DNA of 64,000 bases from Phyllobates terribilis (lineage: Eukaryota): NCBI RefSeq assembly GCF_046119375.1, contig NW_027363019.1, positions 310,001 through 374,000 on the forward strand. Direction: 5' to 3'. Within the stretch, counting starts at the first letter, position 1. Every line of letters starts with the position of its first letter. Position numbers and translations under genes: made by a program. This document shows positions 1 to 64,000 of this stretch, piece after piece. Below the pieces are notes generated by a model. That model ran no database searches, had not been told where the DNA came from, and saw only the letters and a list, made by a program, of their open reading frames with translations.

Positions 1-1063
1 GCTCTGCGCTGTGACGGCTCAGGAGAGAGCGCAGTGGAAAGCGGTCACCACGCCCTCTGACCTGAGACATCACAGTCAGAGGACGCAGAAGAGACAGGAG
101 CTGCTGCAGAGGCCTGGGAAGAGGTAAGTATTGTGCCGCCGGCTGCCGGAGCCCTGAGCAAGCGAGGGGGAGTGGGCACTGACACTGCTCTCCTCCGCTC
201 ACGGGTCCCATAGCGCAGTGGGGTGCCCGACAGCGAGTGGCCCCCCCCCCGCCTGCTCAGGGCCCCGGCACTTGCCGGGGTGCGCCAGGTGCTGACGCCG
301 ACCCTGCACTCTTGCACAAGGGCCTACCGGAGGATTCTCCTGTTCTCCTGTGGGCCAGTCCAAGCCTGACTGTGCTATACATAATAAGGCTACATTCCTG
401 CATTGAGCATGTCCTATTCTGATCCTCAAAATCAGATCACAACTGGACATTCTCTGACCCTCACAGATCTTATTCTCAGATCCATGATTTTCATGGATGT
501 GTGAATGGATCTATAAAACTCTACGAGTCTGTGGACCATCCAATAAAAAAATCTTTCAGCACATGGACATTTCACACAAATGTGAGAATGCAGCCTAAGG
601 GATTTTACAGATAACATTATCACTCCAAGTCACACAGTGCAGATACAGAATAATATTTACATCCAGGCACTTACCGCTGACGTCTCATCTGATCAGAGCA
701 GGTTTCTGCTGTTTCTTCTCCATCTGGTCAGACCTTCATGTCAACATCTCCCAGCCACGACTCGTCTTGTCACGTTGATCTCCAGTCTAGAAAATAACAA
801 GGTCACATATATTGTATATATACACGTGTTTCCCCCACACTGCGCCCCTGAATACAGATATGTAGACCCCCCCCCCCATTAATATACTATTAGCCACTTA
901 GTAATCAAAATATAAAGTGATAAGCAGCACTGTGTCCCCCATTAACTATAATCTCCACCGGCCAATAGTATAAATTATTCAGTCTCTGTGACTCTCCCCA
1001 ATTAACTGTAAGGCTATGTGCACACGGAAAATATACCAGGTTTTACAGTACAAGCAAAGTGAA

Positions 1064-2275
1064 ACCCCCATCGCTGCTCTCTCCCAGCACCCCCATCATT
1101 GCTCTCCCCCAGCACACACATCACTGCTCTCTCCAGGCACCCCCATCATTGCTCTCCCCCAACACACCCATCACTGCTCTCTCCCAGTACCCCCGTCATT
1201 GCTCTTTCCGGGCACCTCCATCATTGCTCTCTCCCAGCACCCCCATCATTGCTCTCTCCCAGCACCCCCATCACTACTCTCCCCAAGTACCCCCGTCATT
1301 GCGCTTTCCGAGCACCTCCATCATTGCTCCCTCCCAACACCCCCATCATTGCTCTCTCCCAGCACCCCCATCACTGCTCTCACCAAGTACCCCAGTCATT
1401 ACTCTTTCCAAGCACCCCCATCATTGCTCTTTTCGAGCACCCCATCATTGCTTTTTCCCAACACCCCCATCATTGCTCTCTCTCAGCACCCCCATCATTG
1501 CTCTCTCCCAGCACCCCCATCACTGCTCTCCCCAAGTACCCATCATTACTCTTTCCAAGCACCCCCATCATTGCTCTTTCCGAGCACCCCATCATTGCTC
1601 TGTCCCAGCACCCCATCATTGCTCTCTCCCAGCACCCCCATCATTGCTCTCTCCCAGCACCCCCATCATTGCTCTTTCCCAGCACCCCATCATTGTTCTC
1701 TCCCAGCACCCCCATCATTGCTCTCTCCCAGTACCCCATCATTGCTCTCTCCCAGCACTGCACCCCCATCATTGCTCTCTCCCAGCAACCCCCATCATTG
1801 CTCTCCCCAGCACCATCATTGCTCTCCCAATCCCCACCATTCTCACCATCCCCATTATTGCTCTACCCATCCCCACCATCCCCATCATTGCTCTCCCCTT
1901 CTCCACCATCCTCATCATTGCTCTCCCATCCCCACCATCCTCATCATTGCTCTCCCCATCCCCATCATTGCTCTCCCCATCCCCACCATCCTCATCATTG
2001 CTTTCCCCGTCCCCATCATTGCTCTGCTCATCCCCACTGTCCCCATCATAGCTCTGCCCATCATTTCTCTCCCTATCATTGCTTTGCCGATCACTGCTCT
2101 GCCCATCATTGCTCTCCTATCATTGCTCTCCCCATCATTGCTCTGCCCATCACTGCTCTGCTCATCACTGCTCTTCCCATCACTGATCAGCCCATCATTG
2201 CTCTGCCCATCACTGCTCTGCCCATCATTGCTCTGCCCATCATGGCTCTGCCCATCATTGCTCTCCCCCCACCTC
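1064..2275. repeat. Minisatellite built on a CCCATCATTGCTCT core; ~25-bp unit on the left grading to a 15-bp unit on the right
   Basis: Unit GCTCTCTCCCAGCACCCCCATCATT (25 bp) at 1621-1670; unit CCCATCATTGCTCTG (15 bp) at 2190-2260. The long ORFs here are repeat artefacts. Confidence 0.95.
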
Positions 2276-2289
2276 CCCTCATTCTCCTG

Positions 2290-2640
2290 TTCCTCTCCCC
2301 AGTGTATCAGTACAAAAAAAAACAAAACAAAAAACACAACTTACCTCTCAGCACGCTCCCGCAGCATCCTCCTTGTTGCCGGTAACTTCCTCCCTTACAC
2401 AGGCCCGAGCTGCTTGATGACGTCATCAAGCTGTACGAGCCTGTGTCAGGGAGGACGCGCCGGGCAGGAAGCAGAGGACGGATCCCTCAGCTCCACTGCC
2501 ATTTTCCTTCTGTCAGCAGTGGAGCTGGAGGGATCCCTTGCTGCTCACCGCACATGAGAGGGCAATCTGGCCATGGGCCCCCCAGAGCCTGGGGCTCCGA
2601 GAAGCAGGCCAGATTGCCCTCAATATTAACCGCCCGGTAA
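2290..2640. mobile_element. Probable non-autonomous DNA-transposon fragment with an internal palindrome
   Basis: Perfect 20-bp palindrome GCTTGATGACGTCATCAAGC at 2412-2431, with imperfect outer arms ACACAGGC / GCCTGTGT. No termini identified. Confidence 0.4.
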
Positions 2641-3087
2641 GGGCCCCCCTGCACCCTTGCACGGCCAGGCTCCGGTGCAGCTGCACCAGCGGTAGGTCCG
2701 CCCCTGTCTCTGAACTAATCTGCTGATATCTCCCACCACGTAATCTCTGGTCCTCCCAAGACCTCCTTCTCTCCTCAACAATCGTACGTTCCTCATCCAA
2801 TCGCCTGCAAGACTTCTCCCGAGTATTCCCCATCCTGTAGAATTCTGTGGCCCAACACATCCGATTATCCCCTCATTTGGAACTTTCAAGCGGAACTTTA
2901 AAACCCATGTCTTCAGAGCAGCTTACAGCCTGCAATGACCCCACTGCCACCTTACCAACAGCAGAGCTGTTGCACCCCCCAAAACTACTATCCTTCCCCA
3001 TTATCCTGTAGAACAGGGGTCTCAAACACGCGGCACGCGGGCCGCATGCGGCCCCTGAGGCTGCTTTATGCGGCCCGCAGGCACAGG

Positions 3088-3390
3088 CCCCTTGACGATC
3101 CTGACCAGGTCCAGGAGGAGCCGCCGACAGCAGCGCTGAATTGCCACACAGAGACTGTCTCCCAGCACAGCATTTCCAATGACAGTCGCTGGCCAATCAG
3201 AGGCCAGCAGCTGATATCTGCGTGTCGGCGCAGCGAGTATGACGTCATTGCCATATGCAGATGTCAGCTGCTGGCCTCTGATTGGCCAGCGACTGTCATT
3301 GGAAATGCTGTGCTGGGAGACAGTCTGTGTGCTGCAATGCAGCGCTGCTGTCAGCGGCTCCTCCTGGACCAGGTCGGGATCGTCAAGGGG
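3088..3390. repeat. Long internal inverted repeat (~130-bp arms) inside the hAT MITE
   Basis: 3088-3221 is the near-perfect reverse complement of 3257-3390; the loop contains TGACGTCA (3240-3247). Confidence 0.9.
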
Positions 3391-3502
3391 TCGGACTCTG
3401 TGGTGCCTGCGGGCCACATCAGCAGGAAGGCCGCCGAGGGAACGGATGACAGGTGAGAATCATCTTTTTTTTTCTATTTTATGTGTGTGAAGAACAGCAC
3501 AG

Positions 3503-4215
3503 GGGGCACATAGCCACAAGATGGGGACCTGGATGGGGCACATAGCCACAAGAGGGGACCTGGATGGGGCACATAGCCACAAGAGGGGACCTGGATGGGG
3601 CACATAGCCACAAGAGGGGACCTGGATGGGGCACATAGCCACAAGAGGGGACCTGGATGGGGCACATAGCCACAAGAGGGGACCTGGATGGGGCACATAG
3701 CCACAAGAGGGGACCTGGATGGGGCACATAGCCACAAGATGGGGACCTGGATGGGGCACAGAGCTACAAGATGGGGACCTGGATGGGGCACAAAGCCACA
3801 AGATGGGGACCTGGATGGGGCAAATAGCCACAGGATGGGGACCTGGATGGGGTACATAGCCACAAGATGGGGACCTGAATGGGTCACATAGCCACAGGAT
3901 GGGGAGCTGGATGGGGCACATAGCCACAAGATGGGGACCTGGATGGGGCACATAGCCACAAGATGGGGACCTGGATGGGGCACATAGCCACAAGATGGGG
4001 ACCTGGATGAGACACATAGCCACAAGATGGGGACCTGAATGGGTCACATAGCCACAGGATGGGGAGCTGGATGGGGTACATAGGCACAAGATGGAGACCT
4101 GGATGGGGCACATAACCACAAGATGGGGACCTGGATGGGGCACATAGCCACAGGATGGGGATCTGGATGGGGCACATTAATACAAGATGGGGACTTGGAT
4201 GGGGAACATTACTAC
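3503..4215. repeat. G-rich minisatellite, 31-32-bp unit, ~22 copies, inside the hAT MITE
   Basis: Unit CATAGCCACAAGA(T)GGGGACCTGGATGGGGCA. Confidence 0.95.
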
Positions 4216-4732
4216 AAGATGTTTGCCATTATTACTATATGACAATATTACTGTATGTGGCCAATTGGGGGAAACAAAATTGTAAAAATAAAAAAAATAA
4301 AAATAAAGCATAAAAAAATATTGGGCACAAAAAATGCTGTTTTATATGTAAACTAAAGTAAACACAAAAAAGTGCACGTTTATTATCGCCACATCCATAA
4401 CGACCCAAGCTATAAAAAAAATAAACATGGCAAAAATGTTCAAAAGGTGTATACAAAAAAAAATGGTATCACTAAAAATGTCACATTGAACAAAGAATGC
4501 GGCCCCCAAAATTCAAATTTTTTCCATGTGTGGCCCATATACCCAGCCGAGTTTGAGACCCCTGCTGTAGAATGTAAGGCCGCAATGGTAGGGTCCTCTC
4601 CCCTTTGTACTTGTCCGTCACTATTAGTTTGTTCATTGCAATTTCTATTTCTGTTTGTATGTAACTCCTCCTCATGTACAGCACCATAGAATCAATGGTG
4701 CTCTAAAAATAAATAATAACAATAATCCCCCA

Positions 4733-6013
4733 CATGATGTTCCCCCCAGTCTTCACCCCTGCCCTCCATGCCGGTGTGCACACTGCAGGAAGCTGCAGCA
4801 GTAGTTGGCACAGTGTTTCATCGTCAGCATCATCAGAGATGTGCTGCAGCGGTCTGCTGACCGTTTACACTACCCATCCCACGTACTCATCCTCCAACAA
4901 AGCAAGTGGTTGGGCATCAGTGCACTCAATCTCTTCCAATTGTTGGCCAGGGCCAGATGGATGGCCCACGGAACCACAGCCAGCAGTCATCAAAAAGCAG
5001 GAGATACCGCTGCATGACTTGGGGCTCAGACTGCTTGCCAGGGGGTGAGGTGGAAGACAGATGCCCATGAGCCGCAGGTGCCAAATCTGCACTTTCAGCA
5101 GGGGATTAGGTGGAAGACAAAGCAATGGGACTGAAGGCACTCTCAGCCAACCAACCTAAAACCACTTCTACTTGTTCTGGCCTCACCATTCATCCAACGA
5201 TACTCGGGCCTACGAAATTACACAGAGCATCCTGTCGCCTACTTGCAGCACAGGAAGGTGTTTCATTTGGGCACGTAGCCGACACAGATCGACCACGGCC
5301 TTTCTCTCCCTGCAGCAGCTACATTCACCACCACCAGCAAAACTGACACATCTATTTGATGCTCTCCGCTTTGTTTTCAACCCAAAAAACTGCAGAGTAT
5401 TACACGGCCAGTATTCAGAGAGAGAGTGGATCACAGATTATTACACGGCCAGTATTCAGAGAGAGAGAGTGGCTCGCAGATTATTACACTGCCTGTATTC
5501 AGAGAGAGAGTGGATCGCAGATTATTACACGGCCTGTATTCAGAGAGAGAGTGGCTCGCAGATTATTACACTGCCTGTTTTCAGAGTACCCCCTAAAAAA
5601 AACAAAAAAAAAATACAGTTTTGGCTACCTACTCCTCCTCCACTTTTTCCACCTACACCGCCACCTCCACCTCCTCCACCTCCTCCTCCTCCTCAACCTC
5701 CTGCTTCACTTGGACCTCTGCCTCCTGGTTCAAGATTATAATTGTTTCTTTTTTTTTTATTATGTTATTTTAAGTCATTTTCCTATCAACATTTGTCTTC
5801 AGGGCAATTGTCCTGCACTTACCCCCATTTGGCTTCCTTTTGCAGCCCCTTAGCCCTTACTGTGAACATTTTGCAGCCCTTTTTAAGCACTGAAGTTAGG
5901 GTCCCTATTGACTTCTATTGGGTTCGGGGTCAAGTTCGGTCCAAAACCAAACTTTTAACTGTAGCTTCGTAGAATCTGCCGAACCTGAACATCCATGGAT
6001 CCACACATCCCTA
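4733..6013 (-). mobile_element. Decayed hAT (Ac-like) element: one terminus plus a remnant of the transposase 5' region
   Basis: Terminus CATCCCTA at 6006-6013 (TAGGGATG on minus, Ac-type) preceded by GTTCGG/CCGAAC subterminal repeats (5921-5990). Minus-strand fragments such as ...EEIECTDAQPL.LLEDE resemble the N-terminal region of anuran hAT ORFs (from recall, not searched). Confidence 0.55.
5399..5585. repeat. Short tandem array, 41-43-bp unit, ~4.5 copies
   Basis: Unit TTATTACACGGCC(A/T)GTATTCAGAGAGAGAGTGG(A/C)TCGCAGA. Confidence 0.85.
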
Positions 6014-6324
6014 TCAGTAACACATCATTGTGTGCACATAGACGGTCATTTTTCTTGACAGCACATCTCTTGCTTACAGGACGATATAATTCTGAGAATG
6101 ATTATTTTTAAGCTTAAAGAGGTGGTCCGCTACATTCTATAATGCCCCCTTCCATCCAGTATCGCTCCAAAATCAAGCGCGCGCTTTCCCTCTCCCCTCT
6201 GCTTTCATCGGCCGCTAGCGCTCTCTGGATTTTGGGATGTTCACGATTACAAAAATTGTCCTGCCCCCAGCTATAGAGTGAGGGGCGGGTGGAAGGGAGT
6301 TGTAGACCCCACAATCACTAGAGG

Positions 6325-6700
6325 ATAGAAACTTTCACCGCACACTCAGGAGATCCAATGCAAAAGTTTTAATGATATTTAGAAAAACCTGCAAGTGGCG
6401 GAGAAAAAACAGTTCTTTTGTTTAGAGGGGACTTTTACGTTTCGGTCCGCTCCTGGGCCTTGCTCACATAGTCGCTCTGAGTAAGGCTGTGATGGTCCAA
6501 ACCATATGAGAGATATCCCAGTGGGGATGCATATTCAGTTGAGTCCTTATGGGGAATGGCAGTAAGGGCGCTCCTGCACTTCCTGTGTGAAGGCCTTTTG
6601 GGATGTGACGTGCGGTGAAACGCCGTTCACAACCCAGTCAATCGTGGTGGGGGGGTTTAGTGCGTGCGACTGGGTCATGCCTAGGTGAATCCAAGAAATC
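6325..6700 (-). mobile_element. Penelope-like pLTR remnant with a degenerate hammerhead motif
   Basis: Minus strand reads GTGAGCAA-GGCCCAGGAGCGGACC-GAAA-CGT-A (6440-6470), then CATTAAAA...TGAGTGTGCGG, the same polyA-signal plus TGAGTG motif as the pLTR at 29280-29320. Confidence 0.5.
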
Positions 6701-6718
6701 CGGAAGTTGAGGTGACAA

Positions 6719-7713
6719 TGTGGCACCCCAGGGGTCTGGTTTCCACAGTAATAGCAATATTATGTCTGAGAGCAGGTGGGAGGTCTCTTGGTCAGGAATC
6801 CTATGCATGCCACACCTCCTGCCCAGTCCTGGGAGGGGAAGAACTTCCCCTATATAAAACTGGGGCTGAGGCAGGGTTGTGGAGAAAGAGTTGAGTTAAG
6901 AAGAGGAGAAGCAGCTATAGGAAGAGAGATCAGGAGCTCTGGGGAAGTCGTGCTAAAAGGAATCAGGGGCTGGCAGCTGTAGAGCTCGCCCTGATTGAAG
7001 AGTTACCACCGGACCCGGAGTCCGAGGCTGTGGGGACTAATCCTTACCCAGCAGCAGAAACCGACCGGCAGGGGATTTCAGGTCCTCTGGCCAAGAAACC
7101 CGAAGGCACGGTCACACGCGTGGGACCAGCACCGCCGTCGTGGAGCGGAAGCCACTAGAAGGCCCCGAGTCACCGGCCATACGGGTGAGCACCACACGGT
7201 ACACTCAGGGACGTGGGCTACTTTTACCCGCCTCTAGCAAGGTAGCCAGAAGAGTACAATTAGTTGGGGAGGCCTACAACTCCGCCTGGCCAGGGGAAAT
7301 CCCATCTGCTCAAAGACTGACCAGGCCCCGATCGCTAGCCAGTACTCCGGGAGGGTCTATCTTTATCACCAGTAAAGACCCTGAACTACACCGCATCGTC
7401 TCTGAGTGGTTCCTGCTACCCCCATCATCCACGTCGGCTGCCCTGAGGCCATACCCCTCCCGTTGGGGGTTATACCATCCACGCTGCACAATCCTTCCAC
7501 CGGCCTCAGCGGTCTGCCCTGCAGCGGCAGCTCCATAGCTGCATTCAACGGGTGGCGTAGTCGTCCAACATCTACTGCTAATACTCAGCCACACAGTTTG
7601 ACTCCCTGGGCACGGACCGGGTCACCGCCACGAGACTACTACCCCCAACAGGCCCAGCTCCGGGTAGTCCCCGCGTGCGCAACGCTAAACCAAGTAGGCC
7701 CAGGGGCGCGTCA
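6719..7713 (+). repeat. G1 5' LTR
   Basis: TATA box TATATAAAA at 6851-6859; putative polyA signal AGTAAA at 7371, conserved in G2 and G3; ends ...GGGGCGCGTCA. Confidence 0.95.
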
Positions 7714-7717
7714 ACTT

Positions 7718-7736
7718 TGGCGTAGTCGGCAGGATT
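7718..7736 (+). promoter_or_regulatory. Primer-binding site complementary to the tRNA-Ser 3' end
   Basis: TGGCGTAGTCGGCAGGATT is the reverse complement of ...AATCCTGCCGACTACG-CCA (vertebrate tRNA-Ser AGA/TGA). The same PBS occurs at 59186-59204 and, with one C>T, at 17417-17435. Confidence 0.9.
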
Positions 7737-8154
7737 TCGTGCCCGCAACCACCGGGTACTGCGTGCCTGAAAAAGACTGTTCAAACTTACCAGTGGTGAA
7801 GATTCCCGCCATCCGGCGCCATCTTCTGCCTTCTTCCCGCCATCCGCGAAGTTTTCCCGCCATCCGGCGCCATCTTCTGCCTTCTTCCCGCCATCCGTGG
7901 AGTTTTCCCGCCGTTGGACGCCATCTTGAAGACGCCGCGCGGGAAGAAGAGGGGCGTGGACTCCGAAAGCGCGCGAGAACTGAAGCCCCGCCTCACGTCC
8001 GGACGTTGCGTAAGGTCCTGGAAGGAGCCCAGCAGACGCCGACGTCACAGGAGCGCGACGGAAGGTCCTCAACCCTGACGATCCACTGCGGAGCCGCGGC
8101 CTACGGAAGAGGATCATTGCAAGGTAGGCCACGGTCCACTAGGGGGAGAGAAAG

Positions 8155-9123
8155 ATGTCGGATACGGAGGAGAGCTTCACTGCCTCAACCCCCGCCAGCG
8201 CCACCGCTGCTGCAGTCATGCCTTTCACCATGCCCTATATCCCGGGAGCAGCCTGGCTACCCCAGTACTCAGGGGAGTCACATACCCTGAATGACTTTAA
8301 AGAAAAGCTGGATAGCCTCTTCCAGGTGTACCCCCTCACAGAAGAGCAAAAAGTGAGCATCCTGGTGGCCCAACTAACCGGGGCAGCCCAAAGGGAGGTA
8401 AAGTCCTGGCCACCTGGGAGGAGGACTGTCGCAGGGATACTAACCCGGCTGAGGGACACCTTTGATACCCGCACCTCAGCCGAGATTAAGCTTAGATTCT
8501 ATGGGTGCAAGCAGCGAGCACATGAGAGTATAAGGGACTATGCACTAAACCTACAAGAGGCCCTGAGAGCCATTAAGCAGACCGACCCTGACAGCGTGGG
8601 AAACGAGGACAGGCTGTTGACCGAGCAATTTATAGAGGGACTATATTGCAATGTCCACCGAACCCAGTTGCGGGCCATAGCCTTACAGGATCCTCATCTG
8701 GACTTTGCACAGTTCAAGGACAGAGCCATCCGGGTGCTCCGAGAACCGACACCGGGTGGCGTTGTGACCCACAGGCGCCCAGCTATCACTTACCACCAGG
8801 AGGCGGCGCCCTTGTCGGCAGGGCCTGTGGGGGCTGATGCGCAGGCTTTGAACAATGACCCGGCTCCAGACCTGCACCATCAGGTCCAAGAGCTAGCTAA
8901 AAGCGTTGCTGCGCTAACCCGAACTGTGCAGTCTTTACAGGTTTCCACTCCAGGGAAGATCCAGCTGGCATCCGGACCGTGGCGTCGACCAAGGAGGACC
9001 CCACCGGCCAGAGGAAGACCCAGCGACCGGTACAACGAGGACGGACAACCCATCTGCCGCCGCTGCAATCAACCCGGACATATGGCAAGGTACTGTCCTT
9101 TAAACTGGCACAACCTGGGGTAG
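8155..9123 (+). CDS. gag: Gypsy Gag (PNMA-like capsid plus CCHC knuckle), 322 aa
   Basis: Intact ORF with C-terminal CRRCNQPGHMARYC; homologous to 17820-18743 and 59631-60623. Confidence 0.9.
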   Translation: MSDTEESFTASTPASATAAAVMPFTMPYIPGAAWLPQYSGESHTLNDFKEKLDSLFQVYPLTEEQKVSILVAQLTGAAQREVKSWPPGRRTVAGILTRLRDTFDTRTSAEIKLRFYGCKQRAHESIRDYALNLQEALRAIKQTDPDSVGNEDRLLTEQFIEGLYCNVHRTQLRAIALQDPHLDFAQFKDRAIRVLREPTPGGVVTHRRPAITYHQEAAPLSAGPVGADAQALNNDPAPDLHHQVQELAKSVAALTRTVQSLQVSTPGKIQLASGPWRRPRRTPPARGRPSDRYNEDGQPICRRCNQPGHMARYCPLNWHNLG

Positions 9124-9139
9124 AGGGCCAACCCCCAGG
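9099..9139 (+). promoter_or_regulatory. -1 ribosomal frameshift signal (slippery heptamer plus hairpin)
   Basis: T TTA AAC (9099-9105) in the gag frame, 8-nt spacer, stem CCTGGGG...CCCCAGG (9114-9139). pol is in the -1 frame. Conserved at 18698 and 60578. Confidence 0.8.
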
Positions 9140-12100
9140 AAAAAGATCACCAGGCCCATCGAACTGGCGCGACAAATATGTGGGAGGACGTCCAGTCTTG
9201 CCTGTGGTACTGGATGGCATCCCTATGAGTGCCCTACTGGACACCGGGTCACAGGTCACCACCATCCCGTACGTGCTCTTCAAGCAGTACTGGAATGACT
9301 CGGATATCACCCGCTATCCAGACGACGACTTGAGTATCATCGCCAGTAATGGTCAGCCCGTGCCACAGATCGGATTTAAAGAAATGACCATTAAAATCAG
9401 TAGAGTCGAACTGGCAGCACAGGGACTGATCATTGTAGACATTGACAAACACGAGAGTCACCCAAAGATAACTCTAGGAACTAATGTGATTGAAAATTGT
9501 CTTGCAGAGGTGATTTTCATTTTACAGCAGGTTGCCAAGAACGCCAGCTCCGGCCAGCAGTGAGTGCTCCAGAAAGAGATCCGGGCACTGATGCGACGGC
9601 AACAGGTGGAACTCTCCGGTGGTGAGATTGGTAGCGTAAGAATGTGTGACCCTTTCCCTATTGCCATGCCCCCGAAAAGTGAAATGATGATTTGGTGCCG
9701 GGCAGCTATTGGTCTGAGAGGTAGAGATTACCAGGCCATGGTAGAACCAGTCTACTCAGACAGTAGGCCCACCATTTTGACAGCACGGGGGGGTAGTTGA
9801 TGTACGCCACGGGAGGGTGCCCGTTCGTATAATAAATATCGGGAAAAGGGAAGTATACCTGCCCCGGTATGCTACGCTAGCCAAATTATATACTATCAAC
9901 CAAAATTCTATACAGTCTGTGGAACCCTTGCCTCCATCTCACCCGGAGGAAGGTAACGGCTCTACGAAAATAATGGAGGATTGGTGTCAGCAACTACATT
10001 TGGGTACTGACTCCACTCCCTCCCACCAGAAATAGGGAGTCTACCGGGTGGTTCGAGAGTACGAGAGAGTGTTTAGTAAACACCCGTTAGACTTCGGGCG
10101 AGTCAAGGGGGTAGAACACCACATCCCCACGGGAGACCATCCTCCCATAAAAGAGAGGTATCGACCCGTACCCCCTGCACACTACCAACACGCCAAGGGG
10201 ATGCTTAGAGACATGAAGGAGGCTGGGGTAATCAGGGATAGCTGTAGCCCCTGGGCAGCTCCACTAGTCTTGGTCAAAAAGAAAGACAACACCATGAGAA
10301 TGTGTGTAGATTACCGGAAAATTAACCGTATCACACACAAAGATGCGTACCCCTTACCAAGAATAGAGGAGTCTTTGGCTGCTTTAAAATCTGCTAACTT
10401 CTTCTCCACCTTGGATCTCACTAGCGGGTACTGGCAGGTTCCTGTAGCAGAGGCGGACCGGGAGAAGACCGCATTCACCACCCCGATGGGACTTAGCGAG
10501 TTTACCTGCATGCCGTTCGGACTCTGCAACGCACCAGGAACCTTCCAGCGATTGATGGAATGCTGTCTGGGACACCGAAACTTTGAGACGGTCCTGTTGT
10601 ACCTGGACGATGTCATCGTCTATTCCAAGACCTACGAGGACCACCTGAAACACCTGGCGGAAGTGTTCGAAGCTCTGGCAAGTTACGGCCTAAAGGTGAA
10701 ACCCTCCAAGTGTCACCTCCTGAAGCCAAAGGTGCAGTACCTGGGACACGTGGTGAGTGCTGACGGAGTGGCTCCCGACCCTGATAAGATCACCGCAATT
10801 AAGGAATGGCCAAGTCCCTCCAGCGTAAAGGAAGTGAGGCAGTTCCTCGGGTTGGTAGGCTACTACCGAAGGTTCATTCCCGGTTTCACCAAAAAGGCAG
10901 CTCCTATGCAGGACCTCCTGATAGGTCAGTCCAGGAAGGCCAAGAACCAGAAGCCACCCTTCAGATGGGAGAAGCGGGAAGAAGAGTCCTTCCGCCAGCT
11001 GAAGATGGCCCTCACGGGGGATGAAATCCTGGCGTACCCTGATTATAGCCAGCCCTTTATCCTCTACACCGACGCCAGTAACATCGGGCTAGGAGCCGTA
11101 CTGTCCCAGATCCAGCAGGGGAAGGAACGGGTAATTGCTTACGCCAGCCGAAAACTGCGACCCACCGAAAGAAACCCTGAGAATTACAACTCATTTAAGC
11201 TAGAGTTCCTGGCAGTGGTGTGGGCAGTCACCGAACGCTTTAAGCACTACCTCGCTGCTTCCTGGTTCACCGTGTACACGGATAACAACCCGTTGACACA
11301 CCTGGACACTGCAAGACTCGGTGCTCTAGAGCAGAGATGGATGGCCCGCTTGTCCAACTATGAGTTTACAATCAAATACCGGGCAGGACGCTCCAATACC
11401 AACGCGGACGCCCTGTCCAGGATGCCGAACCTACCGGACGTAGGGGAAGATTCAGAGGAACTGGAAGAAGTTGAACTCCCCGCGTTCCACCGTCATGGGA
11501 CTATCCAGTATTCCCACCGTGTAAGGAGTAAGCAATCCGCTACGTTCAACCCATTACCTCATTACAACTGGGCGGAGACGCAAGACAGTGACCCTGCCGT
11601 CCGACTGGTAAAGGAGATGCTGACTCGGCCAGATGCACACCTTGACCCAGACGCTCCGGAGGAAGCCAAGCAACTGTGGGCTGAGAAGAGTCAACTGTTC
11701 CTTTACAAGGGGAAGTTGTGCTGCAGAATGGTTAACTCCCGGACGCATGAACTAATCTGGCAAATAGTGGTGCCAAGAAGAGACGCAGCTATGGTGATGG
11801 AGGCATACCACGACGGAGCTGGGCACTTCGGATGGAAGAAGCTGGAGTTCCTGCTGCGCGGGCGGTTCCATTGGGTAGGCATGAGAGGAACCATCGAGAG
11901 GTGGTGCAGAGACTGTGGCCCATGCAACCTAAGAAGGAGGGACCGTGCCAGCCAGAAGACTCCCCTGCAGTCCATCATCACCAGACAGCCGTTGGAACTG
12001 GTAGCCTTGGATCATGTAAAACTGACCCCAAGCAGAAGTGGCTACGTCTACGCGTTAACCATCGTGGATCACTACTCCCGGTTCTTGGTTGTCGTCCCCG

Positions 12101-13236
12101 TCAAGGACTTAACGGCTCAAACAGCAGCTAGAGCCTTCCAGCAGCACTTCTGCCGTCCGCACGGATACCCGGAGCAGGTGCTGACGGACCAGAGGCCTGC
12201 CTTTGAAGCGGAAGTCTTCCAGGAGTTCTGCACCCTGTATGGCTGCCGGAAGATAACAACAACACCCTATCACCCGCAAACTAATGGACTTTGTGAGAAA
12301 ATGAACCAGGTGGTGATAGATCTTCTGAAAACGTTGCCCCTGGAAGAACGTAGTCTGTGGCCTGAAAAGCTGCCCGACCTGGTGGACCTATACAACCACA
12401 TCCCTGTAGGTTCCACCAACTGTACCCCGGCTTACCTAATGAGGGCAAGACCTGGTAAGCTTCCTGTTGATCTGGAGATGGGAGTCCTGACACCCGAGGA
12501 CACTTCACCAGAAGCAGACTGGGACACAGAGAGGCAGCAGCAGTACCGGAAAGTACAGGAGAGCGTGGAGCGAAGTCTCTGTCAAGCTAGGGAAAGACAA
12601 GAGAAAACTTACAACCAGTATGCTCCCGCTGTTCCCCTGGTGCCCGGAGAGCAGATCTTGAAGAGGAAAAGACGGCTCCACAAGTTGGACGACCAGTGGG
12701 AGAAGGACCCGTACACCGTACTGCCCTCAAGCCACGACAACCCAAAGATCTGTACAATCAGTAAAGACGGAGGGGAAACCACAGCCATTGTATCCCGGGA
12801 TCACCTGAAGAAGTGTCCCGAACAGCTACGGAACCCTGAAGAGGAACAAGAAGACCCTCGACCCGTAGAGGAAAGGGAAGATATGATTAGTACTGTGCTC
12901 GGAGACTTCCCTCGGTCTTGGACTCAAGTCAATGGTGCTGTTGTGGTACCCGTCCTCACGTTCCTCCAACCAGCATCCCAAGTGCCTACGGAGACACAGG
13001 TAGAGCTGGAAGAACAGCCGGTCCAGGAGGCAGAAGACCCCACACAAGCAGACCAGGAGAATCAACCCTCTGCTTATAGTGAGCCTGCCATACCCCTAGT
13101 GAGCCAAAGAGTCCGTAGACGGCTGCCCAGTTTACCCTTGACAGCTCCTATACCCTGTAGCTCAGGACCAGTCAGCCAGCTCCGTAGGTCCACTAGGGTC
13201 ACTAGAGGCCAGTTGCCCATACGGTGGAGGATCTAA
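9105..13236 (+). pseudogene. pol: Gypsy pol (PR-RT-RNaseH-IN) with three lesions upstream of RT
   Basis: LLDTGS protease; YLDD RT; YTDAS RNase H; HHCC and DDE integrase. TGA at 9561-9563, +1 G frameshift at 9787-9793 and TAG at 10033-10035 relative to G3. RT to IN is open from 10036 to 13236. Confidence 0.93.
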
Positions 13237-13597
13237 ATGTTCAAGCTATTTTATTAATGTTTACCTGTTTATTGTTGCTTGTGTATAATTATGTGTTTCT
13301 AGTTATTTGTAGGAGTCTTTGGTGGATTTACCGGGAATCCTTTGTGCATATAGTTGGAGCGTAACCCAGGATGGACTAAAAGACTGATAAGGACTCGGGG
13401 CAGGACAGACCCCTACCTGGTTACGTCTCCCTGTTTTGGTGAAATGGACACCTTTGTTTTCCTCAAAAGTTACACCCGGTTGCGGACACGTCGTGACCAC
13501 CTTATGTGTTGTCTCTATCAGAATGTTATTGTTTATACCTTGTTATGTTTACAAAAGTATGTTTAGTCCCGGAGTACTAAATTTCACTAGGGGGGAA

Positions 13598-14592
13598 TGT
13601 GGCACCCCAGGGGTCTGGTTTCCACAGTAATAGCAATATTATGTCTGAGAGCAGGTGGGAGGTCTCTTGGTCAGGAATCCTATGCATGCCACACCTCCTG
13701 CCCAGTCCTGGGAGGGGAAGAACTTCCCCTATATAAAACTGGGGCTGAGGCAGGGTTGTGGAGAAAGAGTTGAGTTAAGAAGAGGAGAAGCAGCTATAGG
13801 AAGAGAGATCAGGAGCTCTGGGGAAGTCGTGCTAAAAGGAATCAGGGGCTGGCAGCTGTAGAGCTCGCCCTGATTGAAGAGTTACCACCGGACCCAGAGT
13901 CCGAGGCTGTGGGGACTAATCCTTACCCAGCAGCAGAAACCGACCGGCAGGGGATTTCAGGTCCTCTGGCCAAGAAACCCGAAGGCACGGTCACACGCGT
14001 GGGACCAGCACCGCCGTCATGGAGCGGAAGCCACTAGAAGGCCCCGAGTCACCGGCCATACGGGTGAGCACCACACGGTACACTCAGGGACGTGGGCTAC
14101 TTTTACCCGCCTCTAGCAAGGTAGCCAGAAGAGTACAATTAGTTGGGGAGGCCTACAACTCCGCCTGGCCAGGGGAAATCCCATCTGCTCAAAGACTGAC
14201 CAGGCCCCGATCGCTAGCCAGTACTCCGGGAGGGTCTATCTTTATCACCAGTAAAGACCCTGAACTACACCGCATCGTCTCTGAGTGGTTCCTGCTACCC
14301 CCATCATCCACGTCGGCTGCCCTGAGGCCATACCCCTCCCGTTGGGGGTTATACCATCCACGCTGCACAATCCTTCCACCGGCCTCAGCGGTCTGCCCTG
14401 CAGCGGCAGCTCCATAGCTGCATTCAACGGGTGGCGTAGTCGTCCAACATCTACTGCTAATACTCAGCCACACAGTTTGACTCCCTGGGCACGGACCGGG
14501 TCACCGCCACGAGACTACTACCCCCAACAGGCCCGGCTCCGGGTAGTCCCCGCGTGCGCAACGCTACACCAAGTAGGCCCAGGGGCGCGTCA
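13598..14592 (+). repeat. G1 3' LTR
   Basis: Offset 6879 from the 5' LTR, ~99.6% identical by eye; preceded by PPT CTAGGGGGGAA. Confidence 0.95.
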
Positions 14593-15036
14593 ACATCAGC
14601 CGAGGTCACGTGATGTGGACTGAGCAAGAAGGGATAGCGCCACCCACAGGCACATCTGGCTACATAAGGTATTTCCAAAAATAGTTAGTTAAAAGGTGTA
14701 AATGGATGGGGGCATTTTACAATGTAGCGGACCACCTCTTTACACTTGTTCATTGGGTGATTGGCAGCAGTTTACACTGCACAGTTATTGGGAAGCATAA
14801 GAGTATGTGATGAATGATTAGTGCCGGTCGTCATGGTGACTGTCTGTGACAATAAACCATAGGGAGCAGTGAGCATGGTGAATGGCATAGAATGGATGAT
14901 AGCTGACAATGATGTTACTATGGTAATAAACTGGGGTGGATGGTATGGATGATTACTGCAATCATTACACTGCTTATAATCTGGAGGGGAGATGATGAAG
15001 GATTCCTGCAATATTTACTGTAATGACGTATGTGCT

Positions 15037-15361
15037 TTATTCACAGCGGCCTGCTGATATATATTTATGTACCGTATATAGTCTGTTAATTGCTAGATGA
15101 ATGCAGAGGAGAGGGAGAGCGCGCGGTGGATGCTGGGCTGTGCCAGGAGGTGGCGCCACTGGGTCACGTCGGCATGAATCTGGAATGTGACATGACCTCA
15201 GCGGGGTCAGAGCCGGCTGTAGCCGGGGGTCAGAGATGCCCAATGAGCAGTCAGCGATAGCGCCCCCCACAGACCCTTATAACAACCAAAGGGAATCACA
15301 AAAAAACTTTTTTCCAAATTGAAATGGATGGGGGCATTATTGATTGCAGAGGACGACCTCT
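15037..15361. mobile_element. Right-end fragment of a related Kolobok/T2-type MITE
   Basis: ATGGATGGGGGCATTATTGATTGCAGAGGACGACCTCT|TTAA (ends 15361) resembles the terminus at 14739. No left end found. Confidence 0.55.
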
Positions 15362-15894
15362 TTAATAAACCGTCCTGATATTTAGTAACAATTCTTTATA
15401 AAGGGACAGTGAACACTTCTGACTAATTGTAACTTATAATTTGTGGGGTCCTGTAAATGAAGAGGTTCCGGCACACGGCCCCCGCTCAGCAGACAGCAGA
15501 CGGGTCACTCACCAGCACCTTTAGGAAGGCAGCTTTTCTAAGAAAAATAAAAGTAGCATGCCAAAAATGTATATAGAAATCCATGTAGCAGCCTTATGGC
15601 AGCTTTACATTCTAGCTGTAATTCCGGCTTATCTCGTCTTTTGGTTTTTATTTTGATTTTTCTACTTTTCTCTTTTCTACAACTACAAATCTGTCGGCTT
15701 TCTAATATTGGCTCGTGGACCTGTTGGTTCAACCACATTCACCGTCTCCTATTACTAAATCAGGATCATCACAGTCCAACGTTGTATTAAAATAATTTAA
15801 TGTCGTCAAACAATAATGAGAATTGCATGAACAGGATGTGGAGAGGAGAGTTTCAGAATCGGGTGGATTCAGTCCTCTCTTCCTAGACTTAGAC

Positions 15895-16120
15895 CCGGCG
15901 ATATAACACAAGAAGCAGAATCATTAGAGCTGCGCTCACTTACACCGCAGACAGGAAGTGCGATATAACACAATCATTAGTGCTGCGTCACTTACACGGC
16001 AGACAGGACGTGCGATATAACACAATCATTAGAGCTGCGTCACTTACACGGCAGACAGGAAGTGCGATATAACACAATCATTAGAGCTGCGTCACTTACA
16101 CCGCAGACAGGACGTGCGAG
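15895..16120. repeat. Tandem repeat, 52-bp unit, ~4 copies
   Basis: Unit GCGATATAACACAATCATTAGAGCTGCGTCACTTACACGGCAGACAGGA(A/C)GT. Confidence 0.9.
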
Positions 16121-17768
16121 ATTCCAATAAACATTTAAAGCTGCTTAGATTAAAAAGGTTATTCCAAAAATCGTCATTTATTCCCTATGGGACTGTAGGG
16201 AATAGTCGGGGCTGTAATCTGACAGTCTTATAGACAATGAATAAAGTTGTGGTCTAGCATGTACACCTCCACTCCATTCACTACAGGGCTATGCAGAGCC
16301 TGGTTCCTGGGATCTAGGGACCCATTGTCTGGATTGCTAAGGGGGCCAGTGGTTGGACCCCAAACGATTAGTAAGTTTTATTATTGATATGGGACAACTA
16401 GGTTTTTTGGGAAAAACCCTTTAGTTTTGTAAGAGTCAAGGCTGTGTGGCACCCCAGAGGGTCTGGTTGCCACAGTGGTAGTAATACCATGTCTGGGAGC
16501 AAAACAGGGGGTTCCTGGTCAGGAACACAGTACCAGCAACACCTCCTGCCCCAGACCAGAAAGGGGAGGATCCTGCCCTTTATAACTGGGTCTGGAGGCG
16601 GGGTTAGAGCAGTCTAGTCTAGGCAGTCTAGTCTAGTGTGAGGAGTCGAGTGGGACACGCAGGAGCAAGAAGCCAGGGACTGGAGCTGGAGATAGCTCGT
16701 CCTGGACGGTTTACACAGAGGACTGGACACAGAAGTCTGAGGCTGTGGGGATTGCATACCCAGCAGCAGATACCGCAGGTCTCCTGGCCCCATCAGAAGC
16801 CCGGAGGCTCAGCCACACGAAAGGACCAATACCGCCACAGAGACGCGAGGAATACACAAGGCCCGAGTCGCCAGCCATACGGGTGAGCAGAGCACGTTAC
16901 ACTCAGGGACGTGGGCCACAACACGACTATAAGAGGGATAGACAAAGAGTACAGTCAGAACGGCAGGCCTACAACTCCACCTGGCCAGGAGGACTCTAGG
17001 ATTGCTCCCAGACTGATCAGGCCTTTATCACTAGCCGGTACTCCCGTTGGGGCCCATATAATTGCCAATAGTAAAGACCCTGGGACTGCACTGCAAAGAC
17101 TCCGTGTTGTCATTACTGATACCTTGTACTACTACCATCATCATCCACACACACTGCCCTGAAGCAACACTCTTCCTGTGGGGAGTTATACTACCCTGCT
17201 GCCAAACCATCAGCTTCAGAGGACTGTTCCGCACCGGCGGTCTCTATTGACTGCATTCCACAGGTGGCGTAGTCGGACATTATAAATAACCTATACATAA
17301 ATACGCCTTGGATTGACCACCTGGGTCATGGACCGGGTCACTGCCACGGTGACTACAACCCCCAGCATCTACAGGCCTGGCTCCAGGTACCCCACAGCCC
17401 AGGGGCGCGTCAACTTTGGTGTAGTCGGCAGGATTACGTGCCCACTACCACCCGGTACTGCGCGCCTTCAAGAACTGTGTTGCATACTGTGGTGAAGTTT
17501 TCCCGCCATTGCCGCTGTTTTCCCGCCATAGTCCGCCATTTTTGGGTCGCCGCTCGGGAAGAAGAGGGGCGGAACCGCTGGAAGCGCGCGAAGTCCAAAG
17601 CCCCGCCCCACGCACTGACGCAACGCCAGGTCCTGGAAGGAGCCCAGCGAGCGCTGACGTCAGACGCGTGCGCCGCCAGGTCCTCGACGGAGATCATCAC
17701 CTGCAGAACTGCGGCCTACGGAAGAAAAGAGAAGGAAGGTAGGCCACGGTTCACTAGGGGGGAGGAAG

Positions 17769-18743
17769 ACGCCCGATATAGAGGGAACTTCAACCACCGG
17801 CACGGCCGCTGCCACAGTAATGCCATTCACCATGCCTGACATACCGGGGGCAGCGTGGTTGCCCCAGTACTTAGGAGAGTCGCACACCCTGAGTGACTTC
17901 AAGGAGAGACTAAGCAGTTTATTTAAAGTATACCCCCTGTCCGAGGAGCAGAAAGTGAGCATCCTCACAGGCCAGTTGATTGGTGCAGCCCAGAGAGAAG
18001 TAAAATCCTGGTCAGCCAGGGAAAAAGGGACTGTGAAAGAGATACTGGCCCGTCTAAAGGACACTTTTGACACCCGTACTGCAGCAGAGATAAAGATGAA
18101 GTTTTATGGGTGCAAACAACGGGCACAGGACAGTGTACGGGACTATGCTTTAAACCTGCAGGAGGCGCTGAGGGCCATCAAACAGATAGACCCTGACAGT
18201 GTGCGTGATGAAAACAGACTATTAACTGAGCAATTTATTGAGGGCTTACTGTCCAGCGCCCACCGACCCCAGCTGCGCATAATGGCTCTGCAAAACCCTG
18301 ACTTGGACTTTGCTCAATTTAAGGACAGGGCCATCCGGGTGCTACGAGAACCAGCACCAGGTGGCGCTACAGCTCACCGGCGCCCAGCTATCACCTACCA
18401 CCAGGAGGTGGCACCCTTTTCCCTGGAGCCTGTAGGAGACAATGCCCCGTCTACAGACCTGCACCATCAGGTCCAAGAGCTGACTAAAAGTGTAGCTGCA
18501 CTAACCAAAACTGTGCAGTCCTTGCAGGTGCATCATAAAGGAAAGATCCAGTTGGCTTCCAGTCCGGAGGACGTCCCGTGGCGCCGACAGAAGAGGATTC
18601 CACCATCCAGAGGGAGGAACAGCGACCGCTATGACCAGGACGGACAACCCATCTGCCGCCGCTGCAACCAGCCAGAACATTATGCAAGGTACTGTCATTT
18701 AAACAAGCAAAACCTGGGGCAGAGGGCCAACTCCCAGGAGTAA
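17769..18743 (+). pseudogene. gag: Gypsy gag with the start codon mutated ATG>ACG; open from a downstream ATG at 17820
   Basis: GGAAGACG at the position of GGAAGATG in G3; in frame with the 307-aa ORF; knuckle degenerate (CRRCNQPEHYARYC). Confidence 0.75.
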
Positions 18744-19350
18744 GACCACCAGGCCCATCAAGCTGGCGAGACAAATATGTGTGAGGACGACCAGTCCTAC
18801 CTGTCGTGCTGGACGGCTTTCCAATGAGCGAGTTGCTGGACACTGGATCGCAGGTGACCGCCATCCCCTACATTCTTTTCAAACGGTACTGGACTGATTC
18901 GGACATTACCCGCTGTCCAGATGAACATTTGACTATTTATGCTAGCAATGGTCAACCCGTACCTCAGGTGGGGTACAAGGAAGTGACCATAAAGGTTGGC
19001 AAAGTCGAGCTGCCAGCACAAGGACTGATAATTGTCGACATTGATCGCCGAGAAAGTCATCCCATGATAACTTTAGGCAGTAATGTCATTGAAAATTGTC
19101 TTGCAGAAATAATTGCCTTGTTACAGCAGGTTGCGGAGACCGCCAGTTCCAGCCAGCAGCGGGTTCTACAGAGGGAGATCAGAGCCCTGATGAGAAGACA
19201 ACAGGTAGAACTGTCTGGTGGTGAGAAGAAGTGAAATGCTGATATGGTGCCGGGCAGCCATCGGTCTAAGGGGTAGAGATTACCAGGCCCTGGTAGAGCC
19301 CGTCTACTCTGACAGTAGGCCCACCATTTTGACAGCCAGGGGGGTGGTTG
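18704..19350 (+). pseudogene. pol: Gypsy protease region remnant
   Basis: LLDTGSQVT at ~18830; GGA>TGA at ~18783; ~46-nt deletion near 19225. Confidence 0.8.
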
Positions 19351-19898
19351 ATGTCGAGGGGCAGGTTGTAGACAAGGAATGTCTCAACCCGGTCAAGGAC
19401 CACGACCAAGAAGGCCCGGAGCTTAGGAGTGTAGCTCCACAGCAAATGGATCCCAGGGAGGATGCAGACGGAGCGGTGTACGCCACCTGTCCTCACCTCC
19501 TGATATTTTCAGAGGGAGTCCGGCTGCAAGAGGGGTACCGGCCCCCGACACCCGACCTTGCTACTCCACATCCTGGTCGGGAAAGCCCGGTAGGCCCTGA
19601 GGATCCCACCGGGTATCGGAGGGAGCGGAGCTGCCACCAGTGCCCTTTTTCTGAGAGGAGTTCAGAGGGAGACCCGGCCTATCTACACACACAGACAGGA
19701 AAGGATACGGTCTGTAGTTCAGGAACACTCTGGTGCGGGGTCCTGATTGAACGCTGGACTTACTCGGAGGTTGTCGGACCCCCGTTCCTGGTGGCCGCAG
19801 AACTCCGCGGGGAGCAGGGAGTCGCCTTCCTTCTGCCATCTCTTACGTGAGTAAAGCCTTGGAGTTTCACTTTTGTATTGAAGAACTGAAATAAATGA

Positions 19899-20230
19899 CC
19901 ATATTTTTCGGACTATAAGACGCACTTTTTTCCTCCAGAATTTTGGAGGAAAGTGTGGGGGGGGTGCGTCTTATAGTCCGATATACCTAAATACTGTGGC
20001 TGTGGGTGGTGGGGTATGTAGGGGAAGCGATAGCGGCGGAGTACCGGGGCACAGGAGGCAGCAGCCTACACTGTGCCCGCTACTAAATAAAATGAATATT
20101 CACTGCTCCCCACCCCAGGCGTGGGGAGCAGTGAATATTCATTTTCCTTAATAGCCGGCACACTGTGCCTGTAGTGCGACTCCTGGTATGTATGACCCCA
20201 CTCATCCTGGTATGCTTGGCACCCCCTGAT
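19899..20230. mobile_element. Truncated pogo/Tc1-type MITE (same family as 32470-33648)
   Basis: CCATATTTTTCGGACTATAAGACGCAC terminus with an inverted subterminal copy GTGCGTCTTATAGTCCGA at ~19965. Confidence 0.75.
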
Positions 20231-20339
20231 CCTCGTAGCACTTCACAAAAAAACCCATAAACAATTACACTCACCTTCTCTCTCCGCCAGCGCTGTGTCC
20301 CACTCTGTGCTGGAATAGTCACTGCTCCCCATGAGAGAA

Positions 20340-20608
20340 TATTTTGTGTGCCTGGAATTTTCTGTTTATTCCTGTCTGTGCTGCCCTGTTTGTCAGGTGG
20401 GTGTACTTTGGTGCACAGTAGCGCCCCTCTTCCCCGAGTGGGGGAGAACAAGCGGAGGGCTAACTCAGGAGTTAGAGCGTGGGTGGAGGCCTCGGCATCC
20501 TCACCTTCAGAGGTATCCAGGGGAATAGGGTGAGCTAGGGCGCCCCCTAGTGTTAGGGTCAGGATAGGAACCCCTGATCCGTGGTCACCCGACAGCTGTG
20601 TCGTGACA
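20340..20608 (+). mobile_element. 3' part of an unrelated LTR (solo-LTR fragment)
   Basis: Ends ...CTAGGGCGCCCCCTAGTGTTAGGGTCAGG...GTGTCGTGACA, an LTR-like CA end. The left end is not defined. Confidence 0.45.
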
Positions 20609-20760
20609 TGGATCTTTAACTAAGGCTCTGATCACATCGACAAAATGACACCAACCACGACCGATGGATCCTGTAACTAAGGCTCCGATCACATCTACAA
20701 GATGGCACCAATCGCGACCGATGGATCCTGTAACGAAGACTCTGATCACATCTACTAGAC
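20609..20760. repeat. Tandem repeat, 56-57-bp unit, ~2.7 copies
   Basis: TGGATC..TAAC.AAG.CTC.GATCACATC.AC at 20609, 20665 and 20722. Confidence 0.85.
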
Positions 20761-21208
20761 ATCATAAAATCACTAGTTTATAAAGGATTACACCTCGGAA
20801 GTAACATCATATGTAAAACAAAAAAATGGCTACCCAATAAAATTCTTTATGCATAAATCTCGTATAACATAATTCAAAAAATACATAAAACAAAACTATA
20901 TATAGTACAGACCAAAGGTTTGGACACACCTGCTCATTTATAGATTTTTATGTATTTTCATGGCTATGAAAATTGTACATTCACACTGAAGGCATCAAAA
21001 CTATGAATTAACACATGTGGAATTATATACTTAACAAAAAAGTGTGAAACAACTGAAAATATGTCTTATATTCTAGGTTCTTCACAGTAGCCACCTTTTG
21101 CTTTGTTGACTGCTTTGCACACTCTTAGCATTCTCTTGATGAGCTTCAAGAGGTAGTCACCGGAAATGGTCTTCCAACAATCTTGAAGGAGTTCCTAGAG
21201 ATGCTTAG

Positions 21209-24200
21209 TGTTATGCACACGCCCGGGCTAAGCGGCGTGTGCGTGTGATTGGTAGTGATTCCACTGGACCGTGCCGGAGAGTGAATGCCTGGAGGGGCGT
21301 GACTAAGTATTCACCCGATCCGACCAGGGTCGCACGACGGCATACGACGCCAGTGCACCAAGGAGGAACCGAGCAGAGGGACCAGGTGCTACTCCAGGAC
21401 AGACCCCGGACACGGCTGTTGACCCACACAGGGGAATACAGGAACAGGCTGGTAGGCTGGCACACAGACTGGTGGGTATAGGCAGGCACGACTGGTATGC
21501 AGGCAGGCGGGTATGCAGGCAGGGGGGTAAAGGCAAGCACAGCTAGAGTGCAGACAGGGAGGCACTAGCAGGTAGGAACACAGGCGGGATAGGACCCAGT
21601 ACACACCGGGACTCAGGAACAATACAGGCAGAGGGTTACAGGCAAGCACAGCTAGAGTGCAGACAAGGCTGAGCAGGGAGGACAGGGCTCTGTTCACACG
21701 GAACAGACAGGAAGGGAAAGACAGAGCCAGATACTCACACAGTACTTGCAGAGACAACAAGCAGGAGTTAGGTACGAGTTCAGACTCTGCAGAAAAAAGG
21801 AAGGGAACGGACATAGAGGCAAAACAGGTAAAGGATAGGAGAGAGTTCAGACTGGAACTGAGTGTACGGAGGAGACCGACACTGCAGAGGGATACAGGAG
21901 CGGGTCTGGGAATACGGCCCCCAGAGAGGCGGAACGAACAGGCAAGGAGCGTGTTCAGACAGGACAGACAAGAGAACACAGAAAGGAGTCAGTTCAGACA
22001 CGGGAGCTGATACCGCAAAGCAGGAGACATACAGGACTCAGTTCAGACACGGGAGCTGATACCGCAAAGCAGGAGACATACAGGACTCAGTTCAGACACG
22101 GGAGCTGATACCGCAAAGCAGGAGACATACAGGACACAGTTCAGACACGGGAGCTGATACCGCAAATCAGGAGACATACAGGACTCAGTTCAGACACGGG
22201 AACTGATACAAAAAGCAGGAGACAAGAGACGGGACCTGGCACCTTCAGAGTGCAAGCACACACTGAAGGAAACACTATGCTCAGGCAGGGATAGAAGGGA
22301 GCTGCTGAGCTATATACCAAGTGACAGACAGCAATAGGCTGAGGACGCACAAGGGGTGTGACCCACAGCAGGTACAAAAAGCAGGAAGTGATCGGGCGCC
22401 GCCCTTAAGCAGCAGAAACAGACACAAACAGACAGCATGGAGGGAAGCCAGAGAGACATTCTGGACAGGAGATCAAGTGCGCCCTCTTGCACAGTGGGAG
22501 ATGGACCACCATGCAAGGACGCCGCCAGGTATGTTACAGTACCTCCCCCCTTACGCCCCCTCTTCTTCAGGCCTGCCAGAATCTTCCGCAGGGAATTCGA
22601 GGGCCAGTCGTTCACTGGGTTGGAGGGGGACAGAGACTTAAGGGTAATCTCTGCTTCGAGGTACATCTTGTCAAGCTCACAGGAAGAAATAGACGGGTTA
22701 TCAGGTACATAATGAGGAAAAGTCACTGTCTCTTTGTTATCTGGTGATATCCCGGAGGATTCAGGAAACAACTGGAGGTCCTCCGCCGGGTCAGAAGAGT
22801 GCAGAGGCTCAGAGAAAACAACTGCTTCAGAGTACACTAGGTCGGACTCACTGGAGGAAGCAGGCGAGGTATCGGGTACGGAGTATAGGAAAGTCTCTGT
22901 CCATTCACCACCAGGTGGCACCCCGAAGGGTTCTGGAGACAGCTGGCGGACCTCCGCCTGGTCAGAGGGGTGTAGAGACTCACGGGTAACCTCTGCTTCA
23001 GAGTACACTAGGTCGGACTCACTGGAGGAAGCAGGCGAGGTATCGGGTACCGAGTATAGGAAAGTCTCTGTCCATTCACCACCAGGTGGCACCCCGAAGG
23101 GTTCTGGAGACAGCTGGCGGTCCTCCGCCTCGTCAGAGGGGTGTAGAGACTCACGGGTAACCTCTGCTTCAGAGTACACTAGGTCGGACTCACTGGACGA
23201 AGCAAGCGAGGTATCAGATCCAGGATATAGGAAAGTCTCTGTCCATTCACCACCAGGTGGCACCCCGAAGGATTCTGAACACAACTGGAGGTCCTCCGCC
23301 TGGTCGGAGGGGTGTAGAGACTCAGGAGTAACCTCTGCTTCGGAGTACACTAAGTTGGACTCACTGGACGAAGCGAGCGAGGTATCAGGTACAGAGTATA
23401 GGAGAGTCTCTGTCCTTTCGCTACCAGGTAGCACCCCGAAGGGTTCAGGAGACAACTGGAGGTCCTCCGCCTGGTCGGAGGGGTGTAGAGACTCGGAGGT
23501 AACTACCACTTTGGGGTACCCATTGTCAGGCTCACAGGACGAAGCGGACAAAGTATTGAGTACCGGGTGTAGAGAAGTCTCTCTCCATTTGTCATCGAGT
23601 GGAATCCCGGAGGGTTCAGGAGGCAACAGGGGATCCTCCGCCAGGTAGTAGAGGTGCACAGACTCTGAGGTAACCACAGCTTTGGAGCATCCTTGGACAT
23701 GCACACCGGTTAAAGAGAAAGAAGCATCTGATGCCGGGTGCAGGAAGTTCTCCTGTGTGGAGTCTGGATGGGCAGAAGTCTCTTCGGCCAGGAGAACTGG
23801 TGCACTACCCACGCACATTACCCATTGGGGTTTCTCCGGGATACAGGGAGATGAAGCTTCAGTAGGGACTTCAAGGTTGGGGTCAGGAGGTCTCAGGGAG
23901 GACAGACCCTGGCGTGACGGCTTGCCTCTAAGTCTAGCACGTCTGGACTGCCTCTTGAGGTTGAGAGAAGTATTCCGGAAAGCGTAGTCACCCTGTGAGG
24001 ATTCTGGGTGGGCAGTAGTCTCATTGGGCTGGAGGACTATTGCGCTACCCACACACATTACCCGTCGGGGCTGCTCCGGGATATTGGGAAGTGAAGCTTC
24101 AGCAGGGGCTTCAGAGTTAGGGTCCTCGAAGACCATACGAAAGGCCACCAGGAAGGCCTGCAGGTCAAGGATGACAGGATCCCATGCTTCCCATAGGGGG

Positions 24201-25857
24201 GTGACCCATTTCAAGGCATCACCCGCTAGGTAGTCAATCATAAAGGCCACTTTAGCCCAATCGGAAGGAAAATAGAGAGGGTAGGCCTTAAAGTGTAGCA
24301 TGCATTGCTCCACAAATGCACGACACTGTCTTGGATCCCCATAGTAACGTGGCGGATCCGCAGGAACGAGAGCTGATAGATCCATCTGGACGGGTGCGTA
24401 ATTCGCCTGGAACTCAGCTAAAGGGGGAAAAAAAATTATTTATTTATTTTAATGCATGTATTCGCTGGAAAAACTTCTCAAAGAGCGAAGGCCGTGGGGC
24501 TCAACGGGAACCATGGCCTGAGCATGCTGTTATGCACACGCCCGGGCTAAGCGGCGTGTGCGTGTGATTGGTAGTGATTCCACTGGACCGTGCCGGAGAG
24601 TGAATGCCTGGAGGGGCGTGACTAAGTATTCACCCGATCCGACCAGGGTCGCACGACGGCATACGACGCCAGTGCACCAAGGAGGAACCGAGCAGAGGGA
24701 CCAGGTGCTACTCCAGGACAGACCCCGGACACGGCTGTTGACCCACACAGGGGAATACAGGAACAGGCTGGTAGGCTGGCACACAGACTGGTGGGTATAG
24801 GCAGGCACGACTGGTATGCAGGCAGGCGGGTATGCAGGCAGGGGGGTAAAGGCAAGCACAGCTAGAGTGCAGACAGGGAGGCACTAGCAGGTAGGAACAC
24901 AGGCGGGATAGGACCCAGTACACACCGGGACTCAGGAACAATACAGGCAGAGGGTTACAGGCAAGCACAGCTAGAGTGCAGACAAGGCTGAGCAGGGAGG
25001 ACAGGGCTCTGTTCACACGGAACAGACAGGAAGGGAAAGACAGAGCCAGATACTCACACAGTACTTGCAGAGACAACAAGCAGGAGTTAGGTACGAGTTC
25101 AGACTCTGCAGAAAAAAGGAAGGGAACGGACATAGAGGCAAAACAGGTAAAGGATAGGAGAGAGTTCAGACTGGAACTGAGTGTACGGAGGAGACCGACA
25201 CTGCAGAGGGATACAGGAGCGGGTCTGGGAATACGGCCCCCAGAGAGGCGGAACGAACAGGCAAGGAGCGTGTTCAGACAGGACAGACAAGAGAACACAG
25301 AAAGGAGTCAGTTCAGACACGGGAGCTGATACCGCAAAGCAGGAGACATACAGGACTCAGTTCAGACACGGGAGCTGATACCGCAAAGCAGGAGACATAC
25401 AGGACTCAGTTCAGACACGGGAGCTGATACCGCAAAGCAGGAGACATACAGGACACAGTTCAGACACGGGAGCTGATACCGCAAAGCAGGAGACATACAG
25501 GACTCAGTTCAGACACGGGAACTGATACAAAAAGCAGGAGACAAGAGACGGGACCTGGCACCTTCAGAGTGCAAGCACACACTGAAGGAAACACTATGCT
25601 CAGGCAGGGATAGAAGGGAGCTGCTGAGCTATATACCAAGTGACAGACAGCAATAGGCTGAGGACGCACAAGGGGTGTGACCCACAGCAGGTACAAAAAG
25701 CAGGAAGTGATCGGGCGCCGCCCTTAAGCAGCAGAAACAGACACAAACAGACAGCATGGAGGGAAGCCAGAGAGACATTCTGGACAGGAGATCAAGTGCG
25801 CCCTCTTGCACAGTGGGAGATGGACCACCATGCAAGGACGCCGCCAGGTATGTTACA
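21209..25857 (-). mobile_element. Non-autonomous, pol-less (gag-only) LTR retroelement, copy A
   Basis: 1330-bp LTRs at 24528-25857 (5') and 21209-22538 (3'), TG...CA, only one substitution seen. 5-bp TSD CTTAG at 21204-21208 and 25858-25862. PPT at 22539-22565. Internal region of 1989 bp. Confidence 0.95.
22310..24385 (-). CDS. Gag-derived protein, 691 aa: LDOC1/RTL-like (DUF4939-type) capsid N-domain, 57-aa acidic repeats and a U3-encoded tail
   Basis: N-terminus PPRYYGDPRQCRAFVEQCMLHF...FPSDWAKVAFM..YLAGDAL.W..PLWE..DP...DL.AFL.AF..VF.DP is sushi/PEG10-type Gag. No MHR, CCHC or pol motif seen. Expression is unknown. Confidence 0.75.
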   Translation of the reverse strand: MDLSALVPADPPRYYGDPRQCRAFVEQCMLHFKAYPLYFPSDWAKVAFMIDYLAGDALKWVTPLWEAWDPVILDLQAFLVAFRMVFEDPNSEAPAEASLPNIPEQPRRVMCVGSAIVLQPNETTAHPESSQGDYAFRNTSLNLKRQSRRARLRGKPSRQGLSSLRPPDPNLEVPTEASSPCIPEKPQWVMCVGSAPVLLAEETSAHPDSTQENFLHPASDASFSLTGVHVQGCSKAVVTSESVHLYYLAEDPLLPPEPSGIPLDDKWRETSLHPVLNTLSASSCEPDNGYPKVVVTSESLHPSDQAEDLQLSPEPFGVLPGSERTETLLYSVPDTSLASSSESNLVYSEAEVTPESLHPSDQAEDLQLCSESFGVPPGGEWTETFLYPGSDTSLASSSESDLVYSEAEVTRESLHPSDEAEDRQLSPEPFGVPPGGEWTETFLYSVPDTSPASSSESDLVYSEAEVTRESLHPSDQAEVRQLSPEPFGVPPGGEWTETFLYSVPDTSPASSSESDLVYSEAVVFSEPLHSSDPAEDLQLFPESSGISPDNKETVTFPHYVPDNPSISSCELDKMYLEAEITLKSLSPSNPVNDWPSNSLRKILAGLKKRGRKGGGTVTYLAASLHGGPSPTVQEGALDLLSRMSLWLPSMLSVCVCFCCLRAAPDHFLLFVPAVGHTPCASSAYCCLSLGI

Positions 25858-27384
25858 CTTAGCACTTGTTGGCCCTTTTGCCTTCACTCTGCGGTCCAGC
25901 TCACCCCAAACCATCTCGATTGGGGTCAGGTCTGGTGACTGTGGAGGCCAGGTCATCTGGCATAGCACCCCATCACTCTCCCTCTTGGTCAATTAGCCCT
26001 TACACAGCCTGGAGGTGTGTTTGGGGTCATTGTCCTGTTGAAAAATAAATGATCGTCCAACTAAACGCAAACCGGATGGAATAGCATGTCACTGCAAGAT
26101 GCTGTGGTAGCCATGCTGGTTCAGTATGCCTTCAATTTTGAATAAATCCCCAACAGTGTCACCAGCAAAGCACCCCCACACCTTCACACCTCCTCCTCCA
26201 TGCTTCACAGTGGGAACCAGGCATGTAGAGTCCATCCGTTCACCTTTTCTGCGTCGCACAAAGACACGGTGGTTGGAACCAAAGATCTCAAATTTGGACT
26301 CATCAGACCAAAGAACAGATTTCCACTGGTCTAATGTCCATTACTTGTGTTCTTTAGCACAAACAAGTCTCTTCTGCTTGTTGCCTGTCCTTAGCAGTGG
26401 TTTCCTAGCAGCTATTTTACCATGAAGGCCTGCTGCACAAAGTCTCCTCTTAACAGTTGTTGAAGAGATGTGTCTGCTGCTAGAACTTTGTGTGGCATTG
26501 ACCTGGTCTCTAATCTGAGCTGCTGTTAACCTGCGATTTCTGAGGCTGGTGACTCGGATAAACTTATCCTCAGAAGCAGAGGTGACTCTTGGTCTTCCTT
26601 TCCTGGGGCTGTCCTCATGTAAGCCAGTTTCTTTGTAGCGCTTGATGGTTTTTGCAGCTGCACTTGGGGACACTTTCAAAGTTTGCCCAATTTTTCGCAC
26701 TGACTGGCCTTCATTTCTTAAAGTAATGATGGCCACTCATTTTTCTTTACTTAGCTGCTTTTTTCTTGCCAGAATACAAATTCTAACAGTCTATTCGGTA
26801 GGACTATCAGCTGTGTATCCATCTGACTTCTGCACAACACAACTGATGGTCCCAACCCCATTTATAAGGCAAGAAATCCCACTTATTAAACCTGACAGGG
26901 CACACCTGTGAAGTGAAAACCATTTCCGGTGACTGCCACTTGAAGCTCATCAAGAGAATGCCAAGAGTGTGCAAAGAAGACATCAAAGCAAAAGGTGGCT
27001 ACTTTGAAGAACCTAGAATATAAGACATATTTTCAGTTGTTTCACAGTTTTTTTGTTAAGTATATAATTCCACATGTGTTAATTCATAGTTTTGATGCCT
27101 TCAGTGTGAAGGTACAATTTTCATAGTCATGAAAATACAGAAAAATCTTTAAATGAGAAGGTGTGTCCAAACTTTTGGTCTGTACTGTATATTTTTTATA
27201 TTATTCACAGCAACATAGACATTATTGCATTAAATACAATTAATCAAAGCTATATTGATGAATCATATACTATTATACAGAAAGTTTTTTTCCTTAGAAT
27301 ATAATAGTGCATCAAATCTATTCTATTAGTTCTTTTTAAATTAATCCTCCTCTATTAGATAAAATTTCATATAATGCCATAAGT

Positions 27385-29170
27385 CCCCACAGTCCCTCTT
27401 CATATCTACTCAACTCTCCTCCTCCAAAACCAGCTTCTCCGCCATCACAGAAGATCAACTTTTCTCTCCAAGTAACATCTCACCACCTGTGAACTTGACC
27501 CAATCCCGTTCCACCTCATCCCAAACCTGCAGTCTTCATCCCAACCCTAACCCACCTCTGCAACCTGTCACTAGCAACTGGTGTCTTTCCCTCATGCTCC
27601 AAACATGCCTCGATCACACCCATCCTCAAAAATCCATCCCTTGACCCATCCTCTTTGACTAGCTATCACCCTATATTGCTTCTCCCCTATGCCTCAAAAC
27701 TACTGGAACAACACGTCCATCTTGAGCTGTTCTCCCACCTCTCCTCCTGCTCCCTCTTTCACCGCCTCCAATCTGGCGTCCGACCGCACCATTCTTCTGA
27801 AACTGCCCTGACTAAAGACACCAACGACCTACTGACCGCCAAATCCAAGCGACACCACTCTGCCCTTCTCTTTCTGGACCTGTCATCTGCCTTTGACACA
27901 GTAGACCATCATCTCTTGGCATCACAAACTTGGCCCTATCTTGGATCTCTTCATACCTAACAGACCGGACATTCAGCGTCTCCCACTCACACACCACCTC
28001 CTCACCTCGCCCCGTATCTGTCAGTGTTCCCCAAGGCTCAGTTAAAAGACCCCTGCTCTTCTCCATCTACACCTTCGGCCTGGGACAGCTCATAGAGTCT
28101 CACAGCTTTCAGTATCAGCTCTATGCCGATGACACACAGATCTACCTCTCTGGACCTGATATCACCTCCTTACTAACCAAAATCCCACAATGTCTGTCTG
28201 CTATTTCATCTTTCTTCTCTAGATTTCTAAAACTTAATATGGATAAAACTGAATTCATCATCTTTCCACCATCTCGCTCAACCCCCCATCTATCAAAGTC
28301 AATGGCTGTCCACTCTCCCGAGTCCCGCAAGCTCGCTGCCTCGGGGTGACCCTTGACTCTGATCTCTCCTTCAAACCTCATATCCAAGCCCTTTCCACTT
28401 CCTGTCGACTCCAACTCAAAAATATTTCCCGGATCCGCATATTCCTGAACCACGAATCTGCAAAAACACTAGTGCATACACTCATCATCTCCCGCCTCGA
28501 CTACTGCAACCTCCTGCTCTGTGGCCTCCCTTCTAACACTCTAATCTATCCTAAACTCTGCTGCCCGACTAATCCACCTGTTCCCCCGCTATTCCCCGGC
28601 CTCTTCTCTCTGTCAATCCCTTCACTGGCTCCCCATTGCCCAGAGACTCCAGTTCAAAACCCTAACCATGGCATAAAAAGCCATCCACAGTCTGTCTCCT
28701 TCATATATCTGTGACCTAGTCTCCCGGTACATACCTGCACGCAACCTCTGATCCTCACAAGATCTCCTTCTCTACTTTCCTCTTATCTCCTCTTCCCACA
28801 ATCGCATACAAGATTTCTCCCGTGCATCCCCCCTAATCTGGAACTCTCTACCCCAACACATCAGACTCTCGTCGACCGTGGAAACCTTCAAAAGGAGCCT
28901 GAAGACCTACCTGTTCCGACAAGACTACAACCTGCAGTAACCACCGCTCCACCACACTGCTGCACGATCAGCTCTACCCTCACCTACTGTATCCTCACCC
29001 ATCCCTTGTAGATTGTGAGCCCTCGCGGGCAGGGTCCTCTCTCCTCCTGTACCAGTCGCTGACTTGTTTTTCTTCAAATTATTGTACTTGTTGTTTGCTA
29101 TGTATACCCCTTTTAAACATGTAAAGCACCATGGAATTAATGGTGCTATAATAATAAATAATAATAATAA
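27385..29170 (+). mobile_element. 5'-truncated L2 LINE (RT pseudogene plus 3' tail)
   Basis: [27 protein letters not shown] and YADDTQIY motifs; frameshifted; ends in (TAA)n at 29150-29170. Confidence 0.93.
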
Positions 29171-29465
29171 TGCGACTTATCTAATCTAATCTAGTTTAAT
29201 ATAAACTAGTGATTGTATGATGAGTGCATTGTTGAAAAAAGCCTGGGACAGGCTGAAACATCCTTTGGAATTGGCAATGAAATAAAAGAGCAATTATTCA
29301 CTGAACACGTGAGTGCCGGGAATTACTTCCTTTCTGCATATTCTACTCCACGTGCACCACCACCACCGATCCACCATCCCTGTATTCATATTGGGATACG
29401 AGCACACATTTTTCACCATCGCTGCAACAAGCCGGATTTTCAATTAGGAAGAAGCCGCTAGAATT

Positions 29466-32405
29466 ATGGCGCAATCCACAATATCAACAGATTTCCTGAC
29501 AATCCCAACAAGTGAGTTCAAAAGACGGGACTTTGAGAGGGGAAACTAAGAGGTTGATTTCATACGAGTTGCATGCTGAAACACTTGTAGAATATTATCG
29601 AGAAAAGAAAATACAGCAGGACTTAAGGGTTTAACCTACGCTCGACGCTGTTTTCAGAAGATAATATATTCTGCGATGATTTTGAGCAAGTGCTTAATAA
29701 ATGCTCTATGGATTTGATGTTACTAACAATTGCAGATTGCATAAAGCCATCGCTGACCTTAAAGTTCAGAGTGCTAATATTGAAGAGCAATTAACCTCCT
29801 GTTTGAAATCTGATGAACTTTCCATTATGAAGGAATCTTTGTAATTCTGTTCTGGATATTCATTGAAAGGATTTACAAGAGAGAAAAAGAAGGAAATTTA
29901 CTCGTGACACTGAAGACTATCTAAATAATAAAGTTTATAGATGGCGAGAGCAAACTTCCAATAGGATTAGAAATCCCAGACAATGTTTTAGGAATGATTT
30001 TTATTCATCTGATTCTAGCAGCGAGTTCTTAGGATCCTGGAGGAATCCACGTCCTTTTTCCTCGCGAACAAAGAAGCAGAACATCACAAGAAGAGGAGGA
30101 GAGCAGGTCGCCATCACCGACACAGCTACACCTGCGATGCAAACAAGATCTCGGTAGAGAGGAGTCCCTTGTTATAAACTTTTCATCAAAAACTTTTTTT
30201 GCAATTCAGATGCAAGTATTGCAGAAAGGACTTTCATTTGTTGTTATGTCCAAACTTAATACATTTCAACTTGATTTGGACATTAAGTTTCTCCGTAATG
30301 TCAGATTAAAACGTATTTTTCAAATGTGATTACACCTGCACGCACTTTACCTGTATTACAGGTGAAATGCTTTACTGCATCTGAACTGGGATTAAGACAA
30401 AGAAGCTTTTTCTCTCCACCCAAAATTCACGTATGCAGATAGACAAAGTGGTCCTTATCCAAGAATGAATTTGGGTTTTAGAGACAGACAAGCATTGACT
30501 TCTTTAAGGCATGACGATTCGATCGAAATTAAACCGGCAGCCAAGGGTGGTTCAGTGGTGGTAATGGATCATTACAAATATAAAAAAAAGAAATCCTGCG
30601 ACAATTGTCAGATCAGACGACCTATGTACCACTGAGCCATGATCCCTTGCCCAAAATTCAGAGGAAAATTTCCAACATGATTGATAAATATAAAAACCTG
30701 GGTATTATTGATGATAAATTAGCGGAGTTTTTGGTGAAGACGGATCCCCTTACACCTGTATTTTATATACTGCCAAAGGTGCATACAACCTTAATTGATC
30801 CTCCGGGCAAGGCCAATTGTGGCATCAACTAACTCGGTATTATCCCCGTTATCAATCATGTTGGTAGGATCCTCCTCACACTTTTAATCAAAAAAAACCC
30901 AAAAGCATTTCTTCTGGATACTAAAGATTTTTTTGACAAAAATTAAAATGATTGATGATATTGGAGATGATACTATATTAGTTACCACTGATGGAGCTAA
31001 TTTATACACTTCTAGAGAACATCACAAGGGACTTGAGGCGATCCATTGGATTTTGAATTTAAATGAATTTACACACTTCCAAATTGATTGCATTATCGTT
31101 TTTTTACTCTAGTCCTCAATGAGAACTATTTTCTCTTTCAAGACACTTTCTATTGTCAACGGAGGGGTTTGGCGATGGGTGCTAATGTGGCCCCCCCATA
31201 TGCTAATGCATATATGGCATTCTTTGAAGAACGATTTATATACAAACATACTTTATTTCAAACACACGTGAAAACGTGGTATAGATATATTGACGATGTC
31301 ATTTGCATATGGGAGGGGCCACACTAGAGGCAATGCAAGATTTTGAAAAATATCTGAATAATATTTGGGATGAATTAAAATTTACCACGACAAACGATTT
31401 GCGCAGAATTAAATTTTTTTAGATACATCAATTATTAAAAATTATAATAGTCTGGATACAGATTTATATAGAAAAAAAAATACGGACAAAAATAGTGTTT
31501 TATACTTTGAAAGTGCGCACTCTTATTCTCTTAAGAGGGCTATCCCTAAATCACAGTTACAAAGGATACGCAGAATTGTGTCCGAACCATCTCTTTGAGA
31601 ACAGAGACTTACTGAAATGCGACATGATTTTATGGCGAGAGGTTATCCACGCCACCTGTTAGAGAAAGTTAAAGAGGATTCTCTGTCTAATAAAAGATCT
31701 AGAAGTGCATTATCACACAGGATACCTTTTGTCAGGGATTATCATCCAATCAATTTAAAAGTTGATCATATTGTTAAAAAACATCGGCATATCTGACATC
31801 ATGCGTATCCTCAGATATCACAGTTTGAGAATCTCCCATTGATTTGTAACAAAAAGTTGACTAATATTAAAGATAAATTAGTGCGTGCGGACCTAGGTAG
31901 TGAAAAGAGAGAATCTAAACAAACCTTTATTTCTAGTAGGAAAAAACGGTACATATCCATGTTTGGGATGTTTCCAATGTAATAATGTTGCTAAAGGAGA
32001 ATTTTTTTTTTTATGACTCTCAAACTGGAAAACCACGAAAAAGAAAAGTTTTTTTACTTACCTCTCCAATAACGTGATTTATATGATAAAATGTCCCTGT
32101 GGTTTAGCTTATAGTGGAGAAACCACACAATCAGTTGGTACAAAGATTAATAAGCACAAATCCACAATAAGGTGCGGAGATATTACCTTTATTGGTATTG
32201 CCATTACCTCTTCCACCACATTTTCAGGGAAAAAAAAACACATATTATCGCACAATTAAAATACCAAGAGCTGGAACAGGTGATAATTCCTATAATTCCT
32301 AGGAGGGGTGGTAATATAAAGACAATGCTCCTCCGAAGTGAGGCGTATTGGATACATAATGTAAAAACGTTATCCCCGAATGTATTAATAAAGGTTATGA
32401 AATGA
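29466..32405 (+). pseudogene. PLE RT/GIY-YIG ORF, fragmented
   Basis: ORF-track pieces 30605-30832, 31088-31327, 32074-32259 and 32172-32405 in different frames. Confidence 0.85.
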
Positions 32406-32469
32406 GTCGCAATATATTCAATTTTATCTTTTATTTTTACCTTAAATTTGTTTGTGATTAAAAAATATA

Positions 32470-33648
32470 CCGTATTTTTTCGGACTATAAGACGCACTTT
32501 TTTCCTCCAAAATTTTTATAGTCCGAACTGTGCCCCGTACTATATACCTATGGCTGTGGGTGGTGAGGGGAGCGGCGGCGGGGCACAAGAGGCAGGAGCC
32601 GCCTGCTGCAGCCTACACTGTGCCCGCTGCTAAAGAAAATGAATATTCACTGCTCCACATGCCCATGGGCGTGGAGAACAATGATTCATTTTCCTCAAAA
32701 ACGCGCACACTGTAGCCGCAGTGCGGCTCCGGCTGCCGCTGTTCGGTTTATGTTCCCGCTATTAAAGACCATGAATATTCACTACAATCCTCTCCCATGG
32801 GTTGTAGTGAATATTCATGGTCTTTAATAGTGGGCACAAAGACTGCCGTCCGCAGCAGGAGCTGTGCTGCAGGTACTGTGTGAGTTAATGGTCACTGCTC
32901 CACACACACACAGTTCTGGCGCAGGGAGCAGTAACTATTTCAGAACAGCATCTCACACTGTGAGGGCGCATGGCAGGGACGCCATGCGCGCCTTTCATAG
33001 TGAGTGTCGACAGCAGAGTGGGACGTAGCGCTGGAGGAGAGAGGAGGTGATTATAATTGTTTATTTTTGTGTGTGCAGTATGATGGGGATCAGGGGATGG
33101 CCTTGTATACTAGGATGAGGGGTGCCATGCATACCAGGATGAGGGGTGCCATGCATACCAGGATGAGGGGTGCCATGCATACCAGGATGAGGGGTGTCAT
33201 GAATACCAAGAAGAGGGATGAGGGGTGCCATGCATACCAAGATGAGGGGAACCATGCATACCAGGATGAGGGGTGCCATGCCTACCAGGATGAGGTGTGC
33301 CTAGCATATCAGGATGGGGATCAAGGGGTGCCATGCATACCAGGATAGGAGATTGGGGTGCCATGTATACAAAGATGGGGGATTGGGGTGCCATGCAGAC
33401 CAGGATGGGGATGAGGGGTGCCATGCATATCAGGATGGTGATGAGGGCCACGTATAACAGGAAGGAGGGGGCCATACAGACCAGGATGGGGAATATTAAC
33501 AGAATTGGGGGACATTACCCCTATAACAGTGTTAGCAGCAGACCCCCTCCCCCTTAACAGGGCATCATGACCACATTTTTTGCTTACATTTTTTTTTCTA
33601 TTTTCTTCCTCTAAAACCTAGGTGCATCTTATAGTCCGAAAAATACGG
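32470..33648. mobile_element. pogo/Tc1-type MITE carrying a 24-bp minisatellite
   Basis: TA|CCGTATTTTTTCGGACTATAAGACGCAC ... GTGCATCTTATAGTCCGAAAAATACGG|TA; internal unit CCATGCATACCAGGATGAGGGGTG at ~33100-33480. Confidence 0.92.
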
Positions 33649-34217
33649 TATTTCTTTGTTTTAGACAACATTGTTGCGCTGATTTAATATTGATGAATCC
33701 CTACTTGATGTAATTTCAATGATGATACTCGACACAGTCCAAGTGGAAGTTATTTTCATAAGATAATTTACGTATGATATAATAATAATAATAATATAAT
33801 GAGATAATCATTTTTCAACTTCATATTAGTAAATTGAATAGAAATAAATCTAATAGAGGATTAATTTAAAAATAACTAATAGAATAGATTTGATACACTA
33901 TAATATTCTAAGGAATAAACTTTCTGTATAGCATATGATTCCTCAATATAGCTTTGATTAATTATATTTAATGCAATAATGTCTATGTAGCCGTGAATAA
34001 TATAATAATTCAAAAAATACATAAAATAAAAAATAAATTATGTTATACGGGATTCATGCATGAAGAATTATATCGGGTAGGTGTTTTTTTGTTTTACATC
34101 TGATGTCACTTCTGAGGTGTAATCCTTTATAAATTAGTGATTGTATGATGACTGCATTGCTGAAAAAAGCCTGGGACGGGCTGAAATGTCCACTGGAATT
34201 GGCAATGAAATAAAAGA

Positions 34218-34734
34218 TGTGACAAAGTCACTGGTAAAGTGCTGGAGGGGAGATATGTTTTCCTGAGGCCATTAGCTTTAGTGAAATAAAGCCGTTAAGT
34301 TTCCTTCAGCATATTATTTGCTGAGAAGGGTTAAGTCACCACTTGTAAAATGTATGTTTTTATAAGAACAACCATAGAGCGGGCGGGAGGTTGTTCTCCA
34401 TATCTCCACCTGAAGGTGCGGTCTGGGGTCTAAATACAAGGTCTGCTGAGGCATTACTTGTTCAGTAAGTCTGGGGAGGCAAACTCCAGACATGTTTGTG
34501 TTGAGCTGACCTGAACCTTGTGGAGTTGCTAGACTCTGAGAAGGTGGACCCCTGCTAACACAAGGACTGTGTTTTGCGTGACCATTTTATTTTTTTGTTT
34601 TCCCGTTTTGCCCAAAGGGCTGTTTTATTTTCATTGACTCAATGTTGGTTTATGCCACATTCTAATAAACCAACAAGAGATATAAAGAAAGCGTACCTGT
34701 GTCTACCTCCGTGTGCAGCTGAGTGAGCGATCTA
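34218..34734 (+). mobile_element. Solo LTR inserted in the Neptune 3' pLTR (same family as 51659-52249)
   Basis: Starts TGTGACAAAGTCACTGGTAAAG; contains AATAAA; ends ...CTACCTCCGTGTG...GAGCGATCTA. The flanks rejoin to the 29281-29300 sequence. The terminal CA is not preserved. Confidence 0.8.
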
Positions 34735-35159
34735 GTGAGCAATTATTCACTGAATACGTGAGTGCCGGGAATTACTTCCTTTCTGCATATTCTACTCCAC
34801 GTGCACCACGCTAACGGAGTGCCGATCCACCATCTCTGTATGCAGAGTTCTAGTGATCTGCCTACCATCAGGAAATAGTCTAAGTATGGAATTATTAGGG
34901 TGTTCTGTTCACAAAGATTCGCTGTCATCTCCACTATGATCTTTGTAAATACTCTTGGAGCCATGGACAGACCAAAAGGCCGGGGCCCTGAACTGAAAAT
35001 GTCTGATTCTCTAGTTTATGGATAGGGCCACTCTCGGGAATTTTTCAGCTTCTGAATGGATTGAAACATGGTAGTATGCATCTTTTCTCATTAAGACATA
35101 CCACAGAAGAGTCCGCATAATCACGCAGCTAATACACCACCACAACGGGGAGACTCATG

Positions 35160-35800
35160 GACGATTAACGAGAGGGCATCGCAAAAACAACTGAGAAAAA
35201 TGACCAAGGTAAAAATAGCGACATAAAGCCCATAAACATTACTTAGATGTAAAAAAATATATAAATCTTTACTGAATATATCTTAGTTAAAAGTCAATTA
35301 GATTACAAAAGGAGTAGTAAACACCAATGACCATGTACAGAAAAGAGAACGGACATATCACACAGCCAGCCCTTATGGCCTGACAATATTATCGATGATT
35401 AAATAAATATGCTCAAATCCATAACACTGCTCTAATATTCCCATCCATCTAGGGTAGTTTATAAGTCATGATTCCGTATGCAGATAAAATACATAGCTAC
35501 CTTGGGTACAGGAAGCCAGGAGCGTACCAACGGCTGGGTGGTGTACATCCACCCCAACGCGCGTTTCGGTGAACCTTCGTCAGGGGGTATGTGTCAGTGT
35601 CAATGTGATCCCTTTTAAATGTGCCCACGCCAATCACCACGTGTGTAAAAAAACGGATGTCCATAGTCTGATTGATAGGTTTGTGGACCTTTGATGACGC
35701 ATACCGCGTCATGATAGGCGGGGTGGCGTCGGCATCACATGGCACCCGTGTCACAGTCAGCTTACCGCGGCGCAGGTCCTCACGATGTAGCAACCTAGAA
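35160..35800 (-). mobile_element. Solo pLTR / retrozyme-like insertion within the DIRS RT
   Basis: Interrupts DIRS RT homology. The minus strand shows a GC box, ATTGG (CCAAT box) and ATTTAAAAGG, then a hammerhead core. Confidence 0.6.
35551..35588 (-). ncRNA. Minimal type-I hammerhead ribozyme motif
   Basis: Minus strand: ACCCC CTGACGA A GGTTCACC GAAA CGCGCGT T GGGGT, i.e. stem I ACCCC/GGGGT, core CUGANGA/GAAA, palindromic stem III ACGCGCGT and cleavage triplet GUU. Confidence 0.75.
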
Positions 35801-38242
35801 ACAGAAGTTTTACAGCCGATTGTTTTGACTTCATCTTGAAGGGTTGATACACCAGAAATCTGTTCAGACCTCTCAAATTTACTATAGTTCTGAAAGTGCC
35901 ATCCAGCTTCTTTATCAAGAAAAGGGGGGAATATAATCCCTTTCCTTATTCTTCTATGGGTACCTCCAAGAGGACCAAAAACTCTGCCTCCAGGACTAAC
36001 TATTGCTTGGAAGACCTTCGGAGAGGTGTCACCATGACGGTTCGCAGGGGTGGAAGGATAGTCTGGAATTCCAATTTTAGGTCTGCTTCCACTATCCCTA
36101 GAATCCAGACATGGGATGAATTTTATTCGTACGCATGGAGGAAGAGGGAAAGCATTCCTCCTTCCGGGGGAATGACATCACTGGGAAGACTTCCTTCCCC
36201 CTGAAGGCGGCCCCCCAAACATGAAACCTTTTTTTTAGTCTTCTGACTTCCTATTTCCCTGATCCCTAGAAGGTCTTTTCCGGCCTTATCTTCTATTCCA
36301 AAAGGTACTCCTGTATTCTGGGATAGACAAACTGGGGAATCCTTTCTTTTTATCTCCAGCTTTGTCCAAGATGTCATCCAAAACTTGACCAAAAAGAAAG
36401 CCCCATCACATGGGATTGAACACAGTTTGGTCTTTGACTGGACATCCCCAGGCCAACTTTTTACCGATAGCGCCCTACGAGTGGCAATAAAGAGGCCCGC
36501 TAACCTGGCTGCCAGCCTCACTGAGTCTGTTGAGGCATCTGCAATAAAAGCTGCTGCTCCCTGCATCAGCCAGGATCTTTTCCTTTGGGACATTATCCTT
36601 CAGTTGACCTTCTAGTTGTTGCAACCAGATAATCATAGATCTGGCTGTACAGGTCGTAGAGACCGCTGGCTTCAGGGCACCCACCGAGGACTCCAGGTGT
36701 GTCTTAAGTAACCATCTGCCTTTCTATCCAGATGGTCTTTCAGAATACCCACATCCTCAAAAGGCAAGGTAGATTTTCTGGATGAATTGGCCACTGCTAC
36801 GTCTATCTTTGGGATCTTATTCCATGAGTCTTGTTTTGGCATCTTCTCTTAGAAGATGATGGTAGTGAACCCTTTCTCTTCATTTTTTTCTCTTAATGAG
36901 AGCCTGAATCTTTTCATTAATTAGAAATATGCGCCTCTTTTTTTTTGCTCTAATCCACAAAACATGAACTCTTGTATGGATTTGGGGGTCTTAGGATCCG
37001 AGATGCCCATGGTAGCTCTCACAGCCTTAATCAACCTATCTGCGACTTTTATAGGAAAGCATGGCCTACCCCCTGTATCGCCATTAAAGAATGAAAAGGA
37101 ACAAGAATCCGATCCACATTCACCTTCCGACTTTATAGATTCATCTAAATCAGGTGATAGTTTTTTGGACCCTTTCCTTCCCTTTCTATTCCTTTTTTTA
37201 TGAATAAGGGTCTCAAGGGAATTCTTAACTTGTGCCCTGATCACTGATCTCAAATCCATGAAGTTAGTGGATTCTTCACATGTGGTTTTCTGTATACAAT
37301 CTGCACAGTCTTTTCTGCCACAAGTCAGGTAACTTATCCCTACAAAGGGTTCACTACTTATTCTTTTGTGCCACATTTCTTAAGCCGTTCCAAGTAATTA
37401 GAGACAAGAAAAAGGGACTTAATTACCATGGTGAAATTTCACAAACATCAGTCAGCATTCTGGAGTTTAATAAGGGTACCAGACTCAGAGGCTGGATCAA
37501 ATCACACCATTATTCATGGTTGGTGGTACTGTCACTTCTGCAACTCATGAGACTGCCATTGCTGTGTGAACTCTGATCCTGGCACTGCCGTTCCTCCATA
37601 TCACGTGGGGAAGGAGAGCCAGAGCAAACCCACTCTTTTGGCAGTCAGGCGTGATTTTAAAAGAGGGACCAGCCATAGCAACTCCCCCACACCCTTGTGC
37701 ATGCCTTCTCCAGACCCCCTGGAAGTGAAATCCAACACTTCAGGTCAGAAGTCTCCGGCATGCTCTTCATCAGGGCACACCAATCCCAGGGCGTCCTGCA
37801 CATGCGCAAGCCTGGGACATTGTTGGAGCCAGCAGGCTTCAAAAAGGACTTCGGTGCTCGCATCTACATGAGCCCTCAAGTGACCAGCGGTGGCGCTTCC
37901 AGGACCTGACACCGGCACTATAGCCAAGGAGCCTTTCTTCCAGGCAAGGCCTGGGTAAGTTTCTCCTTTAACTTTCCTCTCCTGATTCTTCAGCTTCAGG
38001 TTCCCTCATGGACAGAAAACCAAAATGATGCGGGGTAGAGGTGCAGCCCTCTTATTCAGTACGCTTCCTGTCCTTATTGGGTGAATTCCCTCTCTCGTGT
38101 GGCGCTGGTCATGGGGGAAAGGAAAATTTTAGAAATTGTTCTGGTATTCAGTGAGATTAATGACAATCTTACTTATCAAAGGGGGTGTACTCATTATTCT
38201 GAGCAATTTTATTAAAAATTTTAAAACACACAGTGTACATGA

Positions 38243-40119
38243 TTACAGTTTCTTTCCTGTATGACTTCTCTCATGTCTAACAAGATACGATTTCTTTACA
38301 AAAGATTTCCCACATAGTGAACATGAATACGGCTTCTCCCCAGTGTGACTTCTCTCGTGCATCACAAGACTTAATTTACCTGTGAAGGCCTTCCCACATT
38401 CCAAACATGAAAATGGCTTTTCTCCTGTGTGAATTTTCTGATGTTTAATAAGAGTCCCTTTATCTGTAAAGCATTTCCCACATTCCAAACATGAAAATGG
38501 CTTTTCTCCTGTGTGAATTCTCTCATGTCTAACACATTTTGATTTCTCTGTAAAGCATTTCCCACATTCTGAACAGGAATATGGCTTCTCTCCTGTGTGA
38601 GTTTTCTGATGTCTAATAAGAGTCTTTTTATCAATAAAGCATTTCCCACATACTGAACATGAAAATGGCTTCTCTCCTGTGTGAATTCTCTGATGTATAA
38701 TAAATCTTGATTTAGCTGGAAAGCATTTCCCACATTCTGAACATGAATACGGCTTCTCTCCTGTGTGAGTTTTCTGATGTCTAATAAGAGTCTTTTTATC
38801 AATAAAGCATTTCCCACATAGTGAACATGAAAATGGTTTTTCTCCTGTGTGAATTCTCTGATGTATAATAAATCTTGATTTAGTTGGAAAGCATTTCCCA
38901 CATTCTGAACATGAATACAGCTTCTCCCCAGTGTGAATTCTCTCATGCATCACAAGACTTAATTTACTTGTGAAGGCCTTCCCACATTCCGAACATGAAA
39001 ATGGCTTTTCTCCTATGTGAATTCTCTCATGTATAACACATTTTGATTTATATGTAAAGCATTTCCCACATTCTGAACAGGAATATGGCTTCTCTCCTGT
39101 GTGAGTTTTCTGATGTCTAATAAGAGTCCTTTTATCTGTAAAGCATTTCCCACATACTGAACACGAAAATGGTTTTTCTCCTGTGTGAATTCTCTGATGT
39201 ATAATAAATCTTGATTTATATGTAAAGCATTTCCCACATTCTGAACATGAATACAGCTTCTCCAAAGTGTGACTTCTCTTATGCATCACAAGACTTAATT
39301 TACCTATGAAGACCTTCCCACATTCCGAACATGAAAATGTCTTTTCTCCTGTGTGAATTCTCTCATGTATAACACATTTTGATTTATATGTAAAGCATTT
39401 CCCACATTCTGAACAGGAATATGGCTTCTCTCCTGTGTGAGTTTTCTGATGTCTAATAAGAGTCCCTTTATCTGTAAAGCATTTCCCACATACTGAACAT
39501 GAAAATGGTTTTTCTCCTGTGTGAATTCTCTGATGTATAATAAATCTTGATTTACATGTAAAGCATTTCCCACATTCTGAACATGAATACGGCTTCTCTC
39601 CTGTGTGAATTCTCTGATGTTTAACAAGATTCCCTTTATCGGTAAAGCATTTCCCACATTCTGAACATGAATATGGCTTCTCTCCTGTGTGAATTCTCTG
39701 ATGTCTAATAAGATTCCCTTTATCTGTAAAGCATTTCCCACATTCTGAACATGAATATGGCTTCTCTCCTGTGTGACTTCTCTGATGTATAACAAATTTT
39801 GTTTGATTTGTAAAGCATTTCCCACATTCTGAACAGGAGTATGGCTTTTCTCCTTTGTGTTTTCTTTGTGTCTGAGCTGAGCATTTAGTAAATTGCTTGT
39901 CACACTGAAATCTTGTATCCACTGTGTCACCTGGAATTGTGGTAATAATGCGAGATTGCTCAGGAGATGATTCCTCATGATCAGGAGGATTATAAGAAGG
40001 TGAAGTGCTGTGAAGTCCAGGAGGTGCAGGAAGGGTGATGAGGTTTCCTCCATTAGAGTGCTTCCAGATATCTTCTTTTTTACAATTTAGTGATGAACCG
40101 TTATTCCCACAAGGATTTC
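38243..40119 (-). CDS. C2H2 zinc-finger gene, terminal exon (19 tandem fingers, TGEKP linkers)
   Basis: Uninterrupted ORF to TAA at 38245-38243; acceptor TTTTTTTTCTATCTTTCATCCCTACAG|GA at 40120; phase 1. Confidence 0.95.
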
Positions 40120-40365
40120 CTGTAGGGATGAAAGATAGAAAAAAAATCACATCTAATCTACAACACAAAAGGGATTTCTATTCTAAATGTATTTTCTGGA
40201 TCTCACAATAAAGACCCTCGTCAGTGAAAGTACCGGTAATAAGGAAGACAACTACATGCCATAACATTAACACAATGACGGGTAAAGTGAATGACACTTA
40301 TAAACTGGTGACATTGGCACAAGTCAGGGGTACCAGAGATTAGACAGCAAATAGACAGTTCTTAA

Positions 40366-40560
40366 AGGGAACCTGTCATCAGGATTTACCCCCTTAATGT
40401 ACCACCAGTGCCATTTCACTCTCTCAAGCTTCCCATCATGCCCTCAGTGTAGAAAAGTGTCCACGCAATTAAAAATTGAGTTTTAATCTTACATTACCGT
40501 ATGCAAATGAGATTGACTAATCAGAAAGGTGGACCTCATAAAGGTGGCCACCGTAATCAT
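40366..40560. mobile_element. Kolobok/T2-type MITE left-end fragment (a similar end at 42465)
   Basis: TTAA|AGGGAACCTGTCA at 40362 and TTAA|AGGGAAACTGTCC at 42461. No matching right ends found. Confidence 0.4.
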
Positions 40561-40581
40561 GTCCACAGTATGCCTAAGGAC

Positions 40582-40888
40582 TAGTGTTGAGCAAGTATGT
40601 TCTATTAACCCTCTCGCTGAGTATGCTCGGGCCGAGCACCGAGTACCGAGTATTTATAGCTGCTCAGTGATAAGGTTGAATCCCTCCCATGTGCATGATT
40701 TGCGACTGTTTGACAGCTTTATTACATGTGAGGAATGTCTAGTTCTTACACATTCCTCACATGTAATAAAACTGTCAAACAGTTGCAAATCATGCACCCG
40801 GGAGCGATTTAACATTATCACCGAGCAGCTGTAAATACTCGGAGCTCAGCCCGAGCACTCTCGGACAGAACATACTTGCTCAACCCTA
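40582..40888. mobile_element. Fold-back hAT MITE (307 bp, almost wholly palindromic)
   Basis: TAGTGTTGAGCAAGTATGTTC ... GAACATACTTGCTCAACCCTA; 8-bp TSD CTAAGGAC at 40574-40581 and 40889-40896. Confidence 0.92.
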
Positions 40889-41074
40889 CTAAGGACATGA
40901 TACGAACCCTTAGAAGAATGAAATAGCACCGAAATAATATTACAGGGTTAAATCCTAATTACCGGACCCAGGGGAGTCCTTCTCCCAATGTCTGAGAAGA
41001 AAAATCTACAGTGGTAGAAAGTGGAACGATTCCAGCATGTGAGCAACCTGTAGTGCAAATGGGCCTCCATGTCC

Positions 41075-42370
41075 CCTCTGGAGCCTCCTTATTCCATTAA
41101 CCACCCTACACCACGGATCCTTCTTATCCCCTGGAGCCTCCCTACACCACGCATCCTTCTTATCCCCTGGAGCCTCCCTACATCACGGATCCTCCTTATC
41201 CCCTGGAGCCTCCCTACACCACAGAGTCTGCTTATCCCCTGGAGCCTCCCTACACCATGGATCCTCCTTATCCCCTGGAGCCTCCCTATACCACGGATCC
41301 TCCTTATCCCCTGGAGCCTTCCTACACCACGGAGCCTCCTTATCCCCTGGAGCCTCCCTACACCACGGATCCTCATCATCCCCTGGAGCCTCCCTACACC
41401 ATGAATCCTCATCATCCCCTGGAGCCTCCCTACACCACGGATCATCCTTATCCCCTGGAGCCTCCCTACACCACGGATCATCCTTATCCCCTGGAGCCTC
41501 TCTACACCACAGAGCCTGCATATCCCCTGGAGCCTCCCTACACCACAGAGCCTGCTTATCCCCTGGAGCCTCCCTACACCACAGAGCCTGCTTATCCCCT
41601 GGAGCCTCCCTACACCACGGATCCTCCTTATTACCTGGGGCCTCCCTACACCACGGATCCTCCTTATCCCCTGGAGCCTCCCTACACCATGGATCCTCCT
41701 TATCCCCTGGAGCCTCCCTACACCATGGATCCTCCTTATTCCCTGGAGCCTCCCTACACCATGGATCCTCCTTATCCCCTGGAGCCTCCCTACACCACGG
41801 ATCCTCCATATCCCCTGGAGCCTCCCTACACCATGGATCCTCCTTATCCCCTGGAGCCTCCCTACACCATGGAACCTCCTTATTCCCTGGAGCCTTCCTA
41901 CACCATGGATCCTCCTTATCCCCTGGAGCCTACCTACACCATGGATCCTCCTTATCCCCTGGAGCCTCCCTACACCACGGATCCTTCTTATCCCCTGGAG
42001 CCTCCCTACACCACAGAGCCTCCTTATCTCCTGGAGCCTCCCTACACCACAGAGCCTCCTTATCCCCTGGAGCCTCCCTACACCACAGAGCCTCCTTATC
42101 TCCTGGAGCCTCCCTACACCACGGATCCTCCTTATCCCCTGGAGCCTCCATACACCACAGAGCCTCCTTATCTCCTGGAGCCTCCCTACACCACGGATCC
42201 TCCTTATCCCCTGGAGCCTCCCTACACCACAGAGCCTCCTTATCCCCTGGAGCCTCCCTACACCATGGATCCTCCTTACCCCCTGGAGCCTCCCTACACC
42301 ACGGATCCTCCTTATCCCCTGGAGCCTCCCTACACCACGGATCCTCCTTATCCCCTGGAGCCTCCCTACA
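41075..42370. repeat. Minisatellite, 36-bp unit, ~36 copies
   Basis: Unit TATCCCCTGGAGCCTCCCTACACCACGGATCCTCCT. Confidence 0.97.
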
Positions 42371-44182
42371 TTACTTGGTCTATATGCAGCTGAACCTACT
42401 GCACATGTGATACATCCGCCCCTGCCCAAAACACTAAATATATGTCCTTAAAAATTATGTTTAAAGGGAAACTGTCCGTTCCCTGTGCCCCCAGAACCCG
42501 CAGCAGTTGTGTCTGCAGATATAAACTCTCCGCCTAACATCTCTATTACATTAAACACACAAACAGATGTTTAGAAAAAGTATTGTATTTCTAAAGTTTA
42601 TGATATGTAAATGAGGCCTTTGACTTGTCGATGAGGCGTTCGTGACCCCAGAGCAGTCGCCCCACTTAGCATGTCATCACGGCTTTGGGGGCTTGAGAAC
42701 ATGACAAACCTACCGCATGCGCGCGGCTTCTCCTCCTCACTGCATTGAGCCTCTGACGCCGGGTGTACGCGTCCCATTACTGAGATAGGAGAGGACGGTC
42801 ACTGCTGGTCAGAGTCCATGTAGATGGGAGGAGCTCGGCCTCTAGCCCCGCCCTCCTCTCCCCTCCCCCTACAAAGAATCTTATCAGGAGCGGCCGTCAC
42901 CTCCGATCTCAGTGATGGAACAATGTTTCCTAATTGAATAGAGATTTTACCCCGGAACCGAGAATCCTGAGACGGAATAAGAAATACGCAGATTTCTGTG
43001 GAGACTCCGGGGACAAAGTTTCCTATTTCCATCTCGTCTATTCTTACAATTCATGAAGTTTATTCCTCTTATTCTTGTGTAATAAAGACTGATCAGGACG
43101 TTGTGTATATTATATGGGAACAATGAGGAATACTGTCACCATGTAACAATACATCGCTTATGGTTTATGGCCGCCAGGATTTGGTAACACAAAAATGTCT
43201 GAAAAGAAACAAAGTATTTATTGTAGAAAAGTCCTAAAAGAAAATGAAATAAATATATTGTTATTGGCTTGGATTAGTTGTATTACCGCAGTTACAGAGA
43301 CCCTCCACCCCGGGACTGAACACTACACATTTCCCTATACAGTCCCCTATGGGGTCCTCTGCCCTCCGCTGCCCCCTCAGATCGGTGGTCCCTTCCCCCG
43401 GCTTCCAGGGCGGCCAGTGCAGTGGTATGGGGAGTGCAGTAATACGTCTACCCCACCCTCCCCTGCCTTTCCTGTGCTGTGACCTATGGGGCAGCGCCAC
43501 ATCCTATTAATCTCCCAGCAGTCTGCGGGGCGTCACCAGTTACAGATGTATTCTGCACCTGCTTTCATTGCTCCTGTTTGTTTTTGGTAACCTTGTCTGG
43601 CTTCCATAATACCCCGGGATGACTTAGGCCTCCATCTACAGGACCATTCTTACTCGGCTTCCTGATTCTGACCTCGTCCCGCTTCTTGATTGTCTAGCAC
43701 CTGCCATCTTTAGGTCTGATCTGACATGTCGACCTTCTTCTGCCAGCTCGCTCTACCAGCCAGCACTACTATGTGGAGCCGCCCCGGTGTCTGTGCTGTA
43801 AGTCCAGATCACTGTACAGTGGTGAAAAGATGGAAGCCGGGAAACCTCTGGGACCGGCTGTATGGAGACTGTCTGTAAGCGCCTTATTATTAGGACCTGC
43901 CAGGTTTCCTCCATCGGTTCACTGTTACAGGAGGCAAATGGAGGACACAAGGAAGGGAGTTGTAACATACCTGGCGGCGTCCTTGCATGGTGGTCCATCT
44001 CCCACTGTGCAAGAGAGCGCACTTGATCTCCTGTCCAGAATGTCTCTCTGGCTTCCCTCCATGCTGTCTGTTTGTGTCTGTCTCTGCTGCTTAAGGGCGG
44101 CGCCCGATCACTTCCTGCTTTTTGTACCTGCTGTGGGTCACGCCCCTTGTGCGTCCTCAGCCTATTGCTGTCTGACACTTGG

Positions 44183-44222
44183 TATATAGCTCAGCAGCTC
44201 CCTTCTATCCCTGCCTGAGCAT
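44183..44222 (+). promoter_or_regulatory. LTR TATA box and predicted transcript 5' end, complementary to the PBS position
   Basis: TATATA at 44183-44188; GCCTGAGCAT at 44213-44222 is the reverse complement of ATGCTCAGGC at 45729-45738, just after the 5' LTR. Confidence 0.7.
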
Positions 44223-45865
44223 AGTGTTTCCTTCAGTGTGTGCTTGCACTCTGAAGGTGCCAGGTCCCGTCTTTGTTTCCTTGTCTGCCTTTCCTGGAGG
44301 CTGTATTTCCAGGCCTGTCTGAACTTAGTCCTGTATGTCTCCTGCTTTGCGGTATCAGCTCCCGTGTCTGAACTGTGTCCTGTATGTCTCCTGCTTTGCG
44401 GTATCAGCTCCCGTGTCTGAACTGACTCCTGTATGTCTCCTGCTTTGCGGTATTAGTTCCCGTGTCTGAACTGAGTCCTGTATGTCTCCTGCTTTGCGGT
44501 ATTAGTTCCCGTGTCTGAACTGAGTCCTGTATGTCTCCTGCTTTGCGGTATCAGCTCCCGTGTCTGAACTGAGTCCTGTATGTCTCCTGCGTTGCGGTAT
44601 TAGTTCCCGTGTCTGAACTGAGTCCTTTCTGTGTTCTCTTGTCTGTCCCGTCTGAACACGCTCCTAGCCTGTTCCTCCCGCCTTCTAGGGGCCGATTACC
44701 TAGACCCGCTCCTGTATCTTGTCTGTCCTGTCTGAACACGCTCCTTGCCTGTTCGTCCCGCCTCTCTGGGGGCAGTATTCCCAGACCCGCTCCTGTATCC
44801 CGCTGCAGTGTCGGTCTCCTCCGTACACTCAGTTCCAGTCTGAACTCTCTCCTATCCTTTACCTGTTTTGCCTCTATGTCCGTTCCCTTCCTTTTTCTGC
44901 AGAGTCTGAACTCGTACCTAACTCCTGCCTGTTGTCTCTGTACTCCCGTTTGTGAGTTTGTGGTCCACTCGCTACTTCACTGCAAGTACCCTGTGGGTGT
45001 CTGGCTCTGTCTTTCCCTTCCTGTCTGTTCCGTGTGAACAGAGTCCTGTCCTGCCCTGCTTCTGCCCGCTGCTCCGGCAGTCCTGTCCTGCCCTGCTTCT
45101 GCCCACTGCTCCGGCAGTCCTGTCCTGCCCTGCTTCTGCCCGCTGCTCCGGCAGTCCAGTCCTGCCCTGCTTCTGCCCGCTGCTCCGGCAGTCCTGTCCT
45201 GCCCTGCCTGTACCCCTCTGCCTGTAATGTTCCTGAGTCCCAGTGTGTACTGGGCCCTATCCCGCCTGTGTTCCTACCTGCTAGTGCCTCCCTGTCTGCA
45301 CTCTAGCTGTGCTTGCCTGTAACCCTCTGCCTGTATTGTTCCTGAGTCCCGGTGTGTACTGGGTCCTATCCCGCCTGTGTTCCTACCTGCTAGTGCCTCC
45401 CTGTCTGCACTCTAGCTGTGCTTGCCTTTACCCCCCTGCCTGCATACCCGCCTGCCTGCATACCAGTCTGTGTGCCAGCCTACCAGCCTGTTCCTGTATT
45501 CCCCTGTGTGGGTCAACAGCCGTGTCCGGGGTCTGTCCTGGAGTAGCACCTGGTCCCTCTGCTCGGTTCCTCCTTGGTGCACTGGCGTCGTATGCCGTCG
45601 TGCGACCCTGGTCGGATCGGGTGAATACTTAGTCACGCCCCTCCAGGCATTCACTCTCCGGCACGGTCCAGTGGAATCACTACCAATCACACGCACACGC
45701 CGCTTAGCCCGGGCGTGTGCATAACAGCATGCTCAGGCCATGGTTTCCGTTGAGCCCCACGGCCTTCGCTCTTTGAGAAGTTTTTCCAGCGAATACATGC
45801 ATTAAAATAAATAAATAAATTTTTTTTCCCTTAGCTGAGTTCCAGGCGAATTAAGCACCGTCCAG

Positions 45866-47599
45866 ATGGATCTATCAGCTCTCGTTCCTGCGGATCCGCC
45901 ACGTTACTATGGGGATCCAAGACAGTGTCGTGCATTTGTGGAGCAATGCATGCTACACTTTAAGGCCTACCCTCTTTATTTTCCTTCCGATTGGGCTAAA
46001 GTGGCCTTTATGATGTCTTACCTGGCGGGTGATGCCTTGGAATGGATCAACCCCCTATATGAAACACAGGATCCGATCCTCCGGGACCTAATGGCCTTCC
46101 TGGTGGCCTTTCTAATGGTCTTCGATGATCCTAACCCGGAGGCTCCTGCTGAAGCTTCACTTCCCAATATCCCGGAGCAGCCCCAATGGGTAATGTGTGT
46201 GGGTAGCGCAATAGTCCTCCAGCCCAATGAGACTACTGCCCACCCAGAATCCTCACAGGGTGACTACGCTTTCCGGAATACTTCTCTCAACCTCAAGAGG
46301 CAGTCCAGACGTGCTAGACTTAGAGGCAAGCCGTCACGCCAGGGTCTGTCCTCCCTGAGACCTCCTGACCCCAACCTTGAAGTCCCTACTGAAGCTTCAT
46401 CTCCCTGTATCCCGGAGAAACCCCAATGGGTAATGTGCGTGTGTAGTGCACCAGTTCTCCTGCCCGAAGAGACTTCTGCCCATCCAGACTCCACACAGGA
46501 GAACTTCCTGCACCCGGCATCAGTTGCTTCTCTCTCTTTAACCGGTGTGCATGTCCAAGGATGCTCCAAAGCTGTGGTTACCTCAGAGTCTGTGCACCTC
46601 TACTACCTGGCGGAGGATCCCCTGTTGCCTCCAGAATCCTCCGGGATACCTCTCGATGACAAATGGAGAGAGACTTCTCTACACCCGGTACTCAATACTT
46701 TGTCCGCTTCGTCCTGTGAGCCTGACAATGGGTACCCCAAAGTGGTAGTTACCCCCGAGTCTCTACACCCCTCCGACCAGGCGGAGGATCTCCAGTTGTC
46801 TCCTGAACCCTTCGGGGTGCTACCTGGTAGCGAAAGGACAGAGACTCTCCTATACTCTGTACCTGATACCTCGCTCGCTTCGTCCAGTGAGTCCAACCTA
46901 GTGTACTCCGAAGCAGAGGTTACTCCCGAGTCTCTACACCCCTCCGACCAGGCGGAGGACCTCCAGTTGTGTTCAGAACCCTTTGGGGTGCCACCTGGTG
47001 GTGAAAGGACAGAGACTCTCCTATACTCTGTACCTGATACCTCGCTCGCTTCGTCCAGTGAGTCCAACCTAGTGTACTCCGAAGCAGAGGTTACTCCCAA
47101 GTCTCTACACCCCTCCGACCAGGCGGAGGACCTCCAGTTGTGTTCAGAACCCTTCGGGGTGCCACCTGGTGGTGAATGGACAGAGACTTTCCTATACTCG
47201 GTACCCGATACCTCGCCTGCTTCCTCCAGTGAGTCCGACCTAATGTACCTCGAAGCAGAGATTACCCTCAAGTCTCTGTCCCCCTCCAACCCAGTGAACG
47301 ACTGGTCCTCGAATTCCCTGCGGAAGATTCTGGCAGGCCTGAAGAAGAGGGGGCGTAAGGGGGGAGGTACTGTAACATACCTGGCGGCGTCCTTGCATGG
47401 TGGTCCATCTCCCACTGTGCAAGAGAGCGCACTTGATCTCCTGTCCAGAATGTCTCTCTGGCTTCCCTCCATGCTGTCTGTTTGTGTCTGTCTCTGCTGC
47501 TTAAGGGCGGCGCCCGATCACTTCCTGCTTTTTGTACCTGCTGTGGGTCACGCCCCTTGTGCGTCCTCAGCCTATTGCTGTCTGACACTTGGTATATAG
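45866..47599 (+). CDS. Gag-derived protein, 577 aa (copy B; two fewer 57-aa repeats than copy A)
   Basis: Intact ORF; 691-577 = 114 = 2 x 57; the stop TAG overlaps the U3 TATA box of the 3' LTR. Confidence 0.75.
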   Translation: MDLSALVPADPPRYYGDPRQCRAFVEQCMLHFKAYPLYFPSDWAKVAFMMSYLAGDALEWINPLYETQDPILRDLMAFLVAFLMVFDDPNPEAPAEASLPNIPEQPQWVMCVGSAIVLQPNETTAHPESSQGDYAFRNTSLNLKRQSRRARLRGKPSRQGLSSLRPPDPNLEVPTEASSPCIPEKPQWVMCVCSAPVLLPEETSAHPDSTQENFLHPASVASLSLTGVHVQGCSKAVVTSESVHLYYLAEDPLLPPESSGIPLDDKWRETSLHPVLNTLSASSCEPDNGYPKVVVTPESLHPSDQAEDLQLSPEPFGVLPGSERTETLLYSVPDTSLASSSESNLVYSEAEVTPESLHPSDQAEDLQLCSEPFGVPPGGERTETLLYSVPDTSLASSSESNLVYSEAEVTPKSLHPSDQAEDLQLCSEPFGVPPGGEWTETFLYSVPDTSPASSSESDLMYLEAEITLKSLSPSNPVNDWSSNSLRKILAGLKKRGRKGGGTVTYLAASLHGGPSPTVQESALDLLSRMSLWLPSMLSVCVCLCCLRAAPDHFLLFVPAVGHAPCASSAYCCLTLGI

Positions 47600-50500
47600 C
47601 TCAGCAGCTCCCTTCTATCCCTGCCTGAGCATAGTGTTTCCTTCAGTGTGTGCTTGCACTCTGAAGGTGCCAGGTCCCGTCTTTGTTTCCTTGTCTGCCT
47701 TTCCTGGAGGCTGTATTTCCAGGCCTGTCTGAACTTAGTCCTGTATGTCTCCTGCTTTGCGGTATCAGCTCCCGTGTCTGAACTGTGTCCTGTATGTCTC
47801 CTGCTTTGCGGTATCAGCTCCCGTGTCTGAACTGACTCCTGTATGTCTCCTGCTTTGCGGTATTAGTTCCCGTGTCTGAACTGAGTCCTGTATGTCTCCT
47901 GCTTTGCGGTATTAGTTCCCGTGTCTGAACTGAGTCCTGTATGTCTCCTGCTTTGCGGTATCAGCTCCCGTGTCTGAACTGAGTCCTGTATGTCTCCTGC
48001 TTTGCGGTATTAGTTCCCGTGTCTGAACTGAGTCCTTTCTGTGTTCTCTTGTCTGTCCCGTCTGAACACGCTCCTAGCCTGTTCCTCCCGCCTTCTAGGG
48101 GCCGATTACCTAGACCCGCTCCTGTATCTTGTCTGTCCTGTCTGAACACGCTCCTTGCCTGTTCGTCCCGCCTCTCTGGGGGCAGTATTCCCAGACCCGC
48201 TCCTGTATCCCGCTGCAGTGTCGGTCTCCTCCGTACACTCAGTTCCAGTCTGAACTCTCTCCTATCCTTTACCTGTTTTGCCTCTATGTCCGTTCCCTTC
48301 CTTTTTCTGCAGAGTCTGAACTCGTACCTAACTCCTGCCTGTTGTCTCTGTACTCCCGTTTGTGAGTTTGTGGTCCACTCGCTACTTCACTGCAAGTACC
48401 CTGTGGGTGTCTGGCTCTGTCTTTCCCTTCCTGTCTGTTCCGTGTGAACAGAGTCCTGTCCTGCCCTGCTTCTGCCCGCTGCTCCGGCAGTCCTGTCCTG
48501 CCCTGCTTCTGCCCGCTGCTCCGGCAGTCCTGTCCTGCCCTGCTTCTGCCCGCTGCTCCGGCAGTCCAGTCCTGCCCTGCTTCTGCCCGCTGCTCCGGCA
48601 GTCCTGTCCTGCCCTGCCTGTACCCCTCTGCCTGTAATGTTCCTGAGTCCCAGTGTGTACTGGGCCCTATCCCGCCTGTGTTCCTACCTGCTAGTGCCTC
48701 CCTGTCTGCACTCTAGCTGTGCTTGCCTGTAACCCTCTGCCTGTATTGTTCCTGAGTCCCGGTGTGTACTGGGTCCTATCCCGCCTGTGTTCCTATCTGC
48801 TAGTGCCTCCCTGTCTGCACTCTAGCTGTGCTTGCCTTTACCCCCCTGCCTGCATACCCGCCTGCCTGCATACCAGTCTGTGTGCCAGCCTACCAGCCTG
48901 TTCCTGTATTCCCCTGTGTGGGTCAACAGCCGTGTCCGGGGTCTGTCCTGGAGTAGCACCTGGTCCCTCTGCTCGGTTCCTCCTTGGTGCACTGGCGTCG
49001 TATGCCGTCGTGCGACCCTGGTCGGATCGGGTGAATACTTAGTCACGCCCCTCCAGGCATTCACTCTCCGGCACGGTCCAGTGGAATCACTACCAATCAC
49101 ACGCACACGCCGCTTAGCCCGGGCGTGTGCATAACAGGAGTCTATATATGATAACCGTATAGTCACTTCTCAGTCTCAGGGTGGACGGTCGTTTTATCAC
49201 TCAACTTGTGCAGCTCATGAAGAGAGAAAAATTCTAAAAAATAACAGCAGAATAAAGATGATAAAGTAACAAGATGAGAAATACAACTCATCCCCCACAA
49301 AAAAGCTCCTCATACAGCGAGGTCAGTAATGAGAAATAAACGATCAAGAATGGAAGAAACAATCCAACAGAGGCCGGACAGACATCTGTCTGAGATGGTG
49401 AGTCCTGCATTGAGCAGGGGGCTGGATACGGGGACCCTGGAGGTGGTCCCCTCCAACCAGAACATTCTAGGATTGTAAGTTGTTTGGTCATTTTATCTGT
49501 AAATCATTTCCCCCATTATCGGCCTTACAGATACATTATTTTATTGATTTTTTTACTTTCTCGTCCTCTCATTTCCGGAGTCATAATGTTATTGGTCACT
49601 AAGCTGTGCAGTTCTTCTGCTATTCACCCTATAAATGTAAGAAAATACTGACAACTGGGCGTTACCATTGTTCCCCTACATTGTCCAATCAGCGCTGAGT
49701 GTCAGAAGTGTGGGGACACATGTATGGAGAACGGTGACACCCGGTTATCATGTCATTCATAAATGTCGGAGGAACGGCCGGGAATCTGAGCAGCAGTTTC
49801 TTTCTTTGGTAACAATTCTTGTCGGAAAAAGAATTTCATCCAATTTATTGGTAAAAAAACAAAAACAAAAAAACTTAAAACTTTCGGAACCTGGATGAGG
49901 ACGTCTTCTTACCTTCTTTTGGTAATTTATATATTTTACTGTTGGAAAGAGAATTATTTATTCACGTTAGAGGCTCAGATGGGGGGACGATTCCTAGACG
50001 ACATCTTGTTTGTCTGGAGAGACCGAGAGTGAAGATTCTTCTAAAGGGACGTTCCCAAAATCACAATGTGCTCTTATAATAAAGTACACCCTGGTTATTG
50101 TGAATATAACCCCTGTATAACATCTGGCCTCTCCTGCACATATCACCCCCTGAGTATGCCCCCCAGGATCTATATACCCAGCAGTTGTCATTGTAACCAA
50201 TACATACCGAGGAGCCACATGTTATACACTGGGGGGTGGGACAGGGCTGGATGTTATACACCGGGGGGACAACAGGGCCTGAAGGAGAAGCCAGAATGCA
50301 GTGATTAATGCGGGTGGCCCAATACTATTCTCCATATAGTGAATCTCTCCATATTACAAGATTCACCATAAATGAGACGCTGACAGGGGATATAATCCGT
50401 GCATGGTGAAGGGCGCCCCCTCTGGGTAGTATTTAGTCTCCATGTTTATACGTTGATTGAACCAGAACTCAAAAACCAACATGATGTCAGATAACGACAA

Positions 50501-51281
50501 CTCTAGATGCGGCCATCGCAGCTGTTTGTAGATACGAGCTCCTAATCCCTTTTATGATGAAGCAATTCTCCACCCGGCACAGAGGACTAAACATCTGTCA
50601 TGTACTGTCACCTACCTGGTGTCCTCCGCTTGTCTCCGACTGAGACCGGTGTTCTGGTCCTCCTACATCCAAGATGGCCTCCATAGTGGCAGAGGGACAA
50701 CAGCCGTATGTCTGACCCACACCTCCATAGCACGGCACTTACTGACTTACCATAGGGGTCTTCATGCCACCGGGCGGCCGGCCTGGATGAGGAGGGACCA
50801 GAACGCCGGCCTCAGTGTAGGAGGCAGTGGGAGCAAACAGAGGCGACAGGTAGGACGACTCTACATGTGACATGTGTCGTCACTCGTCAGCACCAGACAG
50901 TGGCTGCTACATCCCCGAGATCCATAGGATGGGGAGATTCATAACCTGGAGCACAAGCTCAGTCATTTATATGGCAGCACGGACTTGTGTAAGGAAAATA
51001 TGGACGTAAAGGATGGAAAGAATATTATAGAAGGTAAAGGAAAACTAATATGTGCTTCCTAAATCATAAAGAAGAGGTGTGAAGGCGGCCCCGGTATTCA
51101 TTGGTGCACAGCCGGACTCTACAGGAGCAGCCGCGCCATCACCGGACGCTTCTGCTGTGATGTGGACAGCGGATAAAGCTTCACTGTACCGGAGACTTCA
51201 TACAATATCACACACCGGTCATCATCATCATCACACGCCGGTCGTCATCATCATCATCACACGCCGGTCATTATTACATAC

Positions 51282-51399
51282 CTGTGGAAACATCTACCGG
51301 AATCTCCTCCTTCCCGTCACTCACACACGGCTGATCCCCCCCCGTCATCGCTTCTTCTTCTGTCTCGTCCTTCACTTTATTCTTAGTTGGATCTTCCTC
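51282..51399 (-). CDS. ZNF linker exon E (EEDPTKNKV...EEIPVDVST-G), 118 bp, phase 0>1
   Basis: Acceptor ATCAG|GAG and donor ACAG|GTATGT; in frame with its neighbours. Confidence 0.8.
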
Positions 51400-51521
51400 C
51401 TGATATATCAGATGTAACAATCAGCACAATACAAGAAACCACCAAAATCTGTGACATCTATGACCTTGATCAGAAATGTCCCCCCATATACAGATCCGGT
51501 ACAGGGCTCAGCACAGTCTAC

Positions 51522-51619
51522 CTGATGACTCTCCGTGACATTGTGATTCTCCTCTGGACAGTCCTGGGAATACAGAGGACGTGGATATCTCTCTGGTGGA
51601 TTTCTCCTCCTGAATCCAT
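51522..51619 (-). CDS. ZNF linker exon D (DGFRRRNPPERYPRPLYSQDCPEENHNVTESHQ), 98 bp, phase 1>0
   Basis: Acceptor TTCCTACAG|AT and donor CAG|GTAGAC. Confidence 0.85.
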
Positions 51620-51658
51620 CTGTAGGAAACACACAGTGACGGAATAGATTGTGTCATG

Positions 51659-52249
51659 TGTGGCAAAGTCACTGGTAAAGTGATAGAGGGAAGATATATT
51701 TCATGGAGGCTATTAGCTTCTGTGAATTGAAACCATGAAATTTGCTCCAACATGTTATTTGCTTAAAGAGGTTAAACTTCCATGTTAAAAGGGAGTGTTT
51801 TTTGTGAATGATCATTGTGAAGGGTGGGAGGTCATTCACCATATCTCCATCTCAGAGTGTGGTCTTTGATTTAAATACAAGTCCTACTGAGGCATTCAGT
51901 GTTCAGTGTCTGGAGAAGCTAGCTCCAGAGAGGATCTTGTGTTTGCTTTTCTTGAACCAAGTGGAGTTGCTGAACTCTCAGCAGGTGGATCCCTGCTATC
52001 ACAAAGACTGTGCTTTTGTGTTACCATTTTGCTTTGTTTCCTGTTTTGGCCAAAGGGCCGTGATTTCTTTTATGGACTCAGTGTTGGTTTATGCTGCATT
52101 TTAATAAACCAACGAGAACTTTTTGGCCAAAGGGCCGTGATTTCTTTTATGGACTCAGTGTTGGTTTATGCTGCATTTTAATAAACCAAGGAGAAGTTTT
52201 TAAAGAAACAGTGTACCTGTGTCTACCTCCGTGTGAGCGATCTACAACA
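51659..52249 (+). mobile_element. Solo LTR in ZNF intron C-D
   Basis: TGTGGCAAAG...CTACAACA; 4-bp TSD CATG at 51655-51658 and 52250-52253; internal ~76-bp tandem duplication containing AATAAA (52045-52190). Confidence 0.9.
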
Positions 52250-52319
52250 CATGTTATGATGAAATTATGGGAGTAGTAGTAGGTGACCACAGAACAGACA
52301 TGACAGTCTCCCTCCTCAC

Positions 52320-52398
52320 CCTGCTGATCGGCCCATATTGCGATCGCCTCTTGTGCTCCATGTATAACCTCAACCTTAATATCAACCAGATCTTCACC
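52320..52398 (-). CDS. ZNF linker exon C (GEDLVDIKVEVIHGAQEAIAIWADQQ-G), 79 bp, phase 0>1
   Basis: Acceptor TTTTTATTTTTAG|GG and donor G|GTGAGG. Confidence 0.8.
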
Positions 52399-52476
52399 CT
52401 AAAAATAAAAATGTAAGATGAGCTCAGGTCCCATCACTTCATGGTCCGATGTTGTGGGGACTTCAGTGTCATCTAC

Positions 52477-52574
52477 CTGATGATCCTCCGGGATGTTGTG
52501 ATTCTCCTCTGGACAGTCCTGTGAATACAGAGGACGGGAACATCTCTCTGGTGGATTTCTCCTCCTGGATCCAT
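52477..52574 (-). CDS. ZNF linker exon B (DGSRRRNPPERCSRPLYSQDCPEENHNIPEDHQ), 98 bp, phase 1>0
   Basis: Acceptor CTCCACAG|AT and donor CAG|GTAGAT. Confidence 0.85.
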
Positions 52575-52700
52575 CTGTGGAGACACAGAGACTGAATACA
52601 TGACCTGCCGTGTATCTGTCTATATATGAGACTCATCTCTCAGAACCAGTAATTCTATGTTTATGTATCAGGGAATAAATTACATTGTTGTGGTCCTCAC

Positions 52701-52804
52701 CACCGGTACCGAGGTCCCAGCACATTGTGGACCTCAAGTATGAAGTGATAATCAGCAAGGCCAAAGCCTAATGCTCTCTGCTCTGCACTCGGAGGATGAG
52801 GACC
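52701..52804 (-). other. Possible alternative exon with a short start (MCWDLGTG-) that would splice in frame to exon B
   Basis: Acceptor CTCTCCTCAG|GG and donor G|GTGAGG; in-frame TAG upstream of the ATG. Confidence 0.35.
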
Positions 52805-53460
52805 CTGAGGAGAGGGACAGAGAAGACCCTCGTCAGTCAGATGGAGGAGCCGTACTAAGAAACACAACTTCTCCAACTTTCGTCTCCAGGGATGGAACCA
52901 CAGAGGAGCTGGAGAAAGCTCCACATTTCTATCCATCGGTTTCTTCTCTCCTAATTCACTGTATGGAGATTGGGGGAAGGACGGTGACCATTTACCAGTG
53001 ATTGTATTTTGAGAGCTCATGATGTCACCATGAGGACACGGCCTCCCTCCTGGACAGGATCCTCTGGGATCTCTCTAAGGGGAGAGAACCTTCCGTTCTA
53101 TTAAAAGACGAGTTACCGCTTTTTTATTCTTCTTTAAATAGAGAGAAATCTCCACATCCGCCTCGATATAAACACTAAAATAGGCAGCAAGTGCGCGGAA
53201 AGTTCTGCGTTTGTCTCTGAAGGAGGAAAAAAGGGCACATGTACGGCTGACGGATGAAGTCACAGAACCCGGAAGGACGGTGTTGTGGGGAGTACCCGGT
53301 ACACAGCGGTTAGCACCTATCAATGTGTAGAAAGGACAACTAGAGAGCCGGCACCGGGGTCATGGGCGCTTACTGATGCACACGGGGAGCCAAGGAGAGA
53401 TTGTCTGGTCAGACTCCACAGAAAAGTTCTATAATACATATTCTTCTGACAAACATCCCT

Positions 53461-53850
53461 TTAACCCCGTCACTCTCGCGTCTGTTTTCACCTTCCTGAC
53501 CGGGCCAATTTTTTACAATTCTGAGCACTGTCACTTTATGGAGGTAATAACTCTGGAGCTTCAACGGATCCCGCTGATTCTGAAACTGTTTTTTCGTGAC
53601 ACATTGTGCTTCATGTTACTGGTAAATTTAGGATTTGGCTTTTTTTTTGCGTTTATTTATGAAAATATCGAAAATTTTACAAAAAAAATGTTGGACTTTT
53701 AATTTTTCTGCCTTTAAACCAGATATGTATTAACTATTTTGTATGGTATAACTAACATTTACCACATGTCTACTTCACATCAGATTTATTTTTTTGGGTA
53801 AAAGTTTAATCAGCAATTTCTTATTTTTCAAACAAAATTTACAAAACCAA
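53461..53850 (+). mobile_element. Left end of a piggyBac-like non-autonomous element
   Basis: TTAA|CCCC start followed by AT-rich sequence; right end not found. Confidence 0.5.
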
Positions 53851-54459
53851 TTTTAAGTTTCCTCCTTTCTCCCCTTTTGCATTTTAAGTCTGCAGTCCTG
53901 CTCCCCAATACTTATATCTATGGCCAGTTTGACGTCAATCAGCCGTTACTAACATGTCGCATTTAAGGGATCGCACTCATCGGCTGAAATAAAATTGGTC
54001 GGATATTCCTGAAAAGTAGGATGATTGTCTTGCGAGTACGATGCGACTTCTCTCACCTGTCTCGCATCTGTATGACATCCGTATCAAACGCGTTTATAAC
54101 ATCAGCTTTTACAGACGGTCATTCTCTGACATTTCAGGCTAATTTTCTAACTAATAAAACATTTTTTTATAGATGTAGAAAGATAGAAATGAGTCAGTGA
54201 GATATATCATCAGTGCAGGGCGTGTGGAGCTGCTGTACATGGATTTAGCTAATAATTAAAGAATTTAAAGTAAAAAAAGCAAAGGGGGAAAGCGGACAGC
54301 TGATGCTTATAGTCTGGGAAGCGGGTAATAAACATTAATATACATAGATCTTCCCAGGGGATTAATATTAACATCTGCGTAGCCTTTACTGGTTATTAAC
54401 AAGGGGTGACCCCCTCCCAAAAAAATGATGTGGGGGCCCCTTCTATTTTTAATAACCAG

Positions 54460-55545
54460 AAAAGGCTAGGCAGACAGCTGCAGGCTGGTATTAATAGCCT
54501 AGGAAGGGGCCACGCATATTGTACCCCCTCCCAAACTAATAACATCAGCCTGCAGCCGCCCAAAAAATGGCGCATCCATTAGCCTCGGCTCTTCCCACTT
54601 TCCCTGGTGCAGTGGCAAATGGGGTAATAATATTGGGGTTGATGTCAGCTTTGTAATGTCAGCTGATCTCAAGCCCAGGGTTAGTAATGGAGAGGCGTCT
54701 ACAAGACACCCACATTACTAACCTCCATCAGTTTAAGTAAAAAACACATACACAGAGCAAAGTCCTTTATTTGAACAAAACACTTCCCGACCCTTTTACC
54801 CATTTAATAATATCCAAAGAAAAATAAAAAAAAACAAAGTCATCCTGAACTGTCGGCAGATAATCCATACTGATGTCCCGTGACGAACTCCAGCTCTGCT
54901 ACATCTGTATGGTGTGTTGAGCGATGGCTCAGCCCGCCAGCCAGGACACACTGGTCAGTGCAGCGAGCAGTGACGTCAGTAAGGTGACCAGAGCTCATCG
55001 GCTATGAACTCCGGTGACCTTAGTCAGATCAGCGCTAGACACTGCAGGAGCATTCTCACGCTACTGGCTTGCTGAGCGGTCACATCAAACAATCCAGATG
55101 TAGCACGGCTGGGGATTGTTGTTGGACAGCATCACATAAGGATTATCTGCGGACAGGTGAGGATTATTTTGTATTTTAATTTGATCTTTATAAAGGGTAA
55201 AAGAGGGTCTGGGAGTGTTCATTTCAATTAAAGGACTTTGCTTTGTGTGTGTGCTTTTTTAACTAAACTTACGGGGTTAGTAATGGGGGTGTCTTATAGA
55301 CGCCTCCCCATTACTAACCCCTGGGCTCGAAGTCAGCAAACATTACAAAGCTAACATCAACCCCAATAGTATTACCCCACTTGCCACCACACCAGGGCAA
55401 GTGGAAAGAGCCGAGGCTAGGCGCCAGAAATGGTGCATCTTATGGATGCGCCAATTCTTGGGCAGCTGAGTGCTGGTGTTCTTGCACTGGGAGGGGGACA
55501 ATATCCAATTCCCAGGCTATTAATATCAGCCGGCAGTTGTCTGTT
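54460..55545. mobile_element. Fold-back non-autonomous DNA element (nested inverted repeats)
   Basis: 54460-54730 is the imperfect reverse complement of 55265-55545; inner IR at ~54885-55110 around TGACGTCA (~54972). Confidence 0.65.
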
Positions 55546-56079
55546 TAGCCTTTGCTGGTTGGGTCCCTGGTTTCCTGCACTGCTGGTAACATTACCATTA
55601 TGTCTATCTATTGTGTCCTATTGCACTTGGTCTGTTGATGCTTATTTGTATCACCTTTGCCCAGCATACTGACTGAACCTATCACTTTATATGTTTATTA
55701 CTATATCCTTTATGTCTATGAGGTATAATGCTTACTTGTGATAGTGTTTCTCTAGTCAGAAACTTTTTCATTATAATGATATAAATAACTGATATTATAT
55801 ATTACTTATGTGATGTATGCTATGGACCTTTACTCTCTAACATATAATTGGACCCATATTTCGTATTTACTTAATAGGATAATTTCACCTTTGGTCTGGG
55901 CCTTAGATGTAGCAGTGCAGTACACCAAGTGTTATATCCAGGTATACCACCATTGTTCTTCCTGAACTTGTACCTCACTTTTCGTATATATTGTATTTGT
56001 ATATGAATACATATGGTATTCCTCTATATGTTTTTTTTTTATTTGTTAATAATAAAGATATATTTTTAGGCCTTTGAAG

Positions 56080-56680
56080 AAAACGCTTCATCTCTTTAGT
56101 GACAGTAATTAACAGAGGCTGAAGTTACAGTTCTATCCAAAGGCTTAACCTTCTCCCCGACAATTGAGTTTGACGTTCATAGAACTTTATTAGATGTGAA
56201 TAAGTTTGTGAGAACTTTCACTTTGCGTTGTCATTTCATGGTCAATGAACAGAATGAGAACATGGAGAACTCGTTACAAGAAGTTTCTCATGATGATGTT
56301 CCCAATAGAACTGGAACTTTTGATGAACAGAGTTCACTTCTTGATCATAAAACTCCAGCGATTCAACACAACAGACAGTTACTTTCAATCGTTTGTTATA
56401 AAAAAAAAATCTCTATTACTATCCGGTCAAGTCTCGTCCACCAGTCTTGGATGTTTTCTAGGAAATGATTGAAGATCAACTACTTACATTAAAAAGGAAC
56501 ACAAAATTTCAAGGACAGAAATATCATAATCTAATGATATCAGAGCAACGAGCTCTGAAAGAACTTAACGAGAACTCTGACCTCCTCATAAGGAAAGCAA
56601 AGGACGATCCGCTGTTATATTGAATGTGGGACTTTATGAAAAATTCCATTGGGAAATCTGCAGACAAAATGTGAAGGAAG
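56080..56680 (+). pseudogene. Penelope-like RT N-terminal fragment
   Basis: E.TVLSKGLTFSPT.EFD...LLDVNKFVR (56120-56230) and IRKA.KG.SAVILN (56588-56630). Confidence 0.6.
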
Positions 56681-56902
56681 GTGAAAGATTCTGAAAGAAG
56701 CTGCCGAGGACGAAGACTCAAGACTGATGAAGACGACAGCGGAGAAACCGCGACTCACAGATCAGAAGAGAAGAATCAGGGAATGAAAGCTGTGAGAAAA
56801 TGTAGAGAAAACCAGAGCAAGTCTGGAGAAAAATCATCTATTATAGGACGAGGCCGAGAGACGTCATCACATCCACCGGAGCCAACAAGAGTCTCCTCTC
56901 AC

Positions 56903-57026
56903 CTGGTGATGTCAGAGGCCGGAGCTCCTCCATCATCACCTCCTGGTACCGATCCTGGTGTCCTTCTAGATACTCCCACTCCTCCATGGAGAGATAGACA
57001 GCGACGTCCTGACACCTTATAGGAAC
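56903..57026 (-). CDS. ZNF KRAB-A-like exon ([41 protein letters not shown]), 124 bp, phase 0>1
   Basis: Acceptor GTTGTCAG|GTT and donor CCAG|GTGAGA. Exons sum to 124+98+79+98+118+1877 = 2394 nt, 798 codons in frame. Confidence 0.88.
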
Positions 57027-57044
57027 CTGACAACAACGACACCG

Positions 57045-58142
57045 TCATCACCCAGAATCCTCCAGTGCTGTCCTGTATAATGTCCCAGCAGTCACCTCTC
57101 CGCTCATCACCCAGAATCCTCCAGTGCTGTCCTGTATAATGTTCCAGCAGTCATCTCTCCAGTCATCATCCAGAATCCTCCAGTGCTGTCCTGTATAATG
57201 TCCCAGCAGTCACCTCTCCGCTCATCACCCAGAATCCTCCATGGCTGTCCTGTATAATGTCCCAGCAGTCACCTCTCCGCTCATCACCCAGAATCCTCCA
57301 GTGCCATCCTGTATAATGTCCCAGCAGTCACCTCTCCGGTCATCACCCAGAATCCTCCCGTGCTGTCCTGTATAATGTCCCAGCAGTCACCTCTCCGCTC
57401 ATCACCCAGAATCCTCCAGTGCTGTCCTGTATAATGTCCCAGCAGTCACCTCTCCAGTCATCATCCAGAATCCTCCAGTGCTGTCCTGTATAATGTCCCA
57501 GCAGTCACCTCTCCGCTCATCACCCAGAATCCTCCATGGCTGTCCTGTATAATGTCCCAGCAGTCACCTCTCCGCTCATCACCCAGAATCCTCCAGTGCC
57601 ATCCTGTATAATGTCCCAGCAGTCACCTCTCCGGTCATCACCCAGAATCCTCCAGTGCCGTCCTGTATAATGTCCCAGCAGTCACCTCTCCGCTCATCAC
57701 CCAGAATCCTCCAGTGCCGTCCTGTATAATGTCCCAGCAGTCACCTCTCCGCTCATCACCCAGAATCCTCCAGTGCTGTCCTGTATAATGTCCCAGCAGT
57801 CACCTCTCCGGTCAACCCCCAGAATCCTCCAGTGCTGTCCTGTATAATGTCCCAGCAGTCACCTCTCCGCTCATCACCCAGAATCCTCCAGTGCCGTCCA
57901 GTATAATGTCCCAGCAGTCACCTCTCCGGTCACCATCCAGAATCCTCCAGTGCTGTCCTGTATAATGTCCCAGCAGTCACCTCTCCGATCATCACCCAGA
58001 ATCCTCCAGTGCTGTCCTGTATAATGTCCCAGCAGTCACCTCTCCGGTCATCACCCAGAATCCTCCAGTGCCGTCCTGTATAATGTCCCAGCAGTCACCT
58101 CTCCGGTCATCACCCAGAATCCTCCAGTGCTGTTCTGTATAA
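57045..58142. repeat. Tandem array, 59-bp unit, ~18.5 copies, directly upstream of the KRAB-like exon
   Basis: Unit CCCAGAATCCTCCAGTGCTGTCCTGTATAATGTCCCAGCAGTCACCTCTCCGCTCATCA. Confidence 0.95.
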
Positions 58143-59630
58143 TGTGTCACCCTGGCCTGGATGCCACAAAATGTATTAAAGCTGTGTCTGAGAGCAAGGG
58201 GGAGGTTCTCTCGTCAGGGGAACATTAGCATGCAATGCCTCCTGTCTCAGGCCAGTAGGGGGAGCTGGCTGCCCCTATAAAAGCTGGTACTGGGGGCAGG
58301 GTTAGAGAGAACTGGATGACCTGTCTCAGCACTGAGACGTGTCCCAGAGTGGAGCAGGGACAGAAAGTTGATTGCACCTAAGAGGAAGTGTGGCAGGAGG
58401 AGAGCCACAAGCCAGAGACAAGAGGCGATGAGAGCCTGTCTTGGCAGAGAAAAGACTTAACTTTACCAGACTTTGGTGTCTGAGGCTGGGAGGATTCCAC
58501 ATTCTCCAGCAGATAACCAGTCTGCAAGGGACTGTACATTCCTTGGCCTAAGAAGCCTGGAGGCCCTGCCACAACCGAAGGGACCAGTAAAGCCGTACAA
58601 GGCTGGGAGCAGAAAGGAACCCACGTCGCAGGCCATACAGGCGAGAAAACACGGAAAGCTCGGAAACGTGGGCTGTTACCCTATAAGGAGGAGATAGCCA
58701 GAAGGAGCGCAGAAAGCACGGTAGGCCTACACCCTCACCCTGACCAGGGCCAATTTCCCCGTTGCTCTCAGACATCCAGGTCCCCTCCTAGCTGGGACTG
58801 TTTGTGGGTCAGTTTACCTGTTTAGTAAAGACCCTGGACTGCAACCTGTTGTCTGTGTGCTCCTTGCTCCTCCAGCACTACCGGCACTGGAACTCTCACT
58901 ACCATCACTCCCACCATCCACCACACTGCCCTGGGGCCGCACTCTTCCCGTGGGGAGTCACACCATCCCTAGCTGCACACCTCATCAGCCCCAGCTGTCT
59001 GCATGCAGCGGCGGTTCCTAATAACCGCAATCCACGGGTGGCGTAGTCGGACATTATCAATAGTGCATAGCAGACTACCACTGGCCTGACCACCCTGAGC
59101 CACGGAACCGGGTTGCCACAACTACCACCATCGTTTCCTATTGCCCGGATCCGAGTGCCCCACGGCCCAGGGGGCGAGTCAGCTTTGGCGTAGTCGGCAG
59201 GATTTCGTGCCCGCAACCACCGGGTACTGCGTGCCTGAAAAAGACTTTTGTAACTTACCTGTGGCGAAGTTTCCCGCCGTCCGGAGTCGTTTCCCGCCAT
59301 CCGGAGCCGATTCCCGCCATCAGACGCCATCTTGGACCGTTTCCCGCCATCTTCTGCCGTCTTCCCGCCATCCGCAGCTGCTTCCCGCCATCGGACGCCA
59401 TCTTCAGGACGCCGCGCGGGAAGAAGAGGGGCGTGGACATCAAAACCGCGCGAGATCCGAAGCTCCGCCCCACGCACCGACGCTGCGCAAGGTCCTGGAA
59501 GGGAGAGAGAGCGACGCTGACGTCATCAGGACGCGATGCCAGGTCCTCGTCCATAGCAGCAGCAGCGGAGCCGTGGCCTACAGAAGAGGATCGTCGGAAG
59601 GTAGGCCACGCTTAACTAGGGGGGAGGAAG

Positions 59631-60623
59631 ATGTCAGACACAGAGGCCCCCACTACCACCAACGCAGCTGCAGCAGCGGTGATGCCCTTTTCCCTGCCCT
59701 ACATCCCTGGAGCGGCCTGGCTGCCCAAATACTCAGGGGAGCCCCATGCCCTAACTGACTTCAAGGAAAGGCTATACAGTTTGTTCCACGTTTACCCCCT
59801 GACAGAGGAACAGAAGGTCAGCATATTAACAGGGCAGTTAACTGGCGCAGCCCAAAGGGAGGTAAAATCATGGCCCACTGAGGAGAAAAGGACTGTGAAG
59901 GGTATTCTGGCCCGGCTGCGGGGTACCTTTGACACACGTACCTCCGCTGAGATTAAAATGAGGTTCTATGGATGTAAGCAGCGGGCACAGGACAGCATCA
60001 GAGACTATGCCCTAAATCTGCAGGAAGCCTTGAGGGCTATTCAACAAACTGACCCTGGCAGTGTGCAGGAAACGGATAAGCTGCTAACAGAACAATTCAT
60101 AGAAGGACTGCTGTCTAGTGCCCACAGGGCCCAACTGCGCCTCATGTTCTTTCAGAACCCCGACCTGACCTTTGCCCAATTTAAGGACAGGGCCATAAGG
60201 GTGCTCCGTGAATCTGCAACCCGTGGCGCTATAAACCCCCGGCGCCCTGCTCTCACCTACCACCAGGAGGCGGCACCCTCCTCTATGGACCCCGTGGGGG
60301 CTGATGCACAGGCCCTGAACCAAGCCCTGTCGAAAGACCTGCACCACCAAGTCCAGGAGCTGACCAGGAGCGTCGCGGCGTTGACCAGGACCGTCCAGGC
60401 GTTGCAAGTGGACCCGTCAAGACCCATCGAGCTGGCTTCAAGTCCGGAGGATGTCCCGTGGCGTCGACAGAGGAGGATCCCGTCGTTCCGAGGGAGGCCC
60501 ACAGACCGCTACGCAGAGGATGGACAGCCCATTTGCCGTCGATGCAACCAGCCCGGACACATTTCCAGGTACTGTAATTTAAACGGGTCCAACCTGGGGC
60601 AGAGGGCCAACCCCCAGGCATAA
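59631..60623 (+). CDS. gag: Gypsy Gag, 330 aa
   Basis: Intact ORF with CRRCNQPGHISRYC knuckle. Confidence 0.9.
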   Translation: MSDTEAPTTTNAAAAAVMPFSLPYIPGAAWLPKYSGEPHALTDFKERLYSLFHVYPLTEEQKVSILTGQLTGAAQREVKSWPTEEKRTVKGILARLRGTFDTRTSAEIKMRFYGCKQRAQDSIRDYALNLQEALRAIQQTDPGSVQETDKLLTEQFIEGLLSSAHRAQLRLMFFQNPDLTFAQFKDRAIRVLRESATRGAINPRRPALTYHQEAAPSSMDPVGADAQALNQALSKDLHHQVQELTRSVAALTRTVQALQVDPSRPIELASSPEDVPWRRQRRIPSFRGRPTDRYAEDGQPICRRCNQPGHISRYCNLNGSNLGQRANPQA

Positions 60624-63600
60624 GATCACTAGGCCCTTATAATTGGCGTGATAAGTATGTTGGGGGGCGCCCGGTTTTACCCGTGGTGCTGGACGGTATC
60701 CCCATGAGCGCCTTGCTGGATACTGGGTCGCAAGTAACCACTATCCCTTATGTACTTTTTAAGCAGTATTGGACTGATGCTGATATCACACGGTATCCAG
60801 ACAGTAACTTGAGCATCATCGCCAGTAATGGCTTACCCGTGCCGCAGATGGGGTTCAAGGAGATGACCATTAAAATTGCTAAAGTTGAACTGCCAGCACA
60901 GGGAGTGATTATTGTGGACATTGACCGTTGTGAAAGTCACCCTAAAATAACTGTGGGTACTAATGTAATTGAAAATTGTCTTTCAGAGGTAATTGTAATT
61001 CTACAACAGGTGGCGGTGAATGCTAGTTCCAGCCAACAGAGAGTCCTCAACAAGGAGATAAAAGCCCTGATGAGACGGCAGCAGGTAGAACTGTCTGGTG
61101 GTGAGATCGGTAGCGTAAGACTGAGTGACCCATTCCCCATTTCCATGCCTCCCAAAAGTGAAATGATGATCTGGTGTCGGACTGCAATCGGGTTGAGAGG
61201 TAGAGACTACCAAGCAATGGTAGAACCCGTGTACTCAGACAGCAGGCCCACCATTTTGACAGCCCGGGGGGTGGTTGATGTCCGTCATGGGAGGGTGCCC
61301 GTTCGCATCCTCAACATTGGGGAGAGGGAAGTACACTTACCCAGGTACGCTACACTCGCCAAACTGTTTGTTGTCGAACACCAAGCTATCAGGGCCGTGG
61401 AAGCCTTGCCTCCATCTCCACAGGCGGAGGGTAATGGCTCCCAGAAACAAAAGGAGGACTGGTGCCAGAAACTCCATGTGGGTGCTGACTCCACTCCCCT
61501 GCACCAAAAACAAGGAGTCTACCGGGTGGTACAGGAGTACGAGAGAGTCTTTAGTAAGCACCTGCTAGACTTCGGCAGAGTAAAAGAGATAGAACACCAC
61601 ATCCCCACAGGGAGCCACCCACCAATAAAAGAGAGGCACAGACCTGTACCCCCTGCACATTATCAGAACGCAAAGGGCATGCTAAGAGAGATGAAAGAAG
61701 CTGGGGTTATTAGAGACAGCTGTAGCCCCTGGGCAGCCCCCTTGGTTCTGGTCAAAAAGAAATACGGCACCATGAGAATGTGCGTCGACTATAGACAAAT
61801 CAACCGTATCACCCACAAAGACGCATATCCGCTGCCTAGAATAGAGGAGTCTTTAGCCGCACTAAAATCAGCTAACTTCTTTTCTACTTTGGACCTTACT
61901 AGCGGGTACTGGCAGGTTCCTGTGGCAGAGGCTGACAAGGAGAAGACCGCCTTCACCACCCCGATGGGACTCAGTGAGTTCAACTGTATGCCCTTCGGAC
62001 TCTGCAACGCACCAGGGACCTTCCAGAGGCTGATGGAATGCTGTCTAGGGCACCGAAACTTCGAGACGGTCCTCCTTTACCTGGACGACGTGATCGTCTA
62101 TTCAAAGACCTACGAGGACCACCTAAAGCACCTGGCCGAGGTGTTCGAAGCCCTGGCAGGCTATGGCCTGAAGGTGAAACCATCGAAGTGTCACCTGCTG
62201 AAACCAAAGGTCCAGTACCTAGGGCACGTGGTAAGCGCGGAAGGAGTGGCCCCCGACCCTGACAAGGTCACGGCAATCAAGAGCTGGCCAAGCCCCTCGA
62301 ACATCAAAGGGGTGAGACAGTTTCTCGGGTTGGTAGGCTACTACCGAAGGTTCATCCCCGGGTTCACTAAGATGGCAGCTCCTATGCAGGACCTCCTGAT
62401 CGGACAGTCTAAGTCCAGGAGCCAAAAGCCGCCCTTCAAGTGGGATAAACCGGAAGAGGAGTCCTTCCGCCAGCTAAAGATGGCTCTCACAGGGGACGAG
62501 ATCCTGGCCTACCCTGATTATGGCCAGCCTTTCATTCTCCACACAGATGCCAGTAATGTGGGACTGGGAGCCGTACTGTCCCAAAACCAACGGGGCAGAG
62601 AACGGGTGATCGCGTACGCCTGCCGGAAGCTGAGACCCACTGAGAGGAACCCGGAGAATTACAGCTCCTTCAAGCTAGAATTCTTGGCAGTGGTGTGGAC
62701 CGTGACGGAACGCTTCAAGCATTACCTGGCCTCCGCAAAGTTCACCGTGTACACGGACAACAATCCGTTGACACACCTGGACAATGCAAGACTGGGTGCC
62801 CTGGAACAGCGGTGGATGGCCCGTCTCTCCAACTATGACTTCGTGATCAAGTACCGGGCAGGCAAAACCAATGCCAACGCAGACGCCCTGTCGAGGATGC
62901 CTCACTTACCTGAAGGTGACGAAGACCCAGAAGAGCTGGAGGAGGTAGAACTCCCCGCGTTTCACCGATATGGAGCCGCTCAACACTCTCACCGCGTGAA
63001 GGAGGAGGATCTAACAACTGTGATGATGAATCCCCTACCTCACCACAGCTGGGCCGAGACCCAAGATAGTGACCCTGCAGTCCGCCTGGTGAAAGATCTG
63101 CTGACCCGGGAAGACGCCCGCTTAGATCCAGATGCCCCAGAGGAAGTCAAGCAGCTATGGAAGGAGAAGAGCAAGCTGTTCCTCTACGAAGGCAAGTTGT
63201 GCAGAAGGATTGTCAACCACCGGACGCATGAGCTGACCTGGCAAGTCGTGGTCCCAAGGAGGGATGCAGCTATGGTCCTGGGGGCTTACCATGACAGAGC
63301 GGGACACTTCGGTTGGAAGAAACTGGAGTTCCTACTAAGAGGAAGATTCTTTTGGGTCGGCATGAGAGGAGCTGTAGAAAAATGGTGCAGAGACTGTGGC
63401 CCTTGTCACCTAAGGAGGAAGGACCGTGCCAGCCAGAAGACACCCTTGAGGCCCATCGTCACCACGCAGCCTCTTGAGCTGGTAGCTCTGGACCATGTCA
63501 AATTGGCTCCAAGCCGGTCCGGATACATCTACGCCCTGACAATCGTGGACCACTATTCCCGTTTTCTAGTGGTGGTCCCGGTAAAGGACTTGACAGCCCA

Positions 63601-64000
63601 AACAGAGGCCAGATCAGGGTCCAGCGTTCGAAGCTGAAATCTTCCAGGAGTTCTGCAACCTCTATGGCTGTAAGAAGATTCGTACAACGCCTTACCACCC
63701 CCAAACCAACGCGATGTGTGAGAAAATGAACAATATAGTCATTGATCTCCTGAAGACGTTGCCCCTGGAGGAACGCAGCCTGTGGCCAGAAAAACTGCCG
63801 GACCTGATAGACATGTACAACAATATCCCGGTGAATGCTACAAACTGCACCCCGGCTTACCTGATGCGAGCTAGACCAGGTAAGCTGCCCGTAGACCTGG
63901 AGATGGGAGTCCTAATACCTGAGGACACCGCCCCGGATGCGGACTGGGATACGGAAAGGCAACTGCAGTACAAGAAGGTACAGGAGAGTGTGGAGAAGAG
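60584..64000 (+). pseudogene. pol: Gypsy pol: PR, RT and RH open; integrase frameshifted by a ~50-nt deletion at ~63610
   Basis: 984-aa ORF ends ...TAQTEARSGSSVRS*; the IN core (AFEAEIFQEFC...YHPQTN) continues in another frame. Confidence 0.92.

Follow-up and report, generated by a model that had tools for sequence, protein, structure and literature searches.

A recently spread, pol-less LTR element of Phyllobates terribilis with a capsid N-lobe under purifying selection

We describe a family of pol-less LTR elements, hereafter the young family, represented by two insertions (elements A and B) in a 64,000-nucleotide stretch of the Phyllobates terribilis genome (GCF_046119375.1, contig NW_027363019.1, positions 310,001 to 374,000, forward strand), which we call the window and in whose coordinates all positions are given. 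The single open reading frame (ORF) of these elements begins with the N-lobe of a Gag capsid, and both this lobe and the openness of the frame are under purifying selection in the replicating lineage, while the resident copies decay neutrally. Judged by its sequence, the family is a non-autonomous derivative of a Tf1/sushi-type chromovirus, and it is our tentative proposal that its protein helps its own RNA into the capsids of an autonomous helper.

Two insertions of one family

Element A is a full non-autonomous LTR element on the minus strand (21209..25857), flanked by the target-site duplication (TSD) CTTAG (21204-21208 and 25858-25862), with LTRs of 1330 nt each that differ at 1 position and an interior of 1989 nt. 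Read along its own strand, it opens with a 5' LTR (24528..25857; TG...CA, with internal 49-bp and 16-bp tandem repeats), in which a TATA-like box (25635-25629) is followed by a 10-nt self-priming site (25605-25596; 25596..25635 for the two together), around which the transcript probably begins. A U5 segment of about 110 nt (24611..24724) is 71-84% identical to that of the autonomous parent family discussed below, and may possibly serve as a common recognition signal. Then come the primer-binding site (24514..24527), 10 nt of which are complementary to the self-priming site, a 21-aa upstream ORF (24449..24514) that begins at the ancestral gag start codon and is in frame with the main ORF in some of the older sister family, and a putative splice acceptor, namely a T-rich tract ending in a YAG (24418..24435) that is kept in 70 of 70 leaders. 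The main ORF (22310..24385; 691 aa), whose last approximately 75 codons lie inside the 3' LTR (21209..22538), encodes the capsid N-lobe (aa 1-90; 24116..24385), an eroded remnant of the capsid C-lobe (aa 91-170; 23876..24115) that is collinear with helper Gag via the older family, and a S/E/D/P-rich array of 5.5 units of 171 bp, or 57 aa (22751..23682); the last helix of a chromodomain and the polypurine tract (PPT) follow at 22539..22600. The other five frames across this ORF contain 13-51 stops each.

Element B lies on the plus strand (43961..49136) between copies of the TSD GGAGT (43956-43960 and 49137-49141). Its LTRs (43961..45726, with the self-priming site at 44213-44222, and 47371..49136) are 1766 nt each, with 3 mismatches, and its interior of 1644 nt carries a primer-binding site (45727..45740) and a 577-aa main ORF (45866..47599) that has two repeat units fewer than that of A and an N-lobe 84% identical to it. 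A twin of B on the same contig has an identical TSD, and some copies are therefore segmental duplicates. The first-pass annotation of the window had reported two insertions with different TSDs, near-identical LTRs and a single open frame, and our remeasurement of LTRs, TSDs and ORFs confirms this.

Descent from a sushi-type chromovirus

In Tf1/sushi chromoviruses, which belong to Ty3/Gypsy, a 10-nt self-priming pair is described as replacing the tRNA site (PMC6317226). The young family resembles the vertebrate members in its TG...CA LTRs, 5-bp TSD, self-priming pair and sushi-type N-lobe, and differs from them in having no enzymes, no C-lobe and no knuckle, and in being non-autonomous. In particular, the self-priming pair of 10 bp lies approximately 30 nt past the TATA-like box, and its two sides co-vary across five families (young, old, parent and two others). 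The same genome holds a full gag-pol parent family (PR-RT-RH-IN-chromodomain, the chromodomain intact), to which the young-family N-lobe is 39-53% identical at 30 of 30 loci; the corresponding value for the youngest intact family is 36%. The parent-family copies look older than the young family, and in the parent subfamily with the same PPT none of 20 copies has both long gag and long pol frames. A search for a closer autonomous donor gag, defined as the helix motif followed by the C-lobe motif at one fixed spacing, gave 0 matches. The suggestion that the element is a parasite of a chromovirus-like helper is supported, and the parent family, which shares the U5 segment, is an autonomous relative of the kind that the annotation had proposed to look for.

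The origin of the tail is best seen in the older sister family, where remnants of the capsid C-lobe, knuckle, protease (without its catalytic motif), RT start and chromodomain are held in one frame. The chromodomain remnant aligns over 63-67 codons at 41-48% identity in two copies of the old family, and 17 codons of it are left in A. Since the older family presents these intermediates in a single frame, the alignments show the young-family tail to be the element's own eroded gag-pol, with no imported acidic domain. Consequently, the description of the ORF as a capsid N-domain fused to an acidic array holds for the N-lobe, but the tail descends from gag-pol; likewise, the C-terminal capsid domain is absent in the sense that no profile matches it, but it has eroded in place and was not cleanly deleted.

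The only Pfam match in the A and B proteins is DUF4939 (approximately aa 10-86, E 1e-6 to 1e-7), the family that also includes mammalian RTL8 and LDOC1, the latter with an acidic tail. The absence of PR, RT, RH, IN and CCHC families claimed earlier agrees with our Pfam search of both proteins, and neither of them is matched by a C-lobe profile made from close helpers. The predicted fold of the N-lobe (AlphaFold, pLDDT 87) matches the N-lobes of dArc1, Ty3 and PNMA2, with VIA Z 9.0 against dArc1 41-134 (rmsd 7.3, 87 aligned) and Z 7.4 against the Ty3 N-terminal domain (rmsd 2.6, 74 aligned); as C-lobes score alike in such comparisons, lobe identity was assigned by position in Gag. DUF4939, parent-family identity and the predicted fold thus agree with the sushi/PEG10-type capsid N-domain originally proposed. 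Foldseek gave no match at E<=0.001, its top-ranked entries being capsid lobes, a PDB sequence search matched nothing relevant, and a whole-protein search of a large protein database returned zero matches. With an eight-member family profile against 1.84 billion representatives, the N-lobe alone was matched among the best 150; 14 of 95 relatives with at least 120 residues after the N-lobe gave no C-lobe match, and none of these 95 has a repeat tail like that of the young family. A membrane anchor was considered for the Cys-rich end encoded in the 3' LTR and rejected, as the stop position differs between copies.

Spread of the family and selection on its protein

That the element has been spreading recently, as first claimed, is borne out by its copy number, which the annotation had proposed to check, namely 7,413 perfect matches of a 20-mer from the ORF across the 10.6-Gb genome, and by a median LTR divergence of 0.22%. 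Several subfamilies succeeded one another over time. Of 71 copies 14 carry a broken frame, and the private changes behave neutrally (omega 1.19). In 61 of 65 copies the distance from ATG to PPT is divisible by 3; it ranges over 458-783 codons, never shorter, and the stop falls anywhere from 14 nt before to 430 nt into the 3' LTR among those copies of the positional sample that are open to the PPT and have their stop position printed. No ORF-less subfamily was seen among 75 primer-site junctions (first 109 Mb of C1), all 75 being followed by the ORF. In four copies the N-lobe is doubled in frame (the two lobes being 61-70% identical, with omega 0.43-0.56), and the single-lobe haplotypes are mosaics. 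As divergence among the copies is as low as about 0.2% and private mutations are neutral, individual open frames reflect youth, and the two open frames in the window are a weak argument for a maintained ORF.

The changes inherited through the family tell a different story. Among 67 copies, the N-lobe has 29 nonsynonymous and 23 synonymous inherited changes against 35 and 8 private ones (omega 0.42 versus 1.47, p=0.009), and between the old and young families its omega is 0.31. Moreover, approximately 338 inherited changes include 0 stops where about 7 are expected (probability approximately 0.0006). The C-lobe remnant has an omega of 0.39 between the families, and the constraint is therefore not strictly confined to the N-lobe; inside the young family there is hardly any constraint on residues 91-292 (inherited omega 0.83, p=0.36; tail statistics come from a realigned set, earlier figures having been dropped as deletion variants were misaligned). 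Not all comparisons reach significance: A versus B alone gives an N-lobe omega of 0.73 (p=0.31), and the inherited-versus-private test on the old-family N-lobe gives p=0.17. In the replicating lineage, then, both the N-lobe and the open frame are under purifying selection, and it is in this lineage that the claim of an ORF being kept open holds. The ORF-integrity and dN/dS checks proposed at the outset accordingly come out split, with the inherited N-lobe omega at 0.31-0.42, but 14 of 71 copies broken and private changes neutral; live RTL-type domestication is unsupported for typical copies. Selection that is present in the replicating lineage and absent from resident copies is connected by theory with a private (cis) benefit (PMC13558583).

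Possible roles of a half capsid

How might such a benefit arise? The reading we lean towards, at somewhat less than an even chance, is that the N-lobe, while its protein is still being made, docks into the capsids of a helper, and its own mRNA is carried along and copied by the helper enzymes. Namely, the N-lobe would fold first, with the ribosome still on the long tail; the folded lobe would dock into an assembling helper capsid; and the long unstructured tail would act as a tether to the ribosome-bound mRNA, drawing it into the particle for copying. Translation, action in cis and the tether are all presumed here, and docking to parent-family capsid domains is weakly predicted: with four such domains the score was 0.41 versus 0.01 for the best control. 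Of 78 solved complexes 51 attained the mark (only 5 at a score <=0.60), as did 2 of 108 mismatches, and the 4 that did so among 180 mismatches all scored <=0.60. At least 79% of the contacts recur between runs, the pLDDT of the partner is 76, and the pass may be due to resemblance to solved capsids. As a precedent, the N-lobe-only RTL8 is reported to bind the PEG10 N-lobe and enter PEG10 particles, but RTL8 and the free PEG10 N-lobe also inhibit particle release, which counts against cis docking (PMC11684626). Also against it, the N-lobe has just 39-53% identity to the parent family and 36% to the youngest intact one, the frame beginning at the ancestral start codon is no more than an upstream ORF of 19-31 aa in 69 of 70 young-family leaders, the leader of approximately 1.1 kb holds further ATGs, yeast Ty1 Gag is described as having no cis preference (PMC3945221), and mini-Ty1 elements as moving without any gene product (PMC4974528). 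The acceptor-like site sits between primer site and ORF start, and cis action would fail if splicing removed the primer site from the RNA that is translated. The folding of the leader RNA is no stronger than that of shuffled sequences (z -0.27). In four sequencing runs over the stretch, LTR depth was well above interior depth and the contigs contained no splice joint at the acceptor-like site, neither of which bears on expression. In its strict co-translational form, where the half-capsid on its nascent tether pulls its mRNA into the helper particle, we hold the idea to be doubtful.

The rival explanations meet the same evidence. Translation alone could matter, with full-length ribosome transit averting nonsense-mediated decay or routing RNA to assembly sites and the protein a by-product; the tail, whose sequence drifts freely but whose frame is kept, the stops at or shortly past the PPT in open copies, and the shared frame of gag and pol remnants in the older family all fit, and yet the N-lobe omega of 0.3-0.4, the preserved fold and the in-frame N-lobe doubling are left unexplained, and we judge this unlikely. 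A poison or modulator acting in trans, like RTL8 or Ty1 p22, whose acidic bulky tail cuts helper output or copy number, would accord with the RTL8 precedent, the weakly predicted docking, the older look of the parent copies, and the low expression expected behind an upstream ORF and possibly from a spliced RNA. Such a poison would, however, impair the copying of its own element and favour cheaters without an ORF, of which the 75 junctions hold none, and the family is abundant; we consider it quite unlikely, and rank poisoning below hitchhiking because the element presumably depends on helper particles.

We rate just as low the possibility that the host selects the protein, for defence or development, at a few source loci that also seed copies. 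The Gag of zebrafish Bik-1, a gag-only element that is mobile, is reported to be needed in development (PMC12067270), the pol-less Xenopus 1a11 and xretpos are embryo-expressed (PMC4585706), and host selection on source lineages would leave the same signal in our tests; against this stand the neutral decay of resident copies, the succession of subfamilies, and the lack of a standout old intact copy, the two longest old frames stopping short of the PPT, at 605 and 681 codons. Least probable, in our view, is that there is no current function and that the low omega stems from gene conversion with autonomous gag genes or from RNA-level constraint. The mosaic haplotypes and non-significant pairwise tests would suit it, but no donor gag matched at the spacing searched, RNA constraint does not favour an excess of synonymous change, and the stop-free history is improbable by chance.

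Returning to the favoured docking in cis, an analogy is Alu, which through SRP9/14 brings a non-autonomous RNA to the LINE-1 machinery at the ribosome (PMC13558583), although Alu is non-LTR, encodes no protein and uses a host factor. Pol-less gag-only elements are already known. Plant TR-GAG elements likewise have two LTRs, a TSD and one gag-derived ORF without pol, are recently mobile and transpose with a helper, but those of Arabidopsis are described as having a full-length Gag and a copia parent (PMC8704663), whereas the young family has half a capsid and no CCHC, and such a half capsid is presumably unable to assemble alone. Zebrafish BHIKHARI (Bik-1/2), chicken ENS-1 and Xenopus 1a11 and xretpos are also LTR elements that lack pol and have one gag-like ORF, and of these Bik-1 and ENS-1 have been mobile recently (PMC12067270, PMC4585706); Bik-1 is described as retroviral, with a coiled coil and whole capsid domain, and tens to hundreds of copies are reported for these elements versus >7,000 here, a comparison by description only. 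Mammalian RTL8 shares the sushi-derived N-lobe without C-lobe (PMC11684626). RTL8 (113 aa, a trans-acting inhibitor) and LDOC1/RTL7 are, however, fixed host genes without LTRs, and unlike the domesticated RTL/Mart genes the young family consists of thousands of LTR-flanked young copies in neutral decay; the likeness is probably convergent architecture and not orthology.

A mobile element keeping only the capsid N-lobe was not found in the literature searched. Non-autonomous LTR elements are usually assumed to need RNA signals only, or a whole Gag, and here half a capsid is under selection through successive waves of spread, in a family that adds an estimated 30 Mb (approximately 4.5-5 kb, >7,000 copies) to a very large genome in which parent, older intermediate and young form coexist. 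This provides one system in which to test whether the proteins of LTR elements favour their own RNA, and in which the origin of truncated capsid genes such as mammalian RTL8 and LDOC1 is testable. If docking in cis were true, Alu's exploitation of the ribosome would have a protein-based counterpart among LTR elements, and the RTL8/LDOC1 architecture would be seen to emerge in a mobile element, refined by selfish selection, ahead of any domestication by a host.

Two young insertions and their family

As the first-pass annotation had proposed, the window holds two independent insertions of a pol-less LTR element. Namely, element A (21209-25857, minus strand) has LTRs differing at 1 of 1330 positions and a single frame of 691 codons, element B (43961-49136, plus strand) has LTRs differing at 3 of 1766 positions and a single frame of 577 codons, their 5-bp TSDs are distinct, and two 171-bp units plus 3 nt of leader set their interiors apart. 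The final ~75 codons of the ORF lie inside the 3' LTR, and its closest named proteins come from frogs. Its reading as a capsid N-domain-only protein also held up, with DUF4939 (approximately aa 10-86) as the sole Pfam match and an AlphaFold model of the N-lobe, i.e. the N-terminal half of the capsid (aa 1-90), that forms a confident helical bundle (pLDDT 87) closest in structure to Ty3/Gypsy-type capsid lobes, at Z scores (7-9) that are modest alone.

Element A appears inserted into what we take to be a Tc1-like DNA transposon (flanks 20900-21208 and 25858-26200), and both elements lie within or near a zinc-finger gene region. A 644-codon open frame with ~19 C2H2 zinc fingers is found at 38243-40177 (minus strand), and a minisatellite (36 bp x 35 copies), open in several frames, at 41104-42370. 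The window also contains three Gypsy elements (8143-13236, 17658-19850 and 59616-63637) that are related to one another but belong to a different clade, with a PNMA-like gag containing CCHC and, in two, long pol frames; they are unrelated to the sushi-type element. In the young family, to which A and B belong, repeated AATAAA directly 3' of an upstream ORF (in A, 24433-24452, minus strand) is a possible early polyadenylation signal; the hexamer is absent from A's LTR.

In the 10.6-Gb host genome, we found 7,413 exact matches to a 20-mer of the ORF and 5,582 to an 18-mer of the LTR/primer site, counts that unplaced contigs and duplicates may inflate. Near-identical interior sequence is present in four sequencing runs labelled as three organisms. 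LTR divergence over 34 pairs has a median of 0.22%, a mean of 0.44% and a maximum of 2.0%, with no difference in four pairs. At 20 top-hit loci, each of the 21 interiors scored is open, as are both window copies; because this sample is biased, we took the first 71 matches on one contig, C1, by position. Here, the ORF is open in 57 copies (52 up to the polypurine tract, PPT, and 5 as far as the fetched DNA extends; one has a GTG start), while 14 carry an early stop, every one at a different codon. Moreover, over the first 109 Mb of C1, every one of 75 primer-site junctions leads to the ORF (69 by position, 6 read directly), and no ORF-less subfamily was seen there. Head-to-tail arrays with common LTRs (LTR-interior-LTR-interior-LTR) and up to four interiors occur at L009-L010, L019, L121 and C1 86.49-86.50 Mb, and same-TSD copies far apart on one contig (B/L001; L018/L019) reflect segmental duplication or assembly redundancy.

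Selection on the ORF

Is the frame being kept open, as was originally suggested? In 67 young copies (three double-lobe copies and one tandem twin excluded), changes private to single copies are neutral (omega 1.19 across 292 codons, with 4 stops), and therefore youth explains most open frames. That said, a rough pooled count gives no stops in ~338 inherited changes against ~7 expected, and this part of the suggestion stands. N-lobe changes shared by at least three young copies (29 N/23 S) have an omega of 0.42, compared with 35/8 for private ones (p=0.009), whereas residues 91-292 are hardly constrained (omega 0.83, p=0.36). Leader length, unlike that of the frame, varies freely (16, 26 and 28 copies in the three phases), albeit in a stretch with many homopolymer runs.

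In an older sister family (27 copies; of 32, four without an N-lobe after the primer site and one twin were dropped), the N-lobe has an omega of 0.36 for shared changes, which is not significantly lower than for private ones (p=0.17). Its shared in-register indels are of 3 nt; we did not score as inherited a 16-nt gap that occurs twice at the fetched-DNA edge, nor four stops present in two copies. Comparison of the two families gives an omega of 0.31 in the N-lobe and of 0.39 in the remnant of the C-lobe, the second capsid half. Four copies carry two in-frame N-lobes that diverged at omega 0.43-0.56 (p 0.01-0.07); having common ancestry, they are not independent. In the double-lobe subfamily (L125, L131, L143, L245) the diverged lobes stand in tandem, and single-lobe haplotypes resemble recombinants of both.

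Parent lineage and origin of the tail

Over 10 nt, the primer site that follows the 5' LTR can pair with a stretch ~30 nt downstream of a TATA-like box, and the two pairing sides change together across five families of this genome. Such a self-priming signal is described for Tf1/sushi elements (PMC6317226), and the pair is a signal of this type. A genome search with an N-lobe plus C-lobe pattern hit 9,512 places, and in 30 of 30 fetched loci N-lobe identity was 39-53%. Full copies contain gag, PR, RT, RH, IN and a chromodomain; this family is the parent lineage, sharing with the young element a 110-nt U5 segment, the PPT and the last pol codons. As candidate helpers, at least four of ten parent copies picked for long pol frames also carry a 352-codon gag frame, and at LTR divergences of 1.1-5.0% they are older than most young-family copies; in the more decayed PPT-sharing subfamily both frames are long in 0 of 20. 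A different sushi family is as young as that of A and B (LTRs 99.5-100%), with an N-lobe identity of only 36%; it is intact (L021-L025), and one frame of 1499 codons spans both its gag and its pol, as opposed to the parent's two. Gene models from Dendrobates tinctorius (P0007-P0009), possibly spliced artefacts, combine a sushi-type N-lobe, knuckle, protease and integrase without a C-lobe.

The old family (1,568 primer-site pattern matches; LTR divergence 3-7% in the three readable pairs) has an identical ORF start. Its single frame runs through a conserved N-lobe, a shortened and eroded C-lobe, a broken knuckle, a protease that lacks its catalytic motif, and the beginning of RT, followed by repeats and an eroded chromodomain (41-48% identity, two copies). 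Because this frame is collinear with parent Gag and Pol (E 5e-47), the young tail is home-grown from the element's own gag-pol, the repeat unit itself having no confident source; relative to the old family, the knuckle-to-RT remnant was dropped and a 57-residue unit expanded. The 3' LTR of one old copy, L221, reaches ~3.8 kb, enlarged by a short internal tandem repeat.

Possible function and standing of the family

The simplest selfish account, which we favor tentatively, would be a benefit in cis to the element's own mRNA: the nascent N-lobe would enter a helper lattice while still tied to its message. This reading draws on selection on replicating lineages and not on resident copies, from the kept N-lobe, from the lack of any ORF-less subfamily among the junctions, and from a tail that must stay open and long while its sequence is unspecific. 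When its complex with four capsid domains of the parent family was predicted, the N-lobe passed weakly (0.41 against 0.01 for the best control), and this score may stem from likeness to solved capsids. Against the cis account, the young-family ORF is severed from the ancestral start codon, and an acceptor-like site could place it on RNA without priming ability. It is less likely that translation itself serves RNA stability, and somewhat more doubtful still that the protein is a trans poison resembling RTL8 (PMC11684626); selection by the host at source loci, as for Bik-1, seems equally improbable to us, and the absence of any function the least probable of all.

Pol-less gag-only LTR elements are known from plants (PMC8704663), fish (PMC12067270), chicken and Xenopus (PMC4585706). 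We did not find in the literature a mobile element retaining the N-lobe alone, and a repeat-library name for the family may already exist. The mechanism is an unproven proposal; the family itself is real, well documented and a new form of non-autonomous LTR element, unusual in its selected half-capsid.

Follow-up and report, generated by a model that had tools for sequence, protein, structure and literature searches.

The two LTR retrotransposon copies in the window (the whole stretch of 64,000 nucleotides of DNA that was analysed) very probably represent a recent, high-copy, pol-less LTR family, related to chromodomain Ty3/gypsy elements, that uses nucleotides 1-10 of its own RNA as the primer for reverse transcription. 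The site that follows the LTR complements the part of the LTR in which the RNA is predicted to start, and no CCA-complementary TGG is found at the LTR end. Based on site geometry, capsid and relatives, rather than on a reverse transcriptase tree, we file the family as a probable non-autonomous derivative of the Tf1/sushi type. The known mechanism is left unchanged by this, as self-priming is expected for the Tf1/sushi group, where it is a common feature in both fungi and vertebrates (10.1101/2022.12.06.519325; PMC6317226; PMC7175516).

Two copies and a ten-base match

Both A and B are intact LTR elements of recent origin, with 5-bp target duplications and near-identical LTRs. The LTRs of copy B (43961-45726 and 47371-49136) are 1766 nt long, differ by 3 mismatches and are flanked by the target-site duplication GGAGT, while those of copy A are 1330 nt long, with 1 mismatch and the duplication CTAAG. 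A TG...CA LTR pair, a target-site duplication and a polypurine tract are present and pol is absent, which identifies the elements as non-autonomous LTR retrotransposons. Their features in the window are:

43956-43960, + strand: target-site duplication 5' of copy B, GGAGT, found again at 49137-49141
43961-45726, + strand: 5' LTR of copy B, TG...CA, 1766 nt
44183-44189, + strand: TATA box, TATATAG (TATATA at 44183-44188), its 30-nt offset retained in 20/21 diverged haplotypes
44213-44222, + strand: predicted RNA nucleotides 1-10 and predicted self-primer, GCCTGAGCAT, from a putative start site
44223-44228, + strand: hinge of variable sequence (AG, AAG or ATG) where the cut is predicted, followed by TGTT
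45693-45720, + strand: predicted 9-bp hairpin at the LTR end, its local fold no better than shuffles (z -0.31)
45727-45728, + strand: 2-nt spacer (GC) from the LTR to the primer-binding site
45729-45738, + strand: predicted primer-binding site, ATGCTCAGGC, complement of 44213-44222, with C next at 45739
45866-47599, + strand: single ORF, comprising a capsid N-terminal domain (DUF4939, about 90 aa) and 57-aa repeats
47341-47370, + strand: polypurine tract and 2-nt spacer, 5' of the 3' LTR
47371-49136, + strand: 3' LTR of copy B, in which the 10-mer occurs again (47623-47632)
21209-25857, - strand: copy A, with an ORF of the same type and LTRs at 25857-24528 and 22538-21209

The TATA box has its first T at 44183, the 10-mer at 44213-44222 starts 30 nt further on, and 45729-45738 is the exact reverse complement of this 10-mer, so that every coordinate given in the earlier note for the TATA box, the 10-mer and its complement in copy B is correct. 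Copy A has the same geometry, again as described there, with its TATA box at 25635-25630, the 10-mer at 25605-25596 and the primer-binding site at 24525-24516. The bases separating the paired strands number 1,070 in copy A and 1,506 in copy B, matching the ~1.07 kb and ~1.5 kb first proposed. When the first 18 nt past the LTR were compared with the LTR, this pair was the sole complement of 7 nt or more; the chance of such a complement is 1.1e-3 anywhere in the LTR and 3.4e-5 within TATA+25 to TATA+35 over 5 offsets. The claim that there is no TGG site of the tRNA type stands for the LTR end but calls for an addition, because a TGG is present at 45741. Since it lies 14 nt past the LTR end, and not within the few bases of the LTR expected in a tRNA-primed Ty3/gypsy element, this is the wrong place for a tRNA site.

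The 5' LTR of copy B carries 49-, 37- and 109-nt tandem arrays 3' of the TATA box and is poor in A (168/1514 nt after 44213). Across the copy A/B family, LTRs are 1.3-2.2 kb long and contain neither AATAAA nor ATTAAA. RNA folding predicts the helix between 10-mer and site with a probability of 0.94-1.00 at 37 °C for the complete RNAs of 1,152 and 1,588 nt, long folding being only indicative, and of 0.96-1.00 for copy B at 20 °C. The duplex has a predicted energy of -17.4 kcal/mol, compared with -14.1 kcal/mol for the next-best partner of the 10-mer. The TGTT of the hinge is able to pair with the terminal AACA of the LTR, and is paired only in the copy A fold.

Covariation across families and conservation within one

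Related elements were sampled at 40 ten-kb loci, 20 drawn from 150 DUF4939 matches and 20 from 150 Tf2-type SH3 matches, with long open frames favoured; numbers such as L062 and L270 are labels of the fetched genomic loci. The scan looked for ACA, 2 nt and a 10-mer with its complement some 30 nt past a TA-rich box. A 2-nt spacer beginning with G was one of its criteria, the same geometry having earlier surfaced unprompted. An exact pair was found at 23 loci, one mismatch (in some cases G-U) at 7, two mismatches at 1 (probably false) and no pair at 9, while controls using the complement only, the reverse only or the same sense, over 40 loci each, yielded 0 exact and 0 one-mismatch pairs. Because they represent about seven families with shared ancestry, the 23 exact loci are not a count of independent events. 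There are 8 distinct exact 10-mer pairs, the element's own included, in which 7 of the 10 positions vary, all of them as Watson-Crick pairs, and the capsids of families with exact pairs are 35-52% identical to the element's. This covariation, with eight different sites each fitting its own LTR, supports the self-priming put forward in the earlier note. The comparison of RNA start and primer-binding site suggested there as a check thus holds across families (8 exact pairs) and, within the family, in part (10/21, see below).

A C directly follows the primer-binding site at 23/23 exact sister loci and in both window copies (45739 in copy B), with the next base varying; exceptions are L075 (A) and L076 (G). 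Opposite this C, the base before the 10-mer is T or C at 23/23 exact sister loci. The C after the site would face the G of the 5' cap. An A/T change in the GAG/CAG context of the 10-mer recurs in compensated form at L260, L267 and L272 as well as in the element family (three separate families). At L062 and L067, an 8-9 bp duplex connects the LTR end with sequence at or just past the gag start, and differs in sequence between families.

Within the family, the conservation footprint was read from older subfamilies picked on the site only, in which the TATA box was in range at 25/30 loci, giving 21 distinct haplotypes. Anchored on TATA, the 10-mer starts at +30 in 20/21 haplotypes and at +29 in 1/21. 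Counting from the predicted RNA start, the majority-base share is 0.90-1.00 at +1 to +10 across the 21 haplotypes, flanked by values of 0.38 and 0.76 at -2 and -1, and of 0.48 and 0.57 at +11 and +12. The pair is perfect in 29 of the 30 closest loci, one of them copy B itself. Indels in the young subfamily fall at +10/+11 in 36/76 LTRs, with none from -57 to +9, and could go back to two ancient events. At -1, directly before the 10-mer, 11/46 young-subfamily LTRs have a G (T>G).

The family also contains a variant site. Position 5 of the primer-binding site is changed in 83 junctions (75 T>A, 5 T>G and 3 T>C), and of the 21 T>A copies in which the LTR start is visible, 10 have the complementary A>T change in the 10-mer. 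Genome-wide, the variant 10-mer is found in 367/6,876 LTRs (5.3%; p 4e-8 against 10/21, uncorrected for descent), and in sets not chosen on the 10-mer the complementary variant occurs in 0/47 old-site copies in view. A descent-corrected test comprises 3-4 pairs only, never discordant, with p 0.25-1. Taken from the other side, among 22 elements with the variant 10-mer on one stretch of the genome, 20/22 retain the old primer-binding site and 2/22 are compensated, so that genomic copies often have a U-U mismatch in the helix. On a tree of the adjacent leader/ORF, the variant site requires 13 changes, at least 10 of which are forced by well-supported branches, compared with 23.6 for shuffled labels, and identical downstream haplotypes include both site states. 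This pattern would fit a copying back of the primer together with strand jumps between two packaged RNAs, or template switching alone.

Proposed priming and competing explanations

In the mechanism that we favour, transcription would start at the G at 44213, and nucleotides 1-10 of the RNA would pair with the site two bases beyond the LTR, be it on the same molecule or on a co-packaged sister RNA. Cleavage after about nucleotide 10 would then fall to the RNase H of a reverse transcriptase supplied by an autonomous relative, and the freed 3' end would be extended through the 2-nt spacer and then through 1-2 kb of LTR. Later, the plus strand would copy the primer back into the primer-binding site.

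Self-priming has been proposed for the vertebrate Tf1/sushi elements (V-clade chromoviruses: sushi-ichi and Amn-ichi/ni/san) by Butler et al. 2001 (via PMC6317226 and PMC10085805), and in the literature examined it is so far only predicted from sequence in vertebrates. The covariation across families and the conservation footprint back this prediction. They also suggest that self-priming apparently still works in a pol-less family with more than 5,500 copies and a 1-2 kb spacing. It would explain how such a parasite can spread without a matching tRNA or its helper's primer, and annotation based on tRNA will miss such elements. In a search that covered sources other than Repbase and most subscription journals, we found no earlier report uniting self-priming, absence of pol and kilobase spacing in a vertebrate family.

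It is possible, if doubtful, that the thousands of copies amount to a genomic record of the priming chemistry. The primer would be copied back into the primer-binding site and could stem from a co-packaged partner RNA, scattering the variant site across unrelated haplotypes; the C that almost always follows the site and the T>G change seen at -1 (11/46 LTRs) would be marks of a paired or copied 5' cap, and the +10/+11 insertions a mark of the cut. If true, this would provide sequence-only evidence for self-priming in vertebrate sushi elements, partly in trans and at spacings of up to 2 kb.

Among the competing explanations, one is itself a variant of self-priming, in which one molecule mostly primes another: the 5' end of a packaged RNA would prime on its partner's site, so that no 1-2 kb loop is needed. 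Old and variant 10-mers do occur with old and variant sites in all four pairings, the 13 changes of the variant site are scattered over the leader/ORF tree, with identical downstream haplotypes in both states, and the spacing of 10-mer and site is free to vary from 1,041 to about 2,000 nt. Mixed combinations, however, are also expected if priming within the molecule is followed by a first strand jump to the partner, or from template switching. Moreover, the within-molecule helix is predicted at a probability near 1, and the variant is more clustered than shuffled labels (13 versus 23.6 changes). We therefore regard priming mostly between molecules as conceivable but rather unlikely.

Alternatively, the site might pair with the 10-mer of the 3' LTR, circularising the RNA for strand transfer or packaging, with some other primer in use. 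The 3' copy of the 10-mer would pair equally well, with the same duplex energy, and the LTR has neither AATAAA nor ATTAAA. Yet the pairing ends exactly at TATA+30 in exact-match families, even though the 3' copy has upstream sequence free to extend the helix, and the site is located where the primer must be to define the LTR end, which makes circularisation improbable.

Priming by a host tRNA, a half-tRNA or another small RNA, with the match to the LTR incidental, could appeal to the TGG at 45741 and to the Xenopus element xretpos, which has been suggested to use tRNA-Arg (PMC4585706). The 14-nt distance of this TGG from an LTR end fixed by target duplications speaks against it. A partial check for a matching tRNA, which according to the earlier note would tell against self-priming, found none: a tRNA scan covering 13/30 loci returned tRNA-Lys TTT only, without a match to the site, none of 6 genomic matches to the 10-mer core plus a T-loop motif was a tRNA gene, and an Rfam search gave no match near threshold. 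More weight attaches to the fit of each of eight different sites to its own LTR, and we consider a host primer very improbable. Finally, ten bases are short enough to invite chance, but the probability of 3.4e-5 for the position, the 23/40 exact pairs against 0/40 per control and the TATA-anchored footprint leave it next to no likelihood.

Copy number, coding capacity and relatives

Exact junctions of LTR end and site number 5,573 in the 10.6-Gb genome, with 0 in the control, and open frames among the best 150 capsid matches genome-wide reach no more than 764 aa, from which we conclude that the copy A/B family is young, abundant and pol-less. In the young subfamily, 1,041-1,688 nt separate the 10-mer from the LTR end; in older ones the distance reaches 1,997 nt, with one further, unchecked value of 3,287 nt. 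Spacing in Tf1 is under 0.2 kb, so that the loop is indeed long by that standard, as had been claimed. It is not exceptional beside the sister families, which have spacings of 171-946 nt and, in some cases, LTRs that are also repeat-expanded; the 1-2 kb loop is therefore the upper end of a continuum, in a comparison that takes in Tf1 and the sister families. Some copies stand in head-to-tail arrays, with 3 or 4 copies about 3.3-4.2 kb apart (G000:C1:86492394-86504727; G000:C3:572395526-572402085). These arrays, here known from junction positions alone, resemble the tandem elements of integrase-independent Tf1 insertion (PMC11042837).

The claim that the element is non-autonomous was confirmed by a Pfam search of its ORF, which found no pol and no domain besides DUF4939 (E 1e-7 over about 76 residues of the copy A/B ORF). 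The ORF reads through the polypurine tract and U3 and stops within the TATA box of the 3' LTR; as its stop is the TAG of that box (window 47593-47599), the whole of U3 is translated. The capsid piece is 51% identical over 89 aa to the N-terminal capsid part of the Gag of L270, an autonomous relative, whose downstream capsid region and zinc knuckle have no counterpart in the pol-less element. L270 Gag matches PEG10 (7LGA, E 2e-7), which together with DUF4939 points to a Gag of the sushi/PEG10 type, and a PDB search with the element's own 91 aa capsid piece gave no significant match. Judged by these matches, the element has lost pol and most of gag. Although reduced to the capsid N-terminal part fused to an acidic tail of expanded repeats, the ORF is open in most of the best 150 copies. 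Copies A and B diverge in a block at about residues 60-95, which suggests recombination between subfamilies. A short upstream ORF lies directly after the primer-binding site (45740-45803), placed like the start codon of gag in the L270 family. Near 45834, an AG with a polypyrimidine tract resembles a splice acceptor, and no splice joint or fitting loose end was found there among the matches listed (contigs of six runs).

Two of the sister families encode gag-PR-RT-RH-IN-SH3-chromo (L063, L270), with the chromodomain after the integrase in these autonomous relatives; the element itself is without pol. No autonomous element with exactly this LTR was found among the 30 that were read of 81 matches to the site with other spacers; these 30 were older subfamilies of the same element. 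Among the autonomous families sampled, the L270 type is nearest: its capsid is 51% identical, and its DNA is about 80% identical over the polypurine tract and the start of the LTR (L270) and 80-83% identical over a 103-nt LTR segment (three loci). A tree also places it nearest, without strong support. The L270-type family is thus a candidate helper for the pol-less element.

Turning to known systems, nucleotides 1-11 of Tf1 RNA pair with the site, and RNase H cuts at 11/12 (PMC7175516), in line with the earlier note's account of 11-nt self-priming in Tf1 and its proposed extension to the sushi group (PMC6317226). Tf1 also needs two flanking duplexes (PMC10085805), and its cDNA ends with the copied primer-binding site (PMC11042837). 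Like Tf1/Tf2 of Schizosaccharomyces pombe, Tj1, Tosmo1-3 and Tcry1, the element has no tRNA site, and the site after its LTR complements the predicted RNA 5' end (PMC7175516; PMC4600332; 10.1101/2022.12.06.519325). Unlike Tf1, it would use 10 nt rather than 11, has a spacing of 1-2 kb, lacks pol and shows weak flanks of the pretzel structure. The central helix is predicted, the upstream duplex has 4 bp (-2.4 kcal/mol) and the downstream duplex is without a fixed register, although the latter is clear in the L062- and L066-type families. Furthermore, the Tf1 mechanism is proven by experiment, whereas that of the element is deduced from its sequence.

In Silurana, Amn-san elements, which outnumber all other LTR elements there, were the only ones found to carry a chromodomain (PMC4131045); the sister families of the element are likewise chromodomain-bearing. 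Compared with Sushi LTRs (PMC3601003), the element's LTR ends loosely fit the motifs TGTYANR / CNTNACA, but its LTRs are 1.3-2.2 kb long against a mean of 572 nt in the training set, and lack the AATAAA that Sushi LTRs have near the 3' end. Likened by description rather than by sequence, the Xenopus elements xretpos and 1a11 are also amphibian LTR elements without pol, 1a11 encoding a 71-kDa Gag-like protein; they differ in having tens to hundreds of copies, as opposed to more than 5,500 here, and, for xretpos, in the suggested use of tRNA-Arg (PMC4585706). In plants, self-priming is predicted from sequence in 83% of Tcn1 (gypsy) and 89% of TAR (copia) elements (PMC6317226, supplement 5); unlike the pol-less element, these plant lineages are autonomous.

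Elsewhere in the window are other Ty3/gypsy elements (8143-13236, 17658-18743 and 59616-63637) with a PNMA-type gag, RT-RH-IN and no chromodomain, a C2H2 zinc-finger exon (38243-40177, - strand) and a 36-nt tandem array whose two strands both contain open frames (41104-42370). The best SH3_Tf2-1 matches in the assembly (L227-L256) are all on small contigs, C3181-C7643. Five of these loci, when translated, resemble what we take to be plant chromovirus integrases, hinting that the small-contig loci are plant contamination in the assembly.
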